Assembly (NCBI GenBank): GCA_022450665.1
Contig: JAKUPQ010000002.1
Location: 15,826 to 79,825 of the forward strand
Reading direction: 5' to 3'
Source of the DNA: Alphaproteobacteria bacterium
Lineage (GTDB): Bacteria > Pseudomonadota > Alphaproteobacteria > Rickettsiales > VGDC01
DNA length: 64,000 nt
Shown piece by piece: positions 1 through 64,000 of the stretch (positions within the stretch are counted from its first letter, which is position 1; each line of letters starts with the position of its first letter). The position numbers were made by a program, and so were the translations under genes. Below the pieces are notes generated by a model, which did no database searches, was not told the DNA's origin, and saw nothing but the letters and a program-made list of their open reading frames with translations.

Positions 1-9376: not shown

Positions 9377-9919
9377 CTAAAGCGTTTCGCGGGGGTAAAC
9401 CCCCCAAACGGCATTTTTACGTACCCAGCTTTTATAGCTTTCCACCTGAATTTCGCACCATTCAATGTCGCATTCCAGAATTTGTCCAACCACATTCTTT
9501 TGCACCTTAATCATGGGCGGCGAAGAATCTTCTGGATAGCGGCGTAAAATTGTATCTTCTTTGAAAATTGCGGTGCGCGTGCCGGAAATCTGGCTTTTAT
9601 GCACCCATCCTTCATCGCCTTCCACATCGCGCAGCTTGCGCCAATGGCCAAATTCTTCGGTCACCTCTACAGGTAAATGCTTTCGCGTATACACCCAACG
9701 GATAGGGTAGCGACGGCCAGGGCCTGTGCGCAGATTCACCTCATCATATTTCACCGAAACAAAGCGAGGAACAGCAAGGCCTGAATGGCTGGCTAACCCT
9801 TCTTCGGCTGCCTCAATAGTATCGGAATCTGATTCAGGTTGCGCCATAGCAACGCCGCCATGCAAGGTTAGGCATAGCATTACAACAATAAAACCATATT
9901 GTAAGAAGCGATAATGCAT
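9377..9919 (-). CDS. SH3-like domain protein (DUF1058 family) with signal peptide
   Basis: Motif VPRFVSVKYDEVNLRTGPGRRYPIRWVY...GWVHKSQISG. The likely start is the internal Met before the signal-like MHYRFLQYGFIVVMLCLTLHGGVAMA; the ORF track extends to 9997. Confidence 0.7.
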   Translation of the reverse strand: MHYRFLQYGFIVVMLCLTLHGGVAMAQPESDSDTIEAAEEGLASHSGLAVPRFVSVKYDEVNLRTGPGRRYPIRWVYTRKHLPVEVTEEFGHWRKLRDVEGDEGWVHKSQISGTRTAIFKEDTILRRYPEDSSPPMIKVQKNVVGQILECDIEWCEIQVESYKSWVRKNAVWGVYPRETL

Positions 9920-10051
9920 TACAATCTCAATTCTCATACGATAAAACGCATCCATTCGTTGCGTCTTGATTGGCATTTTTATATAAATTATACCCATGTT
10001 GCAATGCCTAGCTTAGAGAAAGGTGCTCGATTGTCAGGAAAACTTAGTTAT

Positions 10052-11038
10052 ATGCCTCCACGCCCTCGCGTTATTGTTACCCGTAAACTGCCCAAAGCAA
10101 CTGAAGCGCGTATGCAAGAGCTTTTTGATGTAACGCTCAATAGCGATGATGTGCCCTTCACCCCTGAGCAAATGATTGCTGCGGTGAAGAAGGCTGATGT
10201 TTTGGTGCCCACCGTTACCGATAAGCTTGGCAAAGATATTTTAGAACATGCAGGCGACCAGCTGCGTTTGATTGCGAATTTTGGCGTGGGAATCGATCAT
10301 ATTGATTTGGCAACCACGCAAGCCAAAAAAATAACCGTCACTAATACACCAAGCGTGTTGACAGAAGACACCGCCGACATTGCTATGGGGTTGATTCTAG
10401 CAGCTCCGCGCCGCCTTTCCGAAGCTGCCGCATTGGTACGTCGTAATGAATGGGTGGGGTGGACACCAACTTTTTTGCTTGGACACAGAGTGAGCGGCAA
10501 GAAGCTTGGCATTGTTGGTATGGGGCGGATAGGACAAGCCGTTGCGCGGCGGGCGCGTGGTTTCGGCATGGAAGTGCATTACCACAATCGCAAGCCTGCC
10601 CACGGCGATGTTGAAAAGGCATTGAGTGCCACCTATTGGAAAAATCTGGATGACATGATTGCCCATGTGGATATTTTGTCGCTTAACTGCCCCTATACAC
10701 CGCAAACGCATCACTTAATAAATGCAGAACGGATTGAAAAAATGCGCAAAGACAGCTTTGTTATCAATACCTCACGCGGTGCGGTGATTGACGAAGCGGC
10801 GTTGACAGACGCATTGGCTAAAGGTCGGATTGCCGGAGCAGGGTTGGATGTTTATGAAAAAGAACCGCTTATGTCGGATGCACTACGTAAATTGCCTAAT
10901 GTTGTGCTGTTGCCGCATATCAGCTCTGCAACGATAGAAGGCAGAAACGAAATGGGCGAAAAAGTTATTATCAACATTAAAAGCTATGTAGATGGGCACA
11001 TGCCGCCCGACAGGCTGCTGCTAAGCGAAGTAGCGTAA
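10052..11038 (+). CDS. D-isomer-specific 2-hydroxyacid dehydrogenase (glyoxylate/hydroxypyruvate reductase-like)
   Basis: NAD-binding GIVGMGRIGQAVARR, catalytic region NTSRGAVIDE...LPHISSAT. The start was moved to the Met at 10052 (MPPRPRVIVTRKLP), giving a typical length of about 328 aa. Confidence 0.85.
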   Translation: MPPRPRVIVTRKLPKATEARMQELFDVTLNSDDVPFTPEQMIAAVKKADVLVPTVTDKLGKDILEHAGDQLRLIANFGVGIDHIDLATTQAKKITVTNTPSVLTEDTADIAMGLILAAPRRLSEAAALVRRNEWVGWTPTFLLGHRVSGKKLGIVGMGRIGQAVARRARGFGMEVHYHNRKPAHGDVEKALSATYWKNLDDMIAHVDILSLNCPYTPQTHHLINAERIEKMRKDSFVINTSRGAVIDEAALTDALAKGRIAGAGLDVYEKEPLMSDALRKLPNVVLLPHISSATIEGRNEMGEKVIINIKSYVDGHMPPDRLLLSEVA

Positions 11039-11054
11039 GGGGGGTGAGGGGTGT

Positions 11055-12143
11055 ATGCCAATAACTAAGCGCGAATTTTTGTTGTATAGCACCGCTTCTG
11101 TACTTTCAGCTTCTGCCGGAGCAGGGCATATTTTAAGTGCAGGCTCTGCATTTGCTATGGAGAAAAAAATGCCGTTGAACATAATTCCTGTGTTGCGTAA
11201 AGCCGATACGCTTTCCGATGAGCAAGTGTTTACATGGATGAAACAATTACGCGGTCACCCGTTTGTTACACAATCTGGCTTTGACGTCACTAGTGTTTTC
11301 AAGGTCAAAGCCGATGAAGGCATGTTTTATGTGGCAGGGGTTAATGTTGAAAACTCCGATTTAACCACCGGAACATGCGGAGAAGAAGGGGCAATTGCCA
11401 CCGCCATTTGTGCTTTTGGACAGAAAATAGATATTCTAGAAGGTTGGGTTATGGGCGCTCCTAAAGGAGCAAAAACCAGTGATATTGCTTGTTATCCCTG
11501 TGGTGAGTGCCGCCAACGTATTGCCCAATATACCGGACCCGATGCGCCTATTCATGTGATGGCGCTGAATGGCAAAAAACTCGATACAAAAACTCGTTCG
11601 CAGCTTTTGCCACATGCATTTAGTTTCCGTGATTTAGAGCATAACGGCGCAGCCGCAACTGTGTCGCCGCCTGCAGCAATGGAAAATGTTGCATCGCGAC
11701 TGTATCGTAAGCATGAAAAACCACTCACTGAAAAAGAAATTTTCGAGTGGTTGCAAGGGCTGCGTGGTGATGTGCGCGTGAGTGATTATAACGAGATGGC
11801 TATATGGCGACTGGATGACGGAAGCTATGTGGCAGGGGTGAAGGTGGAAAACGCCGCTTACCCCTCCAGTACAAATGTGATGTCGGCCACCGCTGCACTT
11901 ATGAATGCGCATTATGGTAATAAAAAGGTTGAAGAAGTTTGGGCGCATGGATTTTATAATGCCACGGATAAGCAAGCCAAGCTGGCAGACAAACACCATG
12001 TTTCTACAGGCGCAGGGTTGCAGGTGCTAAAACAGTTTGCTGCGAATGATGGCATTAAAGTTCATCAGTTTAATAGCCTTGGTATGATAAAAACGGAGAG
12101 TTTGTCTAGCTTGCTGTCGAACGCATCCGTATTTAAAGTGTAA
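11055..12143 (+). CDS. Two-domain cytidine/deoxycytidylate deaminase-fold protein with an N-terminal Tat-like signal
   Basis: Zinc-deaminase motifs CGEEGAIATAI and CYPCGECRQ in domain 1. Domain 2 repeats the fold (VAGVKVENAAYPSS...) but lacks the Cys/Glu ligands. The N-terminus is MPITKREFLLYSTASVLSASAGAGHILSAGSAFA. A strong purine-rich RBS precedes the ATG. Confidence 0.6.
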   Translation: MPITKREFLLYSTASVLSASAGAGHILSAGSAFAMEKKMPLNIIPVLRKADTLSDEQVFTWMKQLRGHPFVTQSGFDVTSVFKVKADEGMFYVAGVNVENSDLTTGTCGEEGAIATAICAFGQKIDILEGWVMGAPKGAKTSDIACYPCGECRQRIAQYTGPDAPIHVMALNGKKLDTKTRSQLLPHAFSFRDLEHNGAAATVSPPAAMENVASRLYRKHEKPLTEKEIFEWLQGLRGDVRVSDYNEMAIWRLDDGSYVAGVKVENAAYPSSTNVMSATAALMNAHYGNKKVEEVWAHGFYNATDKQAKLADKHHVSTGAGLQVLKQFAANDGIKVHQFNSLGMIKTESLSSLLSNASVFKV

Positions 12144-12150
12144 TGGCGGT

Positions 12151-12190
12151 AAAAAAAGCCTGCACAGATTGCTCTGGCAGGCTTCTTTGT
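12151..12190. terminator. Bidirectional rho-independent terminator between convergent genes
   Basis: A-run, stem AGCCTGC (12157-12163) paired with GCAGGCT (12177-12183), then a T-rich tail. Confidence 0.6.
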
Positions 12191-12203
12191 TTCGTTAAAA
12201 AAA

Positions 12204-13199
12204 CTATTCAATATCTGCAAATAGCTCGGTAGACAAATAGCGCTCGGCGATAGATGCTACGATGAACACAATATTTTTACCCTGCATTTCTGGGCGCTTA
12301 GCCACTTCTAATGCTGCATGTAGAGTAGCGCCAGAGGAAATTCCAACCGGTATTCCTTCTTTTTTCGCAATCTCACGGGCGCAGATAAAGCTGTCCTCGT
12401 TGCTTACTTTCATCACTTCGTCCACCACGCCACCATCGTAAATATCCGGTACAAACCCTGCACCAATACCTTGAATTTTGTGTGGGCCAGGAGTGCCGCC
12501 CGATAATACTGGGCTGGCTTCTGGTTCTACGGCAATAATTTTTATGTTAGGGTTTTTTGCTTTGAGTGCGCTGCCAACGCCAGTAACAGTGCCACCAGTC
12601 CCCACGCCAGCTATAAACACATCGACTTTACCTTCAGTATCCCGCCAAATTTCCTCGGCGGTAGTAATGCGGTGAATTGCTGGATTGGCTTTGTTTTTGA
12701 ATTGCTGCAGCATAATTGCATTTTTGTTTTGCGCGACCATTTCTTCGGCTTTGTTGATTGCGCCTTTCATGCCATTGGCGGCAGGCGTTAAAATAAGCTC
12801 GGCACCCAAAAATTTAAGCATTTTGCGGCGCTCAATCGACATGCTTTCGGGCATAGTCAGCGCAAGACGATACCCTTTTGCGGCACATACAAACGCCAAC
12901 GCAATACCCGTGTTGCCAGAGGTGGGTTCGACCAATAGCGTGTCTTTATTGATTTTGCCTTCTGCCTCAGCGGCTTCTACCATACCAAGGGCAATACGGT
13001 CTTTAACCGAAGAAAGAGGGTTAAAAAACTCAAGTTTTGCAATAACATTGCCTACACAGTTGCGCTCGCTAGCCATACGATTAATACGCACCAACGGGGT
13101 ATCGCCAATCGTGCCTAGAATGGAATCGTAAATACGCCCACGGCCAGGATTTTCTGATAGCTTGGTGCTAAGCGATAATGTAGCGTTTGCAGCGGTCAT
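12204..13199 (-). CDS. cysK: Cysteine synthase A (O-acetylserine sulfhydrylase)
   Basis: PLP-lysine block [14 protein letters not shown], plus [11 protein letters not shown] and [10 protein letters not shown]. Confidence 0.9.
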
Positions 13200-13251
13200 A
13201 ATGCCTCCATATAAATGGTGAGAAAATAAGAAATAGGAGGATTATACGCTT

Positions 13252-13698
13252 CTATGCCATAGAATCCAGCTTTTGTGGCGCTTTGTTGCGGATATTCTTT
13301 TTTACGGCCTGATCGCATAAATCAGCAATAGTTATCACATAGAGCCGATCTTTAACGCCTGCGTGTAGCAATTCCCAAAATGGGCGTATGACTTCCTCGC
13401 CTAACTCGGTGGTGGGGGGAAGATCAGAAATCATATCGTCTTCATTAATCATTTCGCATATTTCACCAATGCTGATCTGATCGCTGGGCTTTGCTAGTTG
13501 GTAACCGCCTTTAGGGCCACGCATACCGCGCAAAATTCTGCCATGAACGAGTTTTTGCATAATTTGCTCTAAATGACGCGGTGGCAAACCTTGCTGGCGT
13601 GCGATATCACGGCTGCTAACCGGATGTTCGTGCGAATAATACGCAATATAAAGTACTGCTTCTACGGCGTAGTATAATTTTTTACATGGAGTCATCAT
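13252..13698 (-). CDS. Rrf2-family transcriptional regulator (no Cys cluster; CymR-like)
   Basis: YAVEAVLYIAYY...VSSRDIARQQGLPPRHLEQIMQKL...RGPKGGYQLAK. The start was moved to the Met pair at 13693-13698, because the longer ORF would overlap dut. Confidence 0.85.
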   Translation of the reverse strand: MMTPCKKLYYAVEAVLYIAYYSHEHPVSSRDIARQQGLPPRHLEQIMQKLVHGRILRGMRGPKGGYQLAKPSDQISIGEICEMINEDDMISDLPPTTELGEEVIRPFWELLHAGVKDRLYVITIADLCDQAVKKNIRNKAPQKLDSMA

Positions 13699-13783
13699 GA
13701 CGTTAATTCCCTGAGCTTGTATTGTTTTTAAATCTTTTTGTTTTTTTATATGCTTGTTGTTTGCAAGGGGGCTTGGGTGGTGG

Positions 13784-14230
13784 CTACATGCCGGTGGAGC
13801 CGAAGCCTCCTTCGTCACGGGAAGTTTTTTGCAGTGTGCTTGTTTCCTGCCATTGTGTTTGAACAACAGGGGCAACTACAATTTGAGCAATCCGCATTCC
13901 CCGTGTTACGGTAAATGCTTCCTGACCAAAGTTTACTAAAATGACACCAATTTCGCCGCGATAATCTGCGTCGATAGTGCCGGGGGTGTTTAACACGGTA
14001 ACACCGTGTTTTAATGCCAAACCAGAGCGCGGGCGAACTTGTGCCTCGTAGTTCTCGGGCAGCATTATTTTTAATCCGGTAGGCACAAGGGCGCGCTCAC
14101 CGAATTGTAATGTAATGGGGGTGTTGATGGCGGCGGCTAAATCGCAGCCAGCACTTTGGGGCGTTGCATAATGGGGTAAAGATAAATCTGCTGCATGATC
14201 TAACCGTGTTATGGCCGTTTTTATATTCAT
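13784..14230 (-). CDS. dut: dUTP diphosphatase
   Basis: [43 protein letters not shown] at 14228-14230; the ORF-track start at 14242 is a TTG. Confidence 0.93.
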
Positions 14231-14407
14231 GCTTTCTCCCAACCTTATAAGGTTTTCAGCGTATGCAATAGTCAGGCAACGTCAATCTGCCTCTAATTCC
14301 CATTTCAAAAACGGAATTAATTGTTTTTATTGAAAAAATATGCACCTCTTTTACGACAAGATTTTTTTAAGTGCAACAAAAATATTGCAGTGCGATAGGT
14401 TATTGAT

Positions 14408-15946
14408 TCAGTTTATTACAGCCAACGTTATCGCGCCCAATACAGCTACCCATGCAAGGGTAAGCCATTGTTTGTGCCAATAGGAACGCTGTTGCTGTAA
14501 TTCTTTGAGTGTCTCGGGGTGAATTTTCATACCGCTTCCATCGATATTATGGGAAAACTCATCTATTTTACGCAAAATAACAGGTAAGCGTTTGGCTACT
14601 TCATAGGCCTCATCAGCAATTAGACGCACACGCCCCTCAAGGCTCAAATGGTGTTGCGCCCAGTTTTCAATCAACGGCTCTGCCAGCTTCCACATATTTA
14701 TATGTGGGTTTAACATGCGCCCCACACCTTCGGCGAGCATCATATTTTTTTGTAGCAACAGCAATTGGGGCTGTGTTTCCATTTCGAATAAGGCGCTAAC
14801 GGTAAATAGCTGTCCTAGAAGTTGACCAACAGAAATGTCGTGTAAAGGTTTACCCAAAATTGGTTTACCTATGGCCATACATGCCAGTGCAAAATCTTCT
14901 ACCGATTGATCGGGCGGCACGTAACCTGCCATAATATGTACCTCAGCCACCCGCTTATAATCTTGGCTTAAAAAAGCACGTAAAATTTCGGCTATAAAAA
15001 GCTGGCTTTTGGTGTCCAGACGCCCGGTTATGCCAAAATCCACAGCAATTAGATTACCTTCGGAGGAAACAAATAGATTTCCCGGATGTAAATCGGCATG
15101 GAAAAAGCCATCGCGGAACACTTGCTTAAATAATGTATTTGCCGCTTTTGCGATCAGGTCGTCCATGTCGTGTCCGGCATCGCGTAAGGCTTGTACATCG
15201 CTGATAGGAATGCCTTCGATACGCTCCATGGTTAGCACACGGGCGCAGCTGCGGCTCCAGTCCACTTCAGGGATATAAAAACCTTCATCGTTTAGCGTGT
15301 TATCACGAAGTTTTTGACCAGCAGCAGCTTCCATGCGCAGATCCAGTTCGCGGGCGATGCTGTCTTCAAACGTGCGCACGATTTCTACGGGTTTCAGACG
15401 TCGGGTTTCTGGCAAATGTTGTTCTACAGCTTCTGCAATCCAGTAAAATAATCCGATATCTTTATCAAACGCTTCGCGAATACCAGGGCGCAATACTTTC
15501 ACTGCAACTTCATGCCCATCGATGGTGGTGGCAAAATGCACCTGAGCGATAGAAGCCGCTGCTACGGGAGTATCGCTAAATTCGCTGAATAATTCATTTA
15601 TTGGCTTTTCCAATCCTTCTTCGATAATGCGGCGCGCAATGGGGGTAGAAAAGGGGGCGATGCGATCTTGTAATTGCGCTAAATCTTTTGCAACTTCCTC
15701 GCCCACTAAATCAGAACGGGTAGAGAGTGCTTGTCCAAGTTTAATAAAGGTTGGACCCATTTTGGCCAATGCTAGCCGCAAACGCTCGCCTTCCCGTTTG
15801 GGCAGGCGGCGGCGGCTGATGATGGAAAACAATTGGCAAAACCACACAGGAAAACCCGCACGGCGTAAAGACATTGCCGCGCCACAACGACCAAACGTAT
15901 AAGCCAGTTGTATTAAGCGCAGAGTATGGCGAGGAGCATTAAGCAT
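14408..15946 (-). CDS. ubiB: Ubiquinone biosynthesis regulatory kinase-like protein UbiB (ABC1 family)
   Basis: 512 aa. ABC1 kinase-like blocks: PVAAASIAQVH, AVKVLRPGI, FFHADLHPGNLF, DFGITGRL. C-terminal TM segment. Confidence 0.92.
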   Translation of the reverse strand: MLNAPRHTLRLIQLAYTFGRCGAAMSLRRAGFPVWFCQLFSIISRRRLPKREGERLRLALAKMGPTFIKLGQALSTRSDLVGEEVAKDLAQLQDRIAPFSTPIARRIIEEGLEKPINELFSEFSDTPVAAASIAQVHFATTIDGHEVAVKVLRPGIREAFDKDIGLFYWIAEAVEQHLPETRRLKPVEIVRTFEDSIARELDLRMEAAAGQKLRDNTLNDEGFYIPEVDWSRSCARVLTMERIEGIPISDVQALRDAGHDMDDLIAKAANTLFKQVFRDGFFHADLHPGNLFVSSEGNLIAVDFGITGRLDTKSQLFIAEILRAFLSQDYKRVAEVHIMAGYVPPDQSVEDFALACMAIGKPILGKPLHDISVGQLLGQLFTVSALFEMETQPQLLLLQKNMMLAEGVGRMLNPHINMWKLAEPLIENWAQHHLSLEGRVRLIADEAYEVAKRLPVILRKIDEFSHNIDGSGMKIHPETLKELQQQRSYWHKQWLTLAWVAVLGAITLAVIN

Positions 15947-15949
15947 GAA

Positions 15950-16738
15950 TTATATTTTCCACCCTGAATGCATGGCTACAACGCCGCAAGTCATATTGCG
16001 ATAGCTGACATTGCCAAATCCCTGATCGCGTATGAGTGTGCTGAATTGCGATTGCGTTGGAAATTTGCGAATGCTTTCCACTAAATATTGATACGATGCA
16101 GCATCCCGTGCAATGAGTTGCCCCATGCGCGGAATTACATGCATAGAATAATTGTCATAAATCTTTGCTAACGGCTTTGCTGGTACATGGCTGAATTCAA
16201 GGCACAAGAATCTACCGCCAGGTCTTAATACGCGATAGGCTTCTTTTAGCGCAAGGCTAATATCGGTGACGTTACGTATGCCAAATGCAATGGTATAAGC
16301 ATCAATGCTTGCATCTTCAACGGGTAGATATTGAGCATCGCCGCATATCCATTCGATATGAGAAAATATGCCGTTATCTACAGCGCGTTTTTTGCCCTCG
16401 GTAAGCATGTGATCGTTAATGTCGCATAGAGTGATGTGAGGCATTGCACCAAAGCGCTTTTGGCAATGCTCTCGAATGCGGAAAGCAATATCGCCGGTTC
16501 CTCCTGCGACATCAAGAATTTTCATATCGGGGGTAGGATGCAGCCACTCCACCATTTCGGCTTTCCACAAGCGGTGCAGCCCGCCGCTCATCACATCGTT
16601 CATCACATCATAACGGCTTGCTACACTATCAAATACCCCTTTTACCATATTGGCTTTCGCGTGTTTGGCTACGGTTTGAAAGCCAAAATGTGTGGTTTCA
16701 GCAGCGTTAGAATCAGAGCTGTCGTGCGGATTTGTCAC
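15950..16738 (-). CDS. ubiE: Ubiquinone/menaquinone biosynthesis C-methyltransferase
   Basis: VASRYDVMNDVMSGGLHRLWK, SAM motif LDVAGGTGDIA, and FGIRNV. It sits immediately upstream of ubiB on the same strand. Confidence 0.93.
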   Translation of the reverse strand: MTNPHDSSDSNAAETTHFGFQTVAKHAKANMVKGVFDSVASRYDVMNDVMSGGLHRLWKAEMVEWLHPTPDMKILDVAGGTGDIAFRIREHCQKRFGAMPHITLCDINDHMLTEGKKRAVDNGIFSHIEWICGDAQYLPVEDASIDAYTIAFGIRNVTDISLALKEAYRVLRPGGRFLCLEFSHVPAKPLAKIYDNYSMHVIPRMGQLIARDAASYQYLVESIRKFPTQSQFSTLIRDQGFGNVSYRNMTCGVVAMHSGWKI

Positions 16739-16841
16739 TGGTGTTTCCTTAATCTGCCTTATATATATGTGCGATCAGATAAATAATCGCTGCTACCATA
16801 CGGTTTTTTCCCTCTGAATAAAACAGTTTTTAGGATATTGA

Positions 16842-17666
16842 ATGCCAGAATTGCCCGAAGTTGAAACGGTGTGCCGCGGATTGCAGTCAAACGTACTTGG
16901 CCGCCATATTGATGACGTTATTATAAGGCGGGATAAAATTCGTATTCCGATTCCCTGTGATTTTGCCGAGTCCTGTCAGGGCGCAAAAATAGAGCGTATC
17001 GAAAGACGCGCCAAATATATTTTAATCCATTTAGATAATGGTTATTGCATTTTAGTCCATTTAGGCATGTCGGGTCGCATGCAGATTTTTTCGCGGTTAC
17101 CAACTTCACCTCAAAAGCATGATCATGTGGACTTTTTGCTTAGTGATGGTCAGTTGATTGTTTTTAACGACCCACGGCGTTTTGGCGTAATTACCGGTGC
17201 ACCCAGCGAAACTATTATGCTTCACACATTGCTTAACCATTTAGGGCCGGAGCCTATGAGTGAAAGCTTTAATGCTGCTTATCTGTACGATCAGCTAAAA
17301 AAGCGCAAGCAGTCTATTAAACCAGTATTGATGGATCAAAAGCTGGTGGTAGGTGTAGGTAATATATATGTGTGCGAAGCGTTGTTTAAAACCAGAATAA
17401 ATCCTGAACGCGCAGCCAATAAAATTAATAAAAAAGAGTGTGAGCGTTTGGTTGAGGCTATTAAAGTGGTGTTGCAAGATGCCATTGCCTCAGGCGGATC
17501 TACTTTGCGCGATTATGTCGATAGCGCAGGTAAAGCGGGTTATTTTCAGCATAATTTTGCGGTTTACGATAGGGAAGGTAAGCTATGCACTGGCTGTTCT
17601 GCACCAATAACGCGCATGACACAGGCTGGTCGTTCAACCTATTGGTGTGAAAATTGCCAAAAATAG
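16842..17666 (+). CDS. mutM: Formamidopyrimidine-DNA glycosylase
   Basis: N-terminal MPELPEVETV, an H2TH region, and a C-terminal zinc finger C..C...C..C (CTGCSAPI...YWCENCQ). Confidence 0.93.
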   Translation: MPELPEVETVCRGLQSNVLGRHIDDVIIRRDKIRIPIPCDFAESCQGAKIERIERRAKYILIHLDNGYCILVHLGMSGRMQIFSRLPTSPQKHDHVDFLLSDGQLIVFNDPRRFGVITGAPSETIMLHTLLNHLGPEPMSESFNAAYLYDQLKKRKQSIKPVLMDQKLVVGVGNIYVCEALFKTRINPERAANKINKKECERLVEAIKVVLQDAIASGGSTLRDYVDSAGKAGYFQHNFAVYDREGKLCTGCSAPITRMTQAGRSTYWCENCQK

Positions 17667-17884
17667 TTAATATACAATGCATTGCATATTAATTGATGCA
17701 AATCAAGCCACTTTTCCACGCAAGCTGAACAGATACTTTAACTGATGTATAAAAACTTTGGCATTTCAGAAGGTAAAAAAAACTACGCACAGCGTGGCAA
17801 ATGTTCTTGACTAGCGCGGTCTAGAGGAGTACTTTCTGAATCCCTTACGAGAGAAAACAAATTTTTGAATTTTAGGTTTAGAAG

Positions 17885-18148
17885 ATGGCTCATCATAAAT
17901 CCGCACAAAAACGCATTCGGCAAACTGCTGTTCGCACTAAAGCAAACTCGATCCGCACCAGCCGTATCCGCAGCTTTATTAAAAAAGTTGAACTGGCAAT
18001 CCAAGGGGGCGATCAAGCCCAGGCACGCGAAGCATTGCGTGCTGCACAGCCAGAAGTTATGCGCGGTGTGAGCAAGGGTGTTTTGAAAAAGAACACTGCT
18101 TCTCGCAAAATCAGTCGTCTTTCTGCTCGCGTTAAGGCGATGGCATAA
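17885..18148 (+). CDS. rpsT: 30S ribosomal protein S20
   Basis: [21 protein letters not shown]..., basic, 87 aa. Confidence 0.93.
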
Positions 18149-18294
18149 GTCTGGCTTTTCCAGTCAGGCTAAATAATACGATATATTAGGCACGGTATTG
18201 GTGCAGGGTTTCCTGCAACGGTATTCTATTGTCTTAAAAAGGCCATAAGGCCGCTACAATGTTGTAACACAATGCTACAACAGTCGGGACTTTA

Positions 18295-18753
18295 TTGTCC
18301 AAAAAAAGGGAGAAGTGTGTGTATTTACCAGGCGATATCACTGAAACCACGTGTGAAGATAACAATCGTTGTCACGGCTACGCAGGTGATGTGAATGTGA
18401 ACGCCGCGTGGAAACTGCTCGAAAAGAATGCAGAAGCAATTTTGGTGGATGTGCGCACAACACAGGAATGGGAACAAACAGGACTTCCCGACCTGAAAAA
18501 TCTGAGTAAAGATGCTGTGAAGCTTTCATGGATATTTTTACCTTCAGGTGAAAAAAACAATCAGTTCGTTTCTGAAATTTCTAACTTGCGGCTAGCAAAT
18601 GAAACTCCGATGCTTTTTTTGTGTCGTAGTGGAGGTCGTTCTCAAGCGGCAGCAATTGCTTTGACTCAGCAAGGATATAGCCGCTGTTTCAATGTGGCAG
18701 GGGGAGTAGAAGGAACAAATGGTTGGAAGGCGAGTGGATTGCCTCTGAAATAA
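18295..18753 (+). CDS. Single-domain rhodanese (sulfurtransferase) protein
   Basis: Active-site loop CRSGGRSQAAA. The start is uncertain: TTG at 18295, with an alternative GTG at 18319. Confidence 0.7.
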   Translation: MSKKREKCVYLPGDITETTCEDNNRCHGYAGDVNVNAAWKLLEKNAEAILVDVRTTQEWEQTGLPDLKNLSKDAVKLSWIFLPSGEKNNQFVSEISNLRLANETPMLFLCRSGGRSQAAAIALTQQGYSRCFNVAGGVEGTNGWKASGLPLK

Positions 18754-18806
18754 TTTTCGGCGGCAAACGGTAACAAGAAAAAAGATTAAAAATCATAGGG
18801 CTTATT

Positions 18807-20285
18807 ATGGCAGAAACACAACAAAGCGCGACTGCACTCCAACAGGATTCTGACGCTTCCGCCGATGCGGTGCGATGGGAGAATGTGCGTAATAAATTAC
18901 GGTCTACTTTTGGCGAAGCCGTGTATCGCAGTTGGTTTGACAGCCTGAGCTTTGTTGGTATTGATAATGGCGTGGCTTTAATGTCGGCGCCCACCCGGTT
19001 CGTGCGCGAATGGGTAATGTCTAATTATGCCGATGAGTTGCGCAATATCTGGCGTCAGGAGCGCGAAGCAATATTTTCGGTAGACGTTGTGATTGGCAAA
19101 CCTGCAATAATTAAGCGTAACACCGCTACTACCCAAGCGCCTGCTGCAAGCTCTCGTGCCGCGCCTGCTGATGCGGTATCTGCATCATTGGTATATGACC
19201 GCAATGATGTTCGTAATCGTGTGGATAGCATTGACGATGAAGAAGAATTTACCATTGGCTCGCCGCTGGATCCCCGTTTTACGTTTGAGAATTTTGTTGT
19301 AGGCAAGCCTAATGAATTGGCCTATGCCGCTGCCCGCCGCGTTGCCGAAGCAGATGAAGCGCCGATTGGCTGTAACCCGCTGTTTTTACACGGTGGCGTA
19401 GGTTTGGGTAAAACGCATTTGATGCATGCGTTGGCATGGCAGATTCGTCGCGAAAACCCAAATCGCCGTGTATTATATCTGTCTGCCGAGAAATTCATGT
19501 ATCAGTTTATACGTGCGCTACGTTTTAAAGATACTATGGCATTCAAAGAAAAACTGCGCTCTGTAGATGTGTTGATGATTGACGATGTGCAGTTCATCAG
19601 TGGCAAAGACAGTACGCAGGAAGAGTTTTTCCACACTTTTAATGCGCTTATCGACCAGAAAAAGCAGTTGATTATTTCAGGGGATCGTTCGCCTTCGGAT
19701 CTGGAAGGCATTGAAGAGCGCATCCGCTCGCGCTTGGGTTGGGGCTTAGTAGCTGATATTCATTCCACCACTTACGAGTTGCGCCTTGGCATCTTGCAAT
19801 CCAAAGCAGAGCGCTTGGACGGGCTGGAAATTCCGCAAAAAGTTCTGGAGTTTCTTGCGATGAAAATTACTTCGAATATTCGGGAGCTTGAAGGCGCGCT
19901 CAACCGTGTTGTGGCGCATTCCACTCTGGTAGGGCAGGCAATCACCGTAGAAACCACACAAGATGTGCTGAAAGATTTGTTGCGCGCAAATGATCGGCAT
20001 ATTACTATCGAAGACATTCAAAAGGCCGTGGCAACGCATTACAACATTAAGCTGTCCGAAATGCATTCTGCCCGCCGTTCCCGTGTTGTGGCTCGTCCGC
20101 GTCAGGTTGCTATGTATCTTGCAAAGCGCCTCACCAGTAAGAGCTTGCCAGAAATTGGCCGCAAATTTGGCGGAAAAGATCATACCACCGTGATGCACGC
20201 GGTGAAACGCATCGAGGAATTGCGCGCTTCGGATCATGACCTTTCTGCGGATATCGAATTGCTGAATCGCGCATTGGAAAACTGA
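18807..20285 (+). CDS. dnaA: Chromosomal replication initiator protein DnaA
   Basis: Walker [17 protein letters not shown], sensor and box VII regions, and a C-terminal DNA-binding signature ([15 protein letters not shown]). Confidence 0.97.
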
Positions 20286-20395
20286 ATAATTAACAATGGG
20301 CTTTTTGTTGCCCTCAAAAGAAACCCTGACTATAGTTGGATATCATGCAAAGCTCGACCGTAGAAAAAACCAATAGCAAGGAAGTAACAGGTACC

Positions 20396-21508
20396 ATGAA
20401 ATTGGCCATAGATCGTGGCACGCTGCTCAAAGCGCTAAGCCATATCCAATCCGTAGTAGAAAAACGCGGCACGATTCCTATTTTGTCTAATGTTAAGCTC
20501 ACTGCTACTGATGGTAGCCTCAGCCTGACCGCTACCGATATGGATATCGCCGTGGTAGAAACCGTGGTAGCCAATGTTTCGGATGCAGGCTCCGCTACGG
20601 TTCCGGCGCATACTTTTTATGAAATTATCCGCAAATTGCAAGATGGCTCTGAAGTAGAGCTTATTAGCACAGAAGACGGAAAAGTTGGCATTAGCGCTCA
20701 GCAATCCACGTTTTCTTTGTCCAGTCTTCCGGTAGAAGATTTTCCTGTGATGGCCGAAGGAGATTTTAGTCATAACTACACCCTTACCGCCTCGGAATGT
20801 TCAGCATTAATTGATAAAACCCGCTTTGCCATTTCTACCGAAGAAACCCGCTATTATTTGAATGGTATTTATCTGCATGTCGCAGGTGAGAGCGATCGAG
20901 TATTACGCGCCGTAGCTACCGATGGCCACCGTTTGGCGCGTATTGAAGTGGCGCTTCCCGCTGGCGCAGATGGCCAGCCTGGCGTTATTATTCCGCGCAA
21001 AACCATTGCCGAGCTGAAAAAGCTTTTGGAAGGCGAAGTAGGCGAAGTTGAGGTGTCTGTTTCTGAAAGCAAAATTCGCTTTGTGTGCGGAAATGCGGTG
21101 CTGGTATCCAAGTTGATTGATGGCACTTTCCCTGACTATGATCGTGTGATTCCTTCTGGTAATGACAAAATTATGGAAGTGGATGCCAACCAGTTTTCTA
21201 ATGCTGTAGATCGTGTGTCGGTTATTGCTTCAGATAAGTCCCGTGGCGTGAAGCTCAAAATCGAACAAGGCAAACTCACCCTCTCGGCAAACAGCCCAGA
21301 AAATGGTACCGCAAATGAGTCACTGGAAGTGACATATGGCGCAGATCCAATTGAAATAGGCTTTAACTCCCGCTATTTGCTGGAGATGATGTCGCAAATT
21401 GAAGGCGATACCGCACAATTCGTATTGGCGGATGCATCTTCGCCCGCGATCGTGCGTGACTCTGCAGATATTGGCGCATTATACGTTATTATGCCAATGC
21501 GGGTGTGA
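20396..21508 (+). CDS. dnaN: DNA polymerase III beta sliding clamp
   Basis: MKLAIDRGTLLKAL...RYYLNGI...ATDGHRLA...MPMRV. The start was moved to the Met at 20396 for a typical length of about 370 aa. Confidence 0.95.
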   Translation: MKLAIDRGTLLKALSHIQSVVEKRGTIPILSNVKLTATDGSLSLTATDMDIAVVETVVANVSDAGSATVPAHTFYEIIRKLQDGSEVELISTEDGKVGISAQQSTFSLSSLPVEDFPVMAEGDFSHNYTLTASECSALIDKTRFAISTEETRYYLNGIYLHVAGESDRVLRAVATDGHRLARIEVALPAGADGQPGVIIPRKTIAELKKLLEGEVGEVEVSVSESKIRFVCGNAVLVSKLIDGTFPDYDRVIPSGNDKIMEVDANQFSNAVDRVSVIASDKSRGVKLKIEQGKLTLSANSPENGTANESLEVTYGADPIEIGFNSRYLLEMMSQIEGDTAQFVLADASSPAIVRDSADIGALYVIMPMRV

Positions 21509-21521
21509 GTCGGCTACGTCC

Positions 21522-22769
21522 ATGGCTAAGCCTCCTCGGATGAAAACCAATGCCGAAGCGGACATGGCTTTAGCTGTGAATGGTGCGTCTGCGACGTCTG
21601 GAATCAACCTTGCCGGACGGGTAACATCACTGCAAAAACTTACCCTTACAAATTTTCGTAACTATTCTCATGTCACTTTGTCGCTATCGCCGCAGCCGGT
21701 TGTATTAACCGGTGCCAACGGAGCGGGAAAAACCAATATACTCGAGGCAGTTTCGCTTCTGACGCCGGGCAGGGGATTGCGCCGCGCCCGCGTGATTGAT
21801 ATCGATCGCGCGTCGCCACATTCGGCAAACCCGCTACCAGTGCCATGGGCGGTCGCCGCTGTGTTGCAACAGCCTGATGGCGATTTGACCGAAGTGGCAA
21901 CCGGACGTGACGCAGAAGCTGCACTAACAGGAGCAGATCGGCGCCGTGTACGTATCGAAGGCAACGATGTTCCGCAAAGCGCTTTGGCCGATATATTAAG
22001 TGTTATCTGGCTGACGCCACAATTAGACCAACTTTTTCAAGAAGGCCAATCCGCCCGCCGGAAGTTTCTGGATCGTTTGGTTTATAGTTTCGAATCCGAC
22101 CATGCACAGCACGTAGCCGCTTATGAACAGGCAATGCGCGAGCGCAATCAATTGCTGCAAGAGCGGTGCAACGATGCAAAATGGTTTGCGGCGCTTGAAA
22201 AAAAAATGGCAGAACATGCCGTTGTGGTAGCAGCCTATCGCTTACAAACCATTGAGCGCCTTAATATAGTGATAGCACAATCGCAACGCGGCTTTCCGAA
22301 GGCAACATTAGAGCTGCATGGCGTGGTAGAAGATTTGTTGCAAAGCGGATGTGTTGCTATGGAAGCAGAGAGCCGCTTTGCAGAGCAGCTGCACCAATGC
22401 CGTCAGGCAGATAGCTATGCCGGCCGTACTTCAGAAGGCATACACCGGACTGAATGGCTGGTGTTTCATCAGGAAAAGAACATGGAAGCGGGTCAATGCT
22501 CTACCGGCGAGCAAAAGGCCGTGATGCTTTCTATTGTGCTGGCGCAAGCACGGGCGCGGGCAATGTGGGGAGTGTGCGCCCCAATATTATTATTGGACGA
22601 AGTGGTGGCGCATCTTGATCTGAAACGCCGCGCCGAACTTGCCGAGGAAATACTAGATATAGGGGTTCAGGCATGGCTCACCGGAACCGATGCTGAAGGC
22701 TTTGGTGACTTGGCCGCAAAGGCGCAATTTTTCAATGTGTCAGATGCAATTGTACGGTTGCAAAACTAA
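21522..22769 (+). CDS. recF: DNA replication/repair protein RecF
   Basis: LTLTNFRNY, Walker A GANGAGKTNILEA, and the signature SGEQK-like block STGEQKAV...LLLDEV. The start was placed after the dnaN stop; 21564 is an alternative. Confidence 0.88.
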   Translation: MAKPPRMKTNAEADMALAVNGASATSGINLAGRVTSLQKLTLTNFRNYSHVTLSLSPQPVVLTGANGAGKTNILEAVSLLTPGRGLRRARVIDIDRASPHSANPLPVPWAVAAVLQQPDGDLTEVATGRDAEAALTGADRRRVRIEGNDVPQSALADILSVIWLTPQLDQLFQEGQSARRKFLDRLVYSFESDHAQHVAAYEQAMRERNQLLQERCNDAKWFAALEKKMAEHAVVVAAYRLQTIERLNIVIAQSQRGFPKATLELHGVVEDLLQSGCVAMEAESRFAEQLHQCRQADSYAGRTSEGIHRTEWLVFHQEKNMEAGQCSTGEQKAVMLSIVLAQARARAMWGVCAPILLLDEVVAHLDLKRRAELAEEILDIGVQAWLTGTDAEGFGDLAAKAQFFNVSDAIVRLQN

Positions 22770-22817
22770 GCAGAAAAGTATAGATTATACTCTGTACCGG
22801 GAACAACTATATGTTGA

Positions 22818-25304
<2,487 letters not shown>

Positions 25305-25312
25305 CCATTAGT

Positions 25313-26083
25313 CTATATGGTTTGACCTGTTTTAACCCGCTGGCGCGGTAACGTGCTTGCCGGATCTTGTGTGGCCGAGCCTGTTGGTGGCGCATTTGCC
25401 ATAGCACTCCGCAGTGCTGGTGTAACCGATGAAACATCGATTCCTTCAACGGGAGGGGTCTTTGATGGAGCGCGAGCCGATTGTTGTTCGGGTGTGGTGT
25501 AGCTGCCACGCATGCGTTGCCCTTCTGGCGAACCTTTCAAAATGTCGACAACTTTCGACATAGCCGCCTTTACTTGCGCATAAGAATTTTTTAACCCAGC
25601 AAGAGTAGATTTGTTATCGGCTATCATTCCTGGAGCCTCACCAAAATCCATTCGTACTGGTCTTCCTGTGGCTTGTGCGCAGGTTATTGCATGATTCATC
25701 GTTGCCTCTGGTGTATGGCCTTGCTGATAGCTGTTTGAAGGTAACGGCTTTTGACCAGACTCTCTCAAGCGTTCATATTCTGGCGTTGCTTGCAATACAG
25801 CATTCATGTCAGCACGTGCAGCTTGTGCTGTTTTAAATACCTCCATTAACCCGCCAATGTTGGAATGCTCATCAACAATCAGGCCTCTCACGCCATTCAC
25901 ATTCAAACTCACTGGCCGGTGGTGTTCTTGTGCCACGGTAATCGCTCGTTCCATTGTTTCATTCACGGAATTGGCGTGGGGAAATGCATCCGAAGGAATC
26001 ACTCCAGAAGATATATTTGAACTTTGCTCGGCTTTTGGCTTGCTTAAGCCCGCAAATTCAGCGATTTTACCCAAAAGAGACAT
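25313..26083 (-). CDS. Hypothetical protein with an internal ~70-aa tandem repeat and a Pro/Ser/Thr-rich tail
   Basis: 256-aa ORF with an ATG start. Repeat 1 (aa 41-110, NETMERAITVAQEHHRPV...) aligns with repeat 2 (aa 126-195, EATMNHAITCAQATGRPV...). I recognise no family. Confidence 0.5.
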   Translation of the reverse strand: MSLLGKIAEFAGLSKPKAEQSSNISSGVIPSDAFPHANSVNETMERAITVAQEHHRPVSLNVNGVRGLIVDEHSNIGGLMEVFKTAQAARADMNAVLQATPEYERLRESGQKPLPSNSYQQGHTPEATMNHAITCAQATGRPVRMDFGEAPGMIADNKSTLAGLKNSYAQVKAAMSKVVDILKGSPEGQRMRGSYTTPEQQSARAPSKTPPVEGIDVSSVTPALRSAMANAPPTGSATQDPASTLPRQRVKTGQTI

Positions 26084-26173
26084 ATTATCTAATTAATAGC
26101 CTTTAGGTTAAGTGTTGTTAATCTGTCACAGTAGCCCAAAAACCTTACGAAATAATGAATAGATACGAGATTT

Positions 26174-28336
26174 ATGAATTTTCCTGCAAAAAAATTGGCC
26201 GATTGGCAAGCGCTGGCGCAAAAAGAGTTGAAAACTAAACCGCTTGAGGCTTTGTATTGGGATACTCCAGAGGGTATACGCATCAAGCCGCTTTATACTG
26301 CGGAGGATTTGCAGAACTTAGATGTAAGCAGCCAACTGCCTGGCTTTGCGCCCTATACTCGTGGGGTGCGTGGCACCATGTATTCTGGACGTGCATGGAC
26401 AATTCGTCAATATGCAGGGTTTTCAACGGCTGAAGAGTCAAACGCATTTTACAAGCGAAATTTAGCGGCTGGACAAAAAGGGCTTTCTGTAGCGTTCGAT
26501 TTAGCGACCCATCGCGGATATGATTCCGACCATCCCCGCGTGATGGGAGATGTTGGAAAAGCAGGTGTTGCCATAGATTCATTAGAAGATATGAAATTGC
26601 TCTTTGCTGATATTCCGCTTAGTGACATCAGCGTATCCATGACAATGAATGGCGCGGTGCTACCCATTTTGGCATTTTATATTGTGGCGGCAGAAGAGCA
26701 GGGCATCAGCCCCGATCAGCTGGCTGGAACTATACAAAATGATATTCTAAAAGAATTTATGGTGCGAAATACTTATATTTTTGCGCCCGAACCCAGTATG
26801 CGCATTGTGGCGGATATTATTGAATATACCTCCAAACATATGCCGCGCTTTAATTCGATTTCTATCTCTGGCTACCACATGCACGAAGCAGGTGCTACCG
26901 CAGTGGAAGAGTTGGCATTTACCATAGCCGATGGGGAAGAATATGTAAAAGCCGCCATGGAAAAAGGGCTGGATATTGATAGCTTCGCCCCGCGCCTGTC
27001 GTTCTTTTTTGGTATTGGCATGCATTTTTTCATGGAGGTGGCCAAGTTACGCGCGGCGCGAGTATTGTGGGCACGTATTATGCAAAATTTAGGAGCGCAA
27101 AATTCTAAATCATTGATGTTGCGCACTCATTGTCAAACCTCTGGCGTGTCGCTGCAAGCGCAAGACCCGTATAACAACGTGATACGTACAACGGTTGAAG
27201 CGATGGCTGCCGTACTAGGGGGTACGCAATCACTGCATACCAACGCTCTGGATGAAGCGATCGCGCTGCCAACAGATTTCTCGGCACGTATTGCACGTAA
27301 TACTCAGTTGATTCTAGAACATGAAACCGGCATTACACCCGTAGTAGACCCGCTTGGAGGTAGCTATTATATCGAATCGCTAACTCATAGTTTGGTGGAG
27401 CATGCATGGGCTGAAATTGAAAATATTCGTGCCATGGGTGGTATGACACACGCTATCGAGAAAGGTGTACCTAAGCGTAAAATTGAAGCCTCTGCCGCCC
27501 GTAAACAAGCGCGTATAGATGGCGGAGAAGAAGTGATTGTGGGGGTAAACCGCTTCCAACCTTCTACAATAGAAGCCTTAGATACCTTGGAAGTGGATAA
27601 CAGTAAAGTGCGGGACGGTCAGATTGCCCGTTTGAAAAACATACGCGAATCACGCGACAACGATAAATGTGCGCAAGCACTGGAGGCGCTGACGAAAGCC
27701 GCAGAAACCGGCGGCAAGAACTTGCTGCAAGCGCATATAGAAGCGGCGCGGGAGCGGGCAACATTGGGAGAAATGACCGCAGCACTAGAAAAAATATTCC
27801 CCCGTTATGATGCGCCTGTAGAAGTGGCTACGGGCGTATATAAAGATAGCTATGGCGACGTAAGCGCTCTTGAGGCAATACAGCAACGCAATACGGAAAT
27901 TGCGGCTGTTATGGGTGGTGCAGCGCGCATATACATCGCCAAAATGGGGCAGGATGGTCATGATCGTGGTGCAAAAATCATTGCTTCTGCCTATAGTGAT
28001 TTAGGATTTGAAGTTGTGGCCGGACATTTGTTTCAAACCCCACAAGAAGCTGCGCAAGTGGCCGTGGATAAAAAAGCACATATATTAGGGGTTTCCACCC
28101 AAGCTGGCGCGCATAAAACATTAGTGCCAGAGGTCATTGCGGCGCTAAAATCTCTTAATGCAGAAAATATGATAGTGGTGTGCGGTGGCGTGATTCCATC
28201 GCAGGATTATCAAGCGTTATACGATGCAGGTGTGGCCGCAATCTTTCCGCCCGGCACACCCATTCCAAAATCCGCCAATGAATTATTGGATATTTTAGAG
28301 CTGCGTCACCGCAAGGGAAACTATTTTGTAAGCTAA
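26174..28336 (+). CDS. scpA: Methylmalonyl-CoA mutase, single-chain (adenosylcobalamin-dependent)
   Basis: 720 aa. N-terminal substrate barrel ([20 protein letters not shown]-like HCQTSG) and a C-terminal B12-binding domain with the DxHxxG motif ([10 protein letters not shown]). Confidence 0.95.
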
Positions 28337-28770
28337 CGCGCTATCTGCGATGGTTCTTTCTCAGACACAACCTGCTGCCACCTTGTAGAAGGTGCATTAT
28401 CATCTAATGAAATATCGGCGGGCTGTGAAAGATGCACTGGCTTATCCATGGCAAAACGTCGCGCCAAACGCAGGTCTTCTAGCCGTACTTTTTCGGTTTC
28501 ACGCTTGTTAGATAAATAAGTGAATCCTACACCAGCAGCCATTAAACCGCCCATAAGCGCAGGGCTTTTCGCCGACTTAAAAGGCTTTTCATCGTTTTCT
28601 ACTGCTTGCACTAAACGATGCGTCAAATTGCCCAAAACACCAATAAATGTAGCACCAGCTGCCGCAAAATAGAGCGAAGAAAAAAAAGAATGTTTGCGGT
28701 GTTCACGAATAAATTGCTGTTCATAAGCATTGTCGTGATTTTGTGTAAGCAAGTCGGGGGCGTTGTTCAT
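28333..28770 (-). CDS. Small two-TM membrane protein of unknown function, located downstream of a cobalamin riboswitch
   Basis: ATG at 28768-28770 is preceded by GGAG 8 nt upstream. Two Gly/Ala-rich hydrophobic helices ([21 protein letters not shown] and [16 protein letters not shown]). The ORF track extends to a GTG at 28803. Confidence 0.6.
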
Positions 28771-28864
28771 AATGGCTCCATGCGTTAACAGTGCACATGC
28801 CACGACCGGACGAATTCCGGTGGATCCAACAAGCAGAGATTTTCCTCGATCTCTTAAATGCGTG

Positions 28865-29035
28865 TGACATGAACGGCAGGTCTACTGGCTTGCAGATTAA
28901 CGCTTACGACGCCTTCCCGGGGTTTCCAGTGGCCTGTGTCGGTTGCTGCTGCATACAGTTGCGAGGACAGCCGCAGAATAGGCTTTAAAACCGAACTGCG
29001 TTCCCTTTTCATTCTGGCTTTTTATGGCCAAAAAC
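28865..29035 (-). promoter_or_regulatory. Cobalamin (B12) riboswitch
   Basis: The minus strand reads ...GCCAGAATGAAAAGGGAACGCAGTTCGG...CTGCGGCTGTCCTCGCAACTGTA...GCCACTGGAAACCCCGGGAAGGC...AAGCCAGTAGACCTGCCGTTC. All conserved cores are present, including the B12 box. Confidence 0.85.
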
Positions 29036-29187
29036 CGTCGGCACATGCATAATTGCTTCCCTGCCAAATGTCAAGTGGTGCAAAAACCTGCAATATTGCA
29101 ATAAACCCCTTGACGTGAGCTTGTTTGAAGGGTAAAAAACACGCCTCATATTACTAATTCATACGCTTGAAGAAAAAGGTGCTTATC

Positions 29188-29490
29188 ATGGCTAATCGTT
29201 GCGAACTGACCGGTGTTGGCGTGTTAACAGGAAATAACGTTTCTCACGCAAATAATAAAAGCCGTCGCCGCTTTTTGCCGAATGTGCAAAATGTGTCTTT
29301 GCTTAGCGAGGCTTTAGGAAACCCAGTTTCCTTGAAAGTAACTGCTGCTACACTGCGTACTGTTGAGCACAACGGAGGTCTTGATAATTATTTACTGACC
29401 ACCTCCAACAACAAGCTTACGGTTAAGGCACAAAGCATTAAGCGCCGCATTAAGCGCTCGCTGGCTGCAAAAGAAGAAAAAGCTGCGTAA
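29188..29490 (+). CDS. rpmB: 50S ribosomal protein L28
   Basis: [34 protein letters not shown]. The start was moved to the Met at 29188, which is preceded by AAGGTG. Confidence 0.93.
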
Positions 29491-29514
29491 TAAGCGCATA
29501 CATATTAAGAAAAG

Positions 29515-29540
29515 AGCCAGCTTCGCGCTGGCTTTTTTTG
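29515..29540 (+). terminator. Rho-independent terminator after rpmB
   Basis: Stem AGCCAGC / GCTGGCT with loop TTCGC, followed by a T7 run. Confidence 0.75.
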
Positions 29541-29613
29541 TTTTTAATGTGCGATTTTCCATTGTTTCTGGTAGTATTGAAAAAGTAATTATTATTAATT
29601 TTTATAAAATGCC

Positions 29614-30645
29614 ATGGAATTTGCCACTCTCTATTTAAAGGCCATCTATTTAAACATTGCGGATGTCACGCAGCGTCTCAATTGGATGTATCTGCTTACT
29701 GCATTAGCTGCCGCATTGCTAAGCTACCGATTATATTCGGGTGAAAAGCTTTCCATTAAGTCTTTCTTATCTTATGCGTTTCCCAAAGGCAGCCTAACTT
29801 CAAAATCTGCTCGTATGGATTACATTATTGTATTCTTTATGCCATTTTGGATCGCTGTCCTCGTCTTTCCTTTTGCTATATCTGTGTTAACTGTCGCTGA
29901 AGCACTATTGGGGGGGCTTAATTATCTGCTGGGTGAAAACGAATCCCACGATGCGGGTATAGTAGGCATGGCGATATATTCCTTCTTTTTATTCATTGCT
30001 TACGATTTCGGCCAATTTTTTTCTCATTATCTCAATCATCGAATATGGTTTTTATGGGAAATGCATAAAATTCATCACTCTGCTGAGACCATGACGCCAG
30101 TTACTGCCTATCGTTTTCATCCGATGGATCTTTTATGGACAACCGTTGTCATCGCTATTACCACAGGAATATGTCAGGGATTTTTCCACTGGCTGTGGAA
30201 CATGGAGCCTCAGTTATATAATATATTAGGCCTGCAGTTCGGAATTTTGATTTTCTACCTTGCCGCATATAACTTGCGTCATAGCCACGTGTGGCTGCCA
30301 TACCCAAAACCCCTTATGCATGTTTTTATGAGCCCTGCACAACATCAGATTCACCATAGTGTAGCAAGAAAGCATTGGGATAGGAATTTTGGCTATATGT
30401 TCAGTTTTTGGGATTGGATGTTTGGTACAATTTATATACCTCAAGAGCGCGAGCATTTAACCTATGGTCTTGGCAAAGAAAGCGGTGAATATCAGAGCTT
30501 GCCCCATATATATGTTTTGCCCTTCACTAAGATAGGCAACAGAATGAAGAAAATATTTGTAAAAAGTGATTCCAAAGAGCGTGCATCTAAGGCTAGTATT
30601 GATCAAAGTTTTGATGATATTTCAAGCAAACGGAATGAAACATGA
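29614..30645 (+). CDS. Fatty acid hydroxylase / sterol desaturase superfamily membrane protein
   Basis: Four or more N-terminal TM helices and three His boxes: HYLNH, HKIHH(S), and HQIHHS, with LRHSH between them. Confidence 0.8.
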   Translation: MEFATLYLKAIYLNIADVTQRLNWMYLLTALAAALLSYRLYSGEKLSIKSFLSYAFPKGSLTSKSARMDYIIVFFMPFWIAVLVFPFAISVLTVAEALLGGLNYLLGENESHDAGIVGMAIYSFFLFIAYDFGQFFSHYLNHRIWFLWEMHKIHHSAETMTPVTAYRFHPMDLLWTTVVIAITTGICQGFFHWLWNMEPQLYNILGLQFGILIFYLAAYNLRHSHVWLPYPKPLMHVFMSPAQHQIHHSVARKHWDRNFGYMFSFWDWMFGTIYIPQEREHLTYGLGKESGEYQSLPHIYVLPFTKIGNRMKKIFVKSDSKERASKASIDQSFDDISSKRNET

Positions 30646-31499
30646 AATACCTATTTTTAAGTTTACTGTTAACGGCAGTAAATATAGGCATTGCCGCATC
30701 CCCTGCATTGGCGCAAAATTCTGCAGAAAATTCTCAATCTCAGGCTGCTAAAGTTCAACCACCGGTGTGGATTGAAGAAATGACGTGGACTGAAATAGAT
30801 GGGGCGTTAAAGCTCGGGTATACAAATATAATCATACCGGCAGCGGGAATTGAGCAGAACGGCCCTCATATCCCACTTTATAAGCATCGCCTGGTAGTTC
30901 GTAATAATGCAGAAAAGATTGCGCGTATATTGGGCAAAACACTCATTGCACCGGTGATCGATTTTGTGCCCGAAGGCAACATCGAATCCCGCGAAGGGCA
31001 TATGAATTTTGCCGGTACAATATCCATGCCAGCTAAGGTGTTTGGAGATATTATTGATTATACCGTGCGTAGCCTTTCCCAACATGGGTTCCGACAGTTT
31101 TATATTATAGGCGATAGCGGAAGCAGCCAGCAGGCACAGGAGCAAATTGCGAAATCCTTGCGTAAAAATGATTATGAAGCCTTCCATATTGGTGATTACT
31201 ATGCCAATAAAGCGCAGGAAGAATTCTTAGGAAAACATGGGTTTGATGAAAAGAGCATCGGCGGTCATTCCGGCCTGCGCGATACTTCAGAGTTTATGCT
31301 TGTGGCGCCTATGGAGGTACGTAGTAAATTGCTAGGTGTTGTACCTAAAGACAAGCTTTATCAATATGGCACATGGGGCAATACAGCAAAAGCAAACCCA
31401 CAGATAGGGCATATGCTATCGCAAATTAAAGTTCAGGCCGCAGTAAAGCAAATTTGTGAAGATACCAACATCAAATCCAAAGCATGTCATACACGTTAA
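30642..31499 (+). CDS. Creatininase-fold (PF02633-like) protein with Sec signal peptide and a divergent metal site
   Basis: Signal peptide MKYLFLSLLLTAVNIGIAASPALA. Family blocks IPAAGIEQNGPHIPL and GGHSGLRDTSEFML. The ATGA at 30642-30645 overlaps the upstream stop codon. Confidence 0.65.
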   Translation: MKYLFLSLLLTAVNIGIAASPALAQNSAENSQSQAAKVQPPVWIEEMTWTEIDGALKLGYTNIIIPAAGIEQNGPHIPLYKHRLVVRNNAEKIARILGKTLIAPVIDFVPEGNIESREGHMNFAGTISMPAKVFGDIIDYTVRSLSQHGFRQFYIIGDSGSSQQAQEQIAKSLRKNDYEAFHIGDYYANKAQEEFLGKHGFDEKSIGGHSGLRDTSEFMLVAPMEVRSKLLGVVPKDKLYQYGTWGNTAKANPQIGHMLSQIKVQAAVKQICEDTNIKSKACHTR

Positions 31500-31537
31500 T
31501 ATGCAGAGTGATGGATCAATAGCGATGTAAGAAAAAA

Positions 31538-31614
31538 TGGTGCACCCGGAGCGATTCGAACGCCCGACCCCCAGATTCGTAGTCTGGTGCTCTATCCAGC
31601 TGAGCTACGGGTGC
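31538..31614 (-). tRNA. tRNA-Arg (anticodon ACG), CCA encoded
   Basis: The reverse complement GCACCCGTAGCTCAGCTGGATAGAGCACCAGACTACGAATCTGGGGGTCGGGCGTTCGAATCGCTCCGGGTGCACCA folds as a cloverleaf. The acceptor stem is GCACCCG/CGGGTGC and the anticodon loop is CTACGAA. Confidence 0.93.
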
Positions 31615-31796
31615 ATTGGTTTGTTAACCAGAATGTAGAAGCTAGTCATCTGAGCATAAAATACAAGTGTTTTTTTGGTTTTAAGCGCAATTTGTTGGCT
31701 TGAGTGGCTTTTTATCCTTTTTTCTTTTGTTAAATTCTGTAATCTAGCGGCAATAATTTGATATACGCTATATTTAGCCGTGGCTGGAGAGTATTT

Positions 31797-32192
31797 ATGA
31801 ACACTGGAAAGAATATCCGCAGTTTGTTGTTAGCGCTTATGGTAAGCGCGGCGACAATGGGCGCGGCACATGCTCAGGCCGTGAGTTATAAAGATACGCC
31901 GCTAATGGTGGTGCGCTTTAACCAGGAGCGGGTATATTATCAGCAGCAGCTTTATAATGCGGTATCGCGTGCATTAGAGGCCAAGCCAGATGTTCAGTTT
32001 AGCATTATTTCATTAGTGCCAGAAACGCAGGACAGAAGCTATAATAGGCGCATGCAGGATGAAGCGCGGCATAATACTGGCTTGTTTGTAGCCAATATGG
32101 TGAAAATGGGGTTTCCTAAAAACCGCATTCGCATAGCCTATCAAATTGGCCCCAGCATTGAATCCAATGAAGTGCATATGTTTGTGGAATAA
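31797..32192 (+). CDS. Hypothetical exported protein
   Basis: Signal peptide MNTGKNIRSLLLALMVSAATMGAAHA. About 131 aa, followed by a strong terminator. I recognise no family. Confidence 0.5.
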   Translation: MNTGKNIRSLLLALMVSAATMGAAHAQAVSYKDTPLMVVRFNQERVYYQQQLYNAVSRALEAKPDVQFSIISLVPETQDRSYNRRMQDEARHNTGLFVANMVKMGFPKNRIRIAYQIGPSIESNEVHMFVE

Positions 32193-32232
32193 ATACGTTA
32201 ATTCGCTAAATAATCAGCAAAAGAATGGCAAT

Positions 32233-32261
32233 AAAAAACGCGCTATAAAAGCGCGTTTTTT
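32233..32261. terminator. Bidirectional rho-independent terminator
   Basis: AAAAAACGCGC - TATAAAA - GCGCGTTTTTT. This is a perfect 11-bp inverted repeat with A and T runs on the two sides. It lies between convergent genes. Confidence 0.8.
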
Positions 32262-32328
32262 GCAGGCTACTACTGCAAGGGTTAGAAGGGCGGTTTTATC
32301 AGCCGACGACTCCCGAGTAGCTGCCGCA

Positions 32329-32454
32329 TTAACCTTGACGCGCTTTAAGGCGCGGGTTGGTTTTGCAAATTACATATACGCGTCCTTTGCGACGCACAAT
32401 ACGGCAATCTTTGCTACGCTTTTTTGCCGATTTCAGGGAGCTCAAAATTTTCAT
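32329..32454 (-). CDS. rpmJ: 50S ribosomal protein L36
   Basis: [41 protein letters not shown] (41 aa). This is the C-terminal part of the over-extended 87-aa ORF 32329..32592. Confidence 0.9.
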
Positions 32455-32557
32455 GGCTTTGTTCCTGTAAGGTTTTGATTCATCTTTGAAGCATGTTGTA
32501 TAGTTGCTATCCCTTGTGCTGTCAATGCAAAAAGCGCATATTTGTGCGTTTTTGCGC

Positions 32558-34438
32558 TCAATGCATATGTTGCAATACCGTGGCTTTTTCATCCTCGCTT
32601 ATCGTGCTTTGCCCATGCGGCGTTTTTTCCCATATATGTGGATTCACCATCAACTGCCATAGCGCCTTGAAACTGGCTGCAGAATGGAGCAACCAATAAA
32701 CTGGAAAAGCAAATAGAGCCAGTGTCATATCCTTCCAGCCATAGCGACGGATGATAACACTGGCAAATACTAAATGTGTGATGCTTCCGAATAGTAAATT
32801 CGCCAGTGAAATTACATATACCCACTGCACTAACTTGGGGTGATGAAATTCAATTGCGCCAAAAAACCATAATCCACTTAATATCCATAAAATAGGTGCG
32901 GATAAGAATACCAGACAGGGGCCGCCAATAAAAAACTGGAAACCCCAGAATGCGGTGAAATCAAGCTCTCGCATTAGCTGCAAGGGGTGGCGCATGTGTA
33001 CCAGCCATGTTTGCATATAGCCGCGAATCCATCGCACACGTTGATTCATCCATACATTCAGCTTTATTGGTGCTTCTTCTGCGGTGAGTGAGTCCAGCAT
33101 ATCGGTTTCGTAGTGCTGCAGTGCCAATCGTATTCCTAAATCGGCATCTTCGGTAACATTATATGGATCCCATTCGCCAATCTCACGCAGTTTTTGTAGG
33201 TGAATATGGTTGCTGGTACCACCCAACGGAATGGGGATATTCATGCGCCGCAAACCGGGCAGCATAAAATCAAACCATGCGGCGTATTCAATGGCAAACA
33301 AACGTGTAAGCAAAGAATGATTACGGTTGTAGTAGTTCAAACGTGCTTGCAAGCAGATGACATGAGGTGGTTGTTTGCTGAACCAATAAACGGCTTTTTT
33401 TAGTTGCTGAGGGTCGGGAATATCTTCTGCATCATAGATAGTTACATATTTTCCACGGGCAAAATGCAGGGCATAGTTGCAGGCTTTGGGCTTGGTTTGT
33501 GGCAGTGAGTAGGGGACATGTATAATTTCATATCCGCTATGAGGCTTTAGTTTTTTAATGGCGTGAATAGTTTTGTAGTCCTCTCGTTCTACGATCAGCT
33601 TGATGTCCAGTTTGGATTTAGGGTAGTCCAGCGCATCGAGTGCTTGTAGAAGCCGTGGCAAGGTTTCTGCTTCGTCGTGCAAAGGAATCAGCACTGTATA
33701 GATTGGTAAAGATACCTCGCTGGTAGGGAGGGCATCGGCCGTAATGTATTTGCCGGGATGGTAACTTTTTCCCAGCAAAAAAAGTTGGCATTTTAATAGT
33801 ATAGTCGAGAAATAAAATATATTGAGCGAGAGGAAGGCGCCCAACATGGTTATGATAGGGTAATACATAAACGCGACAATGAAGGAGAAAACGAATGCGG
33901 CGAGCCAGAGTTTTTGCGATAAGGTAATAACGGAGCTTGCGGATTTATGTGGCATGATATTTTTTAAATTCAATCGGCTATGAGTATCAAGCTGCTCGGA
34001 AAAATGGGTGTCGATATGCCAGTAGATGTCATAGGGTGAGGTGATAACAAAATCCACATTATCTCCATAGCGCTGCTGCGCCCACTGCATTAAGGCTTCG
34101 CTTGGGTCGCTGGTGGCAAGAACCACAGTGTTGTTCTTTTTTGTAAACGGCGCGGCCTTAAAACGAATATAATCATTACAGTCTTCTTTGCGCTGCAGTG
34201 TGCTATCGGCAGGTGTATGATGCAAATTCACAAATGGTAGGCGATAATGCTGCGCGATGGCCGTGTATAGTCGCAAAATACTCACATGCCCTTGCGTTAG
34301 TAAAATACGTCCCACGCGCTCATGCGTGGTTTTTTGGATGGCCAGTGCTTCATCTAGCATCGCTTGATCGATCAATTCTTGCGATAGAAGAATTTGGCCT
34401 ACAGGGATGATGGGAGTGGAGGCGAATATTGCAGTCAT
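32558..34438 (-). CDS. Processive family-2 glycosyltransferase (membrane EPS synthase) with an N-terminal T2SSE_N/MshEN-like domain
   Basis: The N-terminal ~145 aa resemble a GspE-N/MshEN domain ([53 protein letters not shown]). GT2 motifs follow: [29 protein letters not shown] and QRVRW. There are multiple TM helices. Confidence 0.8.
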
Positions 34439-34439
34439 A

Positions 34440-35318
34440 TTAAAACTCTTGCCATAACGAAATGATTACGCCTTCGCCGCTTCCGGTGTTGCGGGCTTTC
34501 GTGTGCATAAATCCGCCAAATTGAATGCGTTTGTTCGGGGCGAATCTATATACCAGTGAAGCCTGCGACTTTACCAGATCATAATCATTTGCAAGGGTAT
34601 TAGGATTGGCAGGGCTGTTATCGTTCTGTGCGCGAAGGGTGGTGAAGTTCTGAAGCAACAACATGGTGTTATCGCTCATTGTTAAGCCAAGGGTTGCATC
34701 GGATTTCAATTGATCCTTCCAATCTCCAAAGCGCTTGCGATAAGCAAGGTCAATAAGTACAAAATGGTTGCGATTATACAATGTGAAATTATAACCGAGT
34801 TGCAATTTTAGTTCGGCATCAAAATTATCGGTTCCACTGCGCGGGGTAGAAGCATCGGCATAAAAACTTGGAAGCTTAATGAGCGGTTGTACGGAAATGA
34901 CGGTATCACGATTGAGCCATGTGCCTTGCCATAGACGGTGGCGGATAAAAAATTCTGTGTCGGCAAGGCCATAATTGGTGGCAGTTTCGCGCTGCACTGT
35001 ATTCGATGTAGCGGTATAAAATTGTTTTTCGGTAGATACTGCATGAATAAATGCATTGCCACCCAAGGTGGTGTCATCTTCCAGCCCATATTCTACATAA
35101 CCATTCCATTCCCATTTAGTAAAATTTGGATGGGCAATGGCGTTTCCATTGTCATCTATAAAATTATTGCTTGAATAATAATTAATGCTGTTGGCACTAA
35201 ACCATGTGCCTTTTTCCCGTGTCCATGCGCTGTGGGCAGGGGCAATATTAGCAAAAATAAAAAACGCCGCTATTAGTAGTAGAGCGGCGTTTCCTTTAAA
35301 TCTTTTAATAAGCGACAT
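34440..35318 (-). CDS. Outer-membrane beta-barrel protein (putative polysaccharide porin partner)
   Basis: Signal peptide ...FANIAPAHSA, alternating amphipathic beta-strand pattern rich in aromatic residues, and a terminal ...SLWQEF (C-terminal Phe). The stop codon is 1 nt from the GT2 start. Confidence 0.65.
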   Translation of the reverse strand: MSLIKRFKGNAALLLIAAFFIFANIAPAHSAWTREKGTWFSANSINYYSSNNFIDDNGNAIAHPNFTKWEWNGYVEYGLEDDTTLGGNAFIHAVSTEKQFYTATSNTVQRETATNYGLADTEFFIRHRLWQGTWLNRDTVISVQPLIKLPSFYADASTPRSGTDNFDAELKLQLGYNFTLYNRNHFVLIDLAYRKRFGDWKDQLKSDATLGLTMSDNTMLLLQNFTTLRAQNDNSPANPNTLANDYDLVKSQASLVYRFAPNKRIQFGGFMHTKARNTGSGEGVIISLWQEF

Positions 35319-35324
35319 CCAGAT

Positions 35325-35825
35325 TTAATGCAATTTCTTTTGTACATCCGTGGCGGCAGAAGCAATAAGTTCTTCACGGGATTTATCGGTGAGCTTATTG
35401 TCTACAATGTCCCGTGTGGCAGCAACAGTAATATCGATAATGCGGTTTTGCACTTCTTGAAGTGCGTGACGCTCGGCTTGTTCAATTTTATCCATTGCAA
35501 GTTTCATGCGTTTTTTAAGCTGTTCTTCCATATCTTGTTCAGATTCACGGGTAATGCGGCGGGCTTCTAGGTTCGCTTTTTGCACAATACCTTCTGCTTC
35601 TTTAAGCGATTCGCGTTGTTTTTTCTGGTATTGCGCTAAAATCACCTGTGCTTCTTCACGTAGTGCTACGGCGCGATCCAGCTCTTCACGAATTTCTACC
35701 GAACGCTTATCGAGTGCAACGGTAATAATAGGAGTGAGCTTTTTAATGAGCACTGCAACCACAAAAATCGTAGCGAGTGTCACCCAAAAGGTAGGGCTGG
35801 CTAGTAAAGGGAATTGTTCAAGCAT
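35325..35825 (-). CDS. atpF: F0F1 ATP synthase subunit b
   Basis: One N-terminal TM helix followed by a long charged coiled coil (AE/KR-rich). It is the last gene of the F0 operon. Confidence 0.85.
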   Translation of the reverse strand: MLEQFPLLASPTFWVTLATIFVVAVLIKKLTPIITVALDKRSVEIREELDRAVALREEAQVILAQYQKKQRESLKEAEGIVQKANLEARRITRESEQDMEEQLKKRMKLAMDKIEQAERHALQEVQNRIIDITVAATRDIVDNKLTDKSREELIASAATDVQKKLH

Positions 35826-36459
35826 TTGCCTTATCCTTCAACATAGCGTCAATTACAGCATCAACTTCTGTAGCTTTCAACGATTGGCCGGTAAGCTTTT
35901 CAACAATTTGCTGCGTCAACTCTTTAGAAACTGGTGCCAACTTGGCAAGAGCCTCTGTTTTTGCGTTAGTAATCGCAGCTTCCGCATCACGCATCTGCTG
36001 TTCGATCTTTTTATCCAGCTCTGCATGTCGTGCCGTAGAGGATTTCTCCATTAGGGCAGATGATTCAATAATCAGATCCTGCGCTTTTGCTCGCGATTCT
36101 TTGAGCGCACGTTCATAGGTTTCGCGTGCTTCTTCCGCTTCATTGCGCAATTGCTCTGCGCGGTCAATGTCATGACTAATTTTGTTTTGGCGGCTTTCCA
36201 GCACATCGTGAATGCGTGGTAGAATCGAACGCGCAAGCAATAGATAAAGAAATGCAAATGTTACAATCAGCCAGAAAATCTGTGAAGAAAATGTCTCAAC
36301 ATCCAGCTGGGGCATACCAGCTTTACCATGTTGTGCATTGTCTGCTTGCTGAGTTTCGGCAACAAAATTCTGGTTTTGGCTTTGTATCACCAATTCACCG
36401 TTCATATCTTGCGAAACTGCAAAATCCGATGAGGATATAGCAGGTTTTGATTGTGACAT
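35818..36459 (-). CDS. F0F1 ATP synthase subunit b'
   Basis: Second b-like subunit (MPQLD...FWLIVTFAFLYLLL plus coiled coil), placed between c and b as in alphaproteobacterial F0 operons. Confidence 0.8.
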   Translation of the reverse strand: MSQSKPAISSSDFAVSQDMNGELVIQSQNQNFVAETQQADNAQHGKAGMPQLDVETFSSQIFWLIVTFAFLYLLLARSILPRIHDVLESRQNKISHDIDRAEQLRNEAEEARETYERALKESRAKAQDLIIESSALMEKSSTARHAELDKKIEQQMRDAEAAITNAKTEALAKLAPVSKELTQQIVEKLTGQSLKATEVDAVIDAMLKDKANA

Positions 36460-36502
36460 TGCGCTATCCTTCTATTGCTTGCGCTTGTTCGACAAAGTTC
36501 AG

Positions 36503-36751
36503 TTACGCCGCAAATGCGAGGTACAAACCAATCACGAGAGAAATAATACCAAGACCCTCTGCCAGTGCCATACCAAGCATTACGAGTGGCTTGATTTTTG
36601 ATTCTGCGCCTGGGTTGCGTGCAATACCATTGATGCCTGCGGCAAAGATCATGCCCACACCAATTGCAGCGCCAATCGCGCCAAGGGTAGCCAAACCGGC
36701 ACCAATAAATTTATAGGCTTCAGCCGACTGCATAATAACTTCAGGTTCCAT
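36503..36751 (-). CDS. atpE: F0F1 ATP synthase subunit c
   Basis: Hairpin proteolipid GAGLATLGAIGAAIGVG...ARNP...MLGMALAEGLGI. The Met at 36733 is an alternative start. Confidence 0.93.
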   Translation of the reverse strand: MEPEVIMQSAEAYKFIGAGLATLGAIGAAIGVGMIFAAGINGIARNPGAESKIKPLVMLGMALAEGLGIISLVIGLYLAFAA

Positions 36752-36809
36752 GATAATACCTCTTGTAAAAATTCGTTTAGTTAATGAAGTAAAAGAAAGA
36801 TTAAAAAAA

Positions 36810-37553
36810 TCAGTGCATGTTTATCGCATCGTTTAAATAAATGCAAACCAGAAGCGCAAATACATAAGCTTGCAACACAGCGACTAAGAATTCAAAGCCA
36901 ACAAATGCAACCAGCAGCGCCAATGGCAACACACCGAAAATAGACATTTTGATAATAAAGCCTGCAACTACTTTGAGCAGTACGTGTCCTGCCATCATAT
37001 TACCTGCAAGACGTAGCGATAAGGTGATAGGGCGGGCTAAATAAGACATCAGCTCGATTGGCACGAGGAATATCATCATGACTGCAGGCGCGCCGGAGGG
37101 CACAAACAAATGAAGAAAATGTGCGCCATGCTTGATGAAGCCAATAATTGTGGCGCCAATAAAAATGAGTATAGCCATGGTAAAGGTTACGGCGATATGG
37201 CTGGTAACAGTGAAACCACCAGGAATCATGCCAAGCAGATTTGCAAATACCAAAAATGTGAATAGCGTGAAGATAAATGGGAAGTAAGCGCGGCCTTTTG
37301 TGCCGATATTCTCGCGCACCATATTGCCGATGAACTCGTAATATATTTCTACAAGTGATTGCATTCTGTCGGGTACAAGCGCACTGCGACGGATGCCCAT
37401 ATGAAAGAACAATGCAGCGGCTAGTACAGCGATTACCATAAACAGCGATGCATTGGTAAAATCTATGTTATAGCCGGCGATCTCAGGAATCTGAGGTAAA
37501 AAATCGAGACGTTTAACTTCAAACTGCTCTAGAGGGCTATGAGGTTCTGCCAC
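36810..37553 (-). CDS. atpB: F0F1 ATP synthase subunit a (GTG start)
   Basis: Conserved LSLRLAGNMMAGH block, polytopic. GGAG lies upstream of the GTG. Confidence 0.93.
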   Translation of the reverse strand: MAEPHSPLEQFEVKRLDFLPQIPEIAGYNIDFTNASLFMVIAVLAAALFFHMGIRRSALVPDRMQSLVEIYYEFIGNMVRENIGTKGRAYFPFIFTLFTFLVFANLLGMIPGGFTVTSHIAVTFTMAILIFIGATIIGFIKHGAHFLHLFVPSGAPAVMMIFLVPIELMSYLARPITLSLRLAGNMMAGHVLLKVVAGFIIKMSIFGVLPLALLVAFVGFEFLVAVLQAYVFALLVCIYLNDAINMH

Positions 37554-37562
37554 CTGAATCTC

Positions 37563-37910
37563 CTACGTTCCGTCACTATTACGCTGACTATTGGTTTTTG
37601 CCAACGCGTCATCTTCCTGTTGCTTGGCTTCAACTGAAACCGCACGATAAATATTCATTACGCCGCCTGCCATGCCCAGAAAGATTCCAAAAACGGTAAG
37701 ACCCGGGCGGGTCCCTAACCATTCATCGAGATAATACCCGAGGAATCCTCCAACGGCAACGCCGGCTATCAGTTCGGAACCGCTGCGAAATGCAACCGAT
37801 TTTCCTGCCTCCGGCACGCTTTTAAGGCGTTTGGGAGTGGATGCTTCACGCGCAGTGCTTATGCGTTCGCTCAAAGTATCCAGTGGCGGGAGGTCATCAT
37901 GTTCGCCCAT
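37563..37910 (-). CDS. atpI: AtpI/AtpZ-family F0F1 assembly protein
   Basis: Two TM helices (LIAGVAVGGFLGYYLD, VFGIFLGMAGGVMNIY). It is the first gene of the F0 operon. Confidence 0.75.
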   Translation of the reverse strand: MGEHDDLPPLDTLSERISTAREASTPKRLKSVPEAGKSVAFRSGSELIAGVAVGGFLGYYLDEWLGTRPGLTVFGIFLGMAGGVMNIYRAVSVEAKQQEDDALAKTNSQRNSDGT

Positions 37911-38031
37911 AGCTTTCAATCGCTTAAATGATTAAGGTATGCCATGCGTAAATGCCCTCTCTGACGAGGTGGGAATTTACGAGGCATACCTTATGATGTC
38001 AAGGCCTATTGTGAGTTTATTCTACAACAGA

Positions 38032-38712
38032 TTATTTTGCGTTGTTTAAGAGCGGGTCAATATATTGCTTAAGTGTTTCAAACTCTTGAAAACCATTGAA
38101 TTTTTCGCCGTTCACAAAAGTTGTAGGTGTGGAGTTTATGGTCAGTTGTTTAGCAGAAACGGCCATATCCTGTGCAATAGCATCCTGTTTTGCAGTGTCA
38201 TCCATACATGCGTCAAACGCTTCGCTGCTCATGCCTCCCACGGCAGCAATATTGCGTAGCGAGTCCATATAATCGCTACTAAACGCCCATTTATCCTGCG
38301 TTTTCATGAGTACATTAATATATTTGAAAAACTGCTCATCGCCAGCACATTCAGCTAAAGCCGCGCCATGCAGTGCCGGAGGGTTGAACGGGAAGTGACG
38401 ATAAACAAAAGCCACCTTGCCGGTATCAATGTAATGTTCTTTTATCAAAGGAAAAGTTTCCATGTGATATGCGCGGCAATGGGGGCAGGTGAGTGAGGCA
38501 TATTCAATAATGCGCACTGCGGCGTCTTTGTTGCCCAAAATATGATCACCAGGCTGGAATTCGAGCATATCTACAGTGGCAGAGGCTGCTGGAGCGGTTT
38601 TTTCTGTGCTGTGCTTCGTGGCGTCTTCTGCATAGGCGGCAGGTGACAGCGCCATTATGACGCCCGTAGCAAATGTGCCGGTAAAGCGTGTAAGTGCGTT
38701 AAACTTGTGCAT
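38032..38712 (-). CDS. DsbA-family thiol:disulfide oxidoreductase (exported)
   Basis: Signal peptide and the CPHC active site (EYASLTCPHCRAYH). Confidence 0.85.
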   Translation of the reverse strand: MHKFNALTRFTGTFATGVIMALSPAAYAEDATKHSTEKTAPAASATVDMLEFQPGDHILGNKDAAVRIIEYASLTCPHCRAYHMETFPLIKEHYIDTGKVAFVYRHFPFNPPALHGAALAECAGDEQFFKYINVLMKTQDKWAFSSDYMDSLRNIAAVGGMSSEAFDACMDDTAKQDAIAQDMAVSAKQLTINSTPTTFVNGEKFNGFQEFETLKQYIDPLLNNAK

Positions 38713-38812
38713 AGTGACAATCCTTTAATTTATGGTAGATAGATAAGAGATACGGCCATAGTTATACGTGATTTTTAGCTTGGTGTTCAAGCGGCTTTGT
38801 TAATTATACGTA

Positions 38813-39307
38813 TCAATCTTCCTTATCCCTCATTATTGCAGCGCCAAGAGAGCGAAGGGCATTGCGAAGCGCATCATCTTCAACCGTATTGGTGAGATCC
38901 TGCAAGGTTTCAGAGGCTTTTTGTGATAGGGGAGCGTATGTTTTTTTGCTGCGTATAGGTTTAATAGGTAGCGGGGCTTGGGTAATGTGTAGGGCAGCTA
39001 CAGCGCGATAGCCAAAAAATGTGGCGATTTTTTCTAATATAATCGGTTCCAGATGCTGCACTTCCAGCGCCCAACCGGGTGCAACAGTGAGGTGCAAGGT
39101 ACCATTATCGCGTTTGTTTTTTGCGAAAACGAGGCGTTTGGGTAAGGTTTTATTCGCCAGAACCTCTCCGGCGATGTGTCCCCATTCGGTAATTAGCCGC
39201 GACTCGGCAATGCCATGTTTACGAAACGCAGGTTTGGTTGCTTGCTCCACTGCTTTGTGCAGCGGCGTTGGCAACTGGGAATAGCGGCGATAGCTATCTT
39301 TGGCCAT
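38813..39307 (-). CDS. DUF721 / DciA-family protein (putative replicative helicase operator)
   Basis: Block W..IAGEVLANKTLPKRLVF...GTLHLTVAPGWALEVQHLEPIILEKI, typical of DUF721. The start was moved to the ATG at 39305-39307. Confidence 0.6.
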   Translation of the reverse strand: MAKDSYRRYSQLPTPLHKAVEQATKPAFRKHGIAESRLITEWGHIAGEVLANKTLPKRLVFAKNKRDNGTLHLTVAPGWALEVQHLEPIILEKIATFFGYRAVAALHITQAPLPIKPIRSKKTYAPLSQKASETLQDLTNTVEDDALRNALRSLGAAIMRDKED

Positions 39308-39950
39308 ACTGCATACCGCGATCTGTTTTAACCGCATAAGCAGGAGCGCCTGCTGCTAAAAGATCGCGTACGGGCGCGAAGCCTTTGCGGTGATGCGGGG
39401 TAATGCCATATTGCTGCATGGCAGATAAATGTTCTTTGGTGCCATAGCCGGCGTTGCGTTCCCATCCAAATCCTGTGTAAGTCTTGGCAAGCTCTGCCAT
39501 AAGACGATCACGAGTGACTTTGGCAGCAATAGAGGCGGCGGCAATAGAAAGGCTTATGCTATCACCCTTGACAATGCATCGCGTGGGACAAGAAAGCTTG
39601 GGTGGCTGATTGCCGTCAATTAAAGCGATGGTAGCATCAACTCCTAGCTTATCGTAAGCCCGGGTCATAGCGAGTTTGGTCGCGCCTAGAATATTTAATG
39701 CTTCGATTTCTTTTTCATCGGCCACGCCAATTTCTATGCGGCAATGTTGCATAAGCGTATCAAACAATGCATCGCGCTTTTTGAGGCTAAGCTTTTTTGA
39801 GTCGTTAATGCCATGGGGTATAGTACTGGCATCTAAGATAGCAGCCGCAGCCATGACTGGCCCCGCTAAGGGGCCGCGCCCCACTTCATCAATAGCGACT
39901 ATAATTCCGCTATATTCGGACTCAATACTAAAATCAGGACTTATTGCCAT
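39294..39950 (-). CDS. rnhB: Ribonuclease HII
   Basis: IDEVGRGPLAGPV, DSKKL, SIAAASIAAKVTRD. Confidence 0.93.
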   Translation of the reverse strand: MAISPDFSIESEYSGIIVAIDEVGRGPLAGPVMAAAAILDASTIPHGINDSKKLSLKKRDALFDTLMQHCRIEIGVADEKEIEALNILGATKLAMTRAYDKLGVDATIALIDGNQPPKLSCPTRCIVKGDSISLSIAAASIAAKVTRDRLMAELAKTYTGFGWERNAGYGTKEHLSAMQQYGITPHHRKGFAPVRDLLAAGAPAYAVKTDRGMQYGQR

Positions 39951-39953
39951 GCA

Positions 39954-40826
39954 TTAGGTTTTCTTCTTTAGTGATTGTTTTATTGTGATTAAATCTTTCC
40001 ATGCGTGAGCCTTGTGTGCAGGCTGTTGCATGAGATAAGAGGGGTGAAATATTGCATAGCTTTCGATAGGTTTGTCTAGATATGCATTGGTGTATTGATA
40101 GCTTTTGCCGCGCAAGCGACTAATTCCAGACGGGCTGGCTAATAAGCTGGAAGCACTTACGCCTCCGACCATCACCAGAATTTTTGGTTGCACTAAAGCA
40201 ATATGCTTTTGTACGAACGGGCGGCAGGTTTCCAGCTCCTCGCTATTGGGAGCGCGGTTTCCGGGGGGGCGCCAATACACAATAGATGATAAATAAGCGG
40301 AATCGTGACGATCCAAAGCAATTGCGGCGAGCATTTTATCAAATAATTTACCGCTTTCACCGCTAAATGGTGCGCCTTGGTTGTCATCGTCTTCGTTCGG
40401 TGCTTCACCAACGAACATAATGGCTGCGTGCGGATTTCCCTGACCAAAAACAGTTGTGCTTGCTAGTTTTTTTAAAGGGCATCCTTCAAAATTTTCGAGT
40501 GCGGTTTTTAATGCGTCAAGCGTAGCGCATTCGGCAGCTATTTGCTGTGCCTCTTCTATCAGCAGTGCTGTAGCTTTTGTTGGAACACTGAGGCTGGTAG
40601 GCGCACGGGGTGTCCGCGTTGCAGCGGGGGTTAGCGGTGGCGGTGCAGTAGGCTTTTTTGTGGGCGCCGCAGGTGGGTTTGTTTTTGCTTTATTGGTATG
40701 TTGGGGCAGCGAAAAGAAGTTCACCGCATCGTTGTCAATGGCTTCATCTACGCCGGTATCTGCATACCATTGCAGCATAGCCAGTGCATCTTGTCTGGTT
40801 TGTGGTTTTGTAACTGCGTGTCCCAT
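39954..40826 (-). CDS. Uracil-DNA glycosylase, family 4, with a Pro-rich N-terminal extension
   Basis: GEAPNEDDDNQGAPFSGESGKLFDKML and HPSYLMQQP motifs. Confidence 0.85.
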   Translation of the reverse strand: MGHAVTKPQTRQDALAMLQWYADTGVDEAIDNDAVNFFSLPQHTNKAKTNPPAAPTKKPTAPPPLTPAATRTPRAPTSLSVPTKATALLIEEAQQIAAECATLDALKTALENFEGCPLKKLASTTVFGQGNPHAAIMFVGEAPNEDDDNQGAPFSGESGKLFDKMLAAIALDRHDSAYLSSIVYWRPPGNRAPNSEELETCRPFVQKHIALVQPKILVMVGGVSASSLLASPSGISRLRGKSYQYTNAYLDKPIESYAIFHPSYLMQQPAHKAHAWKDLITIKQSLKKKT

Positions 40827-40949
40827 AGTATTGGTATACTTTATCTGCCGGACATTGACCAGTATCTATTCAATCGCTTATTGCTTATTTACAAGCAAAC
40901 AAGAATACGTTTTGATACAGGCAATGAATAAATACAACAAGGATGATGC

Positions 40950-42605
40950 ATGAGCGAGCAAACTCAACCCACTGAAGAACAAATTGAAACCATGGATTGC
41001 GATGTGCTGATTGTAGGTGCGGGGCCATCGGGGCTTTCTGCTGCAATACGTTTGAAGCAATTGGCAAATGAGCAAAATCAGTCACTTGAAGTGGTGGTGG
41101 TAGAAAAAGGGTCTGAAGTAGGTGCGCATATTCTCTCGGGAGCGTGTATCGAAACCCGCGCACTTGATGAACTTATTCCGGATTGGAAAGACAAGGGCGC
41201 GCCGCTGACGGTGGAGGCTACCCATGATGAATTTATATTCCTTTCAGAAAAAGGCAGCATTAAACTGCCCACTCCACCGCAAATGCACAATAAGGGAAAC
41301 TATATTGTTAGTCTGGGGAATTTTGCGCGCTGGTTGGGGCAGCAAGCCGAAGCGCTGGGTGTACAAGTATTCGCCGGATTTCCCGCTGCTGATTTAGAAA
41401 TAGAGGGCGGCAACGTGACGGGCATTTTAACCGGCGCGTTTGGTATTGGCAAAGATGGCACAAAAAAGGCAGGCTATCAGCCACCTATGCGCTTGAAAGC
41501 AAAATATACTATCTTTGCTGAAGGGTGTCGTGGTTCGCTATCGCAGCGGCTGATGGAAACATTCGACTTGCGTAAAGGTATAAATCCACAAACTTACGGT
41601 TTAGGCATAAAAGAATTATGGGAAGTGGCACCTGAGAAGCATAAACAAGGTACAGTGACTCACACGGTTGGCTGGCCGATGGATAATAAAGCCTATGGTG
41701 GATCGTTTATCTATCATGCAGAAAATAATCAGGTTGCGATTGGCTATGTGGTTGGTCTGGATTATGAAAATCCGTATCTTGACCCGTACATGGAATTTCA
41801 ACGGTTTAAAACCCATCCAAAAATTAAAACGTTGCTTGAGGGGGGACGACGCATTGCGTATGGAGCGCGTGCCTTGAATGAAGGTGGTGTGCAGTCTATT
41901 CCTAAACTCGCGTTTAATGGCGGGGTGTTAACCGGCTGTGCTGCGGGGTTTTTGAATGTTCCGAAAATTAAAGGCACCCATACCGCTATGAAAACCGGTA
42001 TGTTGGCGGCTGAGAGTATTTTTGCCGCATTGGGCGAAGGGCGCTCCCACGATACCGTAACTGCCTATGAAGAGGCATTCAAAGCCTCATGGGTATATGA
42101 AGAGCTGTATAAAGTGCGCAATATACGCCCCTCATTCAAAAGCGGGTTGTTGCTGGGGCTTTTATATGCAGGAATCGATACATTGCTGTTGCGCGGCAAA
42201 GCGCCATGGACATTGCAACATGCGCATTCGGATAACAAAGCGACCCGCAAAGCAAAATCGAGCAAGAAAATTACTTATCCCAAGCCCGATGGAGTGCTTA
42301 CATTCGATCGCATGTCGTCGGTATTCTTGTCGAATACGAATCATGAAGAAGATCAGCCGTGCCATTTGCGCTTAAAAGATAGTTCGATCCCTATCAATTA
42401 TAATTTGCCCGAATATGCCGAACCCGCGCAACGCTACTGTCCTGCCGGTGTGTATGAGGTCGTAGAAGAAAATGGTAAGCCACGGTTTCAGATTAATGCG
42501 CAAAACTGTGTGCATTGTAAAACTTGCGACATTAAAGACCCGAAACAAAATATTGTATGGGTCACACCCGAGGGGGGTGGCGGCCCGAACTATCCGAATA
42601 TGTAG
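40950..42605 (+). CDS. Electron-transfer flavoprotein:ubiquinone oxidoreductase
   Basis: FAD motif DVLIVGAGPSGLSAA and the C-terminal 4Fe-4S region CPAGVYE...CVHCKTCDIKDP...PEGGGGPNYPNM. Confidence 0.93.
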   Translation: MSEQTQPTEEQIETMDCDVLIVGAGPSGLSAAIRLKQLANEQNQSLEVVVVEKGSEVGAHILSGACIETRALDELIPDWKDKGAPLTVEATHDEFIFLSEKGSIKLPTPPQMHNKGNYIVSLGNFARWLGQQAEALGVQVFAGFPAADLEIEGGNVTGILTGAFGIGKDGTKKAGYQPPMRLKAKYTIFAEGCRGSLSQRLMETFDLRKGINPQTYGLGIKELWEVAPEKHKQGTVTHTVGWPMDNKAYGGSFIYHAENNQVAIGYVVGLDYENPYLDPYMEFQRFKTHPKIKTLLEGGRRIAYGARALNEGGVQSIPKLAFNGGVLTGCAAGFLNVPKIKGTHTAMKTGMLAAESIFAALGEGRSHDTVTAYEEAFKASWVYEELYKVRNIRPSFKSGLLLGLLYAGIDTLLLRGKAPWTLQHAHSDNKATRKAKSSKKITYPKPDGVLTFDRMSSVFLSNTNHEEDQPCHLRLKDSSIPINYNLPEYAEPAQRYCPAGVYEVVEENGKPRFQINAQNCVHCKTCDIKDPKQNIVWVTPEGGGGPNYPNM

Positions 42606-42634
42606 GGAAGGCCAGCTTGCAAAGCAGGCAAATA

Positions 42635-42673
42635 AAAACCGGCGCCTTTTTTGTAAAAGGTTTCGCCGGTTTT
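42635..42673. terminator. Bidirectional terminator hairpin
   Basis: AAAACCGGCG...CGCCGGTTTT with an inner CCTTTT/AAAAGG extension, between convergent genes. Confidence 0.65.
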
Positions 42674-42708
42674 CTGGTGCTCGATTGTGTAATCGCGCCG
42701 CTTGTAGC

Positions 42709-42891
42709 TTAGATGCTTTGGAAAGGAATGGGATTATTGGTGCGGGAATCCATCACCATTTTACCATCTTCATAGGCGGCGGCCATGTAGCGTGTGTTCT
42801 CGTTAATGAAGAGAACAGGCTTTACTTTTTTGCCGTTAAAAAGCGTGTCTTTGCTCTTGGTACGGTTCAGTGGGTTATTTTTACTGCTCAT
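42709..42891 (-). CDS. Hypothetical small protein (60 aa)
   Basis: ATG-initiated ORF bracketed by a terminator and an AT-rich upstream region. I recognise no family. Whether it is coding is uncertain. Confidence 0.35.
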   Translation of the reverse strand: MSSKNNPLNRTKSKDTLFNGKKVKPVLFINENTRYMAAAYEDGKMVMDSRTNNPIPFQSI

Positions 42892-43044
42892 TTGTCTTCA
42901 CTTCCATTAGTTTAGTGGCTATAATAAAGAATCTCAAGTGCTGCATAATATTTAAAATGGCGCGTGTGGCAAGCACTTTTTGCATCTACTGAGTAGCAGT
43001 AGATCATGGTTATGCTTTAAACATTAGCAGGTAGCAAAAAATTC

Positions 43045-44889
43045 ATGTCTGAAAAATCAAACATTCCATCGCAAACCCCCGTCACTAAAAAACGCCGTAA
43101 TTATTTCGTTCTTCAAAGTCTTATGGGCATTGCAGCCGTTGGTGTAATTGGTTTGTCGGTGAGCGTTCCCAAGCCCGTAGCTACGATTAAAGAACATATC
43201 GATCAATATCAAAGCTATGCTTATACCCCAATTTTTTCGGCAGGCCCCACGGGAAGTTACCTTTCTGGACGCTATGCCGCAAATAATGGCGATTTTAAAA
43301 ATGCCGAAAAGTTTTTAGCGCGCACGCTGCAAATGGATCCGGCAAACATGGAAATTGCTGGATATACCTATCGCATGCATTTGATTACCGGTGATATGGA
43401 TGGCGCGGCCGAGATGGCTAAAATGCTCTATGAAGCCAGCGACGACGAATCAAACCCCGAAATTATGGTGCTGCTGTCTTATGTAAAGCAAGGCGATTAT
43501 GAAAATGCACGTAAAGTAGCCGCTACGTTTGATAAGTCGGGTTTTAATCTGGTGGTGCTGCCATTAATGAATGCGTGGCTGGACTTTGCCGAAGGCAAGT
43601 TGATTACCCCCGTCACACTGGATGACAGCCTAAAGAGCATAGTAGAATTTGCACCGTTTATTTATTATCAAACCGCGCTTATAAATGACTTGGCCGGATT
43701 TGAAGATGTGGCGCTAGTGCAATACGAAGAAGCGTTACATTTATCGCGCAACATGCCCTATCGCGTAGTGGAAGTACTGGGAAATCTTTATGCCCGTAAA
43801 GGGGAGTGGGATAAAGCCGAATCGCTCTACGAGCGGTATCGCAAACAAAACCCAGATTCGGTGTTGATCGCGCCAAAGCTTGCAGAAAATGCCAGAAAAG
43901 ATAAATCTCCGGCGCGTTTAGTGGCCAATATGCGCGAAGGAATGGCAGAAATATTTTTCAGCACTGCAAGCATTTTGAATAATGAAAATTTAAATGAAGA
44001 AGCGCTGATTTACATTCAACAGGTATTATATTTGAACCCTAATTTTTCTGCAGCACGTCTTATGCGTGGCACTATTTATGAAGAATTAGGCCGCTATAAC
44101 GAAGCGCTGGCAGATTATGATAACCTGACAAAAGCTACGCCATATTATCACAAAGGGCAGTTACGCAAGGCATATACGCTCAATTCTATGGAAAAGAACG
44201 ATGAAGCATTGGCATTACTGGCAGAGCTGGCGCAAAAAATGCCATCGCGTTATCAGGTGCAGCTCACACGCGGTGATATTTTAATGCGCGCTAAACGTTA
44301 TAATGATGCAAGTCAGGCCTATACTGCGGCATTGGATGCCATTAAGGATGTAAAAGGCGAACATTGGCCAATTTATTATGCTCGTGGCATTAGCTATGAA
44401 CGTACGAATGAATGGGAAAAAGCCGAAAGCGATTTTCTTAAAGCATTGGAGATCGAACCAGGTCAGCCGGATGTATTGAACTATCTCGGATATAGCTGGC
44501 TAACGCAAAATATGCGCGTTCAAGAAGCGCGCAATATGATTGAACAAGCAGTCAAAGCGCGTCCATCAGATGCACATATTATCGACAGTATGGGCTGGGC
44601 TCTCTATGCGTTGGGTGAATATGATATGTCGGTAGATTATCTGGAACGCGCTATCGAACTTATGCCTACCGATCCGACAGTGAACGATCATTTGGGCGAT
44701 GTGTACTGGCGCATGGGTCGCAAAATTGAGGCGCGTTATCAATGGAAGCGTGCGCTGCTATTCGATCCAGAGCCGCAGCATGCTGAAGAGTTGTCGCTCA
44801 AGCTGGTCAATGGATTGCCGCCACATGAAACGTTGCAAACAGCAGAAAACGAAACTCCTGTTAAACGTGCAGAAGTGCGTCAAAACTAA
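43045..44889 (+). CDS. TPR-repeat protein with N-terminal membrane anchor
   Basis: 614 aa with repeated TPR-like 34-aa units (e.g. AYTAALDA..., W.KAESDFLKALEIEP, AIELMPTDP) and one N-terminal TM helix. Confidence 0.8.
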   Translation: MSEKSNIPSQTPVTKKRRNYFVLQSLMGIAAVGVIGLSVSVPKPVATIKEHIDQYQSYAYTPIFSAGPTGSYLSGRYAANNGDFKNAEKFLARTLQMDPANMEIAGYTYRMHLITGDMDGAAEMAKMLYEASDDESNPEIMVLLSYVKQGDYENARKVAATFDKSGFNLVVLPLMNAWLDFAEGKLITPVTLDDSLKSIVEFAPFIYYQTALINDLAGFEDVALVQYEEALHLSRNMPYRVVEVLGNLYARKGEWDKAESLYERYRKQNPDSVLIAPKLAENARKDKSPARLVANMREGMAEIFFSTASILNNENLNEEALIYIQQVLYLNPNFSAARLMRGTIYEELGRYNEALADYDNLTKATPYYHKGQLRKAYTLNSMEKNDEALALLAELAQKMPSRYQVQLTRGDILMRAKRYNDASQAYTAALDAIKDVKGEHWPIYYARGISYERTNEWEKAESDFLKALEIEPGQPDVLNYLGYSWLTQNMRVQEARNMIEQAVKARPSDAHIIDSMGWALYALGEYDMSVDYLERAIELMPTDPTVNDHLGDVYWRMGRKIEARYQWKRALLFDPEPQHAEELSLKLVNGLPPHETLQTAENETPVKRAEVRQN

Positions 44890-44917
44890 TTTTTATTGTG
44901 CGACGTTGCTGTAATTC

Positions 44918-45799
44918 ATGCCATATTCTTTGATTGCTAACGAAACTGCCTATGCCAAAATCAATCTGGCATTGCAGCTTGTCGTGCAGCTGCCAAATGG
45001 CTACCACCAACTTGACAGTGTGGTGGGATTTATTGATATTGGCGACCATCTGCAGGCTAGCGCTGAAATGGATGGCACTATACGCCTCGCCATTGAGGGT
45101 ATTTATAGCGAAGGTTTATGTAGCGAGAATAATTTGGTGATACGCGCCGCTCAATGCTTGCAGCAGCATGCCAATTTATCAGTTGGGGCTCATATTCGAC
45201 TCACAAAAAATATTCCGGTTGGGGCTGGATTGGGGGGCGGCTCTGCAGATGCTGCAGCCAGTTTACGCCTGTTGAACCGCGTATGGAACTTGCGCTATAG
45301 CACCGCCATGCTGGCAGAAATCAGCGAGGAATTAGGGGCAGATGTACCCGCTTGTGTTTTTTCACAATCAACGCGTATGGAGGGTGTGGGTGAACAGCTT
45401 AGCCCGCTCCCGCATGTTCCGGCATTACCGATTGCGGTGGTGTATCCCAATATTCCATTATGGACACCCGATGTATATACTGCGTTGCACGGCAAGGGAT
45501 TTTCTGGCCGTCTTTCTAACATTCCGGCCATTGGTGCAACCTCGAAGCAATGGTTGGATTGGCTACACGCACATGCGAATGATTTAGAAGCCCCGGCAAT
45601 GCAGTTGAATAATCAAATTATTGCTATGCTCAAACAGCTTGCAAGCACACAAGGCTGTGTGTTGTCACGAATGTCGGGCAGTGGCAGCGCGTGTTTTGGA
45701 GTATTCGAAAACGCCCACAGCGCGGAGTTAGCAGCGCAAGAAATACAAACTGCGCAACCCAAATGGTGGGTGCGCAGTTCGCATATACTCGGTATGTAA
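44918..45799 (+). CDS. ispE: 4-diphosphocytidyl-2-C-methyl-D-erythritol kinase
   Basis: AKINLALQLV, GHMP kinase motif KNIPVGAGLGGGSADAAA, and MSGSGSACFG. Confidence 0.92.
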   Translation: MPYSLIANETAYAKINLALQLVVQLPNGYHQLDSVVGFIDIGDHLQASAEMDGTIRLAIEGIYSEGLCSENNLVIRAAQCLQQHANLSVGAHIRLTKNIPVGAGLGGGSADAAASLRLLNRVWNLRYSTAMLAEISEELGADVPACVFSQSTRMEGVGEQLSPLPHVPALPIAVVYPNIPLWTPDVYTALHGKGFSGRLSNIPAIGATSKQWLDWLHAHANDLEAPAMQLNNQIIAMLKQLASTQGCVLSRMSGSGSACFGVFENAHSAELAAQEIQTAQPKWWVRSSHILGM

Positions 45800-45813
45800 G
45801 CTATTTAGATAGC

Positions 45814-46581
45814 TTAGCTTTTTTCTTCTTTTTTCGCAGCGCGTACGGCATTAACCTGTTGTTGCAATGCTTCGTAAGATACCGCACCCGGAATCACTTC
45901 TTCGCCAATAATGAATACTGGTACACCTTGCGATCCCATACGAGCGGCAAGCTTTTGAGTTTCATCAATGTGGTTTTTAACGCGGTCTGAATTCATCATT
46001 TTAACGAATTTATCAGTATCCACGCCAAAGCCTTCGGCTACGGATGAAAGCGTGGCTTCATCAAATTTTCCACCTAAGCGGAATAAGGCGTTATGGTAAT
46101 CGAAATAATGTTTAGGCTCTAAATAATACATTGCCAGCGAAGCGCGGGCAGCATCTACCGAATTCGGAGCAAGCATTGGATTTTCTTTAAAGATAAAGTT
46201 CACCTTTTTATCGGCGTCCATGAGTTTCTGCACGGTGGCTAGCGAGCGTTTGCAGTAGCCGCAATTATAATCGAAAAATTCAACTACGGTTACGTCGGCA
46301 TTTTCGGGGCCAATTTTAGGGGAATCTTTGTCTTTGTAGAGCGAGCTGCTATAAGCCTGCACCACTTGGCGAGCGCGCTCAGCTTTGTTGCGTTGCTCAG
46401 CAACCTGCATTTGCTGCACCGATTCAATAATAATTTCCGGCTGCTCCATCAGGGTTTTAGCAATAAGTTCCTTAATTTCGCTTTCGGTGAAAGTGCGTGA
46501 TTTTTCCTGAGCATTGGCGCTTAATGGCGCTACTGCAGCTACGGCAATGGTTAGGGCGGCTAGGTTATGACGCAAACGCAT
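45814..46581 (-). CDS. DsbA-like thioredoxin-fold protein (Com1/27-kDa OMP-like), exported
   Basis: Signal peptide MRLRHNLAALTIAVAAVAPLSANA and the CGYC active site. The ATG at 46579-46581 is preceded by GGAG. Confidence 0.85.
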   Translation of the reverse strand: MRLRHNLAALTIAVAAVAPLSANAQEKSRTFTESEIKELIAKTLMEQPEIIIESVQQMQVAEQRNKAERARQVVQAYSSSLYKDKDSPKIGPENADVTVVEFFDYNCGYCKRSLATVQKLMDADKKVNFIFKENPMLAPNSVDAARASLAMYYLEPKHYFDYHNALFRLGGKFDEATLSSVAEGFGVDTDKFVKMMNSDRVKNHIDETQKLAARMGSQGVPVFIIGEEVIPGAVSYEALQQQVNAVRAAKKEEKS

Positions 46582-46672
46582 GGTGAACTCCTTATTCAAA
46601 TGATATCCGTCAGGGGCGATAATGGGAGCTAGCTTAGACAAAAAAGCTTGGCTTGTATAGAGATTCTGGCAG

Positions 46673-48055
46673 TTAGCTTTCTTTCTTTTTGTCTTTTTTC
46701 AATTTTAATGCCTGTCGGCGCAAATCCTGCGCACGCAATTGTGCGGGACTGCCCACTAAAATATGATTATTTGCAATATCAAGCTGGCCAATGGCTTGAT
46801 CGGGTTTGTTGATCAACACGGCTTCTTCTGCCAATGCCAGATGCGAAAGCGCAAGTCGGCCATCGCGACCATAGGCGGTAGCAAGCAATCGCCACGCCTG
46901 TGGATTCTTTTTGTCGGCACTGCTAGCATATTCGAGCGCACGAATCGCAGCGGGCAAATCATTTTTATTTTCGCTGGCGAGTAATACGCGGCCATATTCG
47001 GTGCGTATGAGTGGCGCGTCTGGCATAAGCTGTACCGCCTTACTATAAGCTTCACGTGCAGGCTCTAGGCGGCCACTCTCAAATAAAATCTGGCCTTTTA
47101 ATTCGTTAAAATAGGGATCATCCGGATTCTTTGTTAGCAATGCATCCATTTCTGCAATGGCTTCGTCTGGCTCTATGAGGCGGTGATAGGCAACAGCGCG
47201 AGCATAGCGTGCCTTAACGGATGTATCTGAAAGCGGGTATTTTTGAATTACTCTTGAGGGGTCTTCTAAAAAACCTTCCAGTTTGCCTAACAGGCGATCT
47301 TGCATCTCGGTATAATGACTAGGGGCGGTACCACTGGCAATGGGAGACTGGTTGACATGATTACGGATATGCATAATCCGTTCTTTGCTAAGCGGGTGGG
47401 TGCGTATATACGGATCGCTATCTGCACCTATTTTGCGATATTCCTGCTTACGTAATATTTCGAACATTTGCAACATGCCGCTAGCGCTTATGCCAATTGC
47501 ATCCATATAGTGTAATGCGGCTTGATCAGCCGCTTCTTCGTTGGCGCGGGTAAAGCTATACATATTTTTCATAGCAATGTTTTGGCTGCCACTCATCACG
47601 GCGGCACCTACATCACCAGCGCCAGCGCCCATAGCGGCTGCGCCCAATAATGTGCCAAGCAGTGCTTGCAACTGTGCGCGCTCTACTTCGTTGGTGGTGC
47701 GCACTAAGTGTCCTCCGGCAATATGGCCGGTCTCGTGCGCTATCACACCAATTACCATTTCGGGCGTTTCAGATTGCATCAACAATCCGGTATTAATAAA
47801 AATATTGCTGCCGCCCATCACAAAGGCATTGATGGAAGGGTCATTGACAATGTATAGGCTAATAGAAGAGGGGGTAAGCCCAGCGCGTTGAAATATCGGT
47901 TCAGAATAGCTGCGTAGTGTATGTTCAATTTCGCTATCGCGTATTAAACCTGCGGCATTTGCTGTGCTGCTTAACAACGAAATTGCAAATACGGATAGGG
48001 AAAGCGCAGACAAAATCTTCTTATGCGATAATCTGGCTTTAAAAAAATGTTGCAT
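46673..48055 (-). CDS. M48-family zinc metalloprotease with C-terminal TPR domain (BepA-like)
   Basis: Signal peptide, HETGHIAGGH (HExxH), and C-terminal TPR-like repeats. Confidence 0.85.
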   Translation of the reverse strand: MQHFFKARLSHKKILSALSLSVFAISLLSSTANAAGLIRDSEIEHTLRSYSEPIFQRAGLTPSSISLYIVNDPSINAFVMGGSNIFINTGLLMQSETPEMVIGVIAHETGHIAGGHLVRTTNEVERAQLQALLGTLLGAAAMGAGAGDVGAAVMSGSQNIAMKNMYSFTRANEEAADQAALHYMDAIGISASGMLQMFEILRKQEYRKIGADSDPYIRTHPLSKERIMHIRNHVNQSPIASGTAPSHYTEMQDRLLGKLEGFLEDPSRVIQKYPLSDTSVKARYARAVAYHRLIEPDEAIAEMDALLTKNPDDPYFNELKGQILFESGRLEPAREAYSKAVQLMPDAPLIRTEYGRVLLASENKNDLPAAIRALEYASSADKKNPQAWRLLATAYGRDGRLALSHLALAEEAVLINKPDQAIGQLDIANNHILVGSPAQLRAQDLRRQALKLKKDKKKES

Positions 48056-48130
48056 TCAAAGTTCCCCTCAGGTTAGCTCAACTAGCTATAACATAGCCAT
48101 AATCTCTTGGCACGAACAAAGGATACAGAA

Positions 48131-49288
48131 ATGATGAAAGTTGCTGCCCGTGGTGCGGTTTCCCCTTTCCATGTGATGGAAGTCATGCGCGAAGCATGGG
48201 AGCATGAAGCTACGGGTGCAGATGTGATTCATCTTTCTGTTGGGCAACCCGCCGAAGAGGCGCCAGAAGCGGTGCGGCGCAAGGCGGCAGAGTTGCTGTT
48301 AAGTAAAGCCAACCTAGGTTATACGAATGCAATGGGCGTTACCCCTCTGCGAAAAAAAATCGCAGCGTTTTATCAGCAGCGCTATGATGTTGCTGTGCCA
48401 TGGGAGCGGGTGGTGGTGACGATTGGATCTTCATCTGCATTTTTCATTAGTATGTTGGCAGCATTTGATCATGGCGATAGTGTGGCCATTGCTTTTCCGT
48501 GTTATCCGGCATATCCAAATATGCTGGAGGCAGCCGGGTTAAAGCCAGTATTTTTGCGCGCTGATGTCACAACTAACTTTCAACCAACCATAGAAATGTT
48601 GGAGGCATTGCCGAAAAAACCCGATGGTTTGATTATTGCCAGTCCGTCAAATCCGGCAGGAACAGTGATTGATCCGGTAGCATTTGCGCAAATAGTCCAA
48701 TATTGTGATGCTAATGGCATACGGCTTATTTCTGACGAAATTTATCATGGCATCACGTTTGACGGGCATAAAGAAACCACCGCTGCCGCTTTGTCTGATA
48801 CTGCGATTGTTGCCAACAGCTTTTCAAAATATTTTCTTATGCCCGGTTGGCGCTTGGGATGGGCAATTATGCCCGAAAATTTACTGCGATCCACGGAATG
48901 TTTATTGCAAAACTTTTTTATCTCGCCACCGGCTATCTCCCAATATGCTGCGATAGAAGTATTTGATTGCTTGAGCGAGTTAGATGATGTTGTAGCTGGC
49001 TATACCCGTAACAGGCAAGTGATGCTGGAAGCATTACCAAAGGCGGGGTTTACCGATTTATCGCCCTCGCAAGGCGCGTTTTATATTTATGCCGATGTGC
49101 ATCAGCTTACCGATAATAGCGAAAAATTTTGCAGGGAAATGCTGCTCAAAACAGGCGTTGCCGCTGTTCCTGGGCATGATTTTGACCGTGAACAGGGCGC
49201 AAAATTTATGCGCTTTTCTTTTTGCGGTAAAGAAGATCGCGTGGCAGAAGCGATGGCACGTATCAGCGCGTGGCTGCAAAGTACATGA
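48131..49288 (+). CDS. Class I/II pyridoxal-phosphate aminotransferase
   Basis: SPSNPAGTV and the PLP lysine block NSFSKYFLMPGWRLGW. ATG at 48131 is preceded by AAGGA; the ORF track starts at a TTG at 48107. Confidence 0.85.
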   Translation: MMKVAARGAVSPFHVMEVMREAWEHEATGADVIHLSVGQPAEEAPEAVRRKAAELLLSKANLGYTNAMGVTPLRKKIAAFYQQRYDVAVPWERVVVTIGSSSAFFISMLAAFDHGDSVAIAFPCYPAYPNMLEAAGLKPVFLRADVTTNFQPTIEMLEALPKKPDGLIIASPSNPAGTVIDPVAFAQIVQYCDANGIRLISDEIYHGITFDGHKETTAAALSDTAIVANSFSKYFLMPGWRLGWAIMPENLLRSTECLLQNFFISPPAISQYAAIEVFDCLSELDDVVAGYTRNRQVMLEALPKAGFTDLSPSQGAFYIYADVHQLTDNSEKFCREMLLKTGVAAVPGHDFDREQGAKFMRFSFCGKEDRVAEAMARISAWLQST

Positions 49289-49304
49289 ATATAGCACACA
49301 ACAA

Positions 49305-49338
49305 AACGCGCCCATCAATACATTATGATGGGCGCGTT
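49305..49338. terminator. Bidirectional terminator hairpin between the aminotransferase gene and rne
   Basis: 13-bp perfect stem AACGCGCCCATCA / TGATGGGCGCGTT. Confidence 0.7.
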
Positions 49339-49354
49339 ATGATTACATAGGCGA

Positions 49355-52201
49355 TTATTCTACAATGCGGCGCCACCAACCTTTGCGGGCATTGTTCTTG
49401 TCTTCATTACTGGCTGCGGCTGTTTTACCAGAAGATGGCTCGAATGATTTATGCGCTGGTTGTGGGGCAGCAGTTTTGGCTGCCACTACGGTTGCGCTTT
49501 CCTGCTTAGGCTCTTTAGCTGGAGGCGTTTTTGCTTTAACTTCCTGTGTGTTATCAGTAGCTTTAGGCGCTTTATTTGCGGCTGGCTTTTTTGCCGCGGG
49601 TTTTCTAGTCGCAGGTTTTTTAGCCGCCACAGGTTTTTCGTCGGTATTGGCGGCAGTGACATCGTTATTTTCTGCTACTGCTTTTTTAGGACGTCCCGGA
49701 CGTTTACGCGCAGGCTTTGGTGCATCTCCTTCTGCCGTGTCGTTTTTAACAGTATTGTCTGCATCAACCTTGCTATTAACCGCTTTTTTGCGCGGCTGAC
49801 GCTTTGGCTTTGCTTCGGCAACAGCGGGTGCGTTTTGCTCTACATTAGAAGAGTTATCTTCCGTTTTTTCGGAAGGTGTAGGTTTGGGCGAGTTTTCCTG
49901 ATTGCCCTGTTCAGCGTCATGTTGCTGGGCATTAGGATTATTGTTCTCGTTTTGTTGCGAACGATCATCCCGATTGCGCCCTCCACGACGGCGTCCGCCA
50001 CGACGGCGGCGACGTGGCTTTTCATTGCCATCATCGTCATGGGTGGCCGCAGGTTTATTTGCCTGATCAGTTTTCTGATTTTCTGCCGCAGCTTCGTCTT
50101 TATCCTGATTATGCGTATTGTCGTTGTTATTTTTGGCATTGGGGTGCGGTGTACGTTCGCGCTTGCGTTTGCGAGGGCGGTTGCGCTTACCAGAAGCAGG
50201 AATACCATCCATGCCGTTTATTTCAGTTTTTTGACCTTCGGCAGTATAGCGTTCTAAAATAAATGAGGTGGCGCTCAGGAAATTTTCTCCGACTTCGATA
50301 GTAACCTGAAGATTGTGGGTTTTTTCTAACTCTGACAGACGTGTGCGCATGGTATTAAGTAAATACATCGCAATGGCAGGCTGCACTTTGAGCTTCATAT
50401 GCGCATAATCTTGTGTCGAAGCCTCTTTTTCGAGGTAGCGCAATAATTGTATGCCCTGTGCATCGGGGGTTAGCACAAAGCCACGCCCTTCGCAATAGGC
50501 GCAGGAATGGGTGTTGGTTTCTGCCAGTGACGGGCGCAAACGTTGCCGTGACATTTCCAGTAAGCCAAACGCACTGATGCGACCCAATTGAATTTTCGCC
50601 CGATCAGATTTAAGCGCATCTTTTAGCTGGCGTTCTACGGCGCGGCGATTTTTGTAATCGAACATATCAATGAAATCAATCACCACCAGTCCGGCCAAAT
50701 CGCGAAGACGCACTTGTCGTGCAATTTCCTGAGCAGCTTCTAAATTGGTTTTAAGTGCAGTTTCTTCTACATTGCGCTCAGTAGTAGAGCGGCCTGAATT
50801 GACATCAATAGAAACCAGTGCTTCGGTGGGGTTAATAACAATTGATCCGCCAGATTCCAGCTTAACCTGAGGCTCATGCATACGCAGCAACTGATCTTCT
50901 GCGTCATAGGCATAAAAAATCGGGGTGAGTTCATTGTGGTATTTAATGCGCGCCGCGTGGCTGGGCATCATTAGTTTCATAAATTCTTTAGAGCGTTTAT
51001 AGGCATGTTCGCCTGCTACGATTACTTCTTTAATGTCGCTGGAATATAAATCCCGCAACGAGCGTTTTACAATATCGGCCTCCTCATATACGAGGGCAGG
51101 CGCGGTAGAAGAAATAGTCAATTCGCGGATTTGATTCCATAGCTTAAGCAGGTAATCATAATCGCGTTTAATTTCGGCGCGGGTGCGGTCTATTCCTGCG
51201 GTACGTATGATGGCACTCATGCCATTGGAGCTACGAATTTCTTCTGAAATAGCTTTTAATCGCTTGCGGTCTTCGCTGCTGGATATTTTGCGCGAGATTC
51301 CACCGGTTTTCGGGGAGTTCGGCATTAATACGCAATAACGGCCTGCCAGAGAAATATAGGTCGAAAGGGAGGCGCCTTTATTGCCGCGCTCTTCTTTAAT
51401 AACTTGTACCAGCATTACCTGATTACGTTTGATCACTTCTTGAATTTTATAGCGGCGCAAAAATGATGCTTTGCGGCGGCGTGTAAACTCATCGTCATCA
51501 GCTAAGGCTTCTACATCGGCCTTATCGTCAGAACCAGAAGTAACGTTTTCCACGTCATCATCATCGTCGTCTTCATCACCGTTATTCCCATTGGCTGTGT
51601 TATTTTTTGTATCTTTTTTATCGTCGCCGCTTACGCTTTCATGAACTTTCTCCAGCAGATCTTCAACAATATCGGATTTTTCGGCGGGATTTGCGGCAAT
51701 TGGCTCTTGCAAATAGGTGTTGGCGATATCTTCTTCGCTTAGCTCGCCTTTATCTTCTACCGCGCCAATTTCGGATTGATCGTCTTGAGGGCGACGGTTG
51801 CGCCCCCCACGACGACGGCCACGGCGGCCACGCGGGCCACGATCACGGCGATTGTTATTGTCTTCCGAATCGTCGTCATCATTCGTGTCATTGGTTTCTT
51901 CAGCAGCTTGTTCAGCAGCCACTTCTTCAATGAGCTTTTGACGATCTTCTACTGGAATCTGGTAATAATCGGGGTGAATTTCTGAAAACGGCAAGAAACC
52001 TTGACGATCACCACCATATTCTACGAATGCTGCCTGAAGGGATGGCTCGACACGCGTAACTTTTGCCAGATAGATATTGCCTTTATTTTGCGTTTTGCTG
52101 GTCGCGCTTATGTCAAATTCATGTATTCGGTTGTCGTCTGCAATAATGACGCGTGTTTCTTCTGCGTGTGTTGCATCTATTAATAAACGTTTATTCGTCA
52201 T
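49355..52201 (-). CDS. rne: Ribonuclease E
   Basis: MTNKRLLIDATHAEETRV..., an S1 domain interrupted by an acidic/Arg-rich insert, the catalytic core (DVNSGR, VVIDFIDM), the Zn-link CxxC (CAYCEGRG), and a long Arg/Pro/Lys-rich C-terminal scaffold. Confidence 0.95.
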   Translation of the reverse strand: MTNKRLLIDATHAEETRVIIADDNRIHEFDISATSKTQNKGNIYLAKVTRVEPSLQAAFVEYGGDRQGFLPFSEIHPDYYQIPVEDRQKLIEEVAAEQAAEETNDTNDDDDSEDNNNRRDRGPRGRRGRRRGGRNRRPQDDQSEIGAVEDKGELSEEDIANTYLQEPIAANPAEKSDIVEDLLEKVHESVSGDDKKDTKNNTANGNNGDEDDDDDDVENVTSGSDDKADVEALADDDEFTRRRKASFLRRYKIQEVIKRNQVMLVQVIKEERGNKGASLSTYISLAGRYCVLMPNSPKTGGISRKISSSEDRKRLKAISEEIRSSNGMSAIIRTAGIDRTRAEIKRDYDYLLKLWNQIRELTISSTAPALVYEEADIVKRSLRDLYSSDIKEVIVAGEHAYKRSKEFMKLMMPSHAARIKYHNELTPIFYAYDAEDQLLRMHEPQVKLESGGSIVINPTEALVSIDVNSGRSTTERNVEETALKTNLEAAQEIARQVRLRDLAGLVVIDFIDMFDYKNRRAVERQLKDALKSDRAKIQLGRISAFGLLEMSRQRLRPSLAETNTHSCAYCEGRGFVLTPDAQGIQLLRYLEKEASTQDYAHMKLKVQPAIAMYLLNTMRTRLSELEKTHNLQVTIEVGENFLSATSFILERYTAEGQKTEINGMDGIPASGKRNRPRKRKRERTPHPNAKNNNDNTHNQDKDEAAAENQKTDQANKPAATHDDDGNEKPRRRRRGGRRRGGRNRDDRSQQNENNNPNAQQHDAEQGNQENSPKPTPSEKTEDNSSNVEQNAPAVAEAKPKRQPRKKAVNSKVDADNTVKNDTAEGDAPKPARKRPGRPKKAVAENNDVTAANTDEKPVAAKKPATRKPAAKKPAANKAPKATDNTQEVKAKTPPAKEPKQESATVVAAKTAAPQPAHKSFEPSSGKTAAASNEDKNNARKGWWRRIVE

Positions 52202-52708
52202 AGCCAGTTTTACTCCATAGTAAAACCTCTGCTATGGGCTGTGGTCAGTCCGCAGTTCTCCTGATATTCTGTCTTGTCTGAAGCTTGATGGGTATTTGCA
52301 TCCGCTATGTTTTTCCGACTAAAATCTATGTTCTACGATGTGACTAAAATGACCATCCCAATGAAGAGGTCCGTGTGATTAAATAATGTTAAACTCGTTT
52401 CTGCGGAAATTGGCTGGCGTTGTATTTGCCGCGCCGTTTCCGGAAAATATATTTCGCTGTGATCTCTCATCACCTTATCATCTGTTTGCCGCCGCTTTGT
52501 TATCCAGCGTTAAAAGCTTGTTTTAATGCAGTATTAAGGACAATGCTAAGCGGTATCTGCGCGTATTCGCATATGGCTAACTTTTACAATATAGACATGT
52601 GCTTTGATTTTAACAATCGTATTTATATAATGTTGCAAATAAAAGCCGCGACAGGCACAACTAAACCTGTCAAAAAGGCAACATACACCACATAATAAAG
52701 CAGCTTTC

Positions 52709-54130
52709 ATGAGACAATTTGGCATAATTACACAATTTTTGCGTTGCATATCCATCGTGCTATGTATGTTTTATGCTGTGGGGGCAATGGCGCAAACCGC
52801 TACGGATCCACTTGTGAGTAAAGTAGATGTGCAGTCTTCTGGCGGACTGGATCGCATCGTACTGCATATTTCGCAGGCAATTTCTTATGATGCATTTGGC
52901 TTGAGCAACCCCGGACGCATTGTGATAGATATGCCTTTGCTAAATTGGAAAGCTCCAACTGGGCTGCCTGCCAATTATAATGGCATGATATTAAAAAATA
53001 TTCGCATTGCACGATTTAATGCGACCACTATGCGAATGGTGTTTGATTTAGCGCTTAGTGCCGAGCTGGATGAGGTGAGTGTCATAAATCAGGGTGTAAA
53101 TAAGCCTTTTTTAATGGTATTTGATGTGGTGACACCTGAATATACTGCCGCAGCAAATCCGGAGGAATCTGAAGTTATTACACCAGCGCCAGCTTCTGAA
53201 CCCCTGATAGATACAAAAACAGAGCAAAAAGTTGTCTCGCAAAATACGCCACCCGAACAGTCATGGCGTAAATCTGCGCCCACTCCTGCAGCTATTCGTA
53301 ATTCATCGGCCATTGCTACCGGCGCCAGACCTGCAACTGATTGGGCAGAGTTGGCAGAACGCGCCAGTGAAGTAGTGCCACTGCCTGAAAATGTGCCTTT
53401 CGCTACAGCGCCTGTACCTGTGTTCCGCCCTCAGGATACGGCAAAGCGCGTGGTGGTTATTGATGCAGGGCATGGCGGGCGCGATCCCGGTGCAACTGGT
53501 GTAAAAGGCACAAAGGAAAAAGAGGTGACGCTGTATTATGCTAAGGCGCTGCGCGATGCATTGCTAAGCACCGGACGTTATGATGTAGAGCTTACCCGTG
53601 ATTATGATACATATGTGATGTTGCGGGAGAGATTAGCCATGGGGCGACGTGCTAAAGGCGACATCTTTATCTCGGTGCATGCGGATGCCGCAGAAAACCA
53701 CAGCACCCGTGGCTTGTCTATATATACGCTATCAGAAACTGCATCAGATAAAGAAGCGGCTGCGCTGGCAACACGCGAGAATAAAGTGGATATCATTTAT
53801 GGCATGAATCTATCCAGCGAACATAAAGACGTTACTGAAATTTTGATTGATCTGGCCCAGCGTGAAACCAAAAATAAATCTACTAAACTTGCAGAGATTC
53901 TGCTGGAGGCTTTGGGCAAAAAGGTAAAGCTTTTGCCTAATACCCATCGTTACGCAGGTTTTGCGGTGCTAAAAGCGCCAGATGTACCCTCGGTTTTGAT
54001 CGAATTAGGGTTTTTATCTAATCGCAAAGATGAAGCATTAATTACCAGTAGTAATTATCGCAAAGAATTGGTAAGTGCATTGGTGCTTGGTATAGATAAT
54101 TATTTTTCATACCAAAAAAACAGGCAATAA
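52709..54130 (+). CDS. amiC: N-acetylmuramoyl-L-alanine amidase with N-terminal AMIN domain
   Basis: Signal peptide, an AMIN-like block (DRIVLHISQ...GRIVIDMP), and the amidase_3 motif VVVIDAGHGGRDPGA...SVHADA. Confidence 0.88.
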   Translation: MRQFGIITQFLRCISIVLCMFYAVGAMAQTATDPLVSKVDVQSSGGLDRIVLHISQAISYDAFGLSNPGRIVIDMPLLNWKAPTGLPANYNGMILKNIRIARFNATTMRMVFDLALSAELDEVSVINQGVNKPFLMVFDVVTPEYTAAANPEESEVITPAPASEPLIDTKTEQKVVSQNTPPEQSWRKSAPTPAAIRNSSAIATGARPATDWAELAERASEVVPLPENVPFATAPVPVFRPQDTAKRVVVIDAGHGGRDPGATGVKGTKEKEVTLYYAKALRDALLSTGRYDVELTRDYDTYVMLRERLAMGRRAKGDIFISVHADAAENHSTRGLSIYTLSETASDKEAAALATRENKVDIIYGMNLSSEHKDVTEILIDLAQRETKNKSTKLAEILLEALGKKVKLLPNTHRYAGFAVLKAPDVPSVLIELGFLSNRKDEALITSSNYRKELVSALVLGIDNYFSYQKNRQ

Positions 54131-54211
54131 AAATAGTGGCATGGCGCGAGGCTTTGCTGTTATGATGCCGCCGATTTCTCATGAAGGCAATACATAAGGA
54201 TAACCGTGTAA

Positions 54212-56662
54212 ATGCTACGTTTGCTTGCTACAGGTCTGGTAACATTAATGACGCTTGGCATGATTGGCGGCGTGGCGGCATTCCTTGTGCTACAGCATTA
54301 TGGCAGCGATTTGCCCAGCATTGAGAAGCTAAAAAACTATGAACCCGATACTGCATCGCGTCTTTATGCAGGTAACGGGCGTTTGCTGGTAGAATATGCC
54401 ACACAAAATCGTATTTTTGTGCCGATTGAGGCCATGCCAAAACGTGTGATACAGGCATTTTTATCCGCAGAAGATAAAAATTTTTACAAACACCCTGGCG
54501 TGGATTTTTTGGGTGTAGTGCGCGCTGTAGCTACTAATGTGGGAAATATGGGAAGCGATGCGCGTCTGGTGGGCGCTTCTACTATTACACAGCAAGTAGT
54601 AAAGAATTTTTTGCTTACGAACGAGCAATCATTTGAGCGCAAAATTAAAGAAGCGCTTTTGGCATTTCGTATCAGTAAAGTGCTTAAAAAAGATACAGTG
54701 TTAGAGCTGTACCTCAATGACATTTATCTGGGTTTTGGCTCATATGGTGTGGCATCTGCGGCATTGAATTACTTTAACAAATCACTGGATGAACTTACGT
54801 TAGAGGAAGCTGCTTTTTTGGCAGCACTGCCCAAGGCGCCGGCAAACTATAATCCGCATAAACATTATGAGCGCGCTAAATCCCGCCGTGATTGGGTGAT
54901 AGAACGCATGGAAGAAGATAAATATATCAGTGATGAAGAGGCAGAAGAAGCCATTGCTAAGCCTATTTTAACCCGTGAACAGGATGCCACAGAATTTGCT
55001 GTAGCATCGTTTTTTGCAGAAGAGGTGCGCCGTAAACTGGTGGATATGTATGGCTCTGACAGCTTATACAAAGGCGGGTTAACAGTACACACCACGGTGA
55101 ACCCTGCCATGCAAAAGCTTGCCCGCAATGCGTTGCGTAATGCGCTTATCGACTATGATCGTCGCCATGGATATCGCGGTGTAGTACGCACTGTGAGCAT
55201 GGATAGCTGGCTGAATCAATTACGTGATTTCGCCGAATTGCGTAGCGTGCCTCTGATTGAAAATGAGCGATTGGGTGTGGTGCTAAGCATGAGCAATGCA
55301 TCGGCGCGTATTGGCTTTACAAATGGGCTTGATGGTACATTGCCATTTAGCGGAATGAAATGGGCAAAAAGCGCCGCCAGTAAACCGGATGATATTGTGA
55401 ATGTGGGTGACGTGGTGATTGTTGCACCTAGCGATGAGAGTAAAGAAAACTACGAACTTAGGCAGGTGCCGGCGGTGAATGGCGCGATGATGGTGATGGA
55501 TCCGCATACCGGACGCGTTTTAGCAATGGTGGGTGGCTATAGCTATGAAAACACTGAATTTAACCGCGCTACCCAAGCACAACGCCAACCCGGATCGGCC
55601 TTTAAACCTTTTGTTTATCTTGCGGGCTTAGAAAGAGGCTTTACTCCATCAACCATTATTCTGGATGCGCCTATCAGCATTAATCAAGGTCCAGGATTGC
55701 CTATGTGGCAACCTAAAAACTATGGCGGTGATTTCTTAGGCCCAGCGACCTTACGCAAAGGTTTAGAAACTTCCCGTAACGTTATGACAGTAAGACTTGC
55801 GCTGCAAATTGGCATTAAAGGCATCCTTGACGTTGCGTATCGCTTTGGTATTTATGACAAGTTGCCGCCGCAGTTTTCTGTTGTGCTAGGGTCGCAGGAA
55901 ACCACCTTGGTGCGCTTGGTGAATGCCTATAGCATGTTGGTTAATGGCGGCAAAAAAGTAGAACCTGCTTTGATTGAACGTATACAGAACCGCAAAGGAA
56001 AAACCATTTTCCGACGCGATGTTCGTGTGTGTGAAAATTGTGTGGCAGAAACGGCATCGTCTTATGTTAGCCCTGTTCCACCAATACCTGATGATAATCG
56101 CGAGCAAGTGGTCGATCCGCGTGTGGCGTATCAGGTAGTGTCAATGATGGAAGGCGTAGTGCAGCGCGGCACAGCCACCCGTGCGCGTGTACTGAATCGG
56201 CCATTAGCCGGAAAAACCGGAACAACAAACGATAGCCGAGATGCATGGTTTATTGGATACACGCCTGATTTGGTGGCAGGGGTATATATTGGTTTTGATA
56301 ACCCACGTACTTTAGGCAAGCGCGAAACTGGTGGCCGTGTGGCATTGCCAGCGTTTATAGATTTTATGCAAAATGCGCTTAAAGACACACCATCTGTGCC
56401 GTTTCGTATTCCTGATGGTATTCGTTTGATTAAACTAGACCGTAATACCGGTTATGTGCCCGGGCCAGATACGCAGCCTAAAGACATTATTTTGGAGGCG
56501 TTTAAACAAAATCAACGTCCGGGTTCTGCCCCAATAATGGATTATTCTTCGCCTGCTTATATGGAAGGGCAAATGCCTGACCAGAATTCTGCTTTACCTT
56601 ATGAGGCGCCCGCTGATAACACACCGTCTTCTCCCGTGGTAGGCACAGGCGGTTTGTATTAA
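54212..56662 (+). CDS. mrcA: Penicillin-binding protein 1A (bifunctional transglycosylase/transpeptidase)
   Basis: GT51 motifs (SAEDKNFYKHPGVD, GASTITQQ, RKIKEA) and transpeptidase motifs SAFKPF (SxxK), SRN and KTGTT. Confidence 0.93.
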   Translation: MLRLLATGLVTLMTLGMIGGVAAFLVLQHYGSDLPSIEKLKNYEPDTASRLYAGNGRLLVEYATQNRIFVPIEAMPKRVIQAFLSAEDKNFYKHPGVDFLGVVRAVATNVGNMGSDARLVGASTITQQVVKNFLLTNEQSFERKIKEALLAFRISKVLKKDTVLELYLNDIYLGFGSYGVASAALNYFNKSLDELTLEEAAFLAALPKAPANYNPHKHYERAKSRRDWVIERMEEDKYISDEEAEEAIAKPILTREQDATEFAVASFFAEEVRRKLVDMYGSDSLYKGGLTVHTTVNPAMQKLARNALRNALIDYDRRHGYRGVVRTVSMDSWLNQLRDFAELRSVPLIENERLGVVLSMSNASARIGFTNGLDGTLPFSGMKWAKSAASKPDDIVNVGDVVIVAPSDESKENYELRQVPAVNGAMMVMDPHTGRVLAMVGGYSYENTEFNRATQAQRQPGSAFKPFVYLAGLERGFTPSTIILDAPISINQGPGLPMWQPKNYGGDFLGPATLRKGLETSRNVMTVRLALQIGIKGILDVAYRFGIYDKLPPQFSVVLGSQETTLVRLVNAYSMLVNGGKKVEPALIERIQNRKGKTIFRRDVRVCENCVAETASSYVSPVPPIPDDNREQVVDPRVAYQVVSMMEGVVQRGTATRARVLNRPLAGKTGTTNDSRDAWFIGYTPDLVAGVYIGFDNPRTLGKRETGGRVALPAFIDFMQNALKDTPSVPFRIPDGIRLIKLDRNTGYVPGPDTQPKDIILEAFKQNQRPGSAPIMDYSSPAYMEGQMPDQNSALPYEAPADNTPSSPVVGTGGLY

Positions 56663-56682
56663 TTATTTTTTCTGAGGAAGCT

Positions 56683-57808
56683 ATGAAAGCTGAAATTGTT
56701 ACGCTTATTGATGAAATCAAGCAGTCGCTCGCACTGCTGAGGAGGTATCTTTGACTGGGATAATGCCCTGCGCCGCCATGATGAGCTGAATACACTGGCC
56801 GAAGACCCAAACTTATGGAGCAATCCTTCAGAAGCACAAAAGCTTATGAAAGAGCGCAATCATCTCGATCAGATGATTACCGGTTGCAACGAGTTGTTTA
56901 CCTCTTTAGAAGACAATGTCGGTCTTATCGAGTTGGGCGAAGAAGAAGGCGATGAACAGATAGTAAAAGAAGCCGAGAATGCCCTGCATGCCTTGGCCAA
57001 AAAATCCAGCCGCTTAGAAATCGAAAGCCTGCTCTCCGGCGAAGCAGACAGCAACGACTGTTTCTTGGAAGTGCATTCCGGTGCGGGTGGTACCGAAAGT
57101 CAGGATTGGGCTTCGATTTTGCTACGCATGTATATGCGCTGGGCAGAGAAAAACTCCTATAAAGTAGAGTATGTCGAAGAAACTCCAGGCGAAGAAGCGG
57201 GCATTAAATCGGCCACGATCAAAGTGAGTGGCCATAATGCCTATGGCTGGATGAAAACCGAAAACGGGGTGCATCGCTTGGTGCGTATCTCACCATTTGA
57301 TAGCAATGCCCGCCGACACACCAGCTTCTGTGGTGTGGCTGTTGCTCCGATTATTGATGATGAAATCGAAATTGAAATTAATGAAAAAGATTTGCGAGTA
57401 GATACCTATCGCGCTTCAGGTGCAGGCGGTCAGCATATTAACAAAACCGAATCAGCCGTGCGTTTTACGCATATTCCCACCGGTATTGTGGCGGCGTGTC
57501 AGGCGGGACGCTCTCAGCACAAAAACCGTGAAGAAGCCATGAAAATGTTGCGAGCCAAAATGTATGAAGCAGAGCTAAAAAAACGTGAAGCCGCTGCGGA
57601 TGCCGTGCAGGCTGAAAAAACCGATAATGCATGGGGACATCAGATTCGCTCTTATGTGCTGCATCCGTACCAAATGGTAAAAGATGCACGTACGGGAGTA
57701 GAAAGCAGCGACTCGCAAGGCGTACTCGATGGCGATTTAGATGCGTTTATGTCGGCAGCGCTGGCAGAGCGGGTAAAAGGGCTGGGTGAAAAAAGCAGTA
57801 ATGGCTAA
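56683..57808 (+). CDS. prfB: Peptide chain release factor 2, requiring a programmed +1 frameshift (56683..56751 joined to 56753..57808)
   Basis: Frame 0 encodes [23 protein letters not shown] and then reaches an in-frame TGA at 56752. The +1 frame continues [13 protein letters not shown]... into the ORF that carries SPF and GGQ ([18 protein letters not shown]). Confidence 0.93.
56740..56755 (+). other. prfB +1 frameshift cassette (AGG AGG TAT CTT TGA C)
   Basis: An internal SD-like AGGAGG lies 3 nt upstream of the slippery CTT followed by TGA C. This is the same arrangement as the classical RF2 autoregulatory site. Confidence 0.9.
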
Positions 57809-59606
57809 TTCACCCGTTTCCAAAAAATACACACTTGATTACCAACCAGATAAACTAATCCCCGCAGGATGGGGGGCGTATATCCGCATGGTTATTAAGC
57901 GTAATCCGCGTTTGTGGGCGTTCTTGCTATTTACCGATGTGATTCACGCAGTCCGCTATCCTGTGGCGTTTTATTTTATTGGTAAGGCCATTGATTTATT
58001 GCTTAATAGCGGATCATCAAGTCATATCCCCGATGGAGTTTGGCACTATTGCGCGCTAATTTTTGGCACGTTATTTGTGGGCGAAATGTGCCATTTATTG
58101 CCGCATTATTATACGTTCGATTGGATGAAACGCGCCCGCGCCACATTACGCAGCGACATGCTGGCCTATACTCTCGACCATTCTTATACCTATTTTCAGA
58201 ATCACTTTGCCGGAGGGCTGGCGCGTAAAATATCCGAAGGCGTGGAGAAAGTGCCGCAGCTTAACACGCAGCTACGCTGGGAGATTTTTCTGCCCGTAGT
58301 CGGTATGATCAGTTCGGCAGGATTACTTTTTGAAGTGTCGTGGATTTATGGTGTTGCAGCGTTTGGATTTTTGCTGTGCATTGTCACACCAATTTTCCTT
58401 AAACGCAAAAAGCTATTGCAAAAAATCGAGCATTATTCCGATATTCGCTCACAGGTTTCGGGGCAGATTGTAGATACGGTCAGCAACATCGCTGCGGTTA
58501 AGGCATATGCCAACGAATCGCGGGAGATGGACGAGCATAACCGTATTACTGAACAGGAAATGCAGGCGTGGCATAAAATGATCCGCCTGTGGCTACTACT
58601 CGACAATTATCGCCGCATGACGTTGGTGATATTTGGCGCGGGGATGATGGTGGCGTGTGTTGTGGGCTATCAAAACGGCCTCTTAAGCGTAGGCGAAATC
58701 GCTACTGTTATGGGCATTAGTTTCAATTTCACAGGCATGGCGTGGATGATGAGCTTTGGCATTATTCATGTGTCAGAATCGCTGGGCTATCTAAGCGACA
58801 CCCTAAAAACCATCGTCAATCCGCATAATATTACCGATGCACAAAACGCTAAGCCATTACAGGTGAAGGACGGGCGCATAGATTTTGAGCAGGTGAATTT
58901 TCACTATGGCGACAATCCTGTCTTTGTTGACTTGCAACTAACAGTGGCCGCCCATGAACGTATTGGCCTGATTGGTGCATCCGGTGCGGGTAAAACCACG
59001 TTGGTGAATTTGCTGCAACGCTTTTTTGATGTGCAGCAGGGGCAGATATGCATTGATGGCCAAGACATTGCTACAATAACCCAACAATCATTACGCGCAC
59101 AAATTGCTACGATTCCGCAAGATACGTCGCTGTTCCACCGCACACTGCGCGATAATATCCGCTATGGTAAGCTTGGTGCCAGCGATGCGGATGTGGAAGC
59201 AGCGGCTAAAAAAGCCCATGCCCACGATTTTATTATGCAGTTGCCGTTGGGATATGAAACACCTGTGGGGGAGCGGGGCATCAAACTCTCGGGCGGGCAG
59301 CGGCAGCGCATTGCTATCGCCCGTGCGGTGTTGAAAAACGCGCCGATTCTTATTTTGGATGAAGCGACCTCGGCACTCGATAGCGAAAGTGAAAAGCGCA
59401 TTCAAGAAGGACTCCATGAGCTGATGCAAGGACGTACAGTCATTGCCATTGCTCACCGCCTTTCGACCATTAGCCACATGGACAGGCTGGTGGTAATGGA
59501 TGCGGGGGCGATTGTGGAGCAGGGCACACATAGCGAGTTATTAGCTGCAAATGGTGTCTATGCCCGTTTGTGGAATATGCAATCGGGTGGATTCTTGCCA
59601 GAATAA
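57801..59606 (+). CDS. ABC transporter, fused permease/ATPase (exporter type)
   Basis: Six-TM N-terminal domain, Walker [10 protein letters not shown], signature [14 protein letters not shown], and Walker [13 protein letters not shown]. The ATG at 57801 overlaps the prfB stop. Confidence 0.88.
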
Positions 59607-59610
59607 ATAA

Positions 59611-59637
59611 CTGAACACTGGATTGTCGTTCAGTTTT
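59611..59637 (+). terminator. Candidate rho-independent terminator after the ABC transporter gene
   Basis: Stem CTGAAC / GTTCAG with an 11-nt loop, followed by TTTT. Confidence 0.4.
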
Positions 59638-59656
59638 GAGGTATACACTCTGCCTT

Positions 59657-64000: not shown

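Follow-up and report, generated by a model that had tools for sequence, protein, structure and literature searches.

A cobalamin riboswitch upstream of a small, conserved gene from an unannotated family, convergent with methylmalonyl-CoA mutase, in an uncultured alphaproteobacterial lineage

The 64-kb stretch of DNA analysed here (the window) contains a gene for a single-chain methylmalonyl-CoA mutase of 720 residues with a C-terminal B12-binding domain (mcm; 26174–28336, (+) strand; NF006944, 1191 bits) and, on the opposite strand, a small gene coding for 145 residues (28333–28770, (−) strand), which is recognised from its ORF, its homologues and its dN/dS. The two genes are convergent, their stop codons overlap and their annotated ends have 4 nt in common, which agrees with the tail-to-tail arrangement described in an earlier note made from the letters of this DNA. 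Upstream of the small gene, and on the same strand, lies a cobalamin riboswitch aptamer (RF00174; 28858–29051), followed further upstream by the divergently oriented rpmB (ribosomal protein L28; 29188–29490, (+) strand), a conserved neighbour. The ORF list places the start of rpmB at a TTG codon (29167); because its homologues measure 98–100 aa, the ATG at 29188 is the likelier start. The window was found to contain no other B12 genes and no paralogues, in line with the earlier note, for which mcm is the only neighbour with B12 biology.

The aptamer was identified with Infernal against Rfam 15 and by compensatory changes. The match to RF00174 reaches 100.8 bits with an E of 5e-24, where the gathering score is 31.5, extends over model positions 1–189 of 189 and is the sole riboswitch across the 64-kb window. 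The earlier note had read a cobalamin riboswitch on the (−) strand from a set of core motifs and a B12 box, and had named the Infernal search with this model as the check; the full-model match bears out the reading, and the quoted motifs are all present in their places on this strand. They include the conserved cores GAAAAGGGAA (29010–29001), GCGGCTGTCCTCGCAACTGTA (28973–28953) and GCCACTGG...GGGAAGGC and the B12 box AAGCCAGTAGACCTGCC (28891–28875), and the core sequence GCTGTCCTCGCAACTGTA is also found in the aptamer; the loop L5, UCCUCG, occupies 28967–28962. Alignment of eight orthologous copies reveals that 14 of the 43 consensus pairs have undergone changes on both sides with retention of pairing. 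Full-length orthologous copies score 102–124 bits, and the 5′-truncated copy of locus L010 scores 87.9 bits. Judged by the model match and by covariation, the element is a true full-length cobalamin riboswitch of the textbook type.

A probable promoter of the riboswitch transcript was located at 29046–29074 on the (−) strand, with a −35 element TTGACA (29074–29069), a spacer of 17 nt and a −10 element TATGCA (29051–29046). The call is a consensus match only; from it, transcription would start near 29039, where the 5′ strand of P1 is located. The arrangement CTTGACA plus TATnnn is kept with equal spacing in L001, L002, L005, L006 and L098, and L017 has ATTGACA at the −35 position. Control of rpmB by the riboswitch can be dismissed, rpmB being divergent from, and upstream of, the riboswitch promoter.

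The small ORF from the ATG at 28770 had been described as coding for about 145 residues, which is exact, and its product is identical to the NCBI MAG protein P0001, annotated as “hypothetical”. Where synonymous sites are unsaturated, its dN/dS lies between 0.1 and 0.55. The protein evolves fast and belongs to a rare family, with 46 cluster representatives recovered at E≤1e-3 among 1.8 billion representatives, some members of which carry two to four tandem modules. Judged by its substitution pattern and its homologues, the small ORF is a real gene under purifying selection and a member of an unannotated family; the same dN/dS values and the wider family rule out an artefact or a leader peptide, and they indicate that the small protein itself matters. 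No family profile matched the 145-aa protein at E≤0.1 in Pfam-A or NCBIfam, in agreement with the proposal that the gene falls outside the usual B12-regulated classes. Likewise, no Pfam match was obtained for ten multi-module relatives, PADLOC returned no match for the small protein, scans of distant and multi-module members with Pfam, NCBIfam, PADLOC and PHROGs gave nothing above chance level, a sequence-profile search of the PDB gave a chance-level partial match only, and in a cluster look-up all family members were unnamed singletons. As for phage holin or lysis proteins, P0001, P0011 and P0019 had no PHROGs match and P0030 and P0055 matched at chance level only (E≥0.014). No relatives of alignment A5 and P0030 were found in the genome and metagenome contigs.

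The 145-aa protein can be divided into an N-terminal helix, two hydrophobic segments (residues ~28–47 and ~69–87) with an intervening loop (54–69), a basic helix (89–114) and a disordered tail, which contains a conserved Trp (W131) and a C-terminal Arg. An AF2 model (pLDDT 82.6) contains helices at residues 14–59, 68–114 and 130–138 that form a long helical hairpin, for which no significant structural neighbour was found. Gly and Ala abound in the two segments, and Lys and Arg are enriched just before the first and after the second. Of the two Gly/Ala-rich transmembrane helices announced in the earlier note, the segments and their composition thus stand, but their hydrophobicity is no more than moderate: the highest Kyte-Doolittle means over 19 residues, 1.57 and 1.09, are marginal for membrane helices. 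Membrane insertion is likely. The protein would then form an inner-membrane helical hairpin with both termini in the cytoplasm, its basic coiled stalk and Trp-containing tail facing the cytosol. No signs of corrinoid or cobalt binding or transport were seen in the 145-aa protein, which matched no transporter or cobalamin-binding family in Pfam-A or NCBIfam; at E≤0.1 these databases place it in none of BtuB, BtuCDF, BtuM, ECF-CbrT, CbiMNQO, CbtAB or NiCoT. A Foldseek search of the PDB with the model of a three-module paralogue gave MsbA, TmrAB and CydDC as best matches (E 0.06–0.5, TM≤0.24, rmsd 15–20 Å), none of them significant, and did not relate the family to the cobalamin importers of ABC-exporter fold with six long transmembrane helices (Rv1819c, BacA, SbmA). 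Neither these searches nor the plain hairpin of the model directly support the role in B12 uptake, retention or delivery that the earlier note had put forward.

The cassette, in which rpmB diverges from the riboswitch and the small gene converges with mcm, recurs in 11 other metagenomic loci, which code for eight other distinct small proteins, 35–65% identical. RF00174 is found upstream in 11 of 11 other loci with upstream DNA; three more distant family members that do not adjoin mcm lack it, the loci without it including mutS-X-maeB and tandem-paralogue ones, and so do 19 of 19 mcm loci from other genomes. The comparison that had been suggested, namely whether homologues sit behind B12 riboswitches elsewhere, therefore has a divided outcome: every syntenic homologue with upstream DNA is riboswitch-linked, down to 35% identity, but family members beyond the mcm-adjacent clade lack this link, which suggests that the basic activity of the family is probably not B12-specific. 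The riboswitch-linked copies all belong to a single uncultured alphaproteobacterial lineage with the conserved synteny dnaN-recF-gyrB-mcm ... rpmB; the GyrB of this lineage shares no more than 69% identity with that of any named organism. The association of riboswitch and gene thus represents one evolutionary event and not several independent ones, and the linkage could persist partly by inertia.

Analysis of the region between the aptamer and the small ORF points to an expression platform centred on the Shine-Dalgarno (SD) sequence and start codon of that ORF. A predicted P13 hairpin (AGAGAU/AUCUCU; 28835–28854, (−) strand) exposes a loop L13, CGAGGA (28848–28843), complementary to L5, which at the level of sequence predicts a kissing loop. 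The L13 motif is kept at all loci as CGAGGA, CGGGGA, CGAGGU, CGAGGG or CGAGGC, and L5–L13 pairing amounts to at least 5 bp in every one of them, including L098 (CCCUCG/CGAGGC). In known corrinoid riboswitches the L5–L13 kissing loop joins the aptamer to the expression platform, and rules for P13 have likewise been described (PMC10327014). A second conserved hairpin, ACCGGA-AUUCG-UCCGGU (28805–28821, (−) strand), the core of which had been pointed out in front of the gene and lies at 28820–28806, is present in the six closest loci, where each side of its stem has undergone some changes. The SD sequence GGAG (28779–28776) is enclosed by a sequestor hairpin (28772–28803, (−) strand) in which GUGGC (28803–28799) pairs with GCCAU (28776–28772); the spacing of 8 nt to the ATG given earlier for this GGAG is approximate, the distance to 28770 being 5 nt from its last G and 9 nt from its first. 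The local sequestor hairpin has a predicted stability of −7.8 to −17 kcal/mol in seven loci. In the window, L002, L006, L009 and L098 the SD falls within this hairpin; in L001 the start codon does so, and in L005 the hairpin lies directly beside the SD.

The 5′ strand of this hairpin, GUGGCAUG (28803–28796, (−) strand), has a second potential partner in CAUGUCAC (28864–28871, (−) strand), directly 3′ of P1, with which it can form an anti-sequestor helix of 8 bp. This helix is the top duplex in six of eight loci, shuffled sequences equal it in 2–7 of 300 cases in five of those six loci and in 26 of 300 in L005, and in L005 it shows one fully compensatory change from A-U to G-C. The platform pairing is less clear in L017 and L098, the two most divergent loci. 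Two further pairings were considered and set aside: a 5′ leader extending P1 and competing for CAUGUCAC appears in the MFE fold of the window, is not conserved elsewhere and probably precedes the transcription start, and the 3′ strand of P13 with GGCAU as alternative anti-sequestor fits four loci and fits neither the window nor L009. A transcription-terminator platform is ruled out, as the stretch of the window from the aptamer to the ATG contains no terminator-like site (no hairpin with U-tract) and no U-tract follows the leader hairpins in the aligned leaders of the other loci.

These elements suggest how the switch may work. From its own promoter, a riboswitch transcript would be made that controls translation initiation of the small gene, GUGGCAUG pairing either inside the sequestor hairpin or with CAUGUCAC just after P1. 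Binding of corrinoid would set the platform through the kissing loop, the sequestor hairpin would form and translation would stop, which corresponds to an OFF switch resembling that of btuB; we infer this sign. Translational riboswitches commonly set off Rho termination (PMC5499598), and the untranslated mRNA would then probably be shortened by Rho or degraded. The first 80–120 nt of the small ORF contain more C than G, a weak rut-like bias (22 C vs 11 G in the window). Our best explanation of the locus is a translational OFF riboswitch acting on a conserved gene for a small inner-membrane protein, convergent with mcm and serving B12 scarcity, an account to which we give slightly better than even confidence. 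As for the protein, our best guess is a B12-scarcity function at the membrane, where it might acquire the cofactor or pass it on to cytosolic partners, the last step being conjecture.

The sign of the response could also be the reverse. Because the anti-sequestor helix encloses P13, the two do not compete, and stabilisation of P13 by the kissing loop could equally favour the open, ON state: corrinoid would stabilise the kissing loop and P13, promote the CAUGUCAC/GUGGCAUG helix, which closes the junction holding P13 and is thus compatible with it, and free the SD, so that the membrane protein would be made alongside the holo-mutase, for instance as its partner or anchor. Moreover, in a rough estimate the long-range helix (about −11.5 kcal/mol), once the cost of closing the junction is taken off, is no more stable than the sequestor, so that OFF could be the default state, and an activating corrinoid riboswitch does have a precedent (PMC10327014). 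That precedent, however, is the single natural case reported, all studied translational corrinoid riboswitches (btuB, env8) being repressors (PMC10327014); in it P13 itself is the anti-terminator, an arrangement different from the present one, and a head-on clash with mcm would peak exactly when mcm is needed. We consider an ON switch distinctly improbable. More weight, though still that of an unlikely reading, goes to the view that the main selected output is regulatory, the riboswitch transcript and its translating ribosomes running antisense into the 3′ end of mcm, so that low B12 lowers the mutase by convergent transcription or RNA duplex formation and B12 frees mcm, whereas the membrane function of the small protein is unrelated to B12. 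Indeed, the stop codons overlap or abut in 12 of 12 related loci across 35–65% protein identity (nine have a 4-nt overlap and L098 one of 11 nt, whereas the gap is 0 in L017 and 6 in L006). On the (−) strand no terminator-like site exists between 28333 and 27450, the candidates after the small gene in other loci are weak and non-conserved, and no convincing or conserved intrinsic terminator was found on the strand of the small gene. Given the overlapping or abutting ends and the lack of a convincing terminator, B12-gated transcription would collide with mcm. Within the family, furthermore, the presence of the riboswitch follows adjacency to mcm; an antisense RNA under a B12 riboswitch that limits B12-dependent catabolism to the presence of B12 is known in the account of PMC11575231 (Mellin et al. 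2013), and Rho can carry translational repression over to transcription (PMC5499598). Against this regulatory output stand a platform centred on the SD and start codon of the small gene and not on a terminator, an ORF that is under purifying selection and part of a wider family, and the frequency of tail-to-tail overlaps in compact genomes. Since the flanking synteny of gyrB and rpmB is equally conserved, the convergent geometry may not be specifically selected.

The preferred account, a translational OFF switch serving B12 scarcity, has also to be weighed against a protein that helps the cell to cope with B12 scarcity and does not handle cobalamin, such as an oligomeric glycine-zipper pore or membrane scaffold directed against acid stress derived from propionyl- or methylmalonyl-CoA, in the manner of riboswitch-controlled B12-independent backups. 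Such a role would fit the common repression of B12-independent substitutes, e.g. metE, by B12 riboswitches in the account of PMC11260477, the Gly and Ala richness of the hydrophobic segments, the natural proteins of two to four tandem modules, which suggest side-by-side association of modules (pTM 0.68), and the occurrence of the family elsewhere without B12 control. It is, on the other hand, highly unlikely in our judgement, as no homology or structural match to a channel or exporter was obtained (best Foldseek E 0.06 with the three-module paralogue, TM≤0.24) and neither a substrate clue nor a supporting gene neighbourhood speaks for it. Within the preferred OFF reading, low B12 would lead both to synthesis of the protein and to head-on transcription into mcm, and high B12 would silence both, although we deduce any effect on mcm from the geometry alone. 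Carried furthest, this becomes reciprocal control by a fixed convergent pair: at low B12 a new helical-hairpin membrane protein would capture or hand over corrinoid while the collision silences the gene of the apo-mutase, and high B12 would relieve both. This scheme we hold to be improbable.

Time and again it was linkage to a riboswitch that first pointed to new vitamin transporters and handling proteins. In the present case a canonical B12 sensor has a new cargo, a family described in no database, and the link has been held through deep divergence, which makes the small gene a candidate new part of B12 management in an uncultured bacterial lineage. The invariant 3′-to-3′ abutment with mcm offers a concrete case in which a translational riboswitch may act on a neighbouring gene through convergent transcription; if true, such control would explain how some bacteria match the mutase to its cofactor without a protein regulator. 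Reciprocal control, if true, would add a new B12-economy protein family and also, for Alphaproteobacteria, the first AspocR-like antisense circuit with an enzyme gene as its direct target. If neither transport or handling nor convergent control holds, the small gene simply extends the B12 regulon by another hypothetical gene.

Comparison with known systems places the element closest in design to the btuB-type switch of E. coli, with which it shares a full aptamer with B12 box, L5 and L13 loops capable of kissing, P13, an RBS-sequestering hairpin and no intrinsic terminator. The cargo, however, is not a TonB-dependent receptor but the 145-aa product of a gene from an unannotated family, the sequestor lies ~45 nt downstream of P13, the 8-bp long-range helix to the aptamer encloses P13 and the second hairpin, and the end of the regulated gene lies within the 3′ end of a gene for a B12-dependent enzyme. 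CbtA/CbtB and BtuM are likewise small membrane proteins linked to B12 riboswitches, predicted to be parts of cobalt or corrinoid uptake, a role first proposed from riboswitch linkage alone. In contrast to these, the present protein shows no sequence relationship to them (no Pfam or NCBIfam match) and has two hydrophobic segments only, a putative periplasmic loop of ~15 residues and no metal motif rich in His or Cys. The B12 riboswitch of ppe2 in M. tuberculosis, as presented in PMC11260477, similarly acts on a gene that stands outside the classical B12 regulon and whose function is uncertain, but the protein family is unrelated and the mycobacterial case works by uORF coupling. Finally, in AspocR of Listeria monocytogenes, following the summary in PMC11575231 (Mellin et al. 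2013), a B12 riboswitch also heads a transcript antisense to a B12-metabolism gene, whose full expression is attained only with B12. AspocR overlaps a regulator gene and here the enzyme gene itself would be overlapped at its 3′ end, the antisense action being read from geometry alone; and whereas the AspocR type is a non-coding transcript on which the ligand acts by premature termination at a terminator platform, the transcript described here codes for a conserved protein, with an ORF under selection and an SD sequestor without intrinsic terminator as its platform.

Screening of the window with Rfam 15 reveals a single riboswitch, a cobalamin aptamer (RF00174) on the minus strand (29051–28858), which covers model positions 1–189 of 189 with 100.8 bits (gathering score 31.5, E 5e-24). 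An earlier note had read such an element from conserved motifs on this strand; every listed motif is present within 29051–28858, and the significant match to the full model confirms the assignment. The element passed all sequence-level tests for RF00174, and the riboswitch itself is ordinary. It precedes a small ORF of 145 aa (28333–28770, minus strand) whose ATG at 28770, Shine-Dalgarno (SD) site GGAG (28779–28776) and preceding hairpin CCGGA-AUUCG-UCCGG (28820–28806) are found as the note had described them, as is the tail-to-tail arrangement with the methylmalonyl-CoA mutase gene mcm (26174–28336, plus strand; 720 aa, NF006944 with 1191 bits, MM_CoA_mutase and B12-binding domains). Indeed, the two genes are convergent and their stop codons overlap. 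Upstream of the riboswitch lies the divergent rpmB (29167–29490 in the ORF list, plus strand); the listed TTG start at 29167 gives 107 aa, homologues in related loci have 98–100 aa, and the real start is probably the ATG at 29188 (MANRCELTG...).

Alignment of eight orthologous aptamers (window, L001, L002, L005, L006, L009, L017 and L098, the latter being fetched contigs with homologues of the small gene) shows that 14 of the 43 pairs of the consensus fold keep pairing via two-sided changes, and the RNA is thus under structural selection. Conserved just upstream of the aptamer are a -35 element CTTGACA and, after a 17-nt spacer, TATnnn; judging by their position, the 5' strand of P1 is where transcription likely starts.

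No hairpin followed by a U-tract occurs between the aptamer and the ATG, which argues for a translational sequestor/anti-sequestor platform aimed at the small ORF. Four elements are conserved 3' of the aptamer: the hairpin P13 (28854–28835), a second hairpin (28821–28805), a helix involving GUGGCAUG (28803–28796) and a local SD hairpin, all on the minus strand. The P13 loop contains CGAGGA, complementary to the invariant UCCUCG of the aptamer loop L5 (28967–28962), and the loop variants found elsewhere (CGGGGA, CGAGGU, CGAGGG, CGAGGC) keep at least five pairs with L5. This complementarity is the predicted counterpart of the L5-L13 kissing loop that couples ligand binding to the platform in corrinoid riboswitches (PMC10327014). 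GUGGCAUG forms 8 bp with CAUGUCAC (28871–28864), directly 3' of P1; this helix ranks first among the duplexes of each of the six closest loci, at a distance of 22–27 nt before the start codon, and shows one fully compensatory change (A-U to G-C) in L005. It is equalled by 2–7 of 300 shuffles in five of these six loci and by 26 of 300 in L005. The GUGGC of the GUGGCAUG strand also pairs with GCCAC/GCCAU at the SD, giving the local hairpin (-7.8 to -17 kcal/mol). In L001 this hairpin covers the start codon; in L005 it lies directly beside the SD. The scheme is kept with other sequences in L098 (GUGUCAC/GUGAUGC and a 10-bp SD hairpin, read by eye, the hairpin being recovered by the folding analysis as well) and is less clear in L017. 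As judged from these pairings, the platform is predicted to be able to bury or free the SD of the small ORF.

The sequence alone does not decide the sign of this regulation. All translational cobalamin riboswitches studied so far repress (PMC10327014), a strong prior for an OFF switch. On the other hand, the anti-sequestor helix encloses P13 instead of competing with it, so that a kissing loop which stabilises P13 could, in principle, shift the balance towards the open SD and make an ON switch; a single natural corrinoid riboswitch that activates has been described (PMC10327014). We consider the OFF sign quite probable.

All mcm-adjacent homologues with a fetched contig show the same order, with a divergent rpmB, the riboswitch and the small gene convergent with mcm. 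The riboswitch-positive loci (L001–L007, L009, L010, L017 and L098; L008 ends without upstream DNA) carry eight other distinct proteins, 35–65% identical to that of the window, and RF00174 scores 102–124 bits in full-length copies and 87.9 bits in the 5'-truncated one of L010. The 3' abutment with mcm is invariant: nine loci share a 4-nt overlap of the gene ends and L098 has one of 11 nt, while the ends abut in L017 and lie 6 nt apart in L006. The expectation that homologues sit behind B12 riboswitches thus holds for mcm-adjacent loci with upstream DNA but not for more distant members, since RF00174 is absent from the loci of the proteins P0055 and P0056 (~27–30% identity, between mutS and maeB) and P0037, whose gene is followed by that of a three-module paralogue. 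In a control, 19 mcm 3' regions from other, mostly alphaproteobacterial genomes had no RF00174 within 3 kb, and a more restricted search with nhmmer and the family HMM was likewise negative for all 80 fetched mcm loci. As the positive loci form one lineage with conserved flanking synteny, the set is one ancestral arrangement kept through divergence, with no independent recurrences. This lineage is uncultured: GyrB of the window has relatives 74–86% identical only on contigs outside named taxa and is at most 69% identical to GyrB of named taxa (Rickettsiales MAGs, Telmatospirillum, Thalassospira), and no close relative was found among GTDB species representatives.

Close upstream of the locus are dnaA, dnaN, recF and gyrB (18807–25304), so that the cassette adjoins the chromosomal replication-origin gene cluster, and the order dnaN-recF-gyrB-mcm is common to L098 and the window. 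Between gyrB and mcm, the window has a 256-aa ORF (25313–26083, minus strand) without Pfam or NCBIfam match and seemingly with two internal repeats of ~35 residues (ETMERAITVAQEHHRPVSLNVNGVRGLIVDEHS / EATMNHAITCAQATGRPVRMDFGEAPGMIADNKS); it is missing from L098, where the gap is 99 nt with no called gene. A tRNA gene (31541–31614, minus strand; RF00005, 65.7 bits) is tRNA-Arg(ACG) by reading of its anticodon loop CUACGAA; related loci have tRNA matches too, complete ones in L001, L002 and L007 and ones cut off on the 5' side by the contig ends of L005 and L006. A PALP-domain enzyme beside an Rrf2 regulator, in the window (12204–13875) and in the riboswitch-free homologue locus L011 (1–1032), hints at common ancestry of larger segments between these alphaproteobacterial lineages.

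The 145-aa protein has an identical counterpart, annotated 'hypothetical protein', in an NCBI alphaproteobacterial MAG, and Pfam, NCBIfam, PADLOC and PHROGs give no match; by these searches it belongs to no known B12 or cobalt transporter family (Pfam, NCBIfam) and is not a holin (PHROGs). Among 1.84 billion cluster representatives, searched exhaustively with phmmer, only 46 relatives reach E <= 1e-3, including proteins of 250–560 aa with 2–4 tandem copies of the module; all members checked are unnamed metagenomic singletons. The conserved module starts with an acidic/aromatic helix at its N terminus. Two hydrophobic segments follow, the first rich in Gly/Ala (AGAxFxGVL) and the second in Gly (MGGxMAxGxxFTY), with a short loop between them, and then come a basic helix (LEDxRLAxx) and a disordered tail in which one Trp is nearly invariant. 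The AlphaFold model of the 145-aa protein (35-sequence alignment, pLDDT 82.6) is a hairpin of two 46-residue helices (14–59, 68–114) followed by a short helix (130–138), with no structural neighbour below E = 1 (Foldseek, PDB). The two TM helices proposed in the note correspond to the two Gly/Ala-rich segments, but hydropathy is moderate (top 19-residue Kyte-Doolittle means 1.57 and 1.09). K/R clusters precede segment 1 and occupy the helix after segment 2, the loop being neutral, and the protein is likely an inner-membrane hairpin with predicted N-in/C-in topology. The model of a three-module paralogue (pTM 0.68) contains three such hairpins, suggestive of side-by-side packing of the modules; the top structural matches of this paralogue, ABC-exporter membrane domains, are non-significant (E >= 0.06, TM <= 0.24). 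In L015, which has no riboswitch, a single-module gene (161–655) overlaps the start of a 416-aa three-module paralogue (639–1889), an arrangement pointing to expansion by tandem duplication and module fusion. The L007 copy (4753–5270) is called at only 89 aa, its frame being open only from 4893, behind a riboswitch with the length and bit score of that in L002 (123.6 bits); this reflects either a frameshift or stop in that population or an assembly error.

When corrinoid is scarce, the SD would be open and the small protein made, and RNA polymerase and ribosomes would go on into mcm from its 3' end. When corrinoid is plentiful, sequestration of the SD would leave the mRNA untranslated and thereby liable to shortening by Rho or to decay, as shown for several E. 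coli translational riboswitches (PMC5499598); the small protein and convergent transcription would both vanish. The first 80–120 nt of the small ORF hold more C than G (28770–28650 region; 22 C vs 11 G over the first 78 nt of the ORF in the window, and 16–27 C vs 15–21 G in the other loci, of which L017 shows no bias and L098 next to none), and this weakly biased region could load Rho when translation is blocked.

Where the selected benefit lies may be viewed in two ways. Pairwise dN/dS between orthologues is 0.1–0.55 where dS is unsaturated, so the small ORF is a selected protein-coding gene, and a non-coding antisense RNA of the AspocR type, the B12-riboswitch-controlled transcript of Listeria monocytogenes, is thereby ruled out. 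Relief of interference on mcm, alone or added to a protein function, is nevertheless a serious rival modelled on AspocR (Mellin et al. 2013, cited through PMC11575231), given the invariant 3' abutment and the lack of a convincing terminator between the two genes in the window and related loci. We favour a benefit at the protein level, because the platform centres on the SD and start codon of the small ORF and the protein is conserved. That the protein helps to acquire B12 or to hand it over is our conjecture, drawn from regulon logic and from the conserved tail predicted to face the cytosol. The observation of the note is confirmed and its interpretation partly supported.

Well defined and open to testing, the locus is a candidate both for a new function within the B12 regulon and for control of mcm by convergent transcription under a riboswitch; the case is weakened by its confinement to one uncultured lineage and by a protein which itself gives no functional clue. 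In the literature searched, no cobalamin riboswitch is described that is convergent with mcm or that controls such a protein. The riboswitch type is already known, and the RNA would work like the translational btuB switch of E. coli; what is new is the cargo, a protein of an undescribed family, and the arrangement, whose geometry is fixed against the gene of a B12-dependent enzyme.

Follow-up and report, generated by a model that had tools for sequence, protein, structure and literature searches.

FAH, a membrane oxygenase, and CRE, a creatininase-fold protein, are best explained as partner components of a single enzyme system of the inner membrane in which the CRE active site has been rewired, a reading to which we give a probability of about one in two. 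Both families are well known, but we found no description of the FAH-CRE architecture or of the rewired CRE site in the full-text literature searched. The search returned no paper joining the creatininase family with a sterol desaturase or fatty acid hydroxylase, and none on a periplasmic form. One match, to a zearalenone review, was rejected because it came from a reference-list citation alone.

Organization of the locus

The two genes lie on the plus strand of the window, i.e. the whole 64,000-nucleotide stretch of DNA that was analysed. FAH (29614..30645, 343 aa) is assigned from its match to Pfam PF04116, its hydropathy, and its invariant histidines, and CRE (30642..31499, 285 aa) from its match to Pfam PF02633, an AF2 model, and Foldseek. 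The TGA stop codon of FAH and the ATG start codon of CRE overlap in the sequence ATGA (30642..30645, plus strand), as the original prediction had stated, and the identical 4-nt overlap is found in loci L093, L110, L007, and L017. This overlap implies that translation of FAH and CRE would be coupled. The FAH-CRE unit is bounded on its 5' side by a terminator-like hairpin (29509..29539, plus strand), in which a 13-pair stem precedes a T run; it lies 3' of an rpmB-like gene (29167-29490). The 3' boundary is a tRNA-Arg(ACG) gene on the opposite (minus) strand (31538..31614), which lies outside the FAH-CRE system.

The membrane hydroxylase FAH

An HMM search places FAH in the fatty acid hydroxylase superfamily, with an E value of 5.9e-21 and 75.7 bits against PF04116 (gathering threshold 31) over profile positions 3-132 of 132. 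The three expected His boxes are all present: box 1, HYLNH (residues 138-142), and box 2, HKIHH (151-155), are encoded within 30025..30078 (plus strand), and box 3, HQIHH (244-248; 30343..30357, plus strand), lies within an invariant SPAQHQIHHS block. Together they complete the eight-histidine motif (H138/H142, H151/H154/H155, H244/H247/H248), which is invariant in the 16-17 aligned FAH homologues; H169, H223, and H254 are likewise invariant among them, and H225 nearly so. We infer that FAH is a di-iron, O2-dependent enzyme of the hydroxylase/desaturase type. FAH homologues number 2473, and in cyanobacteria members of the FAH subfamily are found with no CRE. Sequence and profile searches of the PDB with FAH gave zero matches even at E 10.

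FAH is predicted to have five transmembrane segments in an N-out/C-in topology, which would place the His boxes and the di-iron centre on the cytoplasmic face. This topology agrees with the hydrophobic segments and positive-inside charge pattern of the hydropathy analysis, with the helix pattern in a structure model of a fused homologue, and with both of the fusion orders described below.

Family, fold, and export of CRE

CRE was expected to belong to the creatininase family, and the HMM run bears this out: it matches PF02633 with an E value of 1.6e-27 and 96.9 bits (gathering threshold 31.3) over profile positions 1-237 of 238. According to its AF2 model (pLDDT 88.3, pTM 0.82), CRE has the creatininase three-layer alpha/beta fold, and the significant Foldseek matches of this model in the PDB are solely to creatininase-family structures (1J2T/3A6x, 3NO4, and 3LUB, TM 0.58-0.76).

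The N-terminus carries a predicted Sec signal peptide (residues 1-24, MKYLFLSLLLTAVNIGIAASPALA, followed by QN; 30642..30713, plus strand), whose hydrophobicity peaks at residues 10-15 and which ends in a putative cleavage site between ALA and QN. The equivalent segment serves as a transmembrane linker in fused homologues and contains a lipobox, LAAC, in Gemmatimonadota. CRE is thus probably exported to the periplasm, as the original prediction had proposed from the signal peptide.

Database entries call such proteins "creatininase family protein" or "creatinine amidohydrolase", and these names, together with the Pfam match, would fit a standard enzyme of the family (creatininase, MftE, or a formamide hydrolase) whose gene happens to adjoin an unrelated one of the sterol desaturase family. 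We consider this highly improbable given that the equivalog models fail by a wide distance: CRE scores 58.9 bits against a cut-off of 235 for creatininase (TIGR04448), 48.2 against 172 for MftE (TIGR03964), and 31.5 against 245 for IolN (NF041098). The replacement of the metal ligands, the predicted export, and the both-order fusions and co-evolution of the pair stand against it as well. The database name "creatininase" is almost certainly wrong as to function.

Residues of the CRE active site

We aligned CRE by MAFFT and hhalign with a canonical reference set of ten creatininase-family members from plasmids, all of which keep the pattern E-x-H / D / H / H / E. In Pseudomonas putida creatininase, we take Glu34, His36, Asp45, and His120 to be metal ligands and His178 to be the catalytic residue. 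Glu34 corresponds to Glu71 of CRE and His178 to His209, whereas His36 is replaced by N73, Asp45 by H82, and Glu183 by D214. Of the four metal ligands that are invariant in the family, E-x-H...D...(G)H(GGN), CRE therefore keeps Glu71 and has replaced the other three (N73, H82, and S159), and just Glu71 and His209 are left from the family-wide set E/H/D/H/H/E.

These residues fall in three short segments of the plus strand. The first, EQNGPHIPLYKH (residues 71-82; 30852..30887), contains Glu71, Asn73 for the canonical His, and Lys81-His82 for x-Asp. The second is the turn G157-D158-S159-G160 (31110..31121), in which both hhalign and MAFFT align Ser159 with the canonical ligand His and Asp158 with the canonical Gly. 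The third, HSGLRDTS (residues 209-216; 31266..31289), contains His209, the equivalent of the catalytic His178, and Asp214, in place of Glu183.

The original prediction of substituted metal ligands is upheld by this alignment, including the E-Q-N motif and the His at the Asp position, with one refinement at IIGDSGSS, where S159 and not D158 takes the place of the canonical His. A phmmer register with a one-residue gap, which put D158 at His120, was rejected since the ungapped MAFFT alignment and the profile-profile hhalign alignment both give S159; the ungapped register is further supported by a sister group reading GDHGG at this site. The prediction had also counted Glu122 among the canonical ligands; as the ten-member alignment shows, this residue is peculiar to creatininase proper and not shared by the family.

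Among 120 word-seeded CRE homologues, N73 and H209 are conserved in all 120, H82 in 116, S159 in 115, D158 in 113, and E71 in 112, and the HxGxxDTS block is also invariant. The conserved polar constellation comprises E71, N73, H76, K81, H82, H120, D158, S159, H209, and D214. Arg213 is typical of FAH-linked CRE, being found in 31 of 33 linked proteins vs 13 of 48 that are FAH-free. The ligand replacement is a conserved signature of the subfamily and not decay. The metal site of CRE may have been remodelled, or metal binding may be gone altogether.

One alternative holds that CRE is a metal-independent serine hydrolase (GDS/GDSL- or GxSxG-like) within the creatininase fold, acting as an esterase or amidase on an FAH-modified lipid, with Ser159 as the nucleophile, His82 or His209 as the base, Glu71, Asp158, or Asp214 as the acid, and Asn73 in the oxyanion hole. 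Ser159, at the canonical ligand position, lies in a turn flanked by strand 152-157 and helix 160-175 (AF2 secondary structure), and the motif there reads GDSGG, GDSLG, or GDSFG in most CRE members. Two canonical ligands are replaced by Asn and Ser, which are poor ligands of transition metals, and the residues that formerly converged on one metal ion would now be Ser, His, and Glu. Nevertheless, position 159 is His in the Xanthobacteraceae loci L026 and L073 and in the plasmid sister group, while D158 and H82 are constant there, so that ligand or hydrogen-bonding roles fit better than an obligate nucleophile. The second Gly of the GxSxG-like motif is also variable among CRE members, and what Foldseek finds among serine hydrolases does not rise above noise (E 0.04-0.17, TM about 0.25); weak matches to SGNH and alpha/beta hydrolases (E >0.03) were rejected accordingly. 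A serine hydrolase is an unlikely candidate. We are doubtful about its broader form, in which a GDS-type CRE, having given up the ancestral binuclear metal centre for a Ser159-His-acid triad, and a di-iron FAH to which it is tethered or fused would constitute a previously unrecognised two-sided pathway of envelope-lipid remodelling in hundreds of diderm species, with oxidation in the cytoplasm and hydrolysis in the periplasm.

Linkage of FAH and CRE across genomes

In the 80 genome loci most similar to the window CRE, FAH and CRE are fused in 24, FAH is immediately upstream in 8 (9 counting the window), and 48 (about 60%) are FAH-free; the linked fraction is biased upward because these loci are the closest to the window. 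The best 150 representative clusters include 44 fusions, 43 in the order FAH-CRE and one in the order CRE-FAH. Fused and adjacent forms interleave on the CRE tree across Alphaproteobacteria, Methylococcaceae, Planctomycetota, and Bdellovibrionota, and both fusion orders are compatible with a single topology, i.e. an N-out/C-in FAH and a periplasmic CRE. The structure model of a fused homologue (pLDDT 73.5, pTM 0.48) resolves no domain interface and, given its pTM, is uninformative on the domain arrangement; Foldseek matched the CRE half of it only.

The frequent fusion into a single protein in other bacteria indicates that FAH and CRE belong to one enzyme system, and the fusions in both orders, together with the co-evolution shown below, exclude chance adjacency. 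That the two proteins form one functional unit is very likely. The original prediction would have been refuted by a pair not conserved together; instead, FAH and CRE lie side by side or in one gene in numerous lineages.

Co-evolution in the syntenic rpmB clade

We read the presence or absence of FAH in the rpmB clade, to which the window belongs, from the gene contexts at each locus. All four FAH-bearing members (the window, L110, L093, and L085) have all 12 CRE key residues intact, whereas each of the four FAH-less members shows key-residue substitutions: E71M in L081, H82N/D158N/S159N in L083, E71N/K81A/H82R/D158E/S159G/D214E in L108, and H120N/D158N/S159N in L109. L109 shares its synteny with the FAH-bearing L085, so FAH was lost in L109 independently of the loss in L081 and L083. 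Among the 120 word-seeded homologues, all deviations at E71, K81, H82, and S159 are confined to this clade. A tblastn search for FAH remnants in the FAH-less relatives gave nothing significant. Within the clade of the window, and as far as these sequences tell, the CRE key residues are kept only where FAH is kept at the locus, and CRE co-evolves with FAH. The both-order fusions and this pattern of loss with decay make an unusually clean computational case for joint function.

The same relatives bear on two of the alternatives. Three of them have lost D158 and S159, which speaks for the serine hydrolase. All FAH-less CRE proteins of the rpmB clade are still full-length and otherwise conserved even after losing E71, H82, D158, or S159, suggesting that the scaffold is useful without its key residues. 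CRE might then be a non-catalytic periplasmic module, such as a ligand sensor, a gate, or an assembly or regulatory subunit of FAH, whose pocket binds a ligand without turnover; few of the canonical metal ligands for catalysis are left, and sensor domains too are typically fused to membrane proteins. We consider such a module distinctly unlikely, since the catalytic His209 and the HxGxxDTS block are invariant, the pocket conservation is enzyme-like, both across phyla and in FAH-free clades, and stand-alone secreted or lipoprotein forms, which suit an enzyme, are common.

Distribution and gene neighbourhoods

The rewired CRE subfamily amounts to 572 clusters at 50% identity and is present in at least 595 species-level genomes in at least five phyla, and its residue set is nearly invariant throughout. 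Everywhere the pair bears the annotations "creatininase" and "sterol desaturase". The carriers are for the most part methanotrophs and aerobic heterotrophs of aquatic or marine habitats. Some are in culture, among them Silicimonas algicola DSM 103371, Thermohalobaculum xanthum M0105, and Roseibium/Labrenzia, which have the fused gene, and Dongia sedimenti, which has the two genes separate. A large clade (Gemmatimonadota, Vicinamibacteria, Pseudohongiella/Woeseia, and Betaproteobacteria) has an intact CRE site and no FAH within 8 kb, indicating that CRE chemistry is independent of FAH in places.

CRE neighbourhoods are heterogeneous in the 80 loci. Neither the clustering of ORFs around them nor twelve Pfam-annotated contexts revealed a gene other than FAH that is conserved beside CRE across lineages, and no conserved regulator or transporter was found there; recurring neighbours reflect lineage synteny (rpmB, DEAD-box helicase, prfC) or clade-specific partners. 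FAH-free CRE genes often lie beside other secreted-protein genes, or beside those for a TonB-dependent receptor/SusD in some Longimicrobiales loci and for GH88 and an alpha/beta-hydrolase in Pseudohongiella-like loci.

These last contexts, and the lifestyle of the carriers, would suit a catabolic module in which periplasmic CRE opens or cleaves an exogenous amide, lactam, or lactone (e.g. an acylated signal or a nutrient) and FAH oxidises the resulting hydrophobic molecule within the membrane, or the two act in the reverse order. This is rather improbable, as the pair in the window lineage sits between rpmB and housekeeping genes, without transporter or catabolic partners, fused FAH-CRE genes usually stand alone, and the pair lacks an adjoining conserved regulator or transporter. 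The neighbourhoods, the literature, and the family matches gave no pointer to a pathway or substrate.

Proposed function

In the preferred reading, FAH and CRE would act in sequence on one membrane-resident amphiphile. FAH would perform an O2-dependent hydroxylation or oxidation on the cytoplasmic side, and the modified molecule would then reach the outer leaflet, where CRE would hydrolyse an amide or ester bond in it or open a ring. CRE would work on the periplasmic face, secreted in the window lineage and anchored elsewhere by a transmembrane segment or a lipid. Its centre would not be the canonical binuclear one; likeliest is a rewired single-metal site of E71, H82, and D158, with H209 as acid/base. 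With the two predicted sites on opposite membrane faces, a flip or transport step would be required, which counts against this reading. The more specific view that the system oxidises and then hydrolyses a membrane lipid is tentative, and we put it somewhat short of even odds. The two steps of the original prediction, hydroxylation and then deacylation of an envelope lipid or aminolipid, are likewise a plausible but speculative candidate. Such a system could reveal a new membrane-lipid modification, and could show a metalloenzyme fold re-wiring or abandoning its metal site.

Comparison with known systems

The PF04116 enzymes Scs7/FA2H, Sur2, Erg3, Erg25, AGMO, and CrtZ have HX3H, HX2HH, and HX2HH boxes, extra conserved histidines, and multiple membrane spans. 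FAH shares the eight-histidine motif, the extra histidines, and the multi-span architecture with these enzymes, but it has no fused cytochrome b5 domain and is set apart by a conserved NLRHSHxWLxYP block and by its SPAQHQIHHS box.

The best NCBIfam match of FAH is the ornithine lipid hydroxylase OlsE (NF052566), a member of the same superfamily. The score of 44.4 bits against a cut-off of 475 indicates that FAH is not an OlsE orthologue, and a conserved stretch of about 120 residues at the N-terminus of FAH lies outside the match (FAH residues 127-310). OlsE is described as a bacterial inner-membrane enzyme acting on an amide-containing membrane lipid (PMC12971839). A term search of this 2026 ornithine-lipid review found no creatininase-like partner and no mention of degradation, a deacylase, or an amidohydrolase.

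CRE resembles P. putida creatininase CrnA (PDB 1J2T, 1Q3K, 3A6x) in fold (Foldseek TM 0.68-0.75, E about 1e-13) and Pfam family, and both keep Glu34 (E71), His178 (H209), and the H-x-G-x-x-(E/D)-T-S block. The two proteins are only about 19% identical, with His36 changed to Asn, Asp45 to His, His120 to Ser (with an adjoining Asp), Glu122 to Ser/Gly, and Glu183 to Asp; CrnA is cytoplasmic, whereas CRE is predicted to be exported and has a membrane oxygenase as its partner or fusion domain. The creatininase family also includes the mycofactocin peptidase MftE, the hydrolase IolN, and ArfB, an Fe(II)-dependent formamide hydrolase, and its fold can accommodate hydrolysis of various amides and of C-C bonds. 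MftE and IolN have their Pfam family in common with CRE, which scores far below the cut-offs of both models, and canonical family members keep E-x-H / D / H / H / E, whereas the CRE subfamily does not.

The plasmid sister group (Rhizobium jaguaris pRCCGE525c and a Paraburkholderia fungorum plasmid) is 32-36% identical to the window CRE and, like it, is predicted to be an exported creatininase fold with K-H for x-D and with Asp158 just ahead of the place of the canonical His. Its partner is not a fatty acid hydroxylase but a downstream YncE-like beta-propeller, with a 4-nt overlap in the R. jaguaris locus L095. Unlike CRE, the group has retained the canonical His (GDHGG), and Ser stands in place of Asn73; its proteins read E..S..KH..GDH, in which the composition Glu/His/Asp/His is kept at shifted positions.

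A two-gene unit of a hydroxylase and a creatininase-fold protein

The membrane protein of the fatty-acid-hydroxylase superfamily (FAH, 343-aa ORF) and the exported creatininase-fold protein (CRE, 285-aa ORF) are encoded at 29614-30645 (+) and 30642-31499 (+) of the window, respectively, the stop of the first overlapping the start of the second in an ATGA (30642-30645, +). The pair is an isolated two-gene unit, since a terminator-like hairpin (29509-29539), located after the rpmB-like gene 5' of FAH (29167-29490), bounds its 5' side and a tRNA-Arg(ACG) on the opposite strand (31538-31614, -) bounds its 3' side. This agrees with the original prediction of two overlapping genes, as do the family assignments (Pfam PF04116 for FAH, E 5.9e-21; PF02633 for CRE, E 1.6e-27), the three predicted His boxes of FAH (residues 138-142, 151-155, and 244-248), and the signal-peptide-like start of CRE, a hydrophobic leader that ends with ALA just before QN.

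The His-box histidines, together with H169, H223, and H254, are invariant across FAH homologues, with H225 almost as constant. FAH is a genuine member of its superfamily, outside every characterized orthologue group, and no related solved structure was detectable by sequence and profile searches against the PDB. Its subfamily also occurs alone, without CRE, in cyanobacteria. Other FA-hydroxylase-like ORFs, which diverge more strongly (E 1e-13 to 1e-18 against FAH of the window), are found close to CRE or a fused gene in L026 (3028-3966, -), L019 (5635-6582, +), and L003 (4100-5110, -); the one in L026 is in convergent orientation to an FAH-free CRE with the motif ADHGG.

Substituted metal ligands in CRE

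The AlphaFold model of CRE, built on 25 homologues (pLDDT 88.3, pTM 0.82), has only creatininase-family structures as significant PDB neighbours (TM 0.58-0.76, about 19% identity). No NCBIfam equivalog fits FAH or CRE; for CRE, the creatininase equivalog reaches 59 bits (cut-off 235), MftE 48 bits (cut-off 172), and IolN 31.5 bits (cut-off 245).

Ten plasmid-derived family members, from Thermus, Tsukamurella, Haloferax, Natrinema, Clostridium, Burkholderia, Pantoea, Rhizobium, and Alloyangia plus a Paracoccus creatininase, were aligned as a canonical reference, in which E, H, D, H, H178, and E183 (P. putida numbering) are invariant. The P. putida residues were mapped onto CRE by sequence-to-structure, profile-to-PDB, and profile-to-profile alignments. 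Glu34 and His178 are kept, as E71 and H209, whereas His36 is replaced by N73, Asp45 by H82 (directly preceded by the invariant K81), His120 by S159, with D158 in place of the preceding canonical Gly, and Glu183 by D214. The altered ligands that had been read by eye at His36, Asp45, and His120 thus hold in a proper alignment. A phmmer register with a one-residue gap, placing D158 at His120, was dropped for the ungapped one because both hhalign and MAFFT yield the latter, and because the GDHGG of a plasmid-borne sister group aligns its His with the canonical NGHGGN. CRE is a creatininase-family member by structure, yet it fails the family-defining ligand test and all functional equivalogs. The equivalog scores and missing ligands rule out an ordinary creatininase, MftE, or formamidase.

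These substitutions are not decay, since the residues are highly conserved among 120 homologues from a search imposing no motifs: N73 and H209 are found in all 120, H76, K81, and D214 in 117 each, H82 in 116, S159 in 115, D158 in 113, and E71 in 112. They are also nearly invariant across the 80 genome loci that most resemble the window, where positions 69-76 belonged to the retrieval pattern, so that the invariance there is partly by construction. Searching 1.84 billion representatives with a profile gave 572 clusters at E <= 1e-30, roughly the size of the CRE subfamily, and 6927 at E <= 1e-3, roughly that of the wider family. A genome scan places the subfamily in at least 595 species-level genomes, those listed including Alpha-, Beta-, and Gammaproteobacteria, Gemmatimonadota, Acidobacteriota (Vicinamibacteria), Planctomycetota, and Bdellovibrionota.

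Creatininase is oligomeric, and tandem CRE-CRE chains with two creatininase-like domains, which make up nine of the 150 top-ranked representative clusters (P0241, P0242, P0243, P0244, P0245, P0259, P0296, P0313, and P0339), may hard-wire a dimer.

Linkage of FAH and CRE

That FAH and CRE form a functional unit is well supported by three independent lines of evidence: adjacency or fusion, phylogeny, and co-evolution. Among the 80 loci, whose selection by similarity to the window inflates the linked fraction, 24 encode a single FAH-CRE polypeptide of about 600 aa, 8 (9 with the window) have FAH immediately upstream of CRE, often with the identical 4-nt overlap, and 48 have no FAH within 8 kb; the two genes are adjacent or fused in many lineages. 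FAH-CRE fusions account for 43 of the top 150 clusters, and one further cluster, P0323, has the reverse order. The protein P0029 (Methylomarinum sp. Ch1-1, 383 aa), named 'creatininase family protein', starts in the middle of an FA-hydroxylase domain (…NLRHSHIWLSY…SPAQHQIHHS…) and probably reflects a fused gene whose start was mis-called, or a truncated one.

Neighbour joining on the CRE domain groups the FAH-free proteins mainly into a single large clade (Gemmatimonadota, Vicinamibacteria, Pseudohongiella/Woeseia, and Betaproteobacteria). Outside it, fused and adjacent forms interleave, which indicates repeated fusion or fission. Arg213 is present in 31 of 33 FAH-linked CREs, whereas other members mostly have Ser or Thr.

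The most telling evidence is co-evolution within the clade of the window, recognized by its gene order (rpmB, (FAH) and CRE, a small secreted ORF, rpmJ, a GT2 gene, and ATP synthase F0 genes). We compared Pfam-annotated contexts and the CRE alignment at 12 key residues for the window and seven loci. All 12 are intact in the window, L110, L093, and L085, which have FAH; the FAH-less loci carry E71M (L081), H82N, D158N, and S159N (L083), E71N, K81A, H82R, D158E, S159G, and D214E (L108), or H120N, D158N, and S159N (L109). L109 matches the FAH-bearing L085 in the gene order downstream (carbonic anhydrase, sigma factor), so its loss of FAH is independent of that in L081/L083. No FAH remnants are detectable in these FAH-less loci. 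Every deviation at E71, K81, H82, or S159 among the 120 homologues belongs to this clade. The FAH-less proteins are full-length and otherwise conserved, which indicates that the CRE scaffold outlasts relaxation of the site. Judged from these sequences, the rewired residues appear functionally tied to the presence of FAH.

Only this clade has a C-terminal CRE extension with two conserved cysteines (QIC…KP..C.R; window 31455-31487, CRE residues 272-282), compatible with a periplasmic disulfide; it is missing from other CRE clades. The small ORF of the window (31758-32192, +, 144 aa as listed) has a signal-peptide-like start and no Pfam match, and a ~130-aa ORF occupies the same place 3' of CRE whether or not the relative has FAH (L081 9304-9699, L083 9208-9597, L093 5197-5592, L110 3642-4037). 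Between rpmJ and the ATP synthase F0 genes, a 626-aa family-2 glycosyltransferase (32558-34438, -), whose relatives show a weak MshEN-like N-terminal match, and immediately after it a 292-aa signal-peptide protein with no Pfam match (34440-35318, -) are kept in the same four loci; they may form an exopolysaccharide synthase with an outer-membrane partner. A 256-aa ORF flanked by gyrB and the methylmalonyl-CoA mutase gene (25313-26083, -) seems by eye to have two similar halves (…RPVSLNVNGVRGLIVDEHSNIGGL… and …RPVRMDFGEAPGMIADNKSTLAGL…), and its site is variable in relatives, being empty in L081 and holding a 434-aa ORF without Pfam match in L083.

Topology

We infer that FAH is N-out/C-in, with its His boxes facing the cytoplasm, and that CRE is periplasmic, because four features jointly fit: the fusions have one hydrophobic segment between the K/R-rich FAH tail and the CRE domain, where split forms have the signal peptide; in the reverse fusion the FAH N-terminus directly continues the CRE C-terminus; FAH loops are Lys/Arg-rich after the first helix and acidic before the His-box helix; and the helices seen in the fusion model are consistent with five FAH transmembrane helices plus one linker. 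The domain arrangement did not emerge from the predicted fusion structure. His boxes facing the cytoplasm are usual in this superfamily. Given the leader, the fusion linker, and a lipobox (LAAC) in Gemmatimonadota homologues, CRE is predicted to be secreted, lipid-anchored, or TM-anchored across the subfamily, and never cytoplasmic.

CRE without FAH

Many genomes have an intact CRE site and no nearby FAH, which counts against FAH being always needed. Directly 5' of FAH-free CRE, a ~228-aa secreted protein that is rich in Gly and weakly matches DUF1554 (E 0.002) is encoded in L094 (7318-8004), where it shares a 4-nt overlap with CRE, and in 16 Longimicrobiales/Gemmatimonadota loci (e.g. L031, L036, L041, L045, and L059); it may fill the partner role of FAH in that clade. 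In Pseudohongiella-like loci, CRE lies amid DUF1592, DUF1552, ankyrin, and GH88 genes. The same-strand run of L091 (2566-11638, a gammaproteobacterial MAG) comprises DUF1592/DUF1588 (PSD/PSCyt domains), DUF1552 (HXXSHH), a 461-aa ankyrin-repeat protein, CRE, a GH88-like protein, and an alpha/beta hydrolase, and the GH88-like gene starts about 10 nt after CRE in seven loci.

The plasmid sister group, also exported (L095 3908-5907, Rhizobium jaguaris pRCCGE525c; L096 3956-6007, Paraburkholderia fungorum plasmid), reads EQSGP…GKHN…GDHGGYQ, with the canonical His kept, and differs in having a YncE-like beta-propeller gene next downstream (4-nt overlap in L095).

Proposed function and comparison with known systems

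The favoured reading of the CRE centre is a rewired single-metal site, with E71, H82, and D158 as constant elements. Position 159 is Ser in the window and His in Xanthobacteraceae homologues and the sister group, which indicates that the latter keeps the ancestral Glu/His/Asp/His composition at shifted positions. Ser159 is attractive as a nucleophile, lying in a G-D-S-(G/L/F)-G turn with a strand on one side and a helix on the other, but the Ser/His toggle weakens this idea. Conceivably, CRE is non-catalytic, or the FAH-CRE pair catabolic.

Most likely, FAH and CRE form a coupled system, with a well-supported linkage and a chemistry and substrate that we infer. FAH, acting at the cytoplasmic face, would oxidize a membrane-resident amphiphile in an O2-dependent reaction, and CRE, acting at the periplasmic face, would hydrolyse that amphiphile or open a ring in it.

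A literature search found no paper tying the creatininase family to the FA-hydroxylase/sterol-desaturase family. OlsE, described as the C4 hydroxylase of ornithine lipids (PMC12971839), is merely the nearest named relative of FAH, its equivalog scoring 44 bits, far under the cut-off of 475. Rather than a demonstrated new mechanism, the pair is a well-defined and widespread system that lends itself to experiments, and its fusion-prone pairing, rewired site, and periplasmic placement make up a combination that is, as far as we found, undescribed among known systems.

Follow-up and report, generated by a model that had tools for sequence, protein, structure and literature searches.

The window, a 64-kb stretch of DNA from an uncultured alphaproteobacterium, contains two adjacent genes on the reverse strand, xagB and xagA, which are predicted to encode a membrane-bound synthase of a sugar polymer, equipped with a probable c-di-GMP sensor, and a small outer-membrane barrel, respectively (Table 1). 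Both reading frames lie exactly where an initial annotation of the sequence had placed them. They are separated by a single base (34439), located between the stop codon of xagA and the ATG of xagB, so that the barrel gene precedes the synthase gene by 1 nt as originally described.

Table 1. Features of the xagAB locus and its surroundings, with positions given relative to the first base of the window.
Feature	Position	Strand	Description and basis
xagB-like gene	32558..34438	(-)	626-aa predicted inner-membrane processive GT2 synthase with N-terminal MshEN domain; ORF listing, profile and homology matches
MshEN_N c-di-GMP-motif region	34247..34405	(-)	Residues 12-64; NF053729, ungapped 5HTL alignment, family motif conservation
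MshEN_C subdomain	33989..34246	(-)	Residues 65-150, including D111 (= MshE Asp108); PF05157, 5HTL alignment
Two N-terminal TM helices	33770..33922	(-)	Residues ~173-223; AF2 helices H173-192 and H194-223, hydropathy peaks
GT2 catalytic core and interface helix	32996..33706	(-)	Residues ~245-481; Pfam GT2 families, invariant motifs, BcsA profile match
C-terminal membrane helices	32645..32959	(-)	Residues ~494-598; AF2 helices 494-525, 534-566 and 572-598, hydropathy
xagA-like gene	34440..35318	(-)	292-aa outer-membrane protein, predicted 12-stranded beta-barrel; ORF listing, AF2, homology
F0 ATP-synthase genes	35325..37919	(-)	Directly upstream of xagA; ORFs, Pfam labels on an identical contig (L085)
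atpI	37563-37919	(-)	
atpB	36810-37553	(-)	
atpE	36503-36751	(-)	
atpF'	35818-36459	(-)	
atpF	35325-35825	(-)	
Weak terminator-like element	32529..32557	(-)	GCGCA...TGCGC followed by TTTTT, directly past the xagB stop; found by eye, low confidence, scan flagged the region on the + strand only
rpmJ (ribosomal protein L36)	32329..32454	(-)	Next gene downstream; translation, Pfam Ribosomal_L36 on the identical contig

The proposed three-part composition of the 626-aa protein, with an MshEN domain, a GT2 core and transmembrane helices, was borne out by profile searches. Matches above the cut-offs were obtained to the Pfam MshEN family PF05157 (38.1 bits, cut-off 23.1, residues 65-150) and to NCBIfam NF053729, an MshE-related c-di-GMP-motif domain (44.7 bits, cut-off 38, residues 13-63), together with matches to three GT2 families in Pfam (E-values of 1e-16 to 5e-11). 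The catalytic GT2 motifs were located at D287, D336-A-E-D339, T429-E430-D431 and Q466-R-V-R469-W470 and are invariant in the family alignment (68/68 members). Hydrophobic stretches at residues ~174-222 and ~497-598 flank the core on both sides, again in line with the earlier description, and the C-terminal helices are followed by a further family-invariant motif (P600..W603.K605-T606.H608). An AF2 model of XagB (pLDDT 94.7, pTM 0.93) found its best fold matches in BcsA (4P00) and the Chlorella-virus and Xenopus hyaluronan synthases, and the family profile matches BcsA with an E-value of 7e-18. The structural likeness to BcsA and class I hyaluronan synthases extends over the GT core and the membrane helices, although XagB has fewer of the latter. 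Moreover, BcsA contains a PilZ domain, whereas XagB has MshEN in its place and no PilZ match, and the BcsB partner of the BcsA system is not encoded at the locus. Assignment to the BcsA/CelA family (TIGR03030, 61.3 against a cut-off of 699), the PgaC family (TIGR03937, 62.1 against 422) or the XrtG/XrtP-associated GT2 families was rejected on the basis of the curated cut-offs.

Full-length homology identified XagA and XagB of the Xanthomonas xagABCD biofilm-exopolysaccharide operon as the nearest known system, replacing the E. coli NfrB/NfrA system that had initially been suggested. The xagABCD (xagABC) operon goes back to Tao, Swarup & Zhang 2010, as related in PMC3609779 and PMC8042644. XagB is 42% identical to X. 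cucurbitae XagB over 613 aa (residues 23-635 of the latter, E-value 2e-145) and 47% identical over 460 aa to the protein of a Xanthomonas-type locus (L004; E-value 1e-144), which was reached through a search of the protein database with a 79-aa fragment of XCC0678 that returned three fragments. For the MshEN part, the identity to Xanthomonas-type XagB amounts to 34% (E-value 4e-17). XagA shares ~25% identity from end to end with Xanthomonas-type XagA (E-value 7e-20); an HMM of XagA and the Xanthomonas XagA protein each recover the homologues of the other, and relatives of the two proteins carry the JGI names 'XagA' and 'XagB'. In both systems, xagA is followed by a tightly coupled xagB, XagB consists of an N-terminal MshEN domain, two TM helices, the GT2 domain and C-terminal TM helices (Pfam, X. 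cucurbitae), and XagA terminates in W-x-F. The alphaproteobacterial XagA is, however, ~50 residues shorter, and the pair is located behind F0 ATP-synthase genes, whereas the Xanthomonas genes form part of a DSF/Clp-regulated operon. In addition, xagC and the GH113 hydrolase gene xagD are absent: searches with Xanthomonas queries gave no tblastn match in the 64-kb window, and xagB is followed by rpmJ instead.

E. coli NfrB likewise combines a GT2 domain bearing DxD, TED and QxxRW motifs with MshEN, its motif I starts with Pro-h-Gly as in XagB, and both loci follow a synthase-dependent logic with the gene of an outer-membrane partner next door. The assignment to NfrB/NfrA was rejected because the two domains come in the opposite order (NfrB has MshEN at its C-terminus, XagB at its N-terminus), the NfrB equivalog NF008411, with a cut-off of 1170, is matched with only 45.7 bits, and the partners are of a different type, NfrA being a large protein with TPR and barrel parts and XagA a 292-aa barrel without TPR. 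The NF008411 alignment is confined to the MshEN part, with the C-terminal MshEN portion of the model (positions 482-642) aligning to residues 11-169 of XagB. The Nfr system also includes the periplasmic protein YbcH, whereas no further gene belongs to the unit described here. We consider the pair to be orthologous to XagA/XagB, which form the core of the Xanthomonas biofilm-polysaccharide system, in a version reduced to two genes.

The combination of an N-terminal MshEN domain with GT2 is not unusual. At least 7991 clusters (90% identity) matched, full-length MshEN-GT2 proteins are spread over many phyla, and at least 599 stretches in species-representative genomes contain MshEN-GT2 matches, ranging from Xanthomonas to Paenibacillus, Mucilaginibacter and Actinomycetota. 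The XagA HMM matched an ORF no more than 7 kb from xagB in ~22 of 84 loci, all of them from diderms (Proteobacteria, Acidobacteriota, Nitrospinota, Aquificota, Ignavibacteria and Synergistota), with no match near xagB in the Actinomycetota, Bacillota and Chloroflexota loci among these 84. The reverse association, leading from xagA to an adjoining xagB, was sampled for close relatives only. Since the pair belongs to a widespread and genetically known biofilm-polysaccharide family, it constitutes a new member rather than a new kind of system. The original functional reading as a synthase-dependent polysaccharide system fits all of the computational evidence, including homology, domains, catalytic motifs, folds and gene pairing, but it named a different system as the nearest one and set the novelty too high.

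The stop codon of atpF and the ATG of xagA are only 6 nt apart, as read from the junction sequence. This gap leaves no space for a promoter, so the pair and the F0 ATP-synthase genes probably share a transcript. The order atp-xagAB is kept in 11 loci from a single uncultured alphaproteobacterial clade, and synteny extends over the entire block RNaseHII-DciA-DsbA-atpIBEFF'-xagAB(-rpmJ). Given this block-wide synteny, vertical inheritance is sufficient to account for the linkage to the atp genes without invoking a functional tie to ATP synthase. The pair lies within a housekeeping block near dnaA. Downstream, rpmJ is preceded by a promoter-like site of its own (TTGACA-17-TATACA, 32525-32497). 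The conserved position behind the F0 genes suggests that transcription is constitutive in this clade and that control is left to the second messenger.

The prior statement that the window harbours no GGDEF or EAL gene agrees with the results of both regular-expression and Pfam searches. Signatures of GGDEF, EAL, HD-GYP and PilZ were not detected in window ORFs of at least 100 aa, and Pfam scans of 28 of the larger window ORFs outside the pair and of two short unannotated ORFs yielded no GGDEF, EAL or PilZ domain. By tblastn, the window gave no match to BcsB-like, XagC-like or GGDEF homologues, and no genes for nucleotide-sugar synthesis, diguanylate cyclases or phosphodiesterases were found in its 64 kb. 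Apart from a cobalamin riboswitch and a single tRNA, an Rfam scan of the window yielded no matches and, in particular, no c-di-GMP riboswitch. The reported absence of a TPR or periplasmic partner is correct for the locus, where neither a BcsB-like protein nor XagC or the hydrolase XagD (GH113) is encoded. As a minor correction, the window does contain, 8 kb from the pair at 43045-44889 (+), the gene of a TPR protein of 614 aa that carries an inner-membrane anchor; nothing links this protein to the pair. Most of the synthase systems studied so far do have a periplasmic partner or a glycoside hydrolase.

XagA starts with a signal peptide (residues 1-30, ...APAHS/AW) and ends in WQEF. Its AF2 model (mean pLDDT 87.1, pTM 0.80) is a 12-stranded barrel, which upholds the initial description of a secreted beta-barrel with a terminal Phe residue. 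The protein has no match among Pfam and NCBIfam profiles. Its closest folds in the PDB are the COG4313 channel 4RL8 and FapF (5O65/5O67), with TM-scores of about 0.6-0.69 (about 0.61-0.64 for 4RL8 and 5O67 as the best matches) and Foldseek E-values of about 3e-8. These proteins share the 12-stranded outer-membrane barrel fold with XagA, but the sequence identity is only ~11%, no common sequence family was detected, and their substrates are hydrophobic small molecules (COG4313) and amyloid subunits (FapF). The barrels of AlgE, BcsC, PgaA and PelB do not appear within the top 50 PDB matches of the model. Exopolysaccharide porins of this type have 16-18 strands and usually occur together with TPR, whereas the XagA model has 12 strands and no TPR; 12-stranded barrels are not known to export polysaccharides. 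The loop between strands 5 and 6 of the model (residues 149-166) is highly conserved, with P150, P159, G162 and D167 invariant in 23 sequences, and may act as a pore constriction.

These folds and the low strand number would also be compatible with an XagA protein that is not the export pore. It could instead anchor the glycan in the outer membrane or act as its receptor there, or it could conduct small or hydrophobic molecules and simply be inherited along with xagB. Two distributional findings point in the same direction, namely the occurrence of xagBCD without xagA in stalk-forming iron oxidisers (PMC4643136) and the Mucilaginibacter xagB loci, in which no xagA was detected. However, the two genes form a tight and ancient pair across six diderm phyla, with 1-nt gaps or overlapping reading frames, and the xagB neighbourhoods of monoderms lack XagA. 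In an X. oryzae rpfG mutant, moreover, deletion of xagA or xagB lowers the elevated biofilm formation alike (PMC3609779). We therefore regard a role of XagA other than export as unlikely.

For the MshEN domain, the two tandem motifs noted at the outset were recovered as 24-residue stretches at residues 12-35 and 41-64 with a 5-residue spacer, an arrangement that matches the MshE crystal structure. Residues 13-122 of XagB align to VcMshE (5HTL) without gaps (phmmer, E-value 2.6e-8), and 10 of the 13 ligand-contact residues of VcMshE (R9, L10, G11, L25, L29, Q32, R38, L39, G40, L54, L58, Q61 and D108) are identical or conservatively replaced. XagB departs from MshE at R9 (P12), at Q61 (H64) and at motif-I position 10 (Gly to Glu). 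Glu at motif-I position 10 (instead of Gly, Ala or Ser) and His at motif-II position 24 (instead of Gln) both fall outside the published relaxed pattern, and an R9A mutant of MshE loses c-di-GMP binding (PMC4624772). XCC0678, whose N-terminus is the same as that of the Xanthomonas XagB protein retrieved for comparison, is listed in a 2016 catalogue of predicted c-di-GMP-binding MshEN proteins (PMC5013675 supplement). Furthermore, loss of the c-di-GMP phosphodiesterase RpfG raises the expression of xag genes in Xanthomonas mutants, and the resulting biofilm depends on xagA and xagB (PMC3609779). One xag-like cluster (L016) includes a REC-GGDEF gene.

The three deviations could alternatively mark a degenerate MshEN domain that serves as a structural or oligomerisation scaffold without sensing c-di-GMP. 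XagB would then be a constitutive synthase, and the amount of product would be governed by its joint transcription with the ATP-synthase genes, in keeping with its position in the housekeeping block 6 nt behind atpF, the lack of detectable c-di-GMP enzymes in the window, and the loss of binding in many MshEN domains described by Wang et al. On the other hand, the hydrophobic guanine-stacking positions as well as G14, Q35, R41, G43 and D111 are retained and conserved across the clade, NF053729 is matched above its cut-off, and the motif-II His represents the family majority (38/68). [quoted passage not shown] We thus assign this alternative a low probability and favour an XagB synthase whose activity, judging from the conserved motif positions, would be gated by c-di-GMP.

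In the proposed mechanism, to which, taken together with the orthology to XagA/XagB, we assign a probability of roughly 70%, XagB would reside in the inner membrane, where its cytosolic GT2 domain would use a nucleotide sugar to polymerise a beta-linked glycan and its own membrane helices would form the channel for the growing chain, similar to BcsA and hyaluronan synthase. Binding of c-di-GMP to MshEN may activate XagB, possibly through contacts of MshEN with the gating region of the GT domain. The 12-stranded XagA barrel would then carry the chain over the outer membrane or anchor it there, with secretion of the product as the probable outcome. Genes of the GH113 (beta-mannanase) family are linked in other xag clusters, and an endomannanase has been reported to disperse Xanthomonas biofilm; together, these observations hint weakly at a mannose-containing beta-glycan. 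That XagB instead makes a glycolipid, an oligomer resembling osmoregulated glucans or some other product that stays in the periplasm or the membrane appears improbable: some XagB-like proteins have been auto-annotated as monoglucosyldiacylglycerol synthase (PMC4643136), the locus lacks a hydrolase or periplasmic scaffold, and the housekeeping operon context hints at an envelope component, but neither the TED nor the QxxRW motif varies within the family, the fold with its membrane helices is BcsA/HAS-like, a dedicated outer-membrane partner is present, and the Xag phenotype in Xanthomonas concerns the biofilm matrix (PMC3609779, PMC8042644).

If the export role of XagA applies, the barrel might represent a new class of outer-membrane exporters for polysaccharides, and the smallest one, and would form with XagB a complete two-protein trans-envelope system devoid of periplasmic scaffold, TPR and hydrolase. 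In this clade, the system would be hard-wired into the F0 ATP-synthase operon and produce a constitutive envelope glycan tuned only by c-di-GMP. We put forward this extended proposal with considerable reservation.

Thousands of genomes harbour the Xag system, whose name dates from 2010; the locus described here is its simplest form, made up of two genes without accessory proteins. Features specific to it are the bare two-gene version itself, the placement behind F0 ATP-synthase genes, and an XagA protein that lacks a Pfam family and is unlike the 16-18-strand exopolysaccharide porins. The placement is a curiosity, and the basic classification stays unchanged: the domains had been read correctly, and the family to which the proteins belong is known but little studied. 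Owing to its two-gene simplicity, the locus is a convenient target for studies of the activation of GT2 by MshEN, glycan export by a 12-stranded barrel and the identity of the Xag polysaccharide.

Both window proteins are homologous to the Xag proteins of Xanthomonas, as confirmed by direct sequence comparisons. The window XagB shared 42% identity with residues 23-635 of XagB from X. cucurbitae (locus L010) and 47% identity with that of a further Xanthomonas-type locus (L004) over 460 aa (E 1e-144), including a match of 34% identity in the MshEN part (E 4e-17). XagA aligned end to end with its L004 counterpart at 25% identity (E 7e-20). Xanthomonas-type loci were reached by querying with the XCC0678 (Xanthomonas XagB) fragment printed in the supplement of the MshEN paper and by a scan of species-representative genomes, which led to X. 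cucurbitae. The N-terminus of XCC0678 was identical to that of the recovered Xanthomonas XagB, and the Pfam layout of X. cucurbitae XagB, N-terminal MshEN included, was that of the window protein. Several close synthase relatives carried the JGI label 'glycosyltransferase XagB', and one barrel relative the label 'protein XagA'. The E. coli NfrA/NfrB system, to which the initial annotation had likened the pair, was not upheld as its closest counterpart: judged by the homology of both proteins, XagAB is the nearest known system, and the pair is a further member of this known, poorly characterised kind.

Coordinates of the features discussed, in the window unless another locus is named
Feature	Position	Strand	Remarks
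Tandem paralogue 1	1547-2827	+	426 aa; 35% identical to paralogue 2 (E 1e-63); both contain hydrophobic stretches rich in Gly and Ala and lack a Pfam match
Tandem paralogue 2	2967-4214	+	415 aa
dnaA, dnaN, recF, gyrB in a row	18807-25304	+
B12-dependent methylmalonyl-CoA mutase gene	26174-28336	+
ORF directly downstream of riboswitch	28333-28803	-	156 aa; hydrophobic segments, no Pfam match; 3' end overlaps that of the mutase gene by 4 nt; could encode a B12-related membrane protein (candidate)
Cobalamin riboswitch	28858-29051	-	100.8 bits
tRNA-Arg(ACG)	31538-31614	-
Small secreted protein gene	31758-32192	+	Signal peptide, ~105 mature residues, no Pfam match
rpmJ	32329-32454	-	Ribosomal protein L36, 41 aa; promoter-like TTGACA-17-TATACA at 32525-32497
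xagB-like gene	32558-34438	-	626 aa
xagA-like gene	34440-35318	-	292 aa
atpI-atpB-atpE-atpF'-atpF	35325-37919	-	F0 ATP-synthase genes, directly before xagAB
TPR-protein gene	43045-44889	+	614 aa; N-terminal membrane anchor, many TPR repeats
Receiver-phosphatase gene	60782-61984	-	Response-regulator receiver fused to SpoIIE/PP2C phosphatase
xag-like cluster, L016	4862-13991		Another alphaproteobacterial MAG; fuller than the window pair
xagD, L010 (X. cucurbitae)	10130-11098		GH113-family glycoside hydrolase, E 8e-32
xagA homologue, L012	6091-6986		Broken across three reading frames; pseudogene or assembly error

The two open reading frames were found as initially annotated, with the stop codon of xagA one base ahead of the xagB ATG, and the proposed division of XagB into MshEN, GT2 and transmembrane parts was borne out by Pfam, NCBIfam, AlphaFold2 and hydropathy. 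Pfam gave MshEN (PF05157) a score of 38.1 bits against a cut-off of 23.1 and matched three GT2 families with E-values of 1e-16 to 5e-11. In NCBIfam, NF053729, a c-di-GMP-motif domain related to MshE, reached 44.7 bits over residues 13-63 (cut-off 38); residues 11-169 aligned with the C-terminal MshEN region of NfrB. The catalytic residues D287, D336/D339 (DAED), T429-E430-D431 and Q466-R467-x-R469-W470 were invariant in a 68-sequence family alignment. In the very confident AlphaFold2 model (pLDDT 94.7, pTM 0.93), an N-domain made up of a helical bundle and an alpha/beta part is followed by a long linker helix and then by two membrane helices (173-223); behind these come the GT fold, the interface helix with QRVRW and three more long helices (494-598), a layout consistent with hydropathy.

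The two 24-residue motifs read in the initial annotation were located at residues 12-35 and 41-64, separated by a 5-residue spacer, just as the motifs are arranged in the crystal structure of MshE (PMC5013675). When XagB was aligned onto VcMshE (PDB 5HTL), the ligand-contact positions R9, L10, G11, L25, L29 and Q32 mapped to P12, V13, G14, L28, L32 and Q35, and R38, L39, G40, L54, L58, Q61 and D108 to R41, V42, G43, L57, I61, H64 and D111, respectively. Pro was the commonest residue at the first motif position (26/68 family sequences) and is likewise present there in the c-di-GMP binder NfrB; His was the majority residue at the last position (38/68), and Glu at position 10 of motif I was unusual (3/68). 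The xagABC(D) glycosyltransferase system is required for Xanthomonas biofilm and is up-regulated on loss of RpfG, a c-di-GMP phosphodiesterase, or of Clp, a regulator that responds to c-di-GMP, and its polymer 'remains to be established' (PMC3609779, PMC8042644). According to a prediction by Roelofs et al., a c-di-GMP receptor should be found among the products of the xag operon (PMC4624772). Since the supplement of Wang et al. lists XCC0678 among predicted c-di-GMP-binding MshEN proteins, with MshEN from residue 14 and the label 'NrfB' (PMC5013675), the 'reversed NfrB' architecture had already been catalogued as a predicted binder. Residue conservation, the analogy to NfrB (PMC8669469) and this Xanthomonas regulatory context suggest that c-di-GMP would activate XagB through MshEN.

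XagA starts with a signal peptide, and its last residues are WQEF. Its reading as a small beta-barrel agreed with a 12-stranded AlphaFold2 model (pLDDT 87, pTM 0.80), whose closest solved folds were the 12-stranded COG4313 channel and FapF (TM about 0.6-0.69); no Pfam or NCBIfam model covered the protein. Strands 5 and 6 are joined by a long loop of strong conservation (4/18 columns invariant) that includes LPS...PRSGTDNFD. Strand counting in the model places it on the extracellular side, and it may fold into the predicted lumen in the style of porin L3. The domain matches of the pair are far beyond chance.

The combination of an N-terminal MshEN with GT2 is common. At least 7991 synthase matches were obtained in a homologue search, nearly all of the top 120 being equal in length and domains to the window XagB, and at least 599 relatives were confirmed by the species-representative genome scan. 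Among the best 80 of these, most alignments spanned query residues ~13 to ~615, and the hosts included Xanthomonas, many Alphaproteobacteria, Mucilaginibacter, Paenibacillus, Actinomycetota, Chloroflexota, cyanobacteria and others. The proposed survey for the synthase-barrel gene pair, run with an XagA HMM, found a partner no more than 7 kb from xagB in ~22 of 84 loci; every one belongs to a diderm lineage, and monoderm phyla contributed none. At E<=1e-3, 1969 XagA-like cluster representatives were returned by an exhaustive profile search.

The dnaA-dnaN-recF-gyrB row, ~10 kb from xagAB, places the window near the replication origin; the pair lies in this core housekeeping region, not on an island, and GC content was flat across the window. 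Only 6 nt separate the atpF stop from the xagA ATG. Behind xagB, a weak hairpin with T5 is followed by a separate promoter-like site for rpmJ, a gene concealed in an 87-aa mechanical ORF overlapping the xagB end. The order atpF-xagA-xagB was found in 11 loci (the window and L001, L005, L008, L012, L017 and L086-L090), with rpmJ next in most of those whose downstream genes were read. Their XagB proteins, 67% down to ~41% identical to that of the window, formed one clade in a neighbour-joining tree, an uncultured group labelled 'Alphaproteobacteria' or 'Rickettsiales bacterium' by NCBI. Because the flanking RNase HII, DciA and DsbA-like genes are also syntenic (RNaseHII-DciA-DsbA-atp-xagAB), the linkage needs no explanation beyond a stable block passed on vertically; it implies that xagAB is probably co-transcribed with the F0 genes. 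The small secreted protein gene is kept beside rpmJ/xagB in L001 and L005, and similar-sized unannotated genes occupy its position in L086 and L090; a link to xagAB is conceivable. The TPR-protein gene lies on the other strand, 8 kb from xagAB, and evidence for a partnership was not found; a 613-aa TPR-protein gene occurs near the syntenic block in L001.

Larger xag clusters additionally contain BcsB-like, XagC-like and GH113 (XagD) genes. The L016 cluster encodes a 697-aa protein, XagB, a 678-aa XagC-like protein, a REC-GGDEF diguanylate cyclase and XagA, with a GH113 hydrolase gene on the opposite strand, and is a direct genomic link from xag genes to c-di-GMP synthesis. Homologue searches detected none of the BcsB-like, XagC-like, GH113 and REC-GGDEF accessories in the window; no sugar-nucleotide gene and, as initially annotated, no GGDEF/EAL c-di-GMP enzyme was found there. 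GH113 is a beta-mannanase family, which hints at beta-linked mannose in the Xag polymer. Its linkage in other loci, together with reported mannanase-driven biofilm dispersal (PMC8042644), hints weakly at a mannose-containing beta-glycan.

The best structural matches of the XagB model were BcsA (4P00) and the Chlorella-virus and Xenopus hyaluronan synthases; the family profile matched BcsA (E 7e-18) and, with its N-terminal part, the c-di-GMP-binding PilF/MshE domains. On these matches, XagB would act as a combined synthase-translocase. The predicted BcsA/hyaluronan-synthase-like fold, the GT2 motifs and the barrel partner remain consistent with the initial proposal of synthase-dependent polysaccharide secretion. 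The added interest of the window locus is modest and lies in its stripped-down two-gene form of xag, its ATP-synthase operon context and a 12-stranded barrel family without prior recognition.
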